DNA of 63,425 nt, the filler included, from Bigelowiella natans CCMP2755 (lineage: Eukaryota; Protista; Cercozoa), in the NCBI GenBank assembly GCA_000320545.1. It is 4 parts of 4 records of this genome, joined end to end, with 100 filler letters (N's around TTAATTAATTAA, not from the genome) between each part and the next. Parts side by side here need not be neighbours in the genome. Positions count along the whole stretch, not along the records: positions 15,689 to 47,403 come from ADNK01002050.1; 3 more parts are not named here. One strand, written 5' to 3'. Shown one piece after another: positions 1 to 63,425 of this stretch. The number at the start of each line of letters is the position of its first letter. The first letter of the stretch is position 1. A program made the position numbers and the translations under genes. The notes beneath the pieces were generated by a model that saw only the letters and a list, made by a program, of their open reading frames with translations, had not been told where the DNA came from and did not search any database.

Positions 1-121
1 ACCTGTGAACCTGAATGGAGAGCGAGCATAAAAACGGCGTTTTCACACAGCCCTCTTCCGACTGTTAAATTTTTCACATTTTAAAATACAAACTTTAAAT
101 GTTTATTTTTCCAATGTATAG

Positions 122-2407
122 GCAAAGATTGGGAAGTAAAGCTGGTTGAGAAGATGAACGCACAAAGAGAAGCCAGGCGATTAGCAGCACACAAACTCAA
201 ACTGCAGGAAGCGAAATTTCAGGAAGAGTTAAGAAAAAGAGAACAAGAAAGAATCAAAGTTGCTCGTCAGCGTGCTCATGAGAGGTAATACAATTCGTCC
301 AGCTCAAAATGTACACATATAACATTTTCATCTATTTTGTCAGGTATGAGCGGCGATTAAAGCTTCAGCGAGAGCAGGAAATTCAGGTTGAAGAACAACA
401 AAGGTCGTTACTTCTGCATTCATCCCATTTTTACTCTTCTTCCCTTCTTCGTCAATGATGACTTTGTTCACAAAAAATGATAACGACGAAACGATCAATC
501 AATTATGAATCATCGTCATAGAAATATTAGATGATACAGCAACTTGCCAAGCACTAAATGCACTCACCATGCAATTGAAGGAAGCAACAATTATGAAAAC
601 ATTAAAATAAAAGCGTCCAGCTGACCTATACATGTCACGTGAGCAAAGAGATACAATTTGAGTGAAATTATATCATCAGCATTACAACAGCATAATTTTA
701 TGTATCAGGTCCTTGGAAGAAAAATCGAAGAGGATGGAGGTTGATTTTACATAGTAGTCGTAATGAACTAATGAGGAGATGTTGCAATGTTAATGGTGAT
801 GAAAAGTCCGCAAGCGTTATACTTAATGGGAGTCAATACATAGGAACGGGACGCAATTAGACGGATGAATATAAAGCGTAAGAAGGAAGAACTTGCAAAA
901 CAGCAGCAGGTATTGTATTAGTCGTCATGGCAGTTAAACTCCTTGGTTATCAAATTCAACTACGCATGCACGCAATCGCGCACATCGTAAGCACATACCA
1001 TTCACAAACAAACCATACACTACTACTACTACTACTACTACTACTGTATATGATGCGACAATATTGCCTGCATCAATGCCATAATAACCTTCTTGTCTAA
1101 TCCTAGTCCACTATTATAATTGTAGCTAAAAGCAGAGCTAGCTCAGCAACGAGTGGCTGGAGTGATGGAGGAAAATCAGAGAGCCATTGAAACAAGGTCG
1201 TCCGTTAATCTTGTGTGCTGTGCGAGTGTGCCTAAATGACTATTGGAGTAACACTTATTAACAAACGTAGACGACTTCAATTGGCGGAAAAAATGAGAAA
1301 ACAGCATGAACGAATGCAAAAGTTTGAGCTTATAAAACAAGAGCAGGTGCCCAATCTAAACATCCCATGTATCATCAGTTGATCAATACATAAGGATGAT
1401 AGCAAGAGATTATCATAAACCCGCGCTATTTTTCACTCATAAATAGACAAATATGCGTCGGAAGAAAAAACGAGAAAAGGAAGATCTTATGCGCCAGAGC
1501 CGAAAGGAAGCAAATTTGGAGGTAGTTAACTCAAAAAACTCTATTTAGTATGGGATATCGTCGAATTGTTCTTCCTGGAACTAAAGATAGTAGGGTTATT
1601 TCTCCCTCTCTCTTGGTCTATTTTCCCCTAGATGCATATGTCTGTCCCTGTTCCCTTGTATTTACAAGCACGAATGTTGGGTCTTATGTATTGTCCTACG
1701 TGAATGACTGTCAGGAGGAGAAGCGAATTCAAGCCATACGTCTGAAAAATAAGCAATTTGCTGCAAATAAGAGGAAAATCGAGAAAGAGAGGGAGATGGC
1801 GAGGCGTTTCAAACAAGAAATGGCGAGGTATCGTCATGACAAATACTACTCTCCACTTATCATTATTGATTACTTAAACCACCATTAGGCTTAACAAGCT
1901 TCGGAAACTCCGAAACGTGGAACGTATGAAACGTATGGAGGAATATCGAAGGGAGGAATTAGAGATAAAGGTAGTGTATATTCGAATTGTATAAAATCAC
2001 ATAAATGCAGCTGCTCAGCCTCTCTTTCGTCAATAATGTCAATAATGTTAAAGGTGCAGGAAGCTGAGGAGCGCACGCGCGTTCTTTTGGAGCAAAAGCA
2101 TGAGTTGATGCGACAGCGTCAGCGTAACCAGATCAAAGCGGCTGCTCAGAAAAAGCAGCTATTAGATTCATTCCAACAGCTTCGGTTAACGAAGAATTGG
2201 AAGGAAGTGGCCAAGTACTACAGATGCGAAAACATATCAATGAATAAAACTCCCTTAGAAATATATTAGTTCCACCACTTGAATGTTTTCCCTCTAAATT
2301 TACATAACCACCATGTTTTTTAACATATTTCCTACAGGACAAATCAAAATCGCAAGTTCTTACCTGCAGCTGTGGCTTCTTCATCAAGCTCTAGGGGCAA
2401 TCGATGA
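122..2407 (+). CDS. Multi-exon gene for a charged coiled-coil protein (E/K/R/Q-rich); 5' end probably outside the window
   Basis: About 10 short GT-AG-bounded exons translating to charged helical text (KDWEVKLVEKMNAQREARRLAAHKLKLQEAKFQEELRKREQERIK; EEKRIQAIRLKNKQFAANKRKIEKEREMARRFKQEMAR; VQEAEERTRVLLEQKHELMRQRQRNQIKAAAQKKQLLDSF). No diagnostic motif; both ends approximate. Confidence 0.65.
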
Positions 2408-3700
2408 AGTGATGCCTAATAATCTAATCGGTGTGGGTGGAAGAGAGCATCTACATCTACAAGATAAATAAGTGCACGATAGAAACGAGTTTTTAGGGAT
2501 CGGGCGCTACTTTTCGATGAGCACATGTTCGACAAGACGAATTTCTCTCTGTGTGTGTCTCTAGATAGTCACAAGGTCTCTTCCACATGTAGTACACTCT
2601 GTTTTAGTGTGACGAGACGTTTCGGGTTTCGGGCTCGATCCCGCAGGTTGCTGAATTCCACACCGCACATAGCTCTAGATCTAGACAGGCTTCTCCTTGT
2701 GAACACACAATATCTCTTCATTTGCATTCTGGTTATGCAATGCATGTGATTTCGTGTACTACGTGTGTAGAAAAATGAAATCCAATGCAATTGCAACGTT
2801 GTGGGCCCATCTAGCCATCTAGAAGGTGCTGCGTGTGCTGCAATTCGTCTCAGCGGCGCCAACAATTGAAAGAATGCTGTTTCAAACTGCAGTTTGTTCA
2901 CATCATCATTGCCGCGCGCTGACATTGTGGGCTCTGATGCAGAGTAGCGGATATAGAGTGCCAGATAAGAACACAAAGTTGCCCGCACGGTCCATCACAT
3001 TTGCAATTTCTGCATGTAGCAATGAGTCTATAGGTGCAGTGTGGGTCCGTGCTAGCGCACAATCATGCGTGTCTAGCGTGTGCCTTGCTCGTTGGACCGC
3101 GAAGGTGCAATGATGTCACATGCAAGTCATCACGTTCTCGCGTTCTAGCGTTGCTAGCTTGGTAGCAGTGCGCCATCATGGCATGGCTAGACGCACAGCT
3201 CCAAAAGTGAACACGATGAACGCCCACCACCACAACACCTTGCATTGTTGGCGCTGTCTAGCTGTGGCCGCTGCATTGCACAGCGACGTGAGGATGACGA
3301 CCATCTAGACGTGCTGAACAAGTTTGATTGCGATTCATCACATCCGTCTTGCACCTTGTGCGTGGGTGTGTGATAATGGTGCGTGCTTGGCAGTGCGATG
3401 CATCGCTACCGCGTTTGCCTGCGTTCTGGCGTTGTCGATCATGTCGTTGCACGCTGGCTCGCTAGCTGTGCGTGCACATGCATGTGTGCACATGCACGTT
3501 GTCCACAGTGAATTCATTCGCCGTGCAATCAACCTACTGATGCGAAATAGCTAGCATTGTTGCACGAAATGAGTAGCATTGTTCCACGACAATTTTGACG
3601 TTGCGGTGTTCATTTTGACGTGAACACATTTTGAGTCAACCTTCCGTATTATATTTGAACATTTGAGACCCTTCGGCTGGGAACAAGGTTACATATTCCC

Positions 3701-5176
3701 CTAACTGGCTCGGTGTTCAAGAAATTCTTTAAGTTCTTCTTCATTTGCTCCATTGGCCTTGAGTATGTAAAAAGCCATCTTTTCAGTCCGTATTCGACCC
3801 CACCTGAAAAAAATTAATTTCGTAGAGTTCTCTAACTCTTGTAATATCACCATTCAGTACCATTATTGCAATTTGATCTCACCTGTTCACAATAATGCCG
3901 ACTACAATTAAATGTAACATCCACAGGGCTGTCGTCACTCGGAAAAAAAATGCATATCTACAATTACAAGGAAGATGAAATTGATTTTTATTTATCATTT
4001 TGGCTGGTGAGTCACTTACGTTGGTGTGTCGACAGCGTATGCGTTCTTACATCGTTCAGTACGATGCATTGCGAGATAGATACCCTAGAATGAAAATTAA
4101 CTGTGATAATCTACAACACATAATTAATACATTATGATCCGTACATATAATGTACCCATACGAACATCCCCACAACGATTGCATCCGTTACAGCAGCAAT
4201 AACAGTTATCAAGCAGGTACTGCAACAGAATGAAATTATAAATTAATATATTGCACCATTGAGGGTCTAGATGATGTAATCACCTCTGATATACTTTTGT
4301 TCCTACATAACAACCAGAGACCACTGCATCGATGCAAAATTGTCATAAAACAGACTTAATATTATATGCAATTAGAATGATACTTGTAGCAGAGAGGGCG
4401 ACTACACTGAGGGCTATGTACCTAATTGGAGAGTTTTAGTGAAAGATGTGATTGTTACGAACTCCTAGCGCACTTACTCAAAGGTGCCATCAGATTTATT
4501 AGATGATGGAGATGAAATGTGCTCTATATCTCCCTTTTGCGTACACGTCAAATTCCAATTTTTTAAGACGACTGGCAAAAGTAGTAAGCTCAGCAATGTC
4601 ATTTGTAGTTTTGAGTGTTCAACATTGTTACCTATAGCCCAAGCGGTATATGCCAAATATGTAATCATTAAGAATATTAGTCCGTGCACAAATATGAACA
4701 CTGGCCATCTACGCACATTAAGTTGGAATTCATTCTAGCATGACACTTTCCTGCGAACAACTTACCCTGCATAATTTCGGAAGCAACAACAAGCTCTCCG
4801 TCTACCTCCAGATGATTTTTGAAAAGAACTTCTCGAATTTTGAGTAGCTACGGCAACATCAAATTTTCCTCGACATGTGGCACTTGTTCGACTTTTCTGC
4901 AGTGATGTGTAAATTGTTGTATTATACAGTAACAATAAGAAAATTGATCGTAGTGACCTTGTTGAAGTGTCCATCATGGTCCAACTGCATGATCAAATCG
5001 TTCCCCTGAACACAGGATTTTCGGCCACTCTCAATAGTAGCGAGACTTGGAGATTTAAGGTTGCCTATTGTATCCAAACTCAGGCAGAGTCCACTTTCTT
5101 TCTCGCAGCGTTTGACATCTAGATCTTGTGGAGGGGATTTCATCCTAATATCAGCAACTCCGTCCTCCATGATCAT
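3701..5176 (-). CDS. Multi-exon hypothetical multi-pass membrane protein
   Basis: Minus-strand exons with hydrophobic segments (RWPVFIFVHGLIFLMITYLAYTAWAI; MTLLSLLLLPVVL; TCLITVIAAVTDAIVVGMF). Last exon reads WGRIRTEKMAFYILKANGANEEELKEFLEHRAS* with stop at 3701-3703. Family not recognised; 5' exon structure uncertain. Confidence 0.5.
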
Positions 5177-5582
5177 CGTGCACTCAGCGCCTGTGAATCA
5201 TGCGATTTTTGGCTTACGTCAAGGGAAAAGTTGGGCACATTGCTTTAAATCAATGGTATTCATAATGTGAGACAACTACTTAAGATTTCGTGGGAAACAA
5301 CGTAGTTTTTTTGCAACACATACATCTGAAAGCATCTATTTGATAAATAAATTAGTGTTGCAATGGCTCATTCCTCCTTAAATCCCCTGCATTTCGTAGC
5401 AGAATGCGTCTAGTATCATCTATTGGAGCCTTCAATTTTGTTCCATACAGGTAGGTAGGTGGTGTAAAGGCAGCTTTAGGGAGGGAGGGAAGGAAGAGGA
5501 ACAAACATCACCACGTCTGCTGTTCACAATTGGTCCAGACCATGACAGTATAAGAAGTCAATTTCCTATGCCTTGTCAGACA

Positions 5583-7130
<1,548 letters not shown>

Positions 7131-8319
7131 TTTGGTGTTTGGTCCTTTATACACAGACTGCGCTTGCTGCTTTTTGCATAAAGTTTTTGAAAATCAACAC
7201 CAAGACATCTGCACATTTAATAGTAACTCACAGCTCGTAAGTGATACACATCGTCGTTTATTTAGATTGTGCTCAGTCTGCACCATAAAGTAATTCAGTC
7301 AGCATCATCATTCCCCCTTGCATATTTTGATCACACTTGCGTACTTAAATTCTCATTTTGCATAGTAAATCTATACATTATTATCTAGATATATCGGATG
7401 TAGTGTACTATGAATCTATGAATGTACTCTCCCTGCAGTAGCAAAAAGTACTAGACTTTTCTGCTGCAGTATGTGCATATCGCACATAGCAGTACGTCGT
7501 ACACAAGTTTTGTGTGGTAGGCAATGCCCGATCGATCACGCGCCTACATTGCAACAGCTAATGCGCTTTGGAAAAGATCACAGAGAACTCTCACATCGAG
7601 ACGAGATCATTCTAGATTTGTTGAAATGATCCTCTAGTCTAGTAGTTCTCGCACGCTTCTGCCATGACTAGATGACTCTCAATGACAGGAAGAGCAAGAG
7701 AGAGAGAGAGAGAGAGAGAGAGATGTGCTGCGCGTGCCAATTGGTGGCGTGCTAGTGTGTGCGCAGTGTGGACAGTCTAGCAGTGCACTAGTGCAAGTAG
7801 CACAGCACACACAACAGACTGTCTAGCTGTGCTAGTGCAGCAGAGTCATCATGCACAAGTGCATGCACGAAGGACAGCAATGCTAGAATGGCCATGCGAG
7901 CATGTCTAGATGTGTCGTCATGCCATCTAGCCATCAAAGCAACATCTCAATGCTGCGACATTGTCCCCCTCTAGCCCTCTCCATGGCCATGTGTGTGTGT
8001 GTTGATCAGCTTGCCTGTGCACCACTGCTAGACTGGCAAGCTAGCTCTAGCAGCTAGAGCTGGTGGCTGCCCAGTCGGCAGCCAGAGCATATTTCTTTGC
8101 TTCTTTCAGAGGCGGCCCCACCACTCACCGTCGTCGGCGATTAGAACCAGATTGCATTTGCAAACAGTCTGCGCTTGCCATGAGTTTTGTCATCTGTGAT
8201 GCATGCTGTTGTGGTTCATGCTCTCAGAGTCATCATCTTTTTGTCAATGTCATTGAATCTGCAATTTGCGTTTGTTGCTGTGCATTGATGAGTGCGCAAT
8301 GACAAGCTAGCAAGAGAGA

Positions 8320-8366
<47 letters not shown>

Positions 8367-8713
8367 GTGTACTCACGTGCACTTATTGTGCTAGCGCAGG
8401 TGACACTACTAGACAAGCTTCGTATATTCGCACTAGCTTGTCATTATTGGAAGTGCTAGAGTCGTGTTCGTAAGTGATGGTGATTTTCGCTCAGCAAATG
8501 AAATGTGCATGATGAACACTGCACGCGCGCCGCTGTTGATCAACGTGACTGTGCATGATCTTCTGAAAGACTAATGCGCATTTGGTGGACAGCTAGACCG
8601 CCATTTCAATAAGCATCTGGATATGCATGACACCTAGCTAAATGTCAAATGAACCGTCATGATCGAAGTCGCTAATGCCTCATGCATACCCAGACATATG
8701 CCTAGATGCACTT

Positions 8714-9321
8714 CTACAGTTCAAGACTCTGTTTGACAGAGGTGAGTGCTTGAGTGACAGCCTGAATATGGTATCACAATGCAATTAAGTAAGCAAGGAG
8801 ATGGTTGGTTGGTTCCTAAATGGTATGGATGATGGATGACAGGTATGGCCGGGTTGTGATGTTGGCGTGACAGCGTAAAACCAATTTATTGGTTATTGTA
8901 AGTTTATGCACTCGTTACTACCTTCGAAACATCTACAATCTCCTTTAGCTTAGACTCTGTCCTCACAAATGGCTGTAGTCTGCGGGAGAAATTCAATGGA
9001 AAGTAAAGTATATAGATTCAAAAGATATAGGATGAATATATCATGTGAAGTGCAAGTTGATAGATAAGTACCAGCAATTAAAATAGCATAAAAAGAGGCA
9101 TATCACGAAAGAATGGACTTCTTCAACCTGCCACGAATTTTGTCAGGATGGTATCGAAGATATAAAGTCCGGAGAATTCGCTTTGCCTCAGATCTAGAAA
9201 CAAAAGCATTGGTACATTAAACATCGTCAACGGTTTCGTCGCAATCAATTATATCGATGATAGCTAAAAAGGGAAAGATGCTTCAGTATATTGCGAATAA
9301 TGCCCGTGTAGCCTAAGAATA

Positions 9322-9365
<44 letters not shown>

Positions 9366-10546
9366 ATTCCCCCCCCTCCCTGTCTCTCTCTCTCTGACTG
9401 GCACAATTAATATGGCACAATTAATATCCCCTTTTAAACATATTCTCCACCTTTTATTCCTTCCGCCGTTCTTACTGCCGTTTTTGCCCATCATTTTTAG
9501 TAATGTATTTTTTAAGTCACCAAAATAACCTAAAAGATGACGAGAGATTATTCAAGAAATACTGAAGATCAATAAAAGAGAAAAGGATACATGGTTTTGT
9601 GATTCATAATAATTTAAACAGACAACGTTTATTTGCCTGTTGCTTATGAAGTAAATGCGAGATAAGGGGAAGGGGGTGATGATAGTGGTCATATATCTCT
9701 TCTTCACACTTGTATATCTATAATGCTGTATTGCTTTCTGCAACAACTCAAAATAAATATCCTGCTCCTATTAATAATCTGCGGGTATACTGCTGACTGA
9801 CAACACCGCTAATTACTCACAGACGGACCGAAAGTGTCTGGTTTTGGTGCTCCTGTTTCGTAGGGAGGGGGGGTTGGAAAAGGGATGTCGTCCAACTCAA
9901 GCTCCTTTTTCCTTATGCCCATCCTCTTTTCATTTTTGTTACTTGACAAGGAAACGGGGGGGGGGGAAGTGGACACAATAGAAGCCGTGCCTGAAGAGGA
10001 GAAAGACGATAATGCTATCTTCTCCTGGCGATTACACTCTCCTTGTTCCCCTTTTGCAAAGCACTCTTCTCCGCCCACTAGCATGTTTTTGAAGCTGAAT
10101 TCAGATGTTCAGAAAGGTAAAGAGGAAGATTATGATGACAATGATTATGATGAATACTCACAGCCAATCACATGTCACTGCTGTTATCATTAGTGCCCCC
10201 CCCAAAATTGTACTTCCATCTACAGCAGCAGATGATATTCGAGCACTTTATTGCTACTACTAACTATCACCATTACTACTACCACTCACTACCACTACTA
10301 CCTTAGCCACTTATGTTCAATTTCCACAAACTTTTCATCACTGCCTGGAAGATGGTGATATTTTCCACTGCTGCTACTTCTTTTTCTTCTCCTTTTCCTT
10401 TTACTTCGCTGTTGCCATTTCTCATCGTTGCCAGTGCCGCCATCGTCGTCGTCGTCGTCGTCGTCATCATCATCATGAACCACTAAGGCCTGGCGAGCCT
10501 TTGCTGATAATAATAACCCAATACTGATCTAAAATATTACGACGAC

Positions 10547-10577
<31 letters not shown>

Positions 10578-11790
10578 GTGGCCAAAATTAATTTAAATAC
10601 TACGTTATACTTCATTGTCAAGTATAGAGTTAGTCACTTAGTAAATAGTAGTAGAGTAGTGGTAGCAGTAGTAGTAGGTAGTAGAAGCGTTACTATCATT
10701 ATTATTATTACTATTATTATTATGATTATTACTACCTAAAAGAGCTTGTGCCCTTAGTAAATCAGCCCACTCCTCGCTACTCATAGCTTTCTCCTTGACG
10801 GCATCTTCTTCCAACTCTCCCCATAATCTTTACGCAGTAGTAGCAGTAGTAGTAGTAGTAGTAGTATATGGAGGAGGTGGAATAGCAATAATGACAGAAA
10901 CCGATAAATAGCGACAAGCACGGCAAGGTTGGAGGGAGACGAGTAAAGGTTTGTTGTATAATTTTGATATGTTCCAATAACATTAATAGCATTACCGTTC
11001 AAACCAACGTTCGTGTGTTGCTTCATCGCCAAGGTTTTCTCTTGTAAATTATTGAGTAACAGGGGTTTTCTTGTAAATTATTCAGTAACGGGATCCATCC
11101 ACATTTTATTAGACGTAGGAACGTTGCTATCGTGCTCCTCCAACAACCATTATTATATCTTATTGCGAATATTTACACTATTGATGAAAAGAAAGCTAAA
11201 AATCAACCAACCGTTGTTCACTGATAACTGCCATTTGCAACTTTTTGTTCCATGCTGCTTTCTCCCTTTGATGATAAATTATTGGAAATTGTTAAATGTC
11301 TTCTTGCAGAGAGTGATAACTTGAATGTGGTATAAAGATTGATGAAAATGAGGCTATCACTAATTTTGCTGATGTGCTTGATGGAAATGGTAAGACCTCT
11401 TTCTCTTGGCTCTTTGGATAATCTCTTCGGCCTATCATTAATATTTTTACCATTTACCATAATCATCAGACGTCTAGCACCTACTACTTTCATACGTCTA
11501 GCACCTACTACTTGGTAGTAATATAGTTATCTATCATCAAAAGGATGATGGCTATAAGATTGAGCGCTCTCATATTTATTAATGTTCTTCAAGTAAAACC
11601 TTGCAAGAAATTGACATTTTCTACTGACTGCCACTATATAATTTTGTTGCCTTCTTCTCCTTCTTCTTCTTCTTTTGTACTAGTACTACTACTACTGGTA
11701 TCATGACGACTACTAATATTACCTGCCTCCTCTCTGTTTCTGCCTCTCTAGCCTTCTGAGCTTTTTGCACCTAAATCAAGTATTGAATGC

Positions 11791-11836
<46 letters not shown>

Positions 11837-12562
11837 AAAATATACAGAATTTCAATAATATATATATATATACTCCAACCGCGATCCTCATATGGTATAT
11901 TCTGTATGTATATTACGCAATGATATAGATTTATTGATGTTGTGTTGCATTTGAGGCATGACGTATTATTTATTAGGGTTTGTATCCTAGCAGCAGCAGC
12001 AGCAGCAGCAGCACCCGTATCTCTGCTAATGAGGCTTTCTTGGCAAGCTGCATCATTTGATCTAGACCTAATGTCCTGTAACACATACACCACCCAGAAA
12101 TTACCATTAATTATGCAGCCATTCTAAGTATAGCTAAAATATGCCTTAAAAACACATCTGCTGCTGCTATCCATGCTCAGCAGTATTGCCTTGGTGTCGT
12201 AACGCCATCTTTGGCTTCAAGATCGCTATCACCATATGCTCCTGTAAAATACATGGCACTTGTTTATTTCATCATTACCTTCCTTTCTTATGTTTCTCTT
12301 ATTATTATACGTAGGCTACTGCTTTATTAGGGTTCCTCTCTTATGTTTCTCTTATTATTTTACGTAGGCTGCTGCTTTATTATCGGTGTATTTTTCTTTG
12401 AGTACCTGCTTCGGTTAGAAGCCATTTGACAAGCATAAACGCCGTTCGTTTCTTGCATGCGAAATGTAGCGGTGTAAAGCCACTGATAGGGTGGATTGTA
12501 CGCACAGATACTCCAGATCTAAATAGCCATCTTGCGATTGATAAGCGACCGAACTAATAGTT

Positions 12563-12603
<41 letters not shown>

Positions 12604-14042
12604 AACAAGAAGATGAGGATGAGATATCAAATAGGGATAATGGGTGCTGTCATATAGAGTCAAGCTGATGGTGGAGACCCTACTTCAGACTTATTTCATG
12701 AATTGCACCACCGTCTCCTTTTCTATTATTAATTACTCATCATCTTACTAGGCATGCTGTTTCCATCAAAGTAAGTTCTTCCCGTTGAAAATGTTGTTGT
12801 TTTTGTTTTCCCTCCGTCACTTGATCCTGGTCCGTCATAACTTCTGCTGCTGCTACTGCTGCATAAGAATTCTTCCTACGGCTTGGCTTCCTAATTCCAG
12901 TATAAAATCATCAATATGATCAAATTCACATTCAAATATTTTATTATGCCGTTACGCTGATTGAAAATAAAGTCGGCCTTTACCTTAAATTACGGAGGGA
13001 AATCGGCAGCTCAAATGACTCATTTTCGGGGGGGGTTATCGAGACGTCGAGTGGAGCTAGTCTTCCACCACAACCACCACTATCACCATCTCCATGAATA
13101 TTCTCTCTTTTTCTTTCTGCTAGCTGTATTGTGGCGAAGGCGGCGTCTTGCACAAGCTCTAGATCCCCGCTGTCCTCCACTGCTGAGAACATCACCTCCC
13201 AGATCTACTTCGTCGTATTATTTGTGATCTTAACACTAGGGGGGTCGACTGAAGTACAAACTAGTGCAGAATAATGCATATCCACAATTAAATGATATTT
13301 CTTCATCGTACCTGCTCCATGCTTAAGTGGCGAAACTTCTTCAGTCGGGACTCACGTCTCTGCTGCCTTTTCAATGCCTCCTAATACATCCATCCACATC
13401 ATCTACTTCACCGTCTTGTTGTGAATCATCATACCGAAAAACTCACTGCTGCGGTGACTTGGCGAGAATTAGGCTCCATTTTTGTCTCTATTGATTCAGA
13501 CCTTGATACTTTGAACACACACATCATTAAACACACACATCATTGAAAAGACAAGGATGAAGACTCTTATGAAATGAAATGACAATTCCTTATAATATAT
13601 CACACGGCGAGTACAAGATGCTACAAACTGGTGTTACAACCCTTCCGGTGTCCTCTGCTTCTACGGCTACTGCTACTACTGGTGGTAGTGGCAGTGGTGG
13701 TGATGATGGTTGTGCTACTGCTCCTGCGGCGCTCCTGGAGTCTACTTTGATAATCTGGTGTAGATTTCGGAGTTCGATCGTATCGCTTTCTCCCCCTTTT
13801 GCCCTGGATTCGCACAGGATCCTGAGCATACTTCCTCGAGTAGTAGTTTTGTCGCTCCGTTTCGTCCACCACATCGCTCGCCTATGGAAACGTAAGATTG
13901 TTTGACGACTTAATGATACGATACAGTGGATCTTTATCACCATTTTACGCCGCCGGTATTGGTCTCGATTTCTTCTCATCAGGAGGGGCCGCGAATGTTA
14001 AGACGATGATCTATCTTCAGGTTGCTGCAAGTTGGTGGGACT

Positions 14043-14090
<48 letters not shown>

Positions 14091-15410
14091 CTCCCTCTCT
14101 ATATCTCTCCGTCTCCATCCCTCTCCGGAAAGCAGCCATCCACACTTCCTAAGACACAGAGACGATTGAATTTAAATTGCTTTGTTTTTTACATGCGACA
14201 CAGCAAGTATGTTGTCGCAGTACCATATTTCAATCTGTGGTTTTTACATTCAGTGCGACAAAGGTAAATATGTTGTCGCAGTACGAAATTATGGGGCTGT
14301 TACTACTATTATATGCAGACAATGGCTCTTTCCCTCCTCAAATTCCGATACTATGAGGTTCCTGCAAAGCTGCCCAGCGTGCACTTTCCTTAACACGGTA
14401 GGTAGCAGCACCACGTTCCCCTCATTAAATCTCTGCTCATGCTTATAACAAGAACCTATAAATCCTCATCCAACGAAACAGGGAAACGCAAGTAAATGCG
14501 CTATCTGTAATACGCCTTTGCCCGAAATCCCATCAAAGTTTACGCTTATATTGGATGTAAACAAAAATTTCTATCAAGTATTCATAACGATGTAAATCCC
14601 ATTGAAGTCCACGTATTTTTTGGATGTAATCGAACCTTCTAATTTAGAAATGTACATGATGATACGCACCTCCGAAACACCATCGAATAACAAGCTTCTC
14701 ATGCTTACATAGACATGTTGGATATGATAGTAATCTTTACCCTTCGATGCTTCATTTAATTGTCCTCCTCATTTCGCGCACCATCATCATTATCATCATC
14801 ATCACCACCAACAACATCATCATCGACAGGTTGTTGGCCACAAATATCCAATATCCGTAGCATTTCCTTCAGATATTCAGTTTGGGTAGTAGTAGTAGCA
14901 GCAGCAGCAGCAGCAGCAGTAATAATAGTAGTTGAGTAGTAGTACAAGAGGTAATTATGATTTCTAGTAACAGCAGCAGTAGTAATGATAGTAGTAGTGG
15001 TAGTAGAAAAAATGAAGAAGACTTACTGCATTGAAAAATGCAGTTATTTTCAAATATACCTTGGCTTCTTGAAGTCCATGATCTCGCTACCATCTTCTTC
15101 ATCGCTCCTTCTTTGTTTCATATATTACTACTACTAGGTATTTGAAAACAAAGCTTGAGTCTATCACTGGAGTTCCGGCAGATTCACAAGTTAGTTGTAG
15201 CTGCTGCTGATGCTGGTGATTGTGAGTGGTGGTGATGGTGGGGTGGTGGTGGTAGTGCAGTGCGGGAGATACAATCAAATCGATCAGAAATAATGATATT
15301 TCTGCGTAGGCATTCTTTTCCCAGAGCTCTGGTGATTCAGCTTGCATCGATGGGGAAGATAATATATTATTCATTGACATTGCTCCCGAGGTCATCTTTA
15401 AGCTGCTCAC
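8714..15410 (-). CDS. Large multi-exon gene (possibly more than one) ending in an NFKBIL1-like / J-like HPD domain
   Basis: 3' exons read DDIPFPTPP ... SEAKRILRTLYLRYHPDKIRGR|LQPFVRTESKLKEIVDVSK|AVTQALTSVKQSLEL* (stop 8714-8716). This matches the DIPWP...RWHPDK pattern of the NFKBIL1-like C-terminus. Upstream exons lie among microsatellite-rich introns; the 5' extent is uncertain. Confidence 0.5.
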
Positions 15411-15588
15411 TCATCAATTTGTCAATCAATACTCCTATAACCAGCAACATGATGATGATGATGATGTACAGGTGGTGCAGAATCAGAAACCTATGAAAGT
15501 TGTTTTGAGCAGAAGAAATAAGAAGAAGGTGCTGCTATCGTATGCAGATAGTGTTGATGTATGATCAAGTAACTTTTATTGTTTGAAT

Positions 15589-15688
15589 NNNNNNNNNNNN
15601 NNNNNNNNNNNNNNNNNNNNNNNNNNNNNNNNTTAATTAATTAANNNNNNNNNNNNNNNNNNNNNNNNNNNNNNNNNNNNNNNNNNNN
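15589..15688. other. Assembly gap with artificial six-frame-stop linker
   Basis: 44 N + TTAATTAATTAA (15633-15644) + 44 N; same layout as the other two gaps. Confidence 0.95.
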
Positions 15689-15949
15689 AGCGCGCGTGCC
15701 TTATGAGGAGAAGGGGAGGGGGGAGGATTAGATACGAGTTTCTTTCTACTCTCTAGTGTTTACGTTCGTGTCGGCTTCCATCACATTACTGTCTCCGCAA
15801 ACAAACTCTTAATTTACTACCACTTCTACTACCACGCCTAATATGTTGTCTTCTACTACCTTGTCTTCCTGCTTCAGCAGCTTGGACGAGTGCTGCACGC
15901 ATTTGCCGACGAGAGTCTCCCTGTTATCATGCATCATGTGTCGGCAGAT

Positions 15950-16046
<97 letters not shown>

Positions 16047-16104
16047 CACCCCCCAATTGGTGGAGTAAATATGTTAAGTAATGTTTAGTTAATACGTATT
16101 TATA

Positions 16105-16149
<45 letters not shown>

Positions 16150-16327
16150 GTGTGTGTGTGTGTGTGTGTGTATAATATCAATATATGTAGGTCACGCATG
16201 TGTTGAATATTTCAATTTACGTCGTTTACCCATTTTTTCCGATCTTTCCAGATATCAATGTTTTCTTTTAAGGCACTGTACTCGTCGGTGTCGGGAAGCT
16301 TACTTAGGTGACTTATGTAAAATTGAA

Positions 16328-19217
16328 TCATCTGCGGAAATCTTTCATCAGATTAGTGCATCTCGTATTCTCGAACACGATAACCTTAGGATACTGAGAC
16401 TCCATATCTTCGACGGTCAAACAATAATCTGTATATTTATCGCAATCACTTTTGGAGAATTCCTTTTGGAAGAAATTGTTAATCTCCAATAAGGAGCTCA
16501 ATTTCGTTGCATTTTTTTTCAATTTCTTTGCTCTTTCTTTTTTCCCTTTCGATTTTTTTTTATCCAAAGTCTCGGAGCACTTCAGCTCGATATCCTGTAT
16601 GAGTTTTTCCACTGTTCGACAACATCAAATTTACCACAGAAAAGGAAACAAAAGCTCGTCAGCGATAAACTTGATGTTTATTCAGGTGCTAAAACCTTGA
16701 TGGCTCTTAAAATACTTTCTCTCTATGTTTGGCTGCGGAAACTGGTGCATCAAATATTCCCTGTGGCCGTTGGTCTTGTCTGAGCGATATCGATCATCTC
16801 AGTGCAAACAAATTGACACTACTCCGTCTCATACCATCAATATTCTCCTCGAAACACAGCTCCTTTTTCACCAGGATTTCTTTTGTTAACTTGGATGGAT
16901 CGATTCCGTCAGGAAATGATGGGCCAATTATGAGAAATCTACTTGGTTCATTTTGGATTCGGAGAAATTCCATAAGCTTCCTATTTTGTACAGAATTGGT
17001 ACCTACAGTGGAGATCAAATTACGATTTAATTGGTAAGTGATTATATTCGGACGAACAATGTTAAACTAGTCGATTCTTAGATTATTGAGGAAAAGTAAA
17101 AGTTTCATTTCGAAAATTGAAGAATCTTATTTCCTAATTGTGCAGGAGCAGCTTACATGGTGTCGCCGATATTGCATATCGGAAGTCTGCTCCGATCTTA
17201 TCCACGAAGTCCAGGATAGTGTTCGATCTTGTATCATCACCAGCTAGAACTTCATGTACTTCATCAATCACTACTCGGCGAAACCGAAGGTGTTGAAATG
17301 CAAAAAGCTTGTTCTGAAGGCTGAGCTTTGAAACTGGGACTGCCCAATCTTCTGTATTTTCGAGCGCTGTCTTCTGCCGCCCAGGACTGAAAATTAGCTT
17401 ACCTCTCAACTCCGACTTCTTCCATTTCCAGTCCCCATTATATGGATCTCTCGATGTAGCCAATGTCTTCTGGTAACAGACCTTTTGCTGAGAGCAAGCA
17501 TATTCTTAGCTACGGTAGAGTCAGAACGAATATTTCAAAGGACCTGATTTTGGGTGTATTTTATTTTAATACACATCCATTTTTCCTTGACTTTCTTGAA
17601 CAAGATAAGGATACTTTTTTCATCATTATTCTTGTAAAATAATTCTCCTTCATTGTATTTTTTATATTCTCCCGTGAGGCTATCCACTTCCCTTCCATTC
17701 ATGGGTTCTCTTAAGTCCATCACAGGAAGATATTCTTCATCTTCCTCACAATCAAAGATCTCCTCTAAATCTCCATACGTCATTTGTTCATCTTCGTTCA
17801 AAGTCTGAAACTTCGGTAACTCATAGGTGAGGAGCGAAAAGTGCCCACGCTTAAAAATATTTGCACTTAGAATGATCAAATGGGCATCACAAGCTTTTTC
17901 GATCGTCAATTTGAGACAGTCTACTATTCTGTTGATTCGGAGAACTTTGATGGCACCCTGCAATAGATTAATGTGTGAGAGAAGATAATTATCACTAAGC
18001 TATTATTCTTATTACTAGGCTTAGTGTTGAGGATGATAGACCTTAGGCGAAAAATGTCTCCTGCATTCTGATTCCCACTGATGTGTAATCTTTCGAGGGG
18101 TGATGACCAACGTTGCCCGTGAACTGAAACTTGTTACTTTGCCTTCTTTGTCGAAGTTTATCCCAGACTGATTCTGCTCCCGGATTCTCTTTATGATGTG
18201 TGCAAGGACAAGAAGTGTCTTCCCTGATCCCATCTAATTGTAAATGAACAGTTTAAGTCAAATATGCCATCCTATGTCGAGAAAGTTCAATCTGACCGAC
18301 CCTGCTTGCAATTATCCTTCCTTTTATAAACTTGCCTCTAGAATCCCTTTTCCCAGTCAGTCTTTTGCTTTCATTCTCTTCTGAGCGCCTCATAAACTCA
18401 ATACCGTCCCTCTGAATTGGATTCAGTTTTCCCTCCACTTCGATTTCGAATTCTACTTCCTCCGTCTCCAGGAATACTGTATCCGTAGTTTCCTGAAAGA
18501 AAATATTGAGAGAAACATAAACGAGATGCACTGAAATACGCGGTTGCGGCGTGAATAACCCGCTTCTCCGCCATTAGCCTCGCGTCCTTTCCACCACCCT
18601 TCGCGTTCACGGTGTCTGGTATGCTGCTTTCATATGCCCCACATGCCCTGCAGGAAATGGCCGACTCTTCGTTGATAAGAGTACATCGGGCACATATCCA
18701 AGAGGTCGAGCACATTTCCCTTCCAGTCATTGAGGGAGGAGGATGAGCTGCGGAGGAGGAGTTACTTCTACCCCTCTTCGAGTCCTGATTGATAGAAGAC
18801 AAAACGTTGAGTGGAAAGAGGTGGAGGCGGGGAGTAGGAGCGAAGAAGGGGGAGGGTAGATGGAACCTGTTTAATGTCAGTCTCTGTTGGTCCCGCTTTC
18901 GAAATCTTTTTCGCTTTCTTGGTCTTCAATGAACTTCGTCGTCGAATTTCCGTAGCACTCCTCTTCTTCTTCTTCTTCTTGTTGTTGTCCTTCTTATTGT
19001 TTTTCTTCTTATTGTTTTTCTTCTTTTCTAAGTCGTCGTCAAAGTCCCTAGCTTGATCGGGCTCGCCATCCTCAATTGCTTTTGCTTTCTTGGTCGATAG
19101 ACTTTGTCGTCGAATTTTCGTAGCACTTATCTTCTTCTTCTTCTTCTTCTTCTTCTTCCTCATTTCGAGTCTCTGAAATTCTTCTATAGACAAACTGTCT
19201 CCCGAACTGTCGCTCAT
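16328..19217 (-). CDS. SNF2-family (RAD5/16-like) ATPase N-lobe protein with Lys-rich N-terminus and RanBP2-type zinc finger
   Basis: WICARCTLINEESAISCRACG (RanBP2 finger), Q-motif LNPIQRDGIEFM, motif I MGSGKTL, Ia ATLVITPRKITHQWESE, II FRRVVIDEVHE, III RYAISATP, split across GT-AG exons. ATG at 19217 (MSDSSGDS). 3' end approximate. Confidence 0.75.
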
Positions 19218-19981
19218 ATTCTTCGGTTTTCGGTTCGAAGAGAGAAGGGAGAAGGTAGAGGATGCAACAGCAAGTCTCGCACAAGAGGCCAGATACTTTC
19301 TGTGTGTGGCTTTCGAACTGACCTCCAATTAGATAGATTTACGGTAAGTGAAGAGTACCAACGTGGGTAGAATAACCACATTGCATTGGATTTGCACCTA
19401 GCGTCATCGTCTTTCCCCAGAAATCGAAGAAAAGCGTAACCGGCCGAAGAATTCTTCGGCCGGTTACGCATGTTGTTCATTTTTTCAATCATGCTTTCAG
19501 CGGAAAACATGCAGACGACTGGGTGCGACTAGTAGAAAAGGGAAGAAGGGAAAAGGGCCGCCGCCTCTGTTCAATGGTACGACAAAGGTAATCCAGGTAA
19601 TCCAGGTAATCCTAGGTAATCCTGTGCAATCATCACTACACGTGGTAACTGTACGGTACCTAAATAATCCAAAATCTCGTTGATCTAGAGTCGTAGATCT
19701 TGCAGATCTTGTTTGCGGTGGGAAAGATTCGGAATCTTGATGACGACACATGTCTCCAAGGGGATTTTATTTTGAAAGACATGCCAGTGGTAATTTTTGG
19801 AAGTGATGTGCACTACCAGATGACCGTAAAGACACTGCACTTGCTTCCGGAGAAACTCGAAGTGAAACGAGATACTTTTGTCAGGTGCGACAAAAAATAT
19901 GGCTTAATATGTGGAAGGAATCCCCTATAGCCGAAGCGTTGGTGCTCCCAGCCACTGTCACACTCCGTTGGGTTTGAGGCA

Positions 19982-21161
19982 ATGCAGCTTCTATTCGTGC
20001 TTCTCTCCCTCCCTGCGTGTCTGGCTTCCTGGCGAGACCCACAATTTGCCATCAACTCCTCCGTAGATGCGGTCTCTTCCTGCTAAAAAACACACAGTTA
20101 GGCTACTCAACGAAGTTACCTTTTTTTCGTTGTTTTCGTCTCTCTGGTCAGGCCCAGAGCTTCCCAATTTCTCTGCTTGCTGAATCATTTACCAGAAGTC
20201 AATCAGGAATTAGCGTGTAAGTGCATTTCACCTCATATATTTGACCCGCGATTCATCATTAATTGTGCATACGTGATAGCGTTTCTCAAAAGCATGGGAC
20301 TATGGGAATTTACATCATTGCTCTGGAGAGTAGAAAAGAATACGCCATCTCTACACTCAAAGAGTTTGGGTTAAGAGAATCAACAACTGTTGTCGATGCT
20401 GTCAACCGTGATGCATTCGAGATAGCTGATCTTGTTAAAGCTGGGAAGGTGACGATTTTCCCCGGAAAACAATAGTAGCATCATTTCTTACTTGATCCCA
20501 TTCTCTGTCTAATCAGCTTCGCGAAGGATTCGAGCCAGCCCTAAAGAATTGGGAGTTTCGTCGCAAAGGGATCGTTGCATGCGCTCTTTCCCACCAAAAA
20601 GCAATGAAGATGTTTCTAAAGGATAAGACCCTTACTCACGCTGTTATTTTTGAAGACGATATCATTCTCCAAGAAGGCATTAGGGGCCGGATTGCACGGG
20701 TACAGGGCAAGGATCCAGGTATTAAATAGAATATAAATCATAAATTAGTCTTAACCAAAATGTTTTCCGTAGAGAACATAAGTATTCTCAAGTACCTGCA
20801 TGATCTGGCTAAATCTTCGAATCAAGAGCCTACATGGGATGGACTAAATCTCGGCATCTGCAGTAAGGAATGCGGTGACACTGCTAAAGTACTTCCAGGA
20901 AGGATCAAACTCATTCAATCTTCACAGCCTTATTGCACCCACGCATACATATACACGAGGCATGCAGCTGAAGTAGAACTCGAGGCAAACATTCCAATCC
21001 ATCGCTCAGAAGACAGGATTCGCGTGGATCTCATGGAAAGTGGCACATTCACATATCTATCTACGGTTCCACGCATCTTTGATCAGAATCCGGAGGATGA
21101 CGCAACCGGAGAGAAATCCATTCACAAAAAATCTACACTTGATATGCCGATATGTCATTAA
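19982..21161 (+). CDS. Glycosyltransferase family 25-like protein with N-terminal signal/anchor
   Basis: Leader MQLLFVLLSLPACLA. GT25-type motifs IYIIALESRKE, VDAVN, GIVACALSH, AVIFEDD, WDGLNLG and CTHAYIYTRHAA. The first splice junctions phase correctly. Confidence 0.8.
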
Positions 21162-21947
21162 TTTGGCAATTATGTTTCAATTTGTTTAAGAGCGTTATGC
21201 TTGGCTGTAATTTTTCTTTGGGGGAGCCAATAGACTTAGACCGATCGTTGGTTAACTAGAATAAAATCTTCTGCGAGAATAAACGCTGGCATGATGACTT
21301 CTGATGAAATGCTTCATGCATCATGCCATGCAGTCTCATTTGCTACTACCATAACACATGTCAATAATGTGGTCTAAGCTACAGCAAGTTAGTACACAAT
21401 AGCTCCCACTGCATGCATGTGTAGCCCACAACCACACAAACATGCCTAATGCTGTATGCTACGTGTCTAGATGTACGACCCATGCTAGCATGTTAGCATG
21501 TAGTAAATAATGCATCTACACTAGACTAGTAGACTCTGAACATGAAAAGAATGCCCATATGATCTAGCGATGTACACATAGCGGGTCACGATGCGATGTG
21601 AGTATCGTACAAGCGTACGTCATCAAAGAGGGTACGACACTGCGCATATTCGTGTATGCACAGCAACAGCTACTCTTACTTTGATGCACATAACTAGATG
21701 ATCTAGTACAATGTTGAATGTGTGCATGTAAAATGCAACATGAATCATCCAGAGATCTAATGCCATGTATTCAATCTAGATGTAACTAACAACAACATTA
21801 GCTTGTACCTAGGACAGTACGAACACATACATATCTAGAGATGTACATGTCTAGATCTAGAGATGTAGCGAGCTTCATCCACTACCGAACTACATTTACT
21901 AAACATGGAAAGAATGTAGGAATAACTTCCAAATTTCCAAGCAACTA

Positions 21948-22703
21948 TCAGCTGTAGCCGACTTTCCCTAGTCTGGAGTCCGTTTTAGGGTTCGCTGTTA
22001 TCATTTGGGCTTCCACCAACCCTCTGTTTATTCCCCTTTGCAATGTTGCCAACCTATTAATGTACATCAGCCGCAAGATTCTGCAAGCGCGGTCAAGATC
22101 CTTATCACCAGTCGTGAACCCAAGGTCGCATTTTGAGTAGTCTGCCTTTTCCGCAGGAGCACCAGGTCCATTCTTGCGCATGTTCGCAAGCGTCTCGCGG
22201 CCGAATTTGTTTTCCAGTGTCGAGCACACCGCCTTTGCAAGGGCCTTCGTGTTCGGACGGTCCGAAATCTTCAGCAGATCAGCAATTTCATGTAAAGTCT
22301 CGACAACAGAGCTGTCTTTCAGGTTGCACTTGGCAGAAAGATCCTCCGGTTTCCAGGGGATGCTCTGGCTGTTAAACAATTCCTTCTGGTCGCTGTACTC
22401 CGCGCTCACTGCCTTGCTGAGCATCCAATCCAACACATAGAGAGTTTCATCCTTTTCTCCGAGTAACTTTTTGGTAGGGGCTGGGTACTCAAGGTCTTTC
22501 AGGTATTTTATGAAGGCGGGCTCCCATGTCTCGTCCTCATTCACTTTGCGCAGGGGCTTGCGATTCTCTATGGAGTAGAGCCTAATCTTCGTTTCCTCGA
22601 GCCATACAATGAGGGTTCTGTACTGACGCTTATCAGTAGGGTCGAATCGATCCCAGTGAGGGTACTGCAGAGCTCGTAGCTTCCGCACGAACCCTCCGGG
22701 CAT
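21948..22703 (-). CDS. RTRAF: RNA transcription, translation and transport factor (CGI-99/C14orf166; tRNA-ligase complex subunit), intronless
   Basis: FVRKLRALQYP, LIVWLEETKIRLYSIENRKPLR, LGFTTGD..LDRACRILRLMYI and the conserved C-terminus ITANPKTDSRLGKVG. Confidence 0.92.
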   Translation of the reverse strand: MPGGFVRKLRALQYPHWDRFDPTDKRQYRTLIVWLEETKIRLYSIENRKPLRKVNEDETWEPAFIKYLKDLEYPAPTKKLLGEKDETLYVLDWMLSKAVSAEYSDQKELFNSQSIPWKPEDLSAKCNLKDSSVVETLHEIADLLKISDRPNTKALAKAVCSTLENKFGRETLANMRKNGPGAPAEKADYSKCDLGFTTGDKDLDRACRILRLMYINRLATLQRGINRGLVEAQMITANPKTDSRLGKVGYS

Positions 22704-23125
22704 GGTGGGAGGGGACAACCTCTGCTAAAATAGGATTCAGCTGTGATGTCTTCTGGACATCTAAAATACGGAAAACATCTAAAAATACTTTTCGACGATA
22801 AACATGCAGCGGCACAAAAATATTCTATTTTCTGCGTTAGTCATCAAAAATGAAATAGGAAGTTTTCCGCATGTAAAGTTATCGTTCTTTCCTTGTGGGG
22901 GTCTTTTCCGGTAAACAATCTCAACATAAAACATCCCATGTGTTGATCGGATCCGAAACTCAAACCGGAAACAATCACGATTATGTCATGCGACGAGCTA
23001 TGAATATTGTCGCAGGAAATAAATCATCGGGATTTTCACCATATTCACTGAGTCCTCGTATTATCACCACACCCTACTCTCCGGTCCATCCACTCCCATT
23101 CCAGAACCCCCCTCCTCTTTCCAGC

Positions 23126-24729
23126 ATGTGCTACAGCAGGGTGGCGCAGCGCTTTCGTGTGGTCACGAGGTGGAGAAGAGGTGGACGACAAGCTACCTCC
23201 AGTCGTCTCGCCACCGTAACCACCACGCCCCTGCCAAACTGGCCAAAATTGCAGCAGCCGTTGACCGTGCCGACGGCTTTAAGAGGTATTAGCATCGTTC
23301 CAGCAATTCTGCAGAGGCTTGGCCCTTATCGCATGGGGTCCGATAGTTCTGGTACCGCGCGCTGTTTCAGTAGCGGTAGGGATCACACTTAGCAACAGCC
23401 TCCCACGTAAGAACGTTCTGGTTTGACCTGCTCTTCGAATTCTCAGAGTCAAAGTCGTCGATGATGCCATCGCAGGAGACGATCCGAGAGATACAGCTTC
23501 TGAACAGTGCGTAAAATTGGATTCTGCAAGTGAACTTGTTTAAATGACGCTCTTGCTGTGGTCCTCTTCGTGTTCTCTATCCAGAAAAGGTCAGCGCGAT
23601 GCATGCGGAAGGGAAGTATGAGGCAGCACTCCAAGTGGCGGAGGAGTCGCATTCCCTAATCATAGAGGTAAAATGTCAGCGTGTACAGTGTATTTCGCTC
23701 TACTATTCGAATCACAACATGTCACCGAACCACCATGATCATCACAAATGTATGAACTATGGTCAGAATTACGGAGAAGAGCACACATTTTGCGCCTCGA
23801 TAATCAATAACAAGGCTCTCATCCTGAAGCAACTGGGGAAGTTGGTAGCCCTCTAACTGCAATAAGATCAGATACAGCATTTTCGAGACCAGCAGACAGC
23901 TTAGAGCATACCCTCTTTTCTCAGGAGGAAGCGAGCAGGCTGTACAGCAAAGCACTTGCAATTTACGTGCTTGGAGTCGGAACAGAGCACCCATCATACG
24001 CAACGGCCCTTCACAACAAGGCGTTCGTGTAAGTGCCCTGCTTCTATCAGTTATTTGTAGTCTTTTGCTGCATTCCCATCCTCTCCTTCTTGAGGGTAAT
24101 TAATCGTGATTGATTCGCATGCACGTTCGTTGGTATTGCTATCAGCGAGAGGCTTCAAGGGAACGTGGAGGAAGGAGTGCGGTTATTCTCGAAAGTACAT
24201 ATTCTACGAAGAGAAGGAGGAGGAGGGGGAGGGGGGGGGGGATATCCTTTGCTTCTCTTGTTGAAAAGAAATCGTGTAATATGTCTCTTCATCTTCTCCT
24301 TCCTCTTCTTTCCTGTGGGAGCAGGCTTTGGATATACGAAGAAAAGCCCTCGGTCCCGAGGTAGTTGTGTACACTGCTCTGCCCCATCATTTCCTCCCCT
24401 ACTACTCTACCTTCCAAGTGTGCCGTGAGATTCTTCCCTGCTCTGTTTCCGCAGCATTCGGACGTGGCTGTCACGATGCATAACCTAGGGGTAAGTGCCG
24501 CTCATAGCCAACTAGCTCCTCTGTCACTTTCCATACCATTTAACCTTGTGTGTTCGTTGTTTATCTCGCCGTGCTCAGCCTGTGTGTCTTTGTGTGTGTG
24601 TGTGTGTGTGTATGTATGTACATTTCGATGTACTTTTTCCTGTGGCGCTTAGAGCTGCTCGAGGGAGCTTGGCAACCTAGAGAAAGCTAAGGATCTACAG
24701 GTCGAAGGAGTCATAGTCGGCCAGGAGAG

Positions 24730-24769
<40 letters not shown>

Positions 24770-24953
24770 ATGTGTGTACGCGCGCGCGCGCGCGTATGTG
24801 CTTCCCGTTGGCTATTGCTTTTTAACTTGTAAATGCTTAATGGACACGTGAGGTCGCTTCCTAATCGATGTGCGCGTTTATCAGGAACAGGCATTGCTAA
24901 TTTTGCGCCGCCGGTTGGGGACCGAGCACCTAATCACGGGTACGAGAGAGAGA

Positions 24954-25005
<52 letters not shown>

Positions 25006-25738
25006 TTCTCAAAATATAGCCAAATTTCCAATTTTGTGAGTAGCTGTTGGACCCGGTGGTGATTGGCAAAAAGACGTACCGTGTCTCTGTGTGTGTGCAG
25101 TGAGGCTGATAATCACCTTTGTAATCGCCGCGAGCACTCTCCGCTGCAGATTCACATCCCGTATTATTTGTGGGAGGAACGAGATCGGTGTCGGCTTTAG
25201 TAGCGAATTGAAAAACCTGACAAATTTCTACCCGTCACCACCCCCTCGCACAGCTGGCTGCATGAACGCGCTTGGGCTGACTCTCAAGCAAACGGAGGAC
25301 TACGATGGCGCTGTGAACATGTACGCAAACGCTCTCGGGGTCCAACAAAGGGCGCTTGGAGTCCGGCATCCCGACGTAATCACCACGATGCATAATCTTG
25401 CAGAATGCTACTCGGGCTCCGGAGATAGTGAGAAGGTGGCTTTTAGATCGCGCACACGCTCGCACGCACACAAACTAGACAAACATCCGGTGTGCGGGTG
25501 GAGCGTTTTGTTACTGTTATATCTCTGTGAGATGTGGATCTGTTGCCCATGCTCAGCCTCTGGGTATGACGAAAGCATGAGCTGTGTACGCATGCTGAGG
25601 GGGCTTTGTACATGCTTGTAATCTCTCTCCCTCTCTCTCTCTCTGTGTGTGTGTGTGTCTGCGATCTATATTCAGGCAAACCGAATACGGGATAGCATTC
25701 TGAAACTCCTTGAAGAGAATCAAGAAACCCTAAGCTAG
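23126..25738 (+). CDS. Kinesin-light-chain-type TPR repeat protein with Arg-rich (mitochondrial-like) presequence
   Basis: Repeats such as YGEEHTFCASIINNKALIL, LYSKALAIYVLGVGTEHPSYATALHNKA, EQALDIRRKALGPE|HSDVAVTMHNLG and YANALGVQQRALGVRHPDVITTMHNLA. N-terminus MCYSRVAQRFRVVTRWRR. Stop TAG 25736-25738. Confidence 0.8.
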
Positions 25739-26431
25739 CTGTAGTAGTGATTAGGACGCCGAAGAGCTTCGCATGGAAGATGCATGCGATAGCTGCGAGC
25801 GTGGTATGTGCTCATCATGTGCTTTCTACACCGCAAATACCGCTGCATCCTCCTGTGTGCAGACAGCTTTGTCATGAAACGCATGCTAGGTCAGACAATG
25901 TAGACACGCGATGCGCGCAGCTAATGTCGAAATTTTGTCTTCACACGCCGATCCACGTGCAATTTGTGTCCATGTACATATGCACATGCATGAGGCAAAC
26001 GCTCCATGGACACCATTGTGTCCTGCACTTAGGAAATGTCCGCAAATTCAGCATTCTGTAGCAGGCGCAAGGCGCAAACTACCACATAAGCAAGAACACT
26101 TCTAACAGGGCAGCGCTGTGCACAAGTGAGCTACATGCTAAATGAGCGAAAGTCGACTCAGCAAGCCTACACGCACGTGTTCTGCCACATACATACACAT
26201 GCTGCTCTTGCTACACAGCATACAGCTTTCTTTGTTGAATATCTGCGCTTAGTACGTTCTGTCATAGCGCCATTGCATAACGATATCTTTGCATGAATGG
26301 TAACGGCGTGGTCGTACGAATAACGATTATAATTTAGCGTCATCGTCAACTTGCGGCGCTACATGACAACATTAAGCACTCTCAAATCTTCCATGCCGAC
26401 CTACGTACGCTGCGTATACCATTTCACATAT

Positions 26432-27097
26432 TTACAACACGGTTGCCTTCTCGGTCTCCTTCACCAGCGCCATATCTTTTACCTGACAACGGATACTTCG
26501 GATGTCACACGCGGGGGGGTTCAGCGCGATAAGGTAGTCGGGGTTGGGAGGAGGAGGAGGAGAGCAGAATGATTAGAATGGTGGGTGGCAGGAAGGACCG
26601 ACCTCCCAGCCTTCATTTGTCTTGAGCCTTAGCATCATGTCGTGGAACGCCTTCAACGAGGGTCGGTGTCCAACAGAAACAACTGGGAGAAGAAGAAACA
26701 TAGGGGAGATAGGGGAGATAGGGGAGAGGGGGCAAGGAAGAGAGTATCATTCTCGTTTCCACACATGTGCTCTCCGTAGTGGGGGTAGAAGGGGCAAAAA
26801 TCGCTGCTTATGCTCTGCGTGCGTGCAGGGGGAAGTTGTCGCTCAGTCAGCCAGTCGGCGAGTCGGCGAGTCACCCGATATTCCTGAGTTCCACTCTTCC
26901 ATGACTTTGTACATCGTCTTCTCCGTTTCCAAGTCCATTGCGGATGTCGCCTCGTCCAGGATTGCGAGTGACTAACAATCGCGAAGAACGGTCAGTCGGA
27001 ACCGATGCTCTATCAGCTCGGAAGACAGATGAAGCGCAGTCATTACTACCACTGTCCCTCACCCTCAATCTCATCATATATCGTCGTCATCACCACC

Positions 27098-27131
<34 letters not shown>

Positions 27132-28738
27132 TCACCAACATCATCATTTTATCACGAAGAACCGGATGCGCGTAGAGGAGTCGGCCGAAGGCAAGCCTCT
27201 GCTGCTCTCCCAGCGACAGAATCGACGACCAGTCCTGCACCACGTCCAATGCGCGTGCAAGCTCGGCTTTCTCGTCGCCGCCGCTACTGCCACTACCGGC
27301 CACTTTCGACCACTTTTCTGCCAAGCCTGTTAGCTTCACCTGCAATGCAATGTGGATGGATGCGTACATGCATAAGCGGTGGCATCACCATCATCATCAT
27401 CATCATCATCATCATCGTCATCATCATCGTCCATCCATCCTCGCCCATCCATCACCCCATACCGCATCGAGAATCGCCAAGAGCTCTTCGTCCTCGCTCG
27501 CGTAGTTTTTGGTCTGGCGGCGCTGGCGAGACCCGCGCCATTTCTCCTCCCCCGGGTACTTGAGCTGGTCTCGAAGGCTGCCCAGCGTGCAGTACGGTTT
27601 CTGAGGGAGGAAGAACACCTCGTCGTTGTTAGGTCGCACCACGCTGCCTTTCCCCGCCCTCCACAACCCCGCGATCGCTCGCAGCAAGGAGCTCTTTCCC
27701 GTGCCTGACTCCCCAACAATGAGTAGCTTGCTCCCGCTGGCCACCTGGTGGATGTGATGACAAGGATGACGATGAATGACGATGATGATGACGACGGTGA
27801 AGGGATATGATGGAAGGGGGAAACGGAATCATGCACCGTCATCATGGACGATAGTACGAGCAAACAAGACGATCTGACTTCTGAGTATATTCCCGCCTTT
27901 CCCCCCCCCCCCCCCCCCCCCTCCTTCCCGCTCTCCCTCCTCTGTTTCTGTAATCTTTTTACATCGAAGCTGAGGCCCGAGCACAGGGTTCGGCGTCGGT
28001 CGGGCGTGAGCACGGAAACATCACGGACGGAGAGGACGTTAGAATGGCCTCTCCCCCCCCCCTCGTGGCTGCTGGTATCCCAGCCCTGGGGCAAAGTCTG
28101 AACGGTGATGGCCTGGATATCACCCCCGCTCGTGAAATCGTCTCCAACTAGAGAGGCGATGTCAGATAGCACAGAGTCAGCTTCCAGCTTCAGCGCGTCT
28201 GCTTTGCTATCACTACTGCTATGGCCTTTGCCAGCCCCCGCCCCACTCAAGGACGACGGCTGCGGTGGCGGCGGCGAGGATTGGAGCAAGGGCATGGCTT
28301 CGCGCACGCCCGCCAGCAGCGTCTCGTTCATAGCCTTTGGGAGAGCCAGAAGCGAAGATGACGCCAGGGGAGATGCGGAGGAGGCGGCGGCGGCGGAGGA
28401 GGAAGACACCGCCGCGAGTAGAGAAGATGTTGTGGGCAGTGTAGATGCGCTTGTTTCCCCTGATTCCCCTTTCCTCTCTGCCTCTCCGCGTTGTTCTTTC
28501 GCCTCCGCAGCCTCTTTGAGCATGCGGTCAAGCGCCAATCTGGCCGCCACGCGGTCCTCTCGCTGCAGCGCCTCGACGAACTCGCCCAGGCGGTCTATTC
28601 CCGCACCGAACCGCGCCAGGTCCTCGAATTGATTCACGATCAGCGAGAGGTCGCCAAGGATGTGGTTGAAGGCACTGAGGATGATGGTGATGGTGATGAT
28701 GATGACGATGATGATGACTGGTGATGACAACGACGAGG

Positions 28739-28773
<35 letters not shown>

Positions 28774-29472
28774 ACTCCTTTTACTACTTACTACTACCAC
28801 TACTACTACTAATGCTATCACCAATGATTGCGAAAAATAGAATGATGCTTTTGGTCATGATGGCGCATTTCAACTATTGCATTTCATGAAGACAGTCGTC
28901 TTAATAATCGTGAGAAAAGGATGGCCCGAAGATGATAACATCACCACTACACTCCGTCCGTCGCCACCACCCATACCACCCCATCAGCAAATTTCTGCAG
29001 CACGCAATCACCACCGCCCCCCCGCCCCCACCACCTGTAGCTCTGTGAAACCGAGCCTAGCTCCACCGCGCCCTTGAAGTACAAAGGCGCAACGATGGTC
29101 CCGGGGAGAATCTGAATCAGATAACGGTACGATGTGGTGAAGAACTCGAGATTCCTCTGCTGACGAATGACTTCGGCGATGTTGTCGGTAAGCCGTCCCA
29201 GGCGCTGCACCGCTTGCTGCTGCTCCTGTTGCTCGCCCCCGTAGAAAGCAATGGACTCGGCGTTCTCGCGGAGGCGCATCAGTGCGTAGCGGAAGTCGGC
29301 CTCTCTCTGCAGCTGCTCAAAATTGAGCGCGGCGAGCTTTTTGCCAATACTGGCCTGTGTGTGTGTGTGTGTGTGTGAGTGTGTGTATGTGTGTTTTGTG
29401 AGGTGGAGTCGCATACTTAGTCGGTGATCGAAGAGAGTGCATCTACCATCACATTCTCTGCACAAATCCGTT

Positions 29473-29513
<41 letters not shown>

Positions 29514-29539
29514 TTTCTCTCTCGTTGTGCATGTGTGTG

Positions 29540-29578
<39 letters not shown>

Positions 29579-30932
29579 TGTGTGGTCTTTTGTAAACTAA
29601 ATAGAGCAGAGAACGAATTGAATCCGTTATCATCACAACTTCCACTACTAATAGTATTGCTGTCGCTACCGTAACGACGGTTCCGACGGAGGCGTACGCG
29701 ACGATTGCAACGAAGAGCTGCGGGTAGATTGACCAGAGAATCGCCGAGAAGCTCACCAAATCGATGAGCGAGGTCAGCACCGTGATGAAGAACGCGAGCG
29801 ACACGGTGCAAAACGATCGTACGTCCTCCGCAATTCGCTGATCTGGATTATCTAGGCCGTTATACGCTGAGGAGGGTGAGGAGGACGTGACAGCCAGCGC
29901 TGTCTTGTTGCTTTTATCAGCAACATCGGATACTTCGGCGGAAGATGCTTCTCCCACGCCCTCTCCTCCTGCTGTCTGCTGGTTCGTTGATATCGAGTAG
30001 AAGGCGCGGTTTGCCGTGTAGAGGCTGAGCACGCGCTCCGTCATCCATTCCCGCCACTTGAGCGCGAGCTTCTCGCGCTGGAAACGATAGAACACGGAGA
30101 CCGGTACCCCAGCAATGAGCGCGAGCCCGAAGCGCGAAACGACGGTGGAGAATCCGCTGACGTCGCGGGTATTGAGAGCAGACCAGAAGTCTCGAGATAC
30201 GTACGAGAAGACGACGGACACCCCTGACTGCAGCAGGGTAAGCGCAATGACAGTGGCTAGCATGACCTTGGCGCTGTTCTCCTCCTTGAAGTACGGAACG
30301 GACATCCTGGCATCGATTATTGTGGACATGCAGAGAAGGAGATCGTTAGATGCATGGGCTCGCTGCTCAGTGAACAAGGTTTAGGGCTAAGAGGGAGAAT
30401 AAAATGTAGAGATACTGTTGTGTATGCTCATTGCACTGCCAAATTTATACAGGTGTATGTGAAAGGAAATTGAATGTCGTAACTGCCAAAACAAGCGGAG
30501 TTGCTCTCTCACTGTCGCCATGGTATGCTTCAATTCGGGCGTCGCCGATGCTCCTTGGTTGCTAGTGGCGGCGGGGATATTCCTCTTGCTCGAGCCTTCA
30601 ACTGCACGAATCTGAAGCCGACGAGGCGCTCGTAGCGATGTAGTAGCGCGCCGGTTCGAGAAGAAACGCCCGGTTTCGACACCTCCCAATCGATCAAAGC
30701 TTTTCATCAGCGATTCGGAAGATATAGCCCCCTTCGTCTTCACCCGGCGGCCACGGAAGGTTTGTTGCATGGTAGGCCCTCCCATCGTCATCATCTTGCG
30801 TGAGGAGTGAGCCCATTTTGCCCCCTTGCTTCTCTGACCACGGACAGATCCTGTGTGGCCTTTGATACAACTAGATGTGGCAGAAAGGGCAAAGAAGAAG
30901 AGGAGGAGGGGAGGGTGGTGTCTTCGATGCAT
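26432..30932 (-). CDS. ABCD: ABC transporter subfamily D half-transporter (SbmA/BacA-like membrane domain) with bipartite leader
   Basis: DNPDQRI, EAA motif EADFRYALMRLRENAESIAFYGGE, Walker A GESGTGKSSLLRAIAGLW, Q-loop FFLPQKPY, signature LSLGEQQRLAF, Walker B AILDEATSA, H-loop VGHRPSL. First ATG at 30932. Confidence 0.93.
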
Positions 30933-31889
30933 TGTAGGGTCGATAGGGGGTCCCTTGGCCACTCAGGGCCACTCGTGCTATGTGCTTGGATGAAATTTCA
31001 GCACGAATTTGTGACAAAATCTTCGGCGGATGACGAGCATTAAATGTAAATTTAGGCAATTTGCCTTGTCGCCATTATAAAAAGTAGGATGTTTGCGAAA
31101 CGGATTCGAAATCACTTTTGATATGCAAAGTTTAGCATGTTTCAACGGTTGATTTTGGTCTAGAAGTAAAGCCAATAATTGGAGAAAATTCCATGCATTT
31201 ACATAGAACGACATCCCTCAACGATGACAAAATCCGCACGGCATTTTCTTTTCTTTTGCTCGGCCGGAATCGAAGATGAGGGTCACAAAGAATCGAATGC
31301 CACCAGCCAAGAGTTTCCACGGCACTCCAGCACGACTTCCAGTTTTCAGATCCATCACGCCATCGCATCGCTCTGGATTTGATCATGCCACTGATGTGCT
31401 GCCACGGAAACACACAATGCAACGTGCGTGCCACTGAGGCGACACAAGCAAAGAACGACCACAGTGCTGGCGGCGATCACACCACGATGATGACCAAAAG
31501 AAAAAGTCACCGCCAGCTCCAGAGCTCTTTGAAACGTTTGTGATTCGAAGTGTTGCGCAGAGCTGTGGCCCAGCAATCACAGGTGGTGGACAACATTTTT
31601 GTTTTTTTTTCATCCACCACCGCAGCAACCTTTCCAATGTGTGAATGCAATGATGGACACAGTCACATGTGTTGCATGTCCATCATACAAACGTGCACAG
31701 ACACATACCGCATGCATGCTTGCCAATCTGCAATGTGGTCAGCATCACACGCTCGCAGGCCAATTTTGCTGCATGCAGTGCACAAGCAGGGAGCATCTCT
31801 GGTGGCCTAGTCCGCTGTCATCGCGTTGCTTCCAATTTTGTTGTCGCTCCATGTGGGTTGCACCACATGCACGCCTGTTGATGGCTAAA

Positions 31890-31934
<45 letters not shown>

Positions 31935-32099
31935 AAACACAACATGCACACACATCTGTAAATAATAGAGTACATGGTGCCCCCCCCTCACATGATGCAC
32001 AAATTCAAATAGCTGCAGAGATCGAGTCACATTGCGAGAAGAGCCTATAAGATGTAGCTGTGAGGCAAAGCCTCTAGGCGGTCGTCGACAGCATTAGAG

Positions 32100-32876
32100 C
32101 TAACCAAGTGGTGTATGGAAAGCCGAACTCGACATTCTTGCCTCTATGTCCCCACTGATCAGCACGTCCATAACCTTCTGCACATCGCCATTAAATTCAT
32201 TTAAAAGTTTTAAGTTGACAATTGTATTCTTAAACCCCATCGCTCTCAGTTCCTTGAGCTGTGCTGTAAACATCCACACTCCGCCTCTTTCGGCAATATT
32301 CCGCCGTCGCCGTTTGCTTTGATCCGTCCTAGATGACTCTGGGTTGCAAGAGATTTCATTGGGTTGATTTTTCGTATCGGAATCTGTCTTCCCAGACTTG
32401 CCTCTATCATCATCATCTGTGACCACTTTCTTCTCAGGCTGAGATATAGCAGCCTTCCTTGAAGGCTTAGTGAATGAAGAGTGGGTTTTCCTTTTGCACT
32501 GACCACCGTGTCTTTTAGGGCGGATGCAAAAATTGTTCTTCGGACATTGTATTGGAGGCAAATCTTTATCCTTCATCCCCTTTCTCCGTTTTACTTTCTT
32601 CATAAAGCCTGAATCCTTCTTGAGATTCTCTTGATTTCTTGCACAGGGACCCGTGCATTCCTCAGGAACCCGATTTTTTATGCATCTATAGCAAGGAAAT
32701 TTCTTGTGGGTACAACGCACTTTTCTGAAATAACAATCCTTGCAGCAACATTTGACTTTGCTAATTTTGCAATTGGTGCAAACTACGTTATCCCTGTTCC
32801 TCTTTGTCTTCAACTCTGGTATCGATCTTACAGAAGCCAGATATTCCTTTGGAGACATTTCAATTTTATCCGACAT
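32100..32876 (-). CDS. Intronless Zn(II)2Cys6 binuclear-cluster protein with extra C-C-H-C motif and C-terminal UBA domain
   Basis: C-x2-C-x6-C-x6-C-x2-C-x8-C (CKDCYFRKVRCTHKKFPCYRCIKNRVPEEC); CPKNNFCIRPKRHGGQC; UBA pattern QLKELRAMGF...NLKLLNEFNGDVQKVMDVL. Confidence 0.8.
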   Translation of the reverse strand: MSDKIEMSPKEYLASVRSIPELKTKRNRDNVVCTNCKISKVKCCCKDCYFRKVRCTHKKFPCYRCIKNRVPEECTGPCARNQENLKKDSGFMKKVKRRKGMKDKDLPPIQCPKNNFCIRPKRHGGQCKRKTHSSFTKPSRKAAISQPEKKVVTDDDDRGKSGKTDSDTKNQPNEISCNPESSRTDQSKRRRRNIAERGGVWMFTAQLKELRAMGFKNTIVNLKLLNEFNGDVQKVMDVLISGDIEARMSSSAFHTPLG

Positions 32877-33829
32877 AGCTTGTTTGTAATTCTCCTACTG
32901 TAATTGGTATAAGTCGCAACCGAAGGTCGAGTGTTTAAATGAGGTTTGACGTAAAATAAATAAATACAATGAAATGAATGAGGGAAGTAAGAATTGATTC
33001 AGCACCCGATACAAATGCCTTCTTAAGATGTTACGATCTATCTTCAAAAATTCCCGTTGCACCCTGGTCCCTCTATTTCTCTCCCTGTCTGCTCTTCTTC
33101 ATTTACTTTAGTTCCTCTCACTACCACTTCTTCCTACGTGGATCTGAGAATCAACGGACCTGCAACCGAAGCGAGAAGTTTGGCGATTGCAAGCTGGATG
33201 CAGAAGATCAATTTAGTCAACAATACAATATGTCATGTAGAATAAGCTTAAAGGGGAAGTGGGGGAGGGGGCTTTGCAGGTTTGAGGATCCCATACTTAA
33301 TCGCTGAATGGAAAGTCAGTCAGTGCTCACAGCTTGTCCTCGGTGCTCGCGGGTGCCGGGCCTAGTGAAGAGTTCTTGACAGCTTGTACGACATGATTTG
33401 AGGGTTACCGCAACGAAGAAATCGCCACAATTTTTGTGATTCAGGAGTTTCGTTCCGGCAACGAGGTTGGAAATCCTCGACTTCGGGCCAGGAACGAGAA
33501 AACAAACCATGGGGAAAACACAGCGAAACCCCCAGCACCGCCTTGTCGCAGATGAAAAATACGACGATGGGGAAACGACATGAAAGAATAATGTCGCTGG
33601 GAAACCATCAAACAGCAGCAAAAAGGCATTGTCTTAACTCCGAGGACAATAAGAGGCCATTTACACCATAAGACTTCCGAATGTATAAGGCAAATTGATA
33701 AAATGCTCTTTCTCGCCCGCCCGAAATTTTTGCCGTTCCCTGATTCAATCTGAATGTCTCAAAAATTGTAACTCCGCAAAAAGTTGTGTTACCTTGCTCT
33801 ACGTTCAGACTAGAGGGGCCAGAGTTTCC

Positions 33830-36085
33830 ATGACTTCTTGCTCCTCGTCTTCGTCTCTTCCTCCTCCTCCTCCCCTTCTTTTCCCTTCTTCTTCTTCATC
33901 TTCTTCAGTGGCGCTTGGCGCAAGAAGTTCGCTCAACACATCGCAAATGGTTACCTCCTGTTAACCTTACACGCAAGCAGAAGTAGGGCGTGGAATCATT
34001 GAAATGACACAGATTTTGTCTATTTTCAAGGAGCAAATGAAGGGTGGAAAACTGGAATCACGGGAAGAAAAGGGGAGTTTGAATTGGGTTGAAATCCTAA
34101 ATGGTACGTACACTTTTTTGTGGCCCAAAGAAAAACTGATAAATTAGACAATGTTATTGCATTACACCACGATTAATTTATTTATTCATACGTCATATTG
34201 ATACAAAATTTGACTACATATTAAGCGTTAATCATTGTGATAATAAATTAGAATCTGCCTGTATCATTTGTGCATATGCATGTCAGATCAAATTGATTTT
34301 ATGTGGCTACAATGTGTTCATGCTTTCGTTATTCTCTCTCCTATGTGTGTGTGTGTGTGTGTGTGTGATGTGTGTTTGTGTGATGTGTGTTTTATGTGTG
34401 TATATGTGTGTATATGGATTTATTCAATCGTCTCAGATTCAGTGTCTTTGAAGTGTCCTTTTGGTTGTCGCGGCAAAATAGATTTTTACCTACACGATGA
34501 TATTTATGAAACTTCACATGACTGTGAAATGTCGAAAAAGCCGAAGCTTCCAAGTGACATGGACTACAAGCCAACTTGTCCTTATTGCGATAAACCATTC
34601 AAAATTGTATCTCTACCAAGAGACAAAAGTGAACCGCGTTTCAATTGGAAAAGTTTTTGTGCGCATATTAGCAGATGTAAATTGAATCCAGATAAATCAG
34701 AACAGAAGGATTGGGAACAACTTGGTCTTGCGTACCTCAAATTTGTCGTTCTTAGAAGAATGCCATATAACCCTGCAATTAATTATCCATTCACATATCC
34801 CGAAAAGTTCAAAAATCCCAATCAAAGCCTGCTCGTACTTCAAGGAGTGGAGGCCAAGAGAAGCAATTCGGCGAAGCAAGACTCCCGTGACGCCATCGAA
34901 AAATTGGATGAAATTCTAAGATACAGAGGGCAGAATCATAAGTCGAACGACATAACCAACCACAAAAGACCGAGAATTATAAATCTTGTCTTAAAGTATG
35001 AGGTATTTCCCTAATCACACAGTTGTACCACAACGAGTGAATCTTATCTTACGGTATATGGTTTCTTTTCTCTTTAGGTCGATTATGACAATACTGCAGA
35101 GAGACGTCTGTTGGAGGATCACATCAAGAAGAAACTAAAAGAGATTGAAGAAAGAGATATAGTGGACAACATATCGTTAAATCATATTGAACGAGGCTGT
35201 ACGAAGATTACTTTGAAGATTGAACTCCATTCTGGCAACATTGACTTGGAACAGATGGCGGAGCAGATGGCAAAATATCTGGCATACAAAGATAAGACTC
35301 CCAAGATCTTAAGAGAACATTGTAAACTCTAGTCTTAACTAATATGAAAAGTTTTCATTGATACGGCGACTATTTATCCCAAATGTATGATCGTTGTTGC
35401 AGATTTGTACGGTGATAGTACTCACGAAGCATCTTCTTCTAGTTAAAAAAATACGAAATGTGCATGAAGGTGCATGTAAAATAAGACGCTTATGTGACTC
35501 AGGTTCAAGCCTAGTTGAGGAGAAAGGAAGCCTAAATGTGAAAGTTAACCAGTCCGGTCAACAGCAGGGTAGAAAGTTGCTTTCTTTTCAAATATTGGAA
35601 TAGTAGAGATACATTTTCGACAACCTGCAGATAATCACACAAGTGCACGTAGCGATTTGGACGACACGGCAGCCTCTGCAGAGGAATCCATCTTGTCCAG
35701 CGACGAGTCTTCTGATGATGATAGTTTTCAGGGTATGTAAAAATCTCCAGATGTATTCTATTACAACAACATGCTCCACAGTGCTTGAAATTTAATTAAA
35801 TTCATACTTATACTCTCAGATTCAGTGGATTCTAAGGTTACAACTGCGGCAAAGTGTAGCGAGAACTGGGCAGCTCTCAATATGGAGAGACTGAGAGAAA
35901 AGGGGATATCAGAAGAGGACTGTCGAACGTTCGATCGAGCTTCTGATCTCTCAATGGCCGATATTGAATGCTCCAAAGTTCAGGATGCTGTTTTATTGCT
36001 CCAAAGGCGAATTCCACTGTAGTTCTGAACATGTACATTAAATCATGGATGAATAGGATATTTTATAGTCACATAAAATGTATAT

Positions 36086-36126
<41 letters not shown>

Positions 36127-38880
36127 CTGCCCCAGTCTCTCTTTCTCTGGAATGCCAAAGTTTACTAAATACAAATTTGCAAAGTTCACAAATTTACATC
36201 CAATCCAACGTAGTTTAGGTTGGAAATTCTATATTTCATATATTCAAGTGTGTGTGAGTGTTTATGTGCGGGTGTATAGATCCATCATCTTAGCCAATAT
36301 GCTTTATTCTTATGTTGATACCGTAAAACAGTGATCCCATTGCTTCTATCAAAGTGGCGAAAGCCGTACACGAAAAGAGATGGTTTAAGCAGAAGACTTT
36401 GAGTTATAATAACAATCTAATCATTGAGAGGATAGCCCAAGCTCTTAGGGAAGAGAAACGACACACGGTGAGTCACTGAATTTCCTGGATACAAATAATA
36501 AATTAGGGTAAAATACATGTTTCTACGACGCATTGATTTTTTTTTCTTACTTCAATTATTGCTTCGTTTATCTCTGTTCCATTGATACAGATATTTGCAA
36601 AGTTCACGTGCAGAATGGGGAAGCTTATTGCTATGGGTTTGGTCGCTTCCATACTTCCAAAATTAAGAGAGACCATATACAAACCACATGAGAAGTGGGG
36701 ACTATCCAACTACGATCCCAGAAAGCGTTTTAGGACACCTATTCTCATCATAATCAAGCCAATATCTAAGGTGGTCGGAACCGTGCGTGAATTGAACGAG
36801 GGATGGATGTTCGGTCAACGACTGGCGCAGGATTGCAGTTACTTTCAAGACAAAGTTGCTCTCGCAATTCACAAACCAACTGAAGGATTACTCCGAGACA
36901 ATTTCGATTCTAAAGACGACTATCTCTTCCATGTCATCACGCAGGCATCGTTCACGATGACAGAAGATTATGAAGATGAGTTTTTCAGCGGCTACAACAC
37001 TATCATAATCGATGAGGTGGATGATTTGTGTGCGAGTAACGGGGATACTGCAACTATGAAAAGGCTTCAGAGATTGAGGGAGAATGAGGAAAAATGCGGT
37101 TTTCAACCGTTCATGCTCCTCCTCTTTAGCTTCACAGACGAGAAAAAGACAATTGAGAAAGATTTTTTGGGAAAAAAATATATCTCCCTGGAGAACGCCA
37201 AGATGGTCACCAACAAGTTATCAGAACCTTTCATGCTAGACATAATGAGCAGGCAGGCACGAATTTCACGATATGATAACACCTGCGATCGTTTTAATGA
37301 AGGCTTCGGTTACAAGGAAATCAAGGGGCTTACATTCGCGGAGTACCGATGGGCTCCTTCTGGGCATGGTGCAAAGATGGACAAGTTTGCGAAAGACTTC
37401 ATCATAACAAAAGGGAACCTACCCAAAGGGTTTTCTCTTGATGGGGATGCTGACCACAATTGCAGAAAACATATTTATGAAAATTGGCTCGATGAACACG
37501 CAACAAATACGAAGAACGGACTGTATAATGTCGATAGTCCTTCCGCAGTGGTCTTCATTCCAAATCATGATAAGTCGATTCCCACGGATGCGATGTACTT
37601 GAAGCCGAAAGATGAATGCTACAGGAATTGCACAGACTCTTCTCGAGAGATTCCGAAGCAGGATTGGATAGCCAAACGAATCGAGAGCTTATGCGACATC
37701 CTTATGCATACCGTTAAAAAGGGGTTCTATCCTGTAATGCAAGTGCAAAATCCCTTTAGACCTTCTAACCCTCTTCACAGCCTCCTTTCATTCTGCCCAG
37801 ACCCGGATGCAAAAGCGAAGCGGTGGAAAGATATCGTAATTAAAATTATGCGAGGGAAGAAAGAAAGGCGCCTGACTGCGGCCAAAGTTAAGAAAATTTT
37901 CGAAGATAAAATTGAAGAGGCCTCATCGGGCGAGATCAAAGATCTCAAGGAAAACTTCATTTTTCAACGGGAATTCGATTCTGAACGATCCATGCTGCTT
38001 ACTGGCCTTCTTGATGAAGATAAGACCCTCAAAGGTAAGGAATGGGTGCTTAAGCTGACGGATAATCACACAGTTGAGGCAAACAACAAGCTTCGAGAAC
38101 TAGCCAGCTGCATGGTAGACACTCTCGAACGTCTGGAGAAGGATAACAAGGATGATGGGAGTGATTACTGTCGTCTTAACAAGAGTCTCTTCATGCCCCT
38201 TAAAAAGCTTGAGAAAAAATTAAAACGAAAATCCCAGAGCAAAGAAGCTGATGACTTTGAAGAGCTTTTAAACAGGAATGCTAAAAAGTACAAATTCGTC
38301 ATTTTCTGCAAACAGAAACATCGCCGTGGTTCAAGCTTTCCTTCTGCCTGTTCAGTACTCTTCCTAGTAAAGAACATGAATCGATGTGACATAGATCAGT
38401 CGTGTATGCGACCGACTTCTGGGGATCGAAGGAAACCAAAGCAGTATTTCCAAATTACAGTTCTTAGCAAGGAGGTTTATACAAGAATACGTAACTTATT
38501 CTTTGGTACAGGAAAAGGAGAAGGTTTTTATCCTGCGCACGAGCTAACGTGCGACATTAAACATCAAATTTGTTACTTAACGTCTCAAGTACAGAGCATG
38601 AATGAACGCTGTAGGAAAATTTGGAAAAATTACAAAGAAGCCAAAATGAGCGACCCAAATCTCAACTATCCCAACGTAAGCTAATGCATCATCTCAAGCG
38701 ACGACTATGGTAGGTACAATCAAATTGAAATCTATTTGTTTTAGGATTTGGATACGCAATCTAAAGAGGCGGAAAAATTCCTTAAAGACTTGAACAAAGA
38801 AATAGATGAGTTGAAGAAGAAGCTCCAGACACAGCGAACACACGAGAAGGGTAATCGATATTTCACATCCTATCCTTGGG

Positions 38881-38929
<49 letters not shown>

Positions 38930-41900
38930 CATATTTTAAGTTTTTATTTATTTATAAATTTATTTGTATATGTTCATGTGTGTATTTCGTGAAGATGATT
39001 GCGGAAGAATGGAGGCGCATAGAATTCGTTTGAGTTTTATGAAAACTCACGCTTACGTGTAATCAGATGTTACGAAACGCTCAATCAACATGTTGGAAGA
39101 TGTTCGGGATCAAGACTTGTCTTCAGGCGAAAAGAAAATAGAGGGAGAGGGGATATCAGAAAGAAAAAAAGAAAAATGCAATTTGAAAGAGTGCGTTGAA
39201 AGGATTATCGCTTTAAGGGATGCGGAACGAGTTGCTGGAGAGGCAAAAGAGCATATTGAAAAGGACAGAGACGCCATTCTTCAAGACAGAAAACGTTTTG
39301 AGGAAGCTAGAATTCGGATGGAACAGTGCATTCAAAAAAAAAATCTCTCTATTCCCTCATTCGATTGTCTATCAAGGTTGATGAAGTATAACATATCAAT
39401 TGAAAAAATTTTGAATTTGTGTGCTTTGTGTAGGTATTTTCTAGCATTGATTTGGGAGCGGTACAACTATCTCCTCCAGGATTGCTTTTTCAACCGTCTA
39501 AAAAATCTTGGAGACATTCGAATCATGGATAGGCTCTCCGAACTTAAGAATCTCGAAGATGAACTTAAAGAATCAACTGTGCTGTTCTATTCTGCGAGAC
39601 TCGTTCGAGTAGATGATCTCGAAGACTGCCATCACCACAAATGCCCTCCCACATTCATGGAACTGCAAAATCAACGAATCTCATCAAAGGATATACGCAC
39701 CTGTTGCATCCAGCAAATCCATCATCTTGGAGTAAAAATGTTGGACATCACGGGTTCCGTGCACAAATCTCTCAGGGATTACGATTCATTGAGAGATCCA
39801 AATCTCAAAATGACTTTTATCGAGAGAATCTTTCAACGAGAGCGCGGCTCGAAGGATTTGTGGCCACTATGGCACCAGAATTGGATCAATGAACAGATTC
39901 AGTGTATTTGTTCCAAATTAAAGCAAGAGGCTGAAGAAACGATGAACAGTATTCATGATAGCTTTCCTCTTGCCTGCGAGAAAGTGGGCAATGGACTAGG
40001 CAATTCTAACGAAAGAAATGAGACTTCGATCCAGGCATACAAACATTTCACAGCCTTATCTTTCGAAAACCAGGATGCTTTAATGAAGGGTAAAGATCAG
40101 ATTTTACAAAAAAGGACACATCATTCTGAAATTCATCAGTTAAAAATGCTAGACGAGAGCAAAAGCACCAAGGATGCAGTATATCGATGCTTTAGGCTCT
40201 TAGATGGGCTATACCAAATGACCTCTTCAGCTGAGTTTACGATAAATTTTGACGGAGACTGTGATAACTTAAAGCCCATCAATACCTGGATTGGTCAAGA
40301 TCTCAAGCGGCTCATTGCAAAGGAACGAGATCTTGGTGAGAGCAAATTCGAGTTTTTCATCGAGGAGTTCGGTGGTGAGAGTAGGGATGGAGTTCAGCCG
40401 GAACAGAAGGTTTTCATTGAAAAATCTGTGAGGGAGCAAACTAGCTTATTAGTGGAAAGGCCACTTAAGAGGCTGCTAGTCTACGTGACTGAACCTCAGA
40501 TGATGCCTATCAACGCATCTCACGCCTCCATAGATTTGGCTGAAGAACACAATTCTACTAACGGCGAAATGGATCTTGATGAGGAAGATGTTCATGAAGA
40601 TCATACGAGTGATAGCGTTACTAGTGAAGACAACAGCACTGGGAGTGACATTGATATCCCCTATTACATCGAACTGAACTGTATTAACCAGCAGAGGAAA
40701 CCCTTTAAAATCCCAGTTGATAGTAAAGAAATTGGTTTCAAAATGTTCCAGTATTTGCTATCGAAGTGGCAGACCAGTGAAGGCTTGCCCGGGAGATACG
40801 AAATTGTTGAACCATGCCCAGTCATAAAAGCATATGAAAGATTGGAAGTTCTTTTTCATGATGACAATGAACCCAAAAAGAACGAATTGTATCGTATCGT
40901 TGATCTGAACCAAGAAGAGGAGGAAGAATGTGAGGATTTGAGGGAAGGAAGGTGGTACCACCTCGACGAACTCTCTAAGAGAGGCCTTTACCACCTCATC
41001 GACGTAGATGGGTCCAAGACGTGTAATTTGGAGGACAGTATGGCATACATTTCGGACAGGAAGAAAACTCTCCTTTCTGTTAAAGTTCTGGAAATTGCCA
41101 AAGATGTGATACCGCTTGGAGCCAAAATTTATAGAAAGGTTCCAACTTTTATCGTCTCTTTTTCGGAGGAGGAGAAGATTCTACAAGTTGAAAAGGAGAA
41201 CGCAATTGTAGAGGACTTGATCACACGCTTCTTTGAAGGAAACGACGAAGTTGATAATCATTACATGTGCCTTGTGAAAGGCAATAACGTTCGCCGTCTC
41301 GAAGAAGACGACCCACTATGGAAGATAGAAAGTGAGATCAGGAGAACCAAGTCCCAATTGAGACTGTTCGAGGAGCAAAGAAACGCAGTTTTGGTGCTTG
41401 GTAACGACCATTATGAGACTCTTCTGACTAAACCTCGCCAAGCGATAGCCAAATTGAAGCAAAATGCGATTGAAAAGTTGTACGAAGGTTCAAAAGAATT
41501 GTTCACATTAGTGGGAGGAGACAATCAAAGGATTGAAGACTCATGGACTCTTGAACGTGTGAAAAGGGAGTACCCAAATATCTCTTATTTCATTCTGAAA
41601 AAGTTAAAAAAAAGCAATATCGATGTCATCTTTTCCTATCGGAGGCTACTTAAGTCGGTGGTGTATGGAAGCACATTCCATTTGCAGGCAAGACTAGAAT
41701 CAAAGAGAACGGATGTCGAGAAGTGGGTCATAGAAAATACTAAGAACGATCAGAAATACGCTTTGAATTTGAATCTTAGTTTGGTCGACGGTAGCACAAA
41801 GCACCCTATAGATTGGAAAGATACTATTCTACAATGCTGCAGAAGGTGCGTAAAGAGTTCATCTAGTAAGCTAGAATTCGCCATCGAGTGCAAAGGATTG

Positions 41901-44029
41901 GCGTCATTTCGCCTCTGCTCAGTGACGAAAACAAAGCGAGTGCGCGGAGTTGGAAAGAACAAGGACGCTATTTTCCGTGAGCCTGTTCGAAGGAGAAATT
42001 CAGATCAGTACTTCCTATGGATGACAACGAGCAGGACGTGAATCTCTCTGAAGGACATCGGGCTTGCCAGTATTTTCATGAGCTCAACATAAAGTATCTG
42101 CACAACATGGATATGTTCGTTCAAATGGTTAATATAACACTTCTCAACGATCATCATAAAACGGAAGAACAAGAGAATGCATGGAACAAGTTTTTGGCGT
42201 CGTTGAACGAACAAATGTCTAACCTAGTACCCAATACTCCCTTTCCAGTACAGTTTGATTTGGAATCTAAAGAAGATGAGAGGTTCATTTGTGAACTTCT
42301 TTCTAAAAGGTGGGAACCTATAGGCCACATGGAAGCTACACCGAGCAATATTCGTAAAGTCTACAAGAATCAGGAAAAAGAAAAATCCAAAGGCAGAGAT
42401 GTTAAAAAATACCAGTATTTCCTTTCAATTGAAGGACGAACTGCTGTTAAAGTCATCAAGCTGGACTCTTCGAGACCAATTAAGCAAAGAGAGCGATCTG
42501 AGAATTTGAAAGGAAGTTACATCAAATTGGTGTGCAAGAAGTCTAGACTTCCTCTGGACAAGAAGACTGTCAAAGATGCTACAAGTTATTTTGAGGTGCT
42601 CCTCAGCTTCCAAACTCTATCTCTCACGTCAGGGCCATCTCTCACTCTTGGAGAATTTAAAATGAAGAAGGGAATTAACAGGAAGGAAGTCAACAGGATG
42701 CTCTGTCACATGTGGGAAAATCAAAACCAAAATCTAATATCTAATAAGCACGTGGACGGTGAATATTCAGCGATGGCGTTCCGCCTCCAAGACCCCGATG
42801 TGGGTAAACGGGATTCCAACAAAGACGAATCAAAATGTGATTCGAACATGGATGGATCACTACTGAACGCAATTGTGAATATGGAAAAGTACGACCCCAC
42901 TCTCTTCGACGGTCTTCAAATCATAAGTGGCTACATTCTTGATCAGAATAAAGATTTCGTAAAACCACTCCGTGACGAAATTCGCAAGCTCTCGAGTAAC
43001 GATATCAATTACCTGAGTTACAACAAGTTAGTTGTAATATTGCGTGATCTCCTAAAGCTATCGTGTTCATTCTCATGCCTAGGCAATTGTAAAGATTGCG
43101 TGAACTTGGTGTTCGTTGTGTTACAAATTGTCCTCCAGCAGCTACAAGGCAAGAGTTTGAAGTCGAAACTTGCACGTGGGTATAAGCACAAGGACTATCT
43201 TTCCGCAACAGAACATGGTATTAGATTCAAAGAAAAATTCTTCACAGCCAAAACCAGAACTAGGTCGAGGGAGTGTAGTGTCTCCCTAATGTTCCAGCAA
43301 AATGTCGTTCATAATCACATGAAAGAAACTCAAGAAACCAATAACACACACTACATCGAGGCCCTCCGTACCATGCAGCGAGCATCATTTGATGATGAAA
43401 AGGATGGCACGCCAATTCTGCTGTCTAGGTTGTGTGAAAAAGATCCATCGTTTGCCAATGTGTTCACAGGATTTGGTTACGTGTTCGTAGAGTATGGCAA
43501 GCTTCGTCCACACTCCACCTCCATGCGGCTGATCGCCTGTGATGGTGAACAAAAACATAAGTACGATATCTTAATGAACAAATCGGAGCAAAGTGAGAAC
43601 AGGATAGATGCAATGAAAGGGCTTATGATAAGAAAGGGGGACGTTTTAGACAAGATTCATTTGAAGACCTTTCAGAACATTGTAAGCTCGAACAGAGGTC
43701 TGGTACTCGCCACAAAAATTCGGTATTGCATCAAGAATGAATTTTTCCCCTATTTATCTACCGATTCATTTACATGCGATGAGAGCTTCGATGACGACAT
43801 TTATCGACTTTTGTGGATTCTCTTCTCCCAAGCTATGGGAAGACGACTTGATTATGACTGGAAGCCAGAAGATAACGATTGGTTTCAAATTTTGGTCAAC
43901 CCTCGAAGAATCAGGTTCAAAGAAAAACTTTTCCAATACCTCTCAGACAAGATTCAGGGCAGTGATGAGGACTATGAGTTGCCACCATGGAAGAAGCAAC
44001 GCACTCGAATTCAAGATCCACATCACTGA
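33830..44029 (+). CDS. Giant multi-exon orphan gene (about 2,900 aa if fully spliced): zinc-finger-like motifs, degenerate SF2 helicase, coiled coil, putative ubiquitin-like repeats, unknown C-terminal region
   Basis: Chain of same-strand GT-AG exons from ATG 33830 through the 700-, 983- and 670-aa ORFs. CPYCDKPF...CAHISRC; AKFTCRMGKL (motif I-like), IIIDEVDD (II), LLFSFT (III), KHRRGSSFP (V), DIDQSCMRP (VI). Joining into one gene is inferred. Confidence 0.6.
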
Positions 44030-44733
44030 TGGCGGAGAGGAATCCAAGCCAAGATGATCAACATCGTTGCATGTGTTTGAGTGTCGTTCTAGTTGTCGAT
44101 AATTGTGCACACACTGTGCTAGCTATGAACTGCATTGTGCCCTGCGCGCGCCACATTCTAGCATGTGCTTTGTGCGTGTTGGGCTGCATGTCTTTGTGTG
44201 CACATGCATGTCGCTGATGCTGACTTCATCATCACAGTCACCCGAAACGTGAGACATGTGGTCACATTGATGAAGTGATTAAATGTTTTCATTAGGATGA
44301 CCATTGAAAAGATTTGATCACTTAATTGCATCTGTCTCACATTGATGAATGTCACATGCGTGAGCAGCAACCACTTGATTGTTGGCATGTGCTTCACTCG
44401 TTGCCAAGTAATTAAGCGTCACAGATTGGCTCAAATGCCGGAGCATCCGATCGATCCGTCTGCGCCTGAACACCACGCAATCGCCACAAGTCGTGTCGCG
44501 CGTGCATGTGCGCCAATCACGACATGTTTGATGGCAAGTAGGTTGCAATGTGCGCCTGTTTTGACATCAAAGTCGCAAGGTGTTCCATTTGTTGAGCGCA
44601 AGCTGCTGCTCCTCACACACAAGCACGGAAGCCAGAAAGCGTGAAAAGCACATCTCCACCCTTCGTCTCATCTCTGCGGTCATCGGCGCGCAGTGTTCCG
44701 AGAAGAAACCAGCCAGAGCTTCTAGGAGGAGGG

Positions 44734-44761
44734 CTAGCTAGCTAGCTAGCTAGCTAGCTAG
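44734..44761. repeat. (CTAG)7 microsatellite inside a TpA-depleted island
   Basis: Seven perfect CTAG units. A (CTAG)5 run also occurs at 49991-50010. Confidence 0.95.
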
Positions 44762-45647
44762 AGGGGGGGGCGTCGTGGCGCTGAACATCGTTGCCATTGC
44801 AACAACATGGTTTGAATTTCGGAGCAAGAAAAAGGTTTTTGAGAATGGCTAGAATGAACATCGCGTTGCAAAACATTTCAAAATCGATTTTTTCACATTC
44901 TGCGTGCGTCAAATTCTGACGCAACCGCTGGTCATGTTTGACGACTAGAGTTGCATCCTTGTTGCGTGTGTGAGCCACAAATGTGCATTTGAGATTTTCC
45001 GAACCTCTACGCAGGTGTAGAGAGTGCGAGCGAAGCAATGGAAGTAGCTTATTTGATGGTCATTTCCGAAGATGGTGCAAGTTTGCGCGCACTAGCGCAC
45101 TGGAAGCCACCACCAGGAGCTCGTAAGAGTCCACCAGACTGCCTTCGCAATGCATGGAATGTTTTTTGTGGTTTTCCAAGCTTTTTGATGAAATTTGGTG
45201 CGGCCACCATGCTCGCAAAGCCGGTGTTGCAAGTTTCTGCTGGTTGTGTCATCATGCGGCATGCTACATGCGCTCAGATCGCGTAACAACAACTGAGGAA
45301 AGTGCAGATTTGTGTTCACCATCATCATTGCTGTCTTCAATCAATTTGTTCGTGTTCATTTTGACATTCGAAGATGCAACGCCGGTGTCATCTTTGAAAT
45401 GCAACAGTCAATCGATAAGTCTAAAAGTTTCTGTGCCGATCGGTACAAGTTAGCAAGAGCAAAGGGAAATTGCAACGCACGATTGACACGAATTTTGTCT
45501 TTTGTGTCTCTTTGCAAGTGATATTCCTTCGATCCGTGCCCTACGTGAACAATGAAGCGTACAGTTTCTCCTTTACATATGATGAAGGAGGAACACAACA
45601 CACACACACACACACATACGAAGACACAGCCCAACAGCTATCTCACT

Positions 45648-47199
45648 TTAGGGATTTGAATGGCCGTGAGCACGGAAGAAATCTTCCAGCCTTGTTCTAA
45701 GCTCACGGGCGGAATTTGACAGCAGTTCCCTTCTCCTAAACTTAGATCCAGCGGTCAGTGGAGCGCTCGGATTGCGCATGAGCGCCGATGCTTCGTCCTC
45801 TATCTTTCCCCACCATTTCTCGAGATGTAGGAGGTAGTGAGAGGCCAGGCACCGGCTGCGAGACACCACTGCCGCTACGAGATCTGCGTTTGATGAACCA
45901 ACAGTCTGAGTTTGCAGTAATCCAAATAAAGGAAACGCCTCCCTCCGTCTACAGGACGGTGTGTGGCGTGATTATCTATAGACATCTCGCCTACCCCCAA
46001 AGGCAGGTCCTTCCCAGAAAATATTAGTAGTCTATTTCATTCTCAAATACAGACTTTGCTATTACCGGATTTGAGACCAAAAAGGGGCCGATCCTCTCCC
46101 TCCACACGGCATGTGCTCCAAAGCACGTGAAGAAGAAGAGAGTCGGTCTCGAGCACAGCGGCTCTGGTGAGATTCGTCTCTTCTTTCATCGTCTCCTCCG
46201 CCTCCCTGCCACACCGCACAACCAAAGCGTAGAAGATGGTGCAATATTCGTTAGGTGTTGGACTGAGAGATTTACGAAAAGCAATAAGACCAGACAGCAA
46301 TCTGAACCTTCCTTGACGACTCTCTTTCTGTTTCAGCTGCGACTCTTGAGCAGCATTTATCATCTTCTTCTCGTCCTCTACATTGTTCTGAGGTGCTCCG
46401 TGGCTGATGGTGGGTGGTGGCGGATATCGTAGCGAGATGGGGAACGGCGTCGGCAAACGATTCCGCGCTTGCTTCCATATCTTTATCCAGCTCTTGAAGC
46501 CCTCTCCTATAGGGCGCGGAGAGAAGAAGAAGAAGAAGAAGAAGAAGAAGATGGGAGGAGTCGCAGATGAGTATTTAAGAGCAGTGAATACGGCGGTTCT
46601 TTTCCCTGGCAATTTCACAACGGGAAGCACACACCTTCTTTCACTGGAATTCCGTCGATAGCCACCAGGACGGATCGGGGTAGCACACCAGCCTTGGAAG
46701 CCGGCGTATCTGCGACGAAGATGGCGTCATTCAAATCATGATGGATTGCATAACCATGATTCCGCGAGGAGGGGAGCCGGGAGTGATGTTGGTAAACATA
46801 CAGAAGACGATTAGAATCATGATCACCATGCTTGTTACGGCGTGATAGGTTGAGATGGGGCAGAAGGGTAAATTCTATGCAGACAATGTCCACTAGCACG
46901 CTCTCTCCTACTTCTAACAATGAGCTTCCCACAAGATAGGTACCTTTCTTAACTTCCTTGACCTCCGTCGTCTTATTCCACATCACGCCGAACTTCGGTG
47001 CCGTCACAAAAACAGTGTAGACGTCACCAAGGGGGGGGGGGGGGGAAGTTGTCCTGCTTTCCCTCGTACGACGGCTGCACGGCCCACGGCCTGTAAATGC
47101 AGCATCACCGTAATCATTTCCAGTAGTATCAGAAGGGGCTTGACCTAAACAAGTTGTTGTTATTTTCTTTCGACTTGGATATTCCTCCCCCTCCATCAT
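45648..47199 (-). CDS. Multi-exon hypothetical protein with a PDZ-like segment
   Basis: VYTVFVTAPKFGVMWNKTTEVKEVKK|DTPASKAGVLPRSVLVAIDGIPV resembles a PDZ core. Downstream exons and both ends uncertain. Confidence 0.45.
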
Positions 47200-47403
47200 T
47201 TATTCACCCCCTCCCCCCCCTCTAAATCTCCTAATAATACCCCCCTTTTCCTTATTATTTATTGGCTCCCTCTTCAGAGTCCCAGTCACTATTATCATCA
47301 TTCATTGGGGACCCGTCTGAAATCACCCGCCATCGCCTCCACATCTCTCTCACTGCTTCTATTCGTTCTCTCCGGCTCATTCTGTGTCTTCCTCCTACCT
47401 CTC

Positions 47404-47503
47404 NNNNNNNNNNNNNNNNNNNNNNNNNNNNNNNNNNNNNNNNNNNNTTAATTAATTAANNNNNNNNNNNNNNNNNNNNNNNNNNNNNNNNNNNNNNNNN
47501 NNN
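47404..47503. other. Assembly gap with artificial six-frame-stop linker
   Basis: 44 N + TTAATTAATTAA (47448-47459) + 44 N. Confidence 0.95.
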
Positions 47504-47866
47504 GACTCACCCACACGCCCAGCCTCTTTTTCGCCAAAAAAACAAAAGTAAACATATTTCTATATATTGGTGGAAAAACGGATTTTCACCCTACAAAAAT
47601 CTCCGCAGTTTATCGTAGTGCTTGTCTCAAACATAAAAGGATAAAAACCAGCCGTAGGTGGGGAAATAGTATACGTCCCTTCGCTTTTTTATCTCTCTCT
47701 GTCTAGCACTCAATCTATCTCTCCCCTCCGTGCGCGCGTGTGCGCGAGTGTTTGTGTGTGTGTGTGTGTTTCTTTCTGTCTTTTCCCACAGCACTTGTAT
47801 GCAAATGCACGCACACCCAGATACAAACATATGTACAATACTCTCCTTCACTTGCTGTTGTCGCAG

Positions 47867-47913
<47 letters not shown>

Positions 47914-47957
47914 CTCTCTCTTCCTCCTGCATACAATGATGATGGGATTGTGTATAG

Positions 47958-48014
47958 TTGGTAATGGGCATTGCACAGCTGGAAATATTTACTGGTTTTG
48001 CGCTGATTCTAACG

Positions 48015-48060
<46 letters not shown>

Positions 48061-48640
48061 CAGCAGCAGGGGGGAAGGAAAATGAAGAAGAAAAAGGAAA
48101 AAAACAGTATACAACAAGCGCGCGCACACACACACAATTACCCGTGCGTTGCCCTACTTCTATCGTCGGTATGATTAGCGAGCGTATGCATTTCTCTCTC
48201 TCTCGCTGTATGTGTGTGTGTGTACGTGTGCGTGAGTGCGTGCCATCTATGCTCATTTACACCAGGCTCTTGCTGGAGGGGGAAGTTTCTTAGCCGTGAT
48301 GATGTATTGGCAGTTTCTTCGAATGTCGTACATGGTAAAAGAGCACCGCCAACACGCACACAGATTCGCTATCGCAGAAAAGAGAGAGGGGGGGGAAAAG
48401 AAAACGCGCACTTTCAACGCACACGCGCGCGCGCGCGCATATGTAATACACACACATACGCATAGTTTAATATACCATCAAAATGAACGGCTGGAACAAG
48501 AACATCCTGATATCTTAATCCTCCTCCTCCTCTTCCTCCTCTATTTATTGCTAATCATCATCACTTTGAGTAGATTGCACGTCACCCATACGCTGTTCAG
48601 TATTCTTGGGCGCAAAATGTAAATACTGGGCATATCAATG

Positions 48641-48675
<35 letters not shown>

Positions 48676-48695
48676 ATTTGTATGTGTGAGTGTGT

Positions 48696-48731
<36 letters not shown>

Positions 48732-49045
48732 AAGATTTTCCTTTTGTATTCTTGATGAAAATGACGTGCCATCGAGAGCCAATCCAACGCAAACGTACGC
48801 ATAGGTCACATCAGTCTGGAATCTGTTAGCATATAAGGTGGTGTTGGTGGGATGGTGCTGGTGGTGGTGATGATGGTGATGATGATGATGATGATGGTGA
48901 TGATGAGGACAAGGAAGAACACACGAATAGTATTTATTGTAACATATGAATATATATTGATATATATCAATATATATATTATATAAATATATAATATATT
49001 TGTTTACATAATTACCCAACATTACTCAACATATTTACTCAACCA

Positions 49046-49093
<48 letters not shown>

Positions 49094-49268
49094 TATTATA
49101 ACAGGTCGATGGTTGGGTACTAGGCCCTTCTGCCGTTCCATCAGTGATCAAGACTGCATATACAACGGTAGGAATGAGGTTTCATAAAATGATCGATAAT
49201 CAGTTGATTATGATGCATATAACGTTAACACCGTGTGCTCGTGCTGTCGTTGCTGTTTCATCCTGGTG

Positions 49269-49309
<41 letters not shown>

Positions 49310-49445
49310 CATATATACATATATATGCACATATTCATATTAGATGAAAGGATTTCTGAATCGAATGACTGACCCGCAAGCAGCAACGAATGCTTCTCGG
49401 GGAGGAGGAATGAGCAGCCTTCTCAACTCTTGTTCTGTCATGTAG
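47958..49445 (+). CDS. TMEM33: 3' part of a TMEM33/Pom33 (UPF0121)-like ER membrane protein gene; 5' part cut by the gap
   Basis: Exons LVMGIAQLEIFTGFALILT|ALAGGGSFLAVMMYWQFLRMSYM resemble the TMEM33 A..EI...GS.....Y..FL...Y pattern. Ends ...SSLLNSCSVM* (TAG 49443-49445). Confidence 0.6.
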
Positions 49446-50239
49446 CCGCCATCTAACATTGTCTAGCTAGTAGCAGTGGCACAGGCGAAAATCAAAACCA
49501 CATAATGAATGACACGCTTGAAATCGGCTCAAGTGAATCCAGCCGCACATTCTAAGCATTGCATGCTGCTGTCGCGCTGCAGCAGCATTTGTAGCTTGCC
49601 CCACGTTTCATTTCCCTACCACATCGACAGTAGCAAAAAATGCGAAAATGCGCAACATGAAAATTTGCCTACTGACGACCCACTGCTGAACTAAATTGCT
49701 AGAATGACATGCTGGCATGGCAAAATCACAAGCACATCACATGTCTTTTGTGAAAACAATCTTTGTTGTAAATGACACAGCAAAAATCCACAGCAGAGCA
49801 TCGCGCCATGCATGCATCGCTACATCTTGAATTCTAGGCTAGCAGGCACATTTTGCGCCTGACTCATCGCTACATCTTGAATTCTAGCCACAGCTAGTGT
49901 GCGCCTCACTCATCGCTGCAATGATCGCTTTGACATTTCAGATTACTCTTTCATTTTTCTAGTTTTGGGAATGCTAGAATGCTAGAATGTCTAGCTAGCT
50001 AGCTAGCTAGATGTGGCTGTGCGACCAAAATGATGCGGAATTCTAAATCCAAACAGATTCTGAAACAACAAAAGGTCAACGATCATGCGTGCTGGGACTG
50101 CTCTAGCTGCTCATGAAAGAAGCTCAGCACCCGCCGCCGCATTGCAGTGAATGGCCCGACCGGTGTGCATGGTTGCATCTTGACGCGCGAAACAGAAAAT
50201 GCTGGATGTTGGAACATGGCTAGAAGGCAACGAGGTGGG

Positions 50240-50981
50240 GTGAGTGGAATGCTTGACGCCCATGACTAAGCACAATGAACACATGGTGTTGGCAACATCC
50301 ATGCGTGCATGCATGGAGCATGTCACTGCCAGGTCTGTGGACCATGCTCTTTCATTTGCTCACTGCACCATGCTGCATGCACTGCGACAGCGTTGTGAGG
50401 TGTGCACATCTGCATCATCAAATGCGTTGGTTACGGTTAATGACTCGCATTGATTTGCTTCCAATGAGCAGTGCAAGTTGAGGAAGAACTTGCACTCCAA
50501 CGGACCAATTGACGGCTGCACAATTTGCAGGCCTAGTTGCAGCAATTGCAACGTGTTTCCACGATCCAGTTGCAATCAGAACCATTGACGTCTTTGTGAG
50601 AAGCAATGGTCGGTGCTGTCAGAGCAGCTGATTTTTTGTGTCTCTTCACCAACAGGGTGCTGACAAGTCCTTGCAACGAGTGTTGTTGAGGCTCTGCTAG
50701 CTCTGCCACGTGCAAATGCATGTCTCCCATGTGGTTCTGGCGCATGTGGTTTTTGATCAACGCTTTGTTCATTGTTCATTGTTCATTGTGTCACATTTGT
50801 GACGATGTGCTTTCAATTTCATGCTCACTCTCGTTTCCCTGAATGGTTTGAATTTTTTTGGGATCGAATTGCTGCGTGCCATCCGTGTCAATGGTCGATG
50901 GCTTGCCAGCTTGGATCATCTGGGGGGAAATTGCGCGTGTGGTTTTTGATCAACGCTTTGTTCATTGTTCATTGTTCATTG
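50240..50981 (+). mobile_element. Possible decayed non-LTR retroelement 3' end with a duplicated 44-bp terminus
   Basis: Broken reading frame with a CCHC-like remnant (C...SVDHALSFAHC), followed by two identical 44-bp copies (50745-50788, 50938-50981) ending in (TTCATTG)n. No RT domain visible. Confidence 0.3.
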
Positions 50982-52136
50982 CCAGTTCGCATTGCTTGGC
51001 TGGTCAGGACGTGTGTTGCAAGGAAAATGTCTGGCTTGTGCTCGCACATGTGTGACGCTGCGCAAACATTGGCTGCGCATGCACGCTGTCTGTAGCCATG
51101 CAGTTGGTGTCAATGTTCTCTCACCGTTCGTTGGTTGTTTAAATGCGCTCACTGCGCTTTGTGGGTGAATTTGATTGACAGATTGCCCGTTGGCAGCAAA
51201 TGCACAAGCGCATTTGGCACATTGCTAGACTTCCCAAACGCGTGGTGTTGTGTCACATCTGGACATCCACTGCTGACTGCTAGACTGGTCTAGAAATGCG
51301 CACTTCACGAAGCACGTGCGTGCTCCATGAAATGCGCACTCTCTTTTCAACGATGAGACAGAACAAGTCTCTCCAGCTCTCGACATCTCGATGAGATCTC
51401 TTGAGGTGTGTCAACCGTCGATTGCTCCATGATGATGAATCTTGAATGAATTCCTCGTGTGAGCAATGCTGGCCAGCTAGCTAGGTTGGGAAATGAAATG
51501 TGGGGCATGCTAGCATGCCACAAATGCTGCTGCTCACATCTAGACATGCATATTGTTCATCACCAGCTGGTCACATGCACATTGTTCATTGTGCGACTAG
51601 CTAGCTAACGTGATTGCACGTGGATCACATCTAGACATGTCTAGATGTGTGCGACAGTTGCAGCAGCATCACAGGCAAAAACGCAGCGCTCGAATGCGTG
51701 TCTACCAATGACACATGTGCCCATCTGTGGATCTAGCCATCCACAGCCATCCTAGCCTGCACGCCTGTACACAGTCTTGCATCGATGAGATGAAGATGAC
51801 ATGATGCTACATGATCACATGCGCTGCTCTGCTTGTTTGCAATGCGGATGTAATCAGTCAAAATACTTATTTGCTAGTTTGCATAGCTACATTGGAGTGG
51901 CCACTGAAAAAAATTAGTTTAGCATTCATTGCATTCACCGTCTCATACACGCGCTATATTGCACATCATCAGCTTTGAGCTAGTCGCGGGCAAGTTTGAT
52001 GGCCAATGATGTACTGTTCGTTACATTTCAAATTCTTCGCCTGTTAACACTTGCTTTATAAGAATATGGTTGGCTGCAGCTACTTGATGTTTTACGCGTA
52101 CTTATCACAAGACATCGTCCTTCGATTATAGGCCAT

Positions 52137-52455
52137 CTAGTATTTTCCAGGTACGAGAGCTGCCAACGCTGATTCTGTTGTTAATGTGGGGCATTGGTGC
52201 GAGTAGATGAGAGGACAATGACGATAAGAGCAGTGGTGTCATAAGGGCGACTATGCAATAATCCAACCTGCAATCAGCTTGGCAAGGTCTTTGAATTCAG
52301 TTATTAAATACCTGTGTTGTTGTTGTTGTTATTGTTCTATGTGCTGCTGCTAGCATAACTAAAACCTCTACACAGTAACATCCAAACAATAGCAGTCTTC
52401 ATTCAAGAAAATAAGGAGCAGAGAGAATGGTCCAGTATAGTACGATTCTTATTCT

Positions 52456-52486
<31 letters not shown>

Positions 52487-52966
52487 AAATAATAATAATA
52501 AGAAGAATAAGAATCATAATAAAAATAATAACTGACTTTGGACCGATAACATCTGCGTCGAGTGCTATTCCTCCCTCAGGCTGGTGATCATGGGAGAGCA
52601 AACAAACAACAGCCAAAGGAGCAAGAATCAACAAGAGGAAATCATTGCCTCAACTCACTTAAAAAATCCCCCACTAGTCCTTCTTGCAAAAGGAATAAAA
52701 GGCAAATAACATGCTAATCAAGGAAAGAATGGGGACTCCTACTCATTCAAGGATAAAGGGGGGGGGGTGGTGACAAATGTGACAAGGAAGCTCACTGGTT
52801 TGATTATTGCAGGCTTCTTCACTTCATCTTTGTCCATCTCCTACGTGAGTTTGATGTAAATTTTCTATTAATGTGTGTGTGTGTGTGGTGTGTGTGTGTG
52901 TGTGTGGATTCGTGTGTGCTTATTCAGCCTTTTCACCGAGAATAAGAGATGGAACTTCTCGTCGGT
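52137..52966 (-). CDS. Short spliced exons of an unidentified gene's 3' end (may or may not continue eRF3 across the gap)
   Basis: GT-AG-bounded pieces EMDKDEVKKPAIIKP, PEGGIALDADVIGPK, YLITEFKDLAKLIA and ESALAALVPGKY*. Phases not fully resolved. Confidence 0.3.
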
Positions 52967-53066
52967 NNNNNNNNNNNNNNNNNNNNNNNNNNNNNNNNNN
53001 NNNNNNNNNNTTAATTAATTAANNNNNNNNNNNNNNNNNNNNNNNNNNNNNNNNNNNNNNNNNNNN
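52967..53066. other. Assembly gap with artificial six-frame-stop linker
   Basis: 44 N + TTAATTAATTAA (53011-53022) + 44 N. Confidence 0.95.
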
Positions 53067-54370
53067 GCCTCTAGCTTTACAACTGCTGTAAGATTTGAGT
53101 CAATATTTGTCAATATGGATCCCTGCTTAAACTGCGGTAAGTCGTGACCCGAAATGCTTAACCGTAAGGACTCCCCAGGGAAAGCTTGATTAAGATCCTC
53201 ACCACCAGCGGTCATTAAATTGACTGTTATTTCTTTCCCTTCTGGAAGCATTTTGAGAACATCCCCTACTTTCAATATCCCCGATTCCAGTTTTCCTGTT
53301 ACTTGAATATCACGTTCTTTGTAACTGCTAACTACCGGAAATATTATGTCTTTTTGCTCCGCATCGTCGTTCGGTAATTGCAGATTGTCCAGTATCTCTA
53401 TCAAACTAGGCCCTGAATAAAAGGGGCACCGTGATGACGATGGCGGAGTGACAAGCCCCTCACCTTGTAGACCTGATATCGGTAGAACTGTCACATCACG
53501 TGCTCTCCAACCAGCGTGTTTCAGGAATGGTAAAAGCTTATTTTGAATCTCTTCGAATCTACTCTTGCTCCACGTTTTCCCGTCTTCTAACACCACGGAG
53601 TTGTCATCTAGTTTGTTGATACACACAACAAGTTTTTTTACCCCTGCGGATTTTGCTAGTAATGCATGTTCCCTTGTTTGGCCACCCTTATCGAATCCGG
53701 TCTCGAATTCTCCTTTTCTTCCAGAAATAATTAGAATACCTACATCTGCTTGTGATGCACCACCTATCATGTGTGGAACGTAGCCCTTGTGTCCGGGAGC
53801 ATCTAAAATCGTAAATCTGGTCATATCTGTCTCAAAATATGCTTGCCCACATTCTTCCGTCTTCCCCTTGTTTCTTTCTCCTTCTGTTGTGTCCAGAGCA
53901 TACGCATATTTCCAGCTTTCTCTTCCTCGGTCGCGGGCATCCTTCTCACATTTGGCCATAGTCCGCTCATCTATTGATCCTGTCATTGCTAAGATGTGCC
54001 CTGCTATGGTTGATTTCCCGGCATCAACATGGCCAATGAATATAATGTTCATGTGGCGTTTGCGAGTACCATCTATACTCAGGGACTTCAACGAAAGCCG
54101 CTCATGGACATTGTTGCCACCCCCGCCTCCAGTTCTACCACGGGGAGTGACACAATTTTTGCATCTGTAATTCAGCTGAAAACTACAGCGGCGAGATATG
54201 AAGGGGAGACATCTGTTCAGAGAATCTGATGACAACGGTGGCAATCTGCTAAGATGGGTAAATTTGTAACCCTGCATGCGCTGTTGTCTGCTCCTCGCAT
54301 GAGCTGCTCTGTCGAACAGGGAGGACAGAGTAGGGGCTGAGCTGCATGAGGTGAGGGCTTTAGCAGTAGC

Positions 54371-54407
<37 letters not shown>

Positions 54408-54577
54408 ATAGTAGTAGTAGTAGTAGTCAAAGGTTGATAATAGCGATGATCCTGATTATCCGAATCATCGCTGCTTCCTTTGAAGGAGGAACGGGATGAA
54501 GAGGATAGGGTCGAAAGTTGCAGCAATAGCATCATGCTTGTCAATCTGGAAACGTTGTAGATTGTGGAATATCCCAT
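53067..54577 (-). CDS. eRF3: Eukaryotic release factor 3 (eRF3/SUP35/GSPT)-type translational GTPase with a long N-terminal leader; 3' end lost in the gap
   Basis: NIIFIGHVDAGKST, RESWKYAYALDT..ERNKGKT, FTILDAPGHKGYVPHMIGGASQAD, GEFETGFDKGGQTREH, INKLDD and PISG, followed by an EF-Tu domain II-like region. Confidence 0.88.
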
Positions 54578-54814
54578 GATGTCCTGTTCCTTATAAAATA
54601 ACCAATCGCAGCCTCTGTTCTATTTAGATGTACCTCCTGCTTGGTAGTGTCCAAAATATTTCAATATCTGCGGAGATTCTGAGAACGAGTTACATTTGTA
54701 GGAGGATAGGGTTGTAGGTGGGAGAGGGACAGCAACGCAGTGGTAGGTAGTCCTCCTCTTATTGTTTTTTAGCATCGTTGTTGTTCAATGGTGTTGTTCC
54801 CTAGTTAGGTAGGG

Positions 54815-54817
54815 GGA

Positions 54818-54851
<34 letters not shown>

Positions 54852-54962
54852 TCTCGGCTATTGCTACATGTACTACTACTACTACTACTACTTTCCTACT
54901 AGGAACTACTACTAGGATCCTACTACTACTAGGAACTACTACTAGGAAATTACTACTACTAT
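54815..54962. repeat. (TAC)n runs punctuated by AGGAA/AGGAT units
   Basis: Repeated TAGGAACTACTAC-like units in the eRF3/SUMF1 divergent spacer. ACAACAACTC-type repeats follow at about 55133-55195. Confidence 0.7.
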
Positions 54963-55439
54963 TTCCTATTTTCTACTAATATTTAGATAGTAGTTATAGG
55001 CTATTATTAGTTGCTAGGAATTTAGTTACAATTATTCTATTCGCATCCTTCACTTCCCCACCTATGTTTGTTTAGTTTAGTTATTCACAGATTAAGAACT
55101 GATTTTCATGTATCTAGATCTAGTATGGATGTACAACAACAACTCACAACAACCAACAACAACACACAACAACTCACAACAACTCACAACAACAAGATCC
55201 GGAGATCTATGAACAACACAACCCATAAGAGCTGTGTGTGCTCCAAAACTTGTACACCATTATGTCACACAAGTCTTCTTCTTCTTCTTCTTGACAAGAG
55301 ATACTAACGAAGTATCCGCGTCGTCATCATCATCATTCGGGCAAGGACGAGACGTGTAACACTTACTTCTTTTTACAGAGCGAGAAACACGGAAGTTGTA
55401 GGCCCGGAGGGGACGCTGTCGTCTTGACAGATCGAACAG

Positions 55440-57190
55440 ATGGCACCAAATATCTTCAGTCTCCTCGTCACCATTGTAGCTTTCTCCTCTACTTCGACAG
55501 CAACTTCACCCTCCTCCTCTTCCTCCTCCTCATCTTCTTCATGCGGATGCTCTGCAACCTCTCGAAATGCTGAGACGAAAGGAGGGGAATTTCAGTCGTC
55601 ATGCTCTTTCGAAGCTGATGGGCGTGAAGCTCTGCCACATTTAGAAGGGGAAGAATCGGAAAGTTCGTCGTCATTGATTGCGGAACATGAAGTTGTTTCT
55701 ATAAAGGGAGGTCAGGAATCATCTTCATATTGGCCGCACAAGCAGACATCTAAGTTATTATTCAACGTGTGTAAAAATTAGGTACTTTTTGGATGGGTAG
55801 CAACAAGCCCATTTATGACGGGGATGCGGAATCTCCGATGAGGAAGCGAACGGTTTCTTCAATATGAAAGAAGAAGAAACAGCAAGATACACTTTCCCTA
55901 CTATAATTATTTGCGGGACATCAAAGCAATAACAAGTGAAAATGAGAAGTGACGGGGATAAGAAGAAGGAGAGGGTGGTGATAATACGGTGTATAAGTTT
56001 TCTAAAGGTTATTTACTAATGGTTAGGTTTCTCATTTTTCCATCGACTCCGCTGAGGTTTCCAACAGAAAGTTTTTACAATTTGTTCAAGCTACCGGATA
56101 CAAAGTAGATGTAGTTATAGTTGTAGTAGCAGTGATTGGCTGTGTTTTCATCACCACCCTTGCCCTTTTGTCTTGTTTTACATGTCCCCATAGAAAATGA
56201 GAAATCATGATTACACTTCTATAATCAGACTGACTCGGAAAGATTCAATTGGTCGTTTGTTTTCGAACCACTTGTCCCACCACACATCAACAAACAGGTA
56301 GCCTTCGTCAGCCTATCATCTTTTAAAGGACAGTCGATTTGTTGTCGTATTTTTCTTCTTCATAGTCGTTTTCTTCTTTGTTTTTCTCCATCATCGATGA
56401 CATCGTCCTACTTTTACCGATCCGAAGTTCAGGTTCCAGTATACAATCATAATCATCATCATCATCCCATTTGCTTCTTTTTTAACGCCCTGGTCACATG
56501 CAGCAGCAGCGGGTTTTGACTATGTACACTTGCGTAAATTTACTATTATCTAGATTACGAAAAGCGTTGCTGGTGCAGAATGGTGGTTGCCTGTTGAAGG
56601 AGCATACTGGGTATTATATAAAAACATGCGTATTACAATTGTAAGCAATATGACACATCATGCTGATGTGTGGAATTCAATACTACTATCATGAATTTGT
56701 TACTGAGAAATCGTGTGTGATCATCAATCAAGGCACGACCATTTGGAGGCAGTAAAGGGATTGAAGAAATATTAGACCACCCAGTTGTCCATGTATGATG
56801 AACATGAGAAGAAGGATACACTAATGATACATACATACTACTACACTTCCTTTTTTATCATCCTTAATATTCAACACCTCATTTTTCCGTCAAAAGAATA
56901 ATATCACACGCTCATCATCATCTTGTTCAATATCATCATCAATATCATTTGCATCAAGCATTATCATCATCATCATTATCATTATCGTGAAGTGTCCAAT
57001 CATCCTCATTAGATTATTCGATATTCTTCCACTGCTGCTGCTATTGTTGTTGCCGCATCATAGGTTTCATGGAACGATGCAGTTGCTTATTGCAAATGGA
57101 AAGGGTATAATAACGACGCGATACTATGTTGTTTGTTCCCAGAATTATTCTAATCCTTTCATCACGATTTTTCTTATCAACTAAATAATG

Positions 57191-57236
<46 letters not shown>

Positions 57237-57322
57237 GAATAATAATGCAACATTTGACAATAAGGATGAGGCTTCCGACAGAGGCAGAGTGGGAATATGC
57301 AGCACGGGGTACTAACAAACTT

Positions 57323-57365
<43 letters not shown>

Positions 57366-57463
57366 TATATTTGGAGTATTATAGGATAGCATTACTACTA
57401 CTATTACTAATGAATCTGAACCATCATTAATTATAAAATAGACGACAGGATGCATCTGTTACT

Positions 57464-57530
<67 letters not shown>

Positions 57531-57611
57531 TCATCCTACGATGATCGATCCTTCAAGTTACATATTATCTCATCATCGATACGATACTCTGCTACTCCTC
57601 TATGCTTACTA

Positions 57612-57643
<32 letters not shown>

Positions 57644-58092
57644 CACTACTACTACAATGCCCGACAATAATAAACTATGGGGACTATGGTAGCAATATTC
57701 ATTATACGATATTAATACTATGAATCGAATAATTAAGGAGGAAAAGAGAAAAGGTTATTTCCGTGGGGAAATCTGATTATGCCGAGAGGTTGTAGTAAGT
57801 AAATTAAGTAAGTATTAGTAGGCATATATTTGTTATTTATTTAGATTAGCATTGTATCTTACTATGCTATGTAAGAAGATTTAGAATAAAAATAAGAATG
57901 TTAACAAGAAGGAGACTAGGAATAAAAGCAAGTTGGTGATTGGATATCTGATGGGTAGATTTCTATGCTTTTAATACGAAATATTGATAGTACCATTGCG
58001 ATTTGATTCACAGGAGAACATCGAATGAATGCATGGCAGGGAAACTTAGCTAAAGGCAGTTATTTCTGTGGCGTTTCTAGGTATAATATAAA

Positions 58093-58128
<36 letters not shown>

Positions 58129-58974
58129 AACGACAAGTGCATATCCGGAAATCCTTACAAACGAGCACATTTGAATTATATGCAACAACGCATAGTGCTC
58201 AATGAAATCATTGCAGCAATGATGATGATGATGTCATCATGATGACCATGGTGATGATGGTACTCATCGTCGTCATTACATTGATGTTTTTCATCATGAT
58301 TCACATTTCCGCTACTAACTACTACTACTACTCTACTACTTGGAAAGATGAGTGTTGTTCCGAACGATCACATATCATTTGCACAATGAACTACTTCTCC
58401 TCGATCACAAATTATCAACAACTTACTTCTAACACAAACAACGGCAATGGCTGCATTATAATTCTTAGGACAAGTGGAAAACCACAGATTTGCAAGAATA
58501 CTGCCGGTACTCCTCCTCTCCTCCTCCTAGTATTCCCACCTCTATCGATGCTACTGCTGCTGCTAGATATAATGATGTCGAGAGTGAGTAATGCGCCAAA
58601 TGACATCATTCATGGCAACAACGTCTGTCAGCATTTGAAAATAAGAAAGAAAACACCACATGTGCTACTATTGAATATTATTAATTTAGACGATGATGAT
58701 GATAAGTACTGGAGTATTACAATCAGCCATGAATTAGTCACTCACTCACGTGTAATTTCTATTTATTGCAGAAGATGGTTTCGAGTTTACTGCACCGGTT
58801 AAATCAATGGGTACGAAGAAGCGAGAGTTGTTTATGATGATGATGATGATGATGATGATGATCATGATCATGATCATGATTTAACATACATCATCATCCG
58901 TCTTTCATCAAGAGAAGTTAATGTTCCTTCTTTTCACCCAGTAGTATAGTATTATACCTTCTTCATATCGATAT

Positions 58975-59018
<44 letters not shown>

Positions 59019-59292
59019 ATCTTGATTGTTGTTGTACTACTTACTTACAATAGGAGTTCAAAATAAATATGGATTGTACCACATCGTTGGAAACGTGTGG
59101 GAGTGGGTCAGGTGCGTGCTTGCTGCTGCCAATATATTTTGTATCGTCGATTCCAGTCATCACCACTTCACTCACTCACTCACTCACTCACTCACGGTAG
59201 TGTTGCAAAGGAATGCACTCTGCCGTATCAACGCTACAATAATAATATTTTCAATGATAATAATAATAATACGTAGCTGCTCAAAGCTACTA

Positions 59293-59338
<46 letters not shown>

Positions 59339-59926
59339 GATCAGTGATTATTGGTCGACAGTACACAATCCTGAGCCAGAGGTAATTTCCGTTGATTATT
59401 CTTTACGAGATGCATCATCACCATGTGGAACAATGTTAGTTGCATCGAACAACCTATTAAGGATTTATTCAAGTGTTTGGTAGTAATAATGACCTAGTGC
59501 TGTTGTTTGCTTTCACACCATCGTTTGTTACATTCATTCAGGTAGATCCTAAAGGCCCTGAAAGTCACGCATCTAATGAAAGAGTTAAAAAGGGTACTAC
59601 TACTTACTACTACTACCACTACTACTACTAGTTACTATTACTACTACCACGTATATTACTACACACAGACGATTCTGTCAACAAGCTGCAACAATCTAAT
59701 TCCGATTTCTTCCTACTAAAATTTAGGTGGATCTTTTCTTTGTAATGAAAAGTTTTGCAATCGATATCGAGTAGCTGCAAGGTTGCTGCTGAATATGTTT
59801 TAATTTGTATAGATGATGATCGTGTGTGACAACATTAATGAAAATTATTAATGCGTTAGGAGTCACAACACTGCTGACAGCGGGGCCAGTAATCTTGGTT
59901 TTCGGTGCGCAAAAAGTGATAATTAG
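55440..59926 (+). CDS. SUMF1: Formylglycine-generating enzyme / sulfatase-modifying factor 1 (many small exons)
   Basis: Signal peptide plus CGC motif; TFWMGS, EVSN..F..FV.ATGY, WSFVFE, WWLPVEGAYW, HPVVHVSWNDAVAYCKW, RLPTEAEWEYAARG, FPWG, GLYHIVGNVWEW, KKGGSFLCNESFCNRYRVAAR and SNLGFRCA. Stop 59924-59926. Confidence 0.93.
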
Positions 59927-60177
59927 GAAGCACGCAGAGTTGTAAATATATTCAACCTCCAAGTTCATTATGATATGATACTAATCTTATACGATATCTC
60001 AATTGGACCATTGATTGTACTGCTACATTTTCCTACTGGAAATCGTGCACGCACGGTCGTGATCGTATAATCGATTGAGCGCAATGCGCATCTAGCTACG
60101 CTGCCATACAGTTTCACCTCTTTAAATGTCTCTGCTGACTATGACACATACACACGCACGCACACGCACGCATTGTG

Positions 60178-60213
<36 letters not shown>

Positions 60214-60803
60214 CGTGCATCGACCTGGTGGTAGTAGTGATTATTGTACGGTGATCTAGCGTGCTTATTGCTACGGAGACAAATTACAGTCTTTGCGATG
60301 CTGTGGAGTAGTCAATTTCCTTGCTCATGCATAACTAGATTGAAAACGGATTGCGTGGCCGCAGATACCAACTGCGCATGGTGGGCATTAGTGCACTTAC
60401 GCTACAAAACACGTCGTAGTAATTTTGAGGTTCACTGCTAGACTGTCAGAGCCCAGCCATGCATTTTGGCGACTGGATCGAATGTTGGCGCGTACTAGCG
60501 TCATAGCACGAGTTAGCTGCACATATTAGCCTACTTTGAATTCAGCCCAGCACACATATTGCATCGATCTAGACGTACAAACAAAAGGAAATTAATAACA
60601 CATGAAAAATGTGAGTCTTCAAGAAGCTATGTAGCATAAGCGTACGTAGTAGCTTGCATGCAGCAGTATCCACATACAGCTGCTGCTACATAATAGAAAC
60701 TTATTTAAACATCATAAATGTTTTATGAATATGTCATGATCTCATTTCTCTTCCCTATAATGCTGCTGTTTTTTAAGAGACCCCAACCTCTGAGCATAGA
60801 GAT

Positions 60804-62410
60804 TCAGTTTGAACTGAATTCGGTGAGAAGATTATTTCGGTAACATGCAGCCAATTTTGCATAGGTTTGTGCACTTTTATAGATGTTCTCGATCTCCTTC
60901 GATGTTCATAAAGCAGAGATGTTAAATTTTAAAGACAGATGACAAGAACAATACTCTTAGTCAACGATATTCTAAGGAATTATGTAATGCACCTTTTCAG
61001 TGAGTTTTCTCATCAGTTTTGCAGGCTGGCCCTTTAAAAACAACGATTAATAAATTTATCAATTTATTAAATAAGTGATGTACTTAAAACACAATATTCA
61101 ATTACGAAACAATATTTCATTCGGTTGATTATGTAAATTACTATCCATACTCATCAACCCCTGTCGTGATCTCGATCATGGATATCATTATCATGTCATC
61201 ATCATCATCATCACATATCTAAACGAAATAGAAATAAATACCGCCCATAATTCTCCAGTGCCAACTATTTTCCCAGGGGTAAGTAAAGCGCCTACAGCAG
61301 TAAGTATGTATGTAGGTAGGTAGGTAGGTAGGTAGGTATCATTTTCATTATACTAAAAGTTATCATTACCCGCTGCCAACATTCCATGAGTCTTCACAAC
61401 GGCACCATCCATCACACAAGCCTTGTATGTTGTTTTTGTTGGTGGTGATGGCGGTATTGTTGTTATAATTGACACAAGTAGTAGTAGCAGTAGTAGTATT
61501 AATAGGAGTCGTTCATCATTTGCTCTTCTTATTCTTATTATTATAGCCAGCTGTAACCCCACGCTCACACGGTTAGACATAAGCTGATGGTAACATGAGC
61601 AAACTTGGAAGGAAAAGAAGATACCATGACTACAAAGATATGAATGATATATTGTATATCATTCTTCAATACATCAACGTATCAAGAGTTGTGGGATTTT
61701 ATTTAAGAATTAGTACAATTCTTCCACGAATACTTACTACCTTCATTCCGACAAATGCATTGTCCTCAATGATACATGCATGCAATAAAGCCATGTGGCC
61801 AATCTGCGTGTTTATTGTGGACGTAACTCATAAACAGCAGGACATGTTGAGAAGAAGAAGAACAAGAAGAAGAAGAAGAGACTCTTTGCTGATGACAACG
61901 TTCTTATAACCTACTACCACTCTCCATAATTATTTCAAATACTGTGATATCATGTCATTATCATCATCATTCAACATCATCATCACATTTTTATACCGTA
62001 ACTCCATCTCCAATGATTGTATTTAATTTCCCTTTTGTCCCTGATTATTTCCATAAAAACGATGATGATGATAAATGGGTAGTTTGCACCGCTCGAGCAA
62101 TATCAGCAGTGTAGTATCTACTATTGTGGACGAGAATAGTACAATCATTCACTCTCTTTATTTTGGTTGCAGCAGTATTTTGTGTGAGCAGCCTCTCATT
62201 AGAAGAGAAACCGCTGCCTTGTTTCAACTTGATGGATAATATTACGTGGTACTTGCTATTACTACATGATTGCCTTGTTGTTCACTTGCTACATGGATCA
62301 CAGTCCCTTGCTACTACTACTACTACTACTACCACTACTACATCATTGCCTTGTTGTTCACTTGCTACATGGATCACAGTTCCATCCTGTTGGTATAGAT
62401 TTAAAACCAT

Positions 62411-62442
<32 letters not shown>

Positions 62443-63336
62443 CGCGACAATAAGCCACAAGTTGTGTTTTTGCTGGATATCGTGTTCAAAGGTGCATCTG
62501 CTAACAAACCTGAATATTCGTATTCTTCCCAATTTGAATACTCTGTGTATTTATGGCAGGATAGAATAATGTGGTGATAAATAACAATTTCACAACCGAT
62601 TGCATGTGCCAACAAGAAAGAAAATTGAAATGTTGCGGTTGTCGCATACATGTGCTCCTCCCTTCCTTGTCTTTCTCAAATTGAAAGAAATGGATAAACC
62701 GAATTATGAATACGCTGGCAATCTCTTCTCTCCTTCTCATTTATTACCGCAACATCACCTCGAAGCACACAGTTATACCACTGATGATATGACAGATGTT
62801 ACCACATTAGGGGAAAAACATATCTAAGCTCAAATCATGGAAGAAGAAGAAGAAGAAGAAGAAGAAGAAGAAGAAGAAGAAGAAGAAGAAGAAGAAGAAG
62901 AAGAAGAAGAAGAAGAAGAAGAAGAAGAAGAAGAAGAAGAAGAAGAAGAAGAAGAAGAAGAAGAAGAAGAACAACAACAACAACAACAGCAAGAACAACT
63001 TACAATTGAGGCTCCTTCGCTAACTTTGACGTTTTGGACTAGGATTGCTCCTTTTGCAACATAAGCATCGTTGTCTATCTGCGGTGCCTATTTTACCATC
63101 GATCATACAATATATGAATATCAGATCTTAGATCAGCAGCTGGATATCATCGTTAAGGCGACCTGCATTTCGATGATACCTCTACCAGCAGCAGCATCAG
63201 CTGTTGTAGCCATTCCTGATGCTTTGCATTGCTGTCGCCATCCCCTCCCTCTTCGGATGATTATTTGCGACGGAGCGAAGATGCATCTTCCAATGTTAGC
63301 TAGAGTTGATGCAGCAGCAGGCAAGCGAGAAATCAT
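60804..63336 (-). CDS. Gamma-class carbonic anhydrase / hexapeptide-repeat protein with mitochondrial-like presequence
   Basis: Spliced exons AYVAKGAILVQNVKVSEGASI|WYNCVLRGDVA|SIQIGKNTNIQ|DGTVIHVA|..NTIIGDGVT|IGHMALLHACIIEDNAFVGMK|ACVMDGAVV..GMLAAG|ALLTPGK..GELWAG|RPAKLMRKLT. Three candidate metal-ligand His (VIH, IGH, LLH). Leader MISRLPAAASTL. Confidence 0.88.
62840..62971. repeat. (GAA)44 trinucleotide tract followed by (CAA)n, intronic
   Basis: 132-nt perfect GAA run inside a gamma-CA intron. Confidence 0.95.
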
Positions 63337-63425
63337 TGTCCAGAAGCAACTGATGTTGTAATAAATATATTCGTCCAGTTGTTTAGTCATGCAGATCTGC
63401 GCTTGGTTGTATTAGGAGGGAGGGG

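Follow-up and report, generated by a model that had tools for sequence, protein, structure and literature searches.

A spliced gene of Bigelowiella natans encoding a 2,867-aa orphan protein with a predicted restriction-enzyme-type SF2 ATPase domain

Introduction

In RIG-I-like receptors, an SF2 ATPase serves as the nucleic-acid sensor and is accompanied by flanking signaling domains; the Hel2i insertion of these receptors is located between motifs III and IV. To our knowledge, antiviral sensing in Rhizaria is poorly understood. Giant viruses (ChlorV) infecting the alga Bigelowiella natans have been isolated only recently (PMC13196603). In animals, TRADD-N domains are found fused to SF2 helicases, RLR-like receptors, and polyubiquitin (PMC8195603).

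SF2 motors are also used by restriction systems. The RFGKT subgroup consists of single-polypeptide, helicase-containing restriction-modification enzymes that are type ISP-like, with 14 members listed (PMC2790903). The motor of EcoP15I is able to work as a switch (PMC4490356), and the restriction motor CglI is active although its motif II is of the DEAD type and its motifs I and VI are unusual (PMC5861437). Pseudohelicases are reported as well (PMC9539457). Here, a large gene of B. natans is compared with these systems.

Gene Model

The analyzed window is a stretch of 63,425 nucleotides (filler included) from the genome assembly of B. natans CCMP2755 (GCA_000320545.1). The locus at positions 33830..44029 (plus strand) is one spliced, transcribed gene with 12 coding exons, an ATG codon at 33830, a stop codon at 44029, and a transcript that extends to 44121. 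Exons 1–4 are located at 33830–33949, 34031–34103, 34437–35002, and 35078–35321; exons 5–8 at 35503–35568, 35631–35732, 35820–36018, and 36332–36467; and exons 9–12 at 36591–38675, 38745–38850, 39067–39376, and 39434–44029. The locus is spanned by contig 8 of the run X15 (8,741 nt, spliced), in which all 12 exons are joined and which defines 11 GT..AG introns; eight of the 11 were also detected in the run X17 from a separate study. The spliced frame encodes 2,867 aa and contains no internal stops. The splice model, which the preliminary description had left to transcripts, is thus that of a single gene, and separate ORFs are ruled out by the contig together with the open frame.

Very long exons of about 2.1, 2.9, and 2.0 kb had been proposed. 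The first is real (exon 9, 2,085 nt), whereas the other two correspond to a 310-nt exon that is followed, after a 57-nt intron, by a single 4.6-kb exon (39434–44029). The latter was falsely divided because of a one-base deletion error in the window at 42011..42011 (plus strand): a T is absent behind this position and is present in all three contig runs covering the place, including a DNA run. The gene model in the database crosses the error by omitting 17 residues and is also shorter by 95 N-terminal residues. Whichever reading of the protein holds, the public model can be corrected at both places.

The GC3 of the gene (0.45) is at the bottom of the 0.45–0.65 span of five adjacent ORFs. None of the listed entries with the locus sequence is recorded as RNA. 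In the runs X21, X22, and X24, no match on the gene was found at 80% likeness, which says nothing either way on conservation; in the run X23 (raw reads, diverged strain), the depth on the gene was at most 0.7 with a peak at the 3′ end on the sense strand, which is uninformative on conservation.

For the largest early exon, a match was found to one Bigelowiella gene model. Homologue searches among proteins of 1218–3475 aa, and among 1.84 billion representatives in which relatives more than 50% identical are hidden in the cluster of the gene, returned the gene itself only. No relative of the C-terminal 1,650 aa was found among proteins of up to 1,514 aa, and none of the protein in metagenome contigs; the search with exon 9 in the 90% collection left out proteins of 382–1216 aa. 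No paper on such a protein was found in the open-access literature. By these searches, the protein is a single orphan for which no relative was found.

SF2 ATPase Core

Residues ~480–690 are recognized, by sequence analysis, as an SF2 ATPase domain of the ResIII type. The first RecA domain (RecA1, aa 482–685; 36405..37139, plus strand) is predicted to contain, in order, the Q helix and motifs I (CRMGKL), Ia, Ib, II (DEVD), and III (SFT). Altered SF2 motifs in the correct order had been noticed previously, and all five are present in SF2 order: CRMGKL at residues 509–514, DEVD at 643–646, SFT at 682–684, RRGSSFP at 1080–1086, and QSCMRP at 1105–1110.

According to the ESM Atlas analysis, the first 236 codons of exon 9 have a recognition value of 3293 and a best match of 0.94 (175 of 256 features), where 0.9 is attained by shuffled or reversed proteins in 4–10 of 100 cases. 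All ten best family matches fall within the ResIII/DEAD clan. The Atlas clusters shown are all of the ResIII type, and their taxa, where recorded, are bacterial, archaeal, or phage, which the tool cautions against taking as a sign of transfer. Together, the Atlas matches, the ordered motifs, and the spliced contig bear out the earlier view of a restriction-enzyme-type (ResIII) SF2 core within one large gene.

A rival profile of 50 other bacterial SF2 proteins, chosen without regard to likeness to the query protein, puts motifs Q–III at the positions found by eye. The Q–III chain score with this profile was 31.4 versus 11.9 ± 3.8 for shuffles, none of 400 shuffles being equal. Among real decoy ORFs, the RecA1 score with the RFGKT-family profile was attained by 0 of 402 and the rival-only chain score by seven of 402, four of these with Walker-like motifs. 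For chains of ten blocks, the score with the family profile was attained by one of 149 real decoys, and the rival score, under this harsher null, by 19 of 149; five of 65 length-matched chunks attained the family score. Standard searches gave nothing significant. No Pfam match of the protein to ResIII, DEAD, or Helicase_C was found at E up to 10 (the PF04851 cut-off was not reached), the helicase exon showed no significant match in Pfam, NCBIfam, PHROGs, PADLOC, or PDB, and comparison of the helicase region with the RFGKT family by whole-domain HMMs and hhalign gave ≤0 bits. The single-sequence AlphaFold2 model of the helicase region is of low confidence (pLDDT 34.5), and four fold searches on two low-pLDDT models listed no RecA or beta-grasp protein, which excludes nothing.

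The second RecA domain (RecA2, aa 820–1127; 37542..38465, plus strand) is probable, solely from the order of its motifs. It would comprise motif IV, motif V (G1082), and motif VI (Q1105, R1109), followed by a strand. Chains of ten blocks put motifs IV, V, and VI in order with a V–VI spacing of 23, and this placement relies on a gap widened after the sequence had been seen. Taken by itself, RecA2 does not reach significance: with the rival profile, 64 of 400 shuffles were equal or better, and with the pooled profile, 104 of 400; with the family profile, only nine of 400 were, but the best chain falls elsewhere. In the alignment, MAFFT misplaced motifs V–VI of the protein. Motifs IV and V appear to be separated by a charged, probably helical insertion of ~175 aa (37752..38279, plus strand), their spacing being 250 versus at most 153 across 92 SF2 rows (42 of the RFGKT family and 50 of other SF2 proteins). 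The insertion is modeled as helical in a low-confidence AlphaFold2 prediction.

Members of the RFGKT family were found in bacteria, phages, and giant viruses, and the fetched proteins have a T5orf172/MUG113 + ResIII + Eco57I architecture that agrees with the published subgroup (PMC2790903); the nuclease domain (T5orf172, MUG113) was detected in two of six family proteins scanned and Eco57I in four of the six. In the motif I column, R is present in 42/42 family rows and G in 50/50 other SF2 rows, and the protein has R510; this column is circular since the family was fetched through that motif. In the motif VI column, [FYMH]R..[ST] occurs in 42/42 family rows and [GAS]R..R in 50/50 others, and the protein has MR..S. 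Its hand-anchored motif VI, QSCMRPTS, fits the pattern Q-x-x-[FYMH]-R-x-x-[ST], as do 42/42 family rows and 0/50 others. The odd motifs I (R-x-GK) and VI (Q-x-x-h-R-x-x-S), formerly regarded as degenerate, seem largely typical of the RFGKT subgroup and not a sign of decay.

Like the RFGKT enzymes and the related CRSGKT forms in giant-virus contigs, the protein has a ResIII-type SF2 core, an Arg two places ahead of GK, a motif VI lacking Gly and the second Arg, and a V–VI spacing of 23. Unlike these enzymes, it has neither a detected nuclease nor a detected Eco57I methylase, has lost the T after GK, the DExH His, and the Q-motif Gln, carries a big insertion between motifs IV and V, is 2,867 aa long, and is encoded by a eukaryotic gene with 11 introns.

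Proposed Function

The helicase had been described as possibly ATPase-dead, which its sequence does not show: the Walker A Lys (K513), the Walker B Asp-Glu (D643, E644), the motif VI Gln (Q1105), and the arginine finger (R1109) are kept. L514 stands in place of T/S after GK (T/S in 92/92 rows, which were chosen by the GK[TS] pattern), N484 in place of the Q-motif Gln (Q in 88/92), and D646 in place of the DExH His (H in 92/92). A motor acting as a slow switch has a little less than an even chance, a binding-only or dead motor is a substantial possibility, and a processive translocase is rather unlikely.

We tentatively propose, with confidence falling somewhat short of one half, that a long-ago motor of the RFGKT restriction-modification type has diverged heavily and been reused as an ATP-gated DNA sensor or scaffold and not as a restriction enzyme. 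The donor would be a single-chain enzyme from bacteria, phages, or giant viruses, whose N-terminal nuclease and C-terminal methylase would have been lost or replaced by host modules, namely, a zinc finger, a possible TRADD-N adaptor, a coiled coil, and small alpha/beta domains. The two RecA domains may have retained the clamping of double-stranded DNA and the binding of ATP via K513, D643/E644, Q1105, and R1109. ATP would be hydrolyzed more slowly without the Walker A Thr (now L514) and the Q-motif Gln, so that the motor would behave as a switch. The flanking domains might relay DNA binding to partner proteins, most plausibly as part of a defense against giant viruses infecting the alga. EcoP15I Res (type III; PMC4490356) and the CglI H-subunit (PMC5861437) are likewise restriction-type SF2 motors with accessory insertions, and they offer functional models in the switch-like use of ATP and in activity with unusual motifs, respectively. 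Unlike the protein, they have other motif I and VI signatures and are subunits of nuclease complexes; there is no significant sequence match.

If the proposal is true, a restriction-enzyme motor within a host protein of 2,867 aa with introns in its gene would represent a new route from prokaryotic defense to a eukaryotic sensor. The DNA-sensor reading can be tested in a cultured alga–virus pair. As the protein is a single orphan whose function is inferred, the finding is of limited value.

An unlikely, though not negligible, alternative is a dead pseudo-helicase that binds only nucleic acid or partners, within a scaffold of structural or regulatory role that is unconnected with defense. The three replacements of near-invariant residues would fit it, as would the ~175-aa RecA2 insertion, the lack of relatives, and the reported existence of pseudohelicases (PMC9539457). 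However, the protein retains K, D-E, S-x-T, G, Q, and the first Arg of motif VI at an identity of at most 24–25% even within motif blocks, and CglI is active with unusual motifs (PMC5861437).

Flanking Regions

Upstream of the core, a Cys/His-rich region (aa 71–145; 34454..34678, plus strand) contains a putative CxxC...CxxHxxxC zinc finger with weak Pfam zinc-finger matches (E 0.02–3). The Cys/His fingers and the short segment indicated earlier are both present, as a CPYC...CxxHxxxC finger and ISLNHIERGCTKITLKI. The Cys/His-rich region is followed by a possible small TRADD-N/SEA-like domain (aa 245–325; 34976..35293, plus strand) that spans intron 3. Its match to TRADD-like_N (PF20694) is below the cut-off (14.1–14.3 bits versus 23.7; 33 of 69 positions; E ~0.04). 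Downstream of the core, a crude heptad scan suggests a coiled-coil-like linker (aa ~1155–1325; 38577..39344, plus strand).

Four to five alpha/beta segments of 72–96 aa at 40659..41900 (plus strand) show beta-grasp-like patterning by eye, the fold being unproven. Of the ten segment pairs among five candidates, one, aa 1905–1985/1985–2061, is above chance (z ~4; 1 and 5 of 1000 shuffles, with borders set by hand). The two segments therefore appear to be related, as proposed; the other nine pairs are at chance, and no self-match of the protein was found by blastp. The segments had no match in Pfam, PDB, or the Atlas, comparison with six natural ubiquitins gave z values of −0.6 to 1.3, the single-sequence AlphaFold2 model of the region has a pLDDT of 33.8, and a prokaryotic ubiquitin profile search found 0 of 20 genomes above the cut-off. 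The ubiquitin-like beta-grasp folds suggested initially passed none of the Pfam, PDB, Atlas, fold, and ubiquitin-comparison tests, and ubiquitin-like repeats are unsupported beyond the pattern; the ubiquitin-linked defense role suggested along with them is putative.

These segments bear on the rather improbable reading of the protein as a RIG-I-like receptor of independent origin, in which an RFGKT-type motor, domesticated as an innate sensor of foreign dsDNA, would couple the binding of DNA and ATP to a TRADD-N-like adaptor and a ubiquitin-like array and act against giant viruses in chlorarachniophytes. The protein resembles the animal TRADD-N fusions in its theme, which combines a small adaptor with a nucleic-acid-sensing helicase and modules of the ubiquitin type. 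In contrast to them, its TRADD-N match is sub-threshold, a Death-like domain is absent, the ubiquitin-like call is putative, and the helicase is of the restriction type. It also differs from RIG-I-like receptors in that its big insertion is located between motifs IV and V; CARD and the RIG-I C-terminal domain were not found in Pfam scans.

Origin of the Core

In the phylogenetic tree constructed from all motif blocks, the protein is on the RFGKT-family side with a support of 100 (99/99 without motif I), and the support drops to 14/97 when motifs I and VI are both removed. Its branch is very long (3.4), and its identity does not exceed 24–25% even within motif blocks. Grouping with type ISP, HsdR, or type III was not rejected by AU tests (p 0.27, 0.28, and 0.18). 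The helicase phylogeny proposed in the preliminary description thus favors an RFGKT-type restriction-enzyme origin without proving it. Fixed-motif scores were 21.1 for pooled rivals versus 19.2 for the family. Within the family, they were −3.3 for the giant-virus subgroup and 15.1 for the mainly phage/bacterial subgroup, so that the suggested viral origin over a bacterial one is not borne out. A DNA pattern search for CRMGKT revealed no helicase among 80 loci, and tblastn against phages and plasmids gave matches with E 0.5–9 only.

A core that descends from a host SF2 helicase (of the Dicer/RIG-I-like, XPB, or a similar type) through fast evolution, and that resembles restriction enzymes by convergence, is improbable. 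The gene is of the host type, with 11 introns and a GC3 of 0.45, and the AU tests leave the origin unfixed with alignments and trees that took in no eukaryotic SF2 families. Against this, every Atlas cluster shown is of the ResIII type (recorded taxa: bacteria, archaea, or phages), the RFGKT pattern is present in motif I as well as in motif VI, and the XPB-like bacterial profile scored −26.5 at the fixed motifs (three rows only).

Quite improbable is a still-active restriction-like DNA translocase that attacks foreign DNA by means of an unrecognized nuclease or effector in the zinc region or the C-terminal 670 aa (42023..44026, plus strand). The closest family consists of translocating nuclease–helicase–methylase fusions, most catalytic residues are kept, and more than 1,000 aa lack a fold assignment. 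However, the Walker A Thr is lost, and searches revealed no nuclease, deaminase, or methylase pattern and no family match. For the C-terminal 670 aa, no family, structure, or catalytic motif was recognized. The pattern scan of the protein found no GIY-YIG, PD-(D/E)xK, HEPN, deaminase, or N6-methylase pattern and no [NDS]PP[YFW]; the loose HNH-like patterns and one PLD-like pattern that it did find are expected by chance. Nothing above the cut-off emerged when the exons and 18 pieces were scanned for families, and PDB sequence searches of protein pieces gave nothing credible. By family and pattern scans, which a highly diverged nuclease could escape, neither a nuclease nor an adenine methyltransferase was found, and an intact restriction-modification enzyme is rejected.

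That the helicase likeness is mere chance in a long orphan protein, as the lack of a significant HMM, BLAST, or fold search might suggest, is very unlikely in view of the Atlas match of 0.94 with high recognition and shared features and of ten motif blocks in order with a V–VI spacing of 23.

Genomic Neighborhood

The divergent neighboring gene (32103..33300, minus strand), whose spliced 5′ exons extend to at least 33.3 kb, has weak Zn2Cys6 and UBA matches. It is the only one with such matches among the nine other ORFs scanned, which are part of the genes of the window; three of the nine match host families above the cut-off (ABC transporter, RLL, and EF-Tu-type GTPase), and none is viral. The 11 introns and the lack of a viral gene among these ORFs argue against a recent viral insertion or an endogenous giant-virus element. 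Both TA-depleted islands that had been said to bracket the locus exist (31.2–31.8 and 44.0–45.4 kb). A third such island was found at 50.0–51.4 kb; therefore, the bracketing is not special, and a particular link of the gene to TA-poor islands is rejected.

Gene Structure and Transcription

Six-frame translation gave three long frames (36537–38681, 39063–42038, and 41981–44026), which the preliminary description had read as separate long exons. The stretch was present in 20 of 24 listed rows of public sequencing runs, from 16 studies. Splice evidence was taken from two runs labelled "RNA?"; contigs of both jump over GT..AG introns, so the runs represent spliced RNA. In run X15, a single 8,741-nt contig spans the locus as far as position 44121 and reveals 11 introns, 8 of which are also visible in run X17 from a separate study. 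A T behind position 42011, absent from the window, is present in all three covering contig runs, including a DNA run. With X placed at this site, the spliced frame is stop-free and encodes 2,867 aa. Given the spliced contig and the stop-free frame, the long ORFs form one gene of 12 exons (33830–44029, plus strand). RNA thus confirmed one long spliced gene, but its last exon measures 4.6 kb, having been falsely split by the missing T.

Exon 9 (36591–38675), the helicase exon, is 100% identical to a single protein labelled jgi/Bigna1/77905, presumably of Bigelowiella natans. This public gene model, built on the window sequence, shares the loss of the T: it is short of 95 residues at its start and of 17 at the 42011 error.

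Besides its own protein, exon 9 found no match among 1.84 billion representatives or among 4,307 candidates of 1218–3475 aa. The C-terminal 1,650 aa gave zero matches against 7,995 candidates of up to 1,514 aa, and none of 64 metagenome candidates was confirmed. Searches of Pfam, NCBIfam, PHROGs, and PDB yielded no match above cut-off. The sole PADLOC row, KwaB on the 81-aa exon 4 (E 8e-4, 16.9 bits), was treated as chance.

Evidence for the Helicase Core

Queried with the opening 236 codons of exon 9, the ESM Atlas returned ResIII/DEAD clusters (recognition 3293, top score 0.94, 175 of 256 shared features), with all ten best family matches within one clan. For alignment, a family set of R-x-GKT-motif proteins was collected from viral contigs (157 found, 43 kept without near-copies), together with a rival set of further SF2 proteins of ResIII type, taken from bacterial genomes. 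Seven rows (L550, L557, L019, L043, L175, L531, and L571) were dropped, which left 42 R-x-GK rows and 50 others in the joint alignment.

An ordered-chain test with ten ungapped blocks in sequence was applied. The rival and pooled profiles placed motif Q at aa 482, I at 503, Ia at 552, Ib at 612–617, II at 637, III at 677, IV at 820, V at 1070, VI at 1101, and the last strand at 1121; the family profile differed at Q alone (470), apart from one-residue shifts at two blocks. With the profile of the 50 others, the RecA1 score (motifs Q–III) of 31.4 was reached by 0 of 400 shuffles and the ten-block score of 31.6 by 2 of 400. A stricter control came from real proteins: the rival RecA1 score was reached by 7 of 402 decoy ORFs, four of these with Walker-like motifs, and the ten-block score by 19 of 149 real decoys. 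The family scores were reached by 0 of 402 and 1 of 149 real decoys, and by 3 and 5 of 65 length-matched chunks, respectively.

RecA2 (motifs IV–VI and the last strand) was not significant by itself in chain score, and its placement requires a IV–V gap of 250, widened post hoc, against a maximum of 153 in 92 rows. Whole-domain HMM scores were negative, with two reported envelopes on motif I and on V–VI. The single-sequence AlphaFold2 model of the region was of low confidence (pLDDT 34.5). The claim of SF2 motifs in the right order holds best for RecA1, which is very probably present according to the Atlas and the chains; RecA2, placed in order, is probably present as well.

Likely Relationship to Restriction Enzymes

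Of six R-x-GK proteins scanned, all contained a ResIII domain, four an Eco57I methylase, and two a T5orf172/MUG113 nuclease; the best PDB matches of the R-x-GK profile were type I R, LlaGI, and LlaBIII. On these grounds they fit the RFGKT subgroup, described in PMC2790903, PMC2790908, and PMC5861437 as single-chain restriction enzymes.

R510 of the algal protein corresponds to an Arg that all 42 family rows and none of the 50 others have; this column is circular, since the family was fetched by motif I. The M-R-x-x-S pattern of motif VI, which is not circular, shows the same distribution (42 of 42 and 0 of 50). The tree of 93 rows placed the algal protein on the side of the family (support 100). 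When motif I was left out, in a set reduced to 16 of the 42 family rows and 27 of the 50 others, support for this side was 99/99; when motifs I and VI were both left out, it was 14/97. Its branch length was 3.0–4.3, and AU tests rejected none of type ISP, HsdR, or type III as sister. At five fixed motifs the pooled rivals scored no worse than the family (21.1 vs 19.2); the giant-virus subgroup reached −3.3, against 15.1 for the phage/bacterial subgroup. On balance, in a comparison confined to prokaryotic and viral SF2 sets, it is fairly likely that the helicase core descends from the RFGKT subgroup. Of the restriction- or virus-type origin proposed earlier, the restriction-enzyme part is thus retained as likely, and the donor may have been viral or bacterial. 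In open papers, no publication was found on the algal protein or on any eukaryotic RFGKT-type helicase.

CRSGKT forms from giant-virus contigs clustered with the RFGKT subgroup in our trees. As seen at L125, L126, L146, and ~70 other viral loci, such contigs often encode CRSGKT-type ResIII helicase–Eco57I methylase fusions in frames of at least 1,200 aa, several with DENH or, by a simple pattern search, without the DExH His. The literature search found no paper on this branch.

ATPase Residues and Possible Function

According to the block table, the algal protein retains K513, D643, E644, S682, T684, G1082, Q1105, and R1109, and lacks the T/S after GK, the DExH His, and the Q-motif Gln. The Walker A Thr is a Mg2+-binding residue. 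Throughout the RFGKT-type family, motif VI has no second Arg. In EcoP15I (PMC4490356), adenine contacts come from the Q-motif Gln and from the second Arg of motif VI, whose first Arg is the counterpart of the VASA gamma-phosphate contact; the algal protein keeps this first Arg, whereas both adenine-contact residues are missing. CglI is described as active although its motifs I and VI are odd and its motif II is of the DEAD type (PMC5861437). The altered motifs noted previously are real, but because of the retained residues and the activity of CglI, a slow, switch-like ATPase is favoured, with a wide error, over a dead one.

Neither a methylase nor a nuclease signature was detected in any part of the algal protein, and membership in the restriction-modification family was rejected for this reason. 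Most likely, a restriction-enzyme motor would have shed both activities and been incorporated into a large host protein, where today it would link DNA and ATP binding to recruitment of partners. We infer that the protein acts as an SF2 switch or sensor. Defence would be its likeliest setting, because giant viruses with many methylases infect B. natans and its genome carries endogenous viral elements (PMC13196603).

Flanking Regions

At the N-terminus lie a Cys/His region, which matches zinc fingers weakly, and a segment that scored 14 bits against TRADD-like_N, below the cut-off of 23.7. Animals have TRADD-N fused to SF2 helicases, RLR-like receptors, and polyubiquitin (PMC8195603). Coiled-coil-like stretches lie C-terminal to the helicase. 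As for the supposed ubiquitin-like repeats (aa 1745–2158), the segments look beta-grasp-like by eye, but two alone are related to each other, and none matched Pfam, PDB, the Atlas, or ubiquitin; their structure model was too poor for use. That they are beta-grasp domains is a possibility slightly short of even. In the last 670 aa, no family or catalytic pattern was recognised.

Genomic Surroundings

The nameable neighbours are host genes, and the window contains three ordinary ones on the minus strand: an RLL-family protein (21951–22724), an ABCD-type transporter membrane domain (28950–30380), and an EF-Tu-type GTPase (53018–54619). GC3 of the helicase gene is 0.45, compared with 0.45–0.65 in five neighbouring ORFs, and three of its 11 introns carry microsatellites. 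It is an old, fully host-type gene; on its introns, GC3, and neighbours, a recent viral insertion was rejected.

The gene lies head to head with a spliced gene with weak Zn2Cys6 and UBA matches (32103–33300, minus strand). First introns of this neighbour differ between two runs, and since the two donors (near 33006 and 33125) share one acceptor, alternative 5' splicing is likely. At 31825–32183, run X23, which bears the same species label, shows 16 differing places and two insertions relative to the window, and thus represents a clearly diverged strain; its reads accumulate, in sense orientation, at 3' ends.

The two TA-erased islands said to bracket both genes are real, but three exist (31200–31800, 44000–45400, and 50000–51400). 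TA is at 0.04–0.3 of expectation, and CA and TG are raised to 1.4–2.3, the pattern of TA-to-TG/CA change. The islands share no long similarity and one short simple repeat; they could mark old repeats under a context-specific mutation process. The island near 44.3 kb includes a short high-copy repeat (44290–44340; DNA depth up to ~12,000 vs ~75) with loose ends terminating in AGCTA, also carried by runs of diverged strains, which resembles one end of a small mobile element. The gaps at 15589–15688, 47404–47503, and 52967–53066 each consist of two runs of 44 N flanking a 12-base AT-rich spacer.
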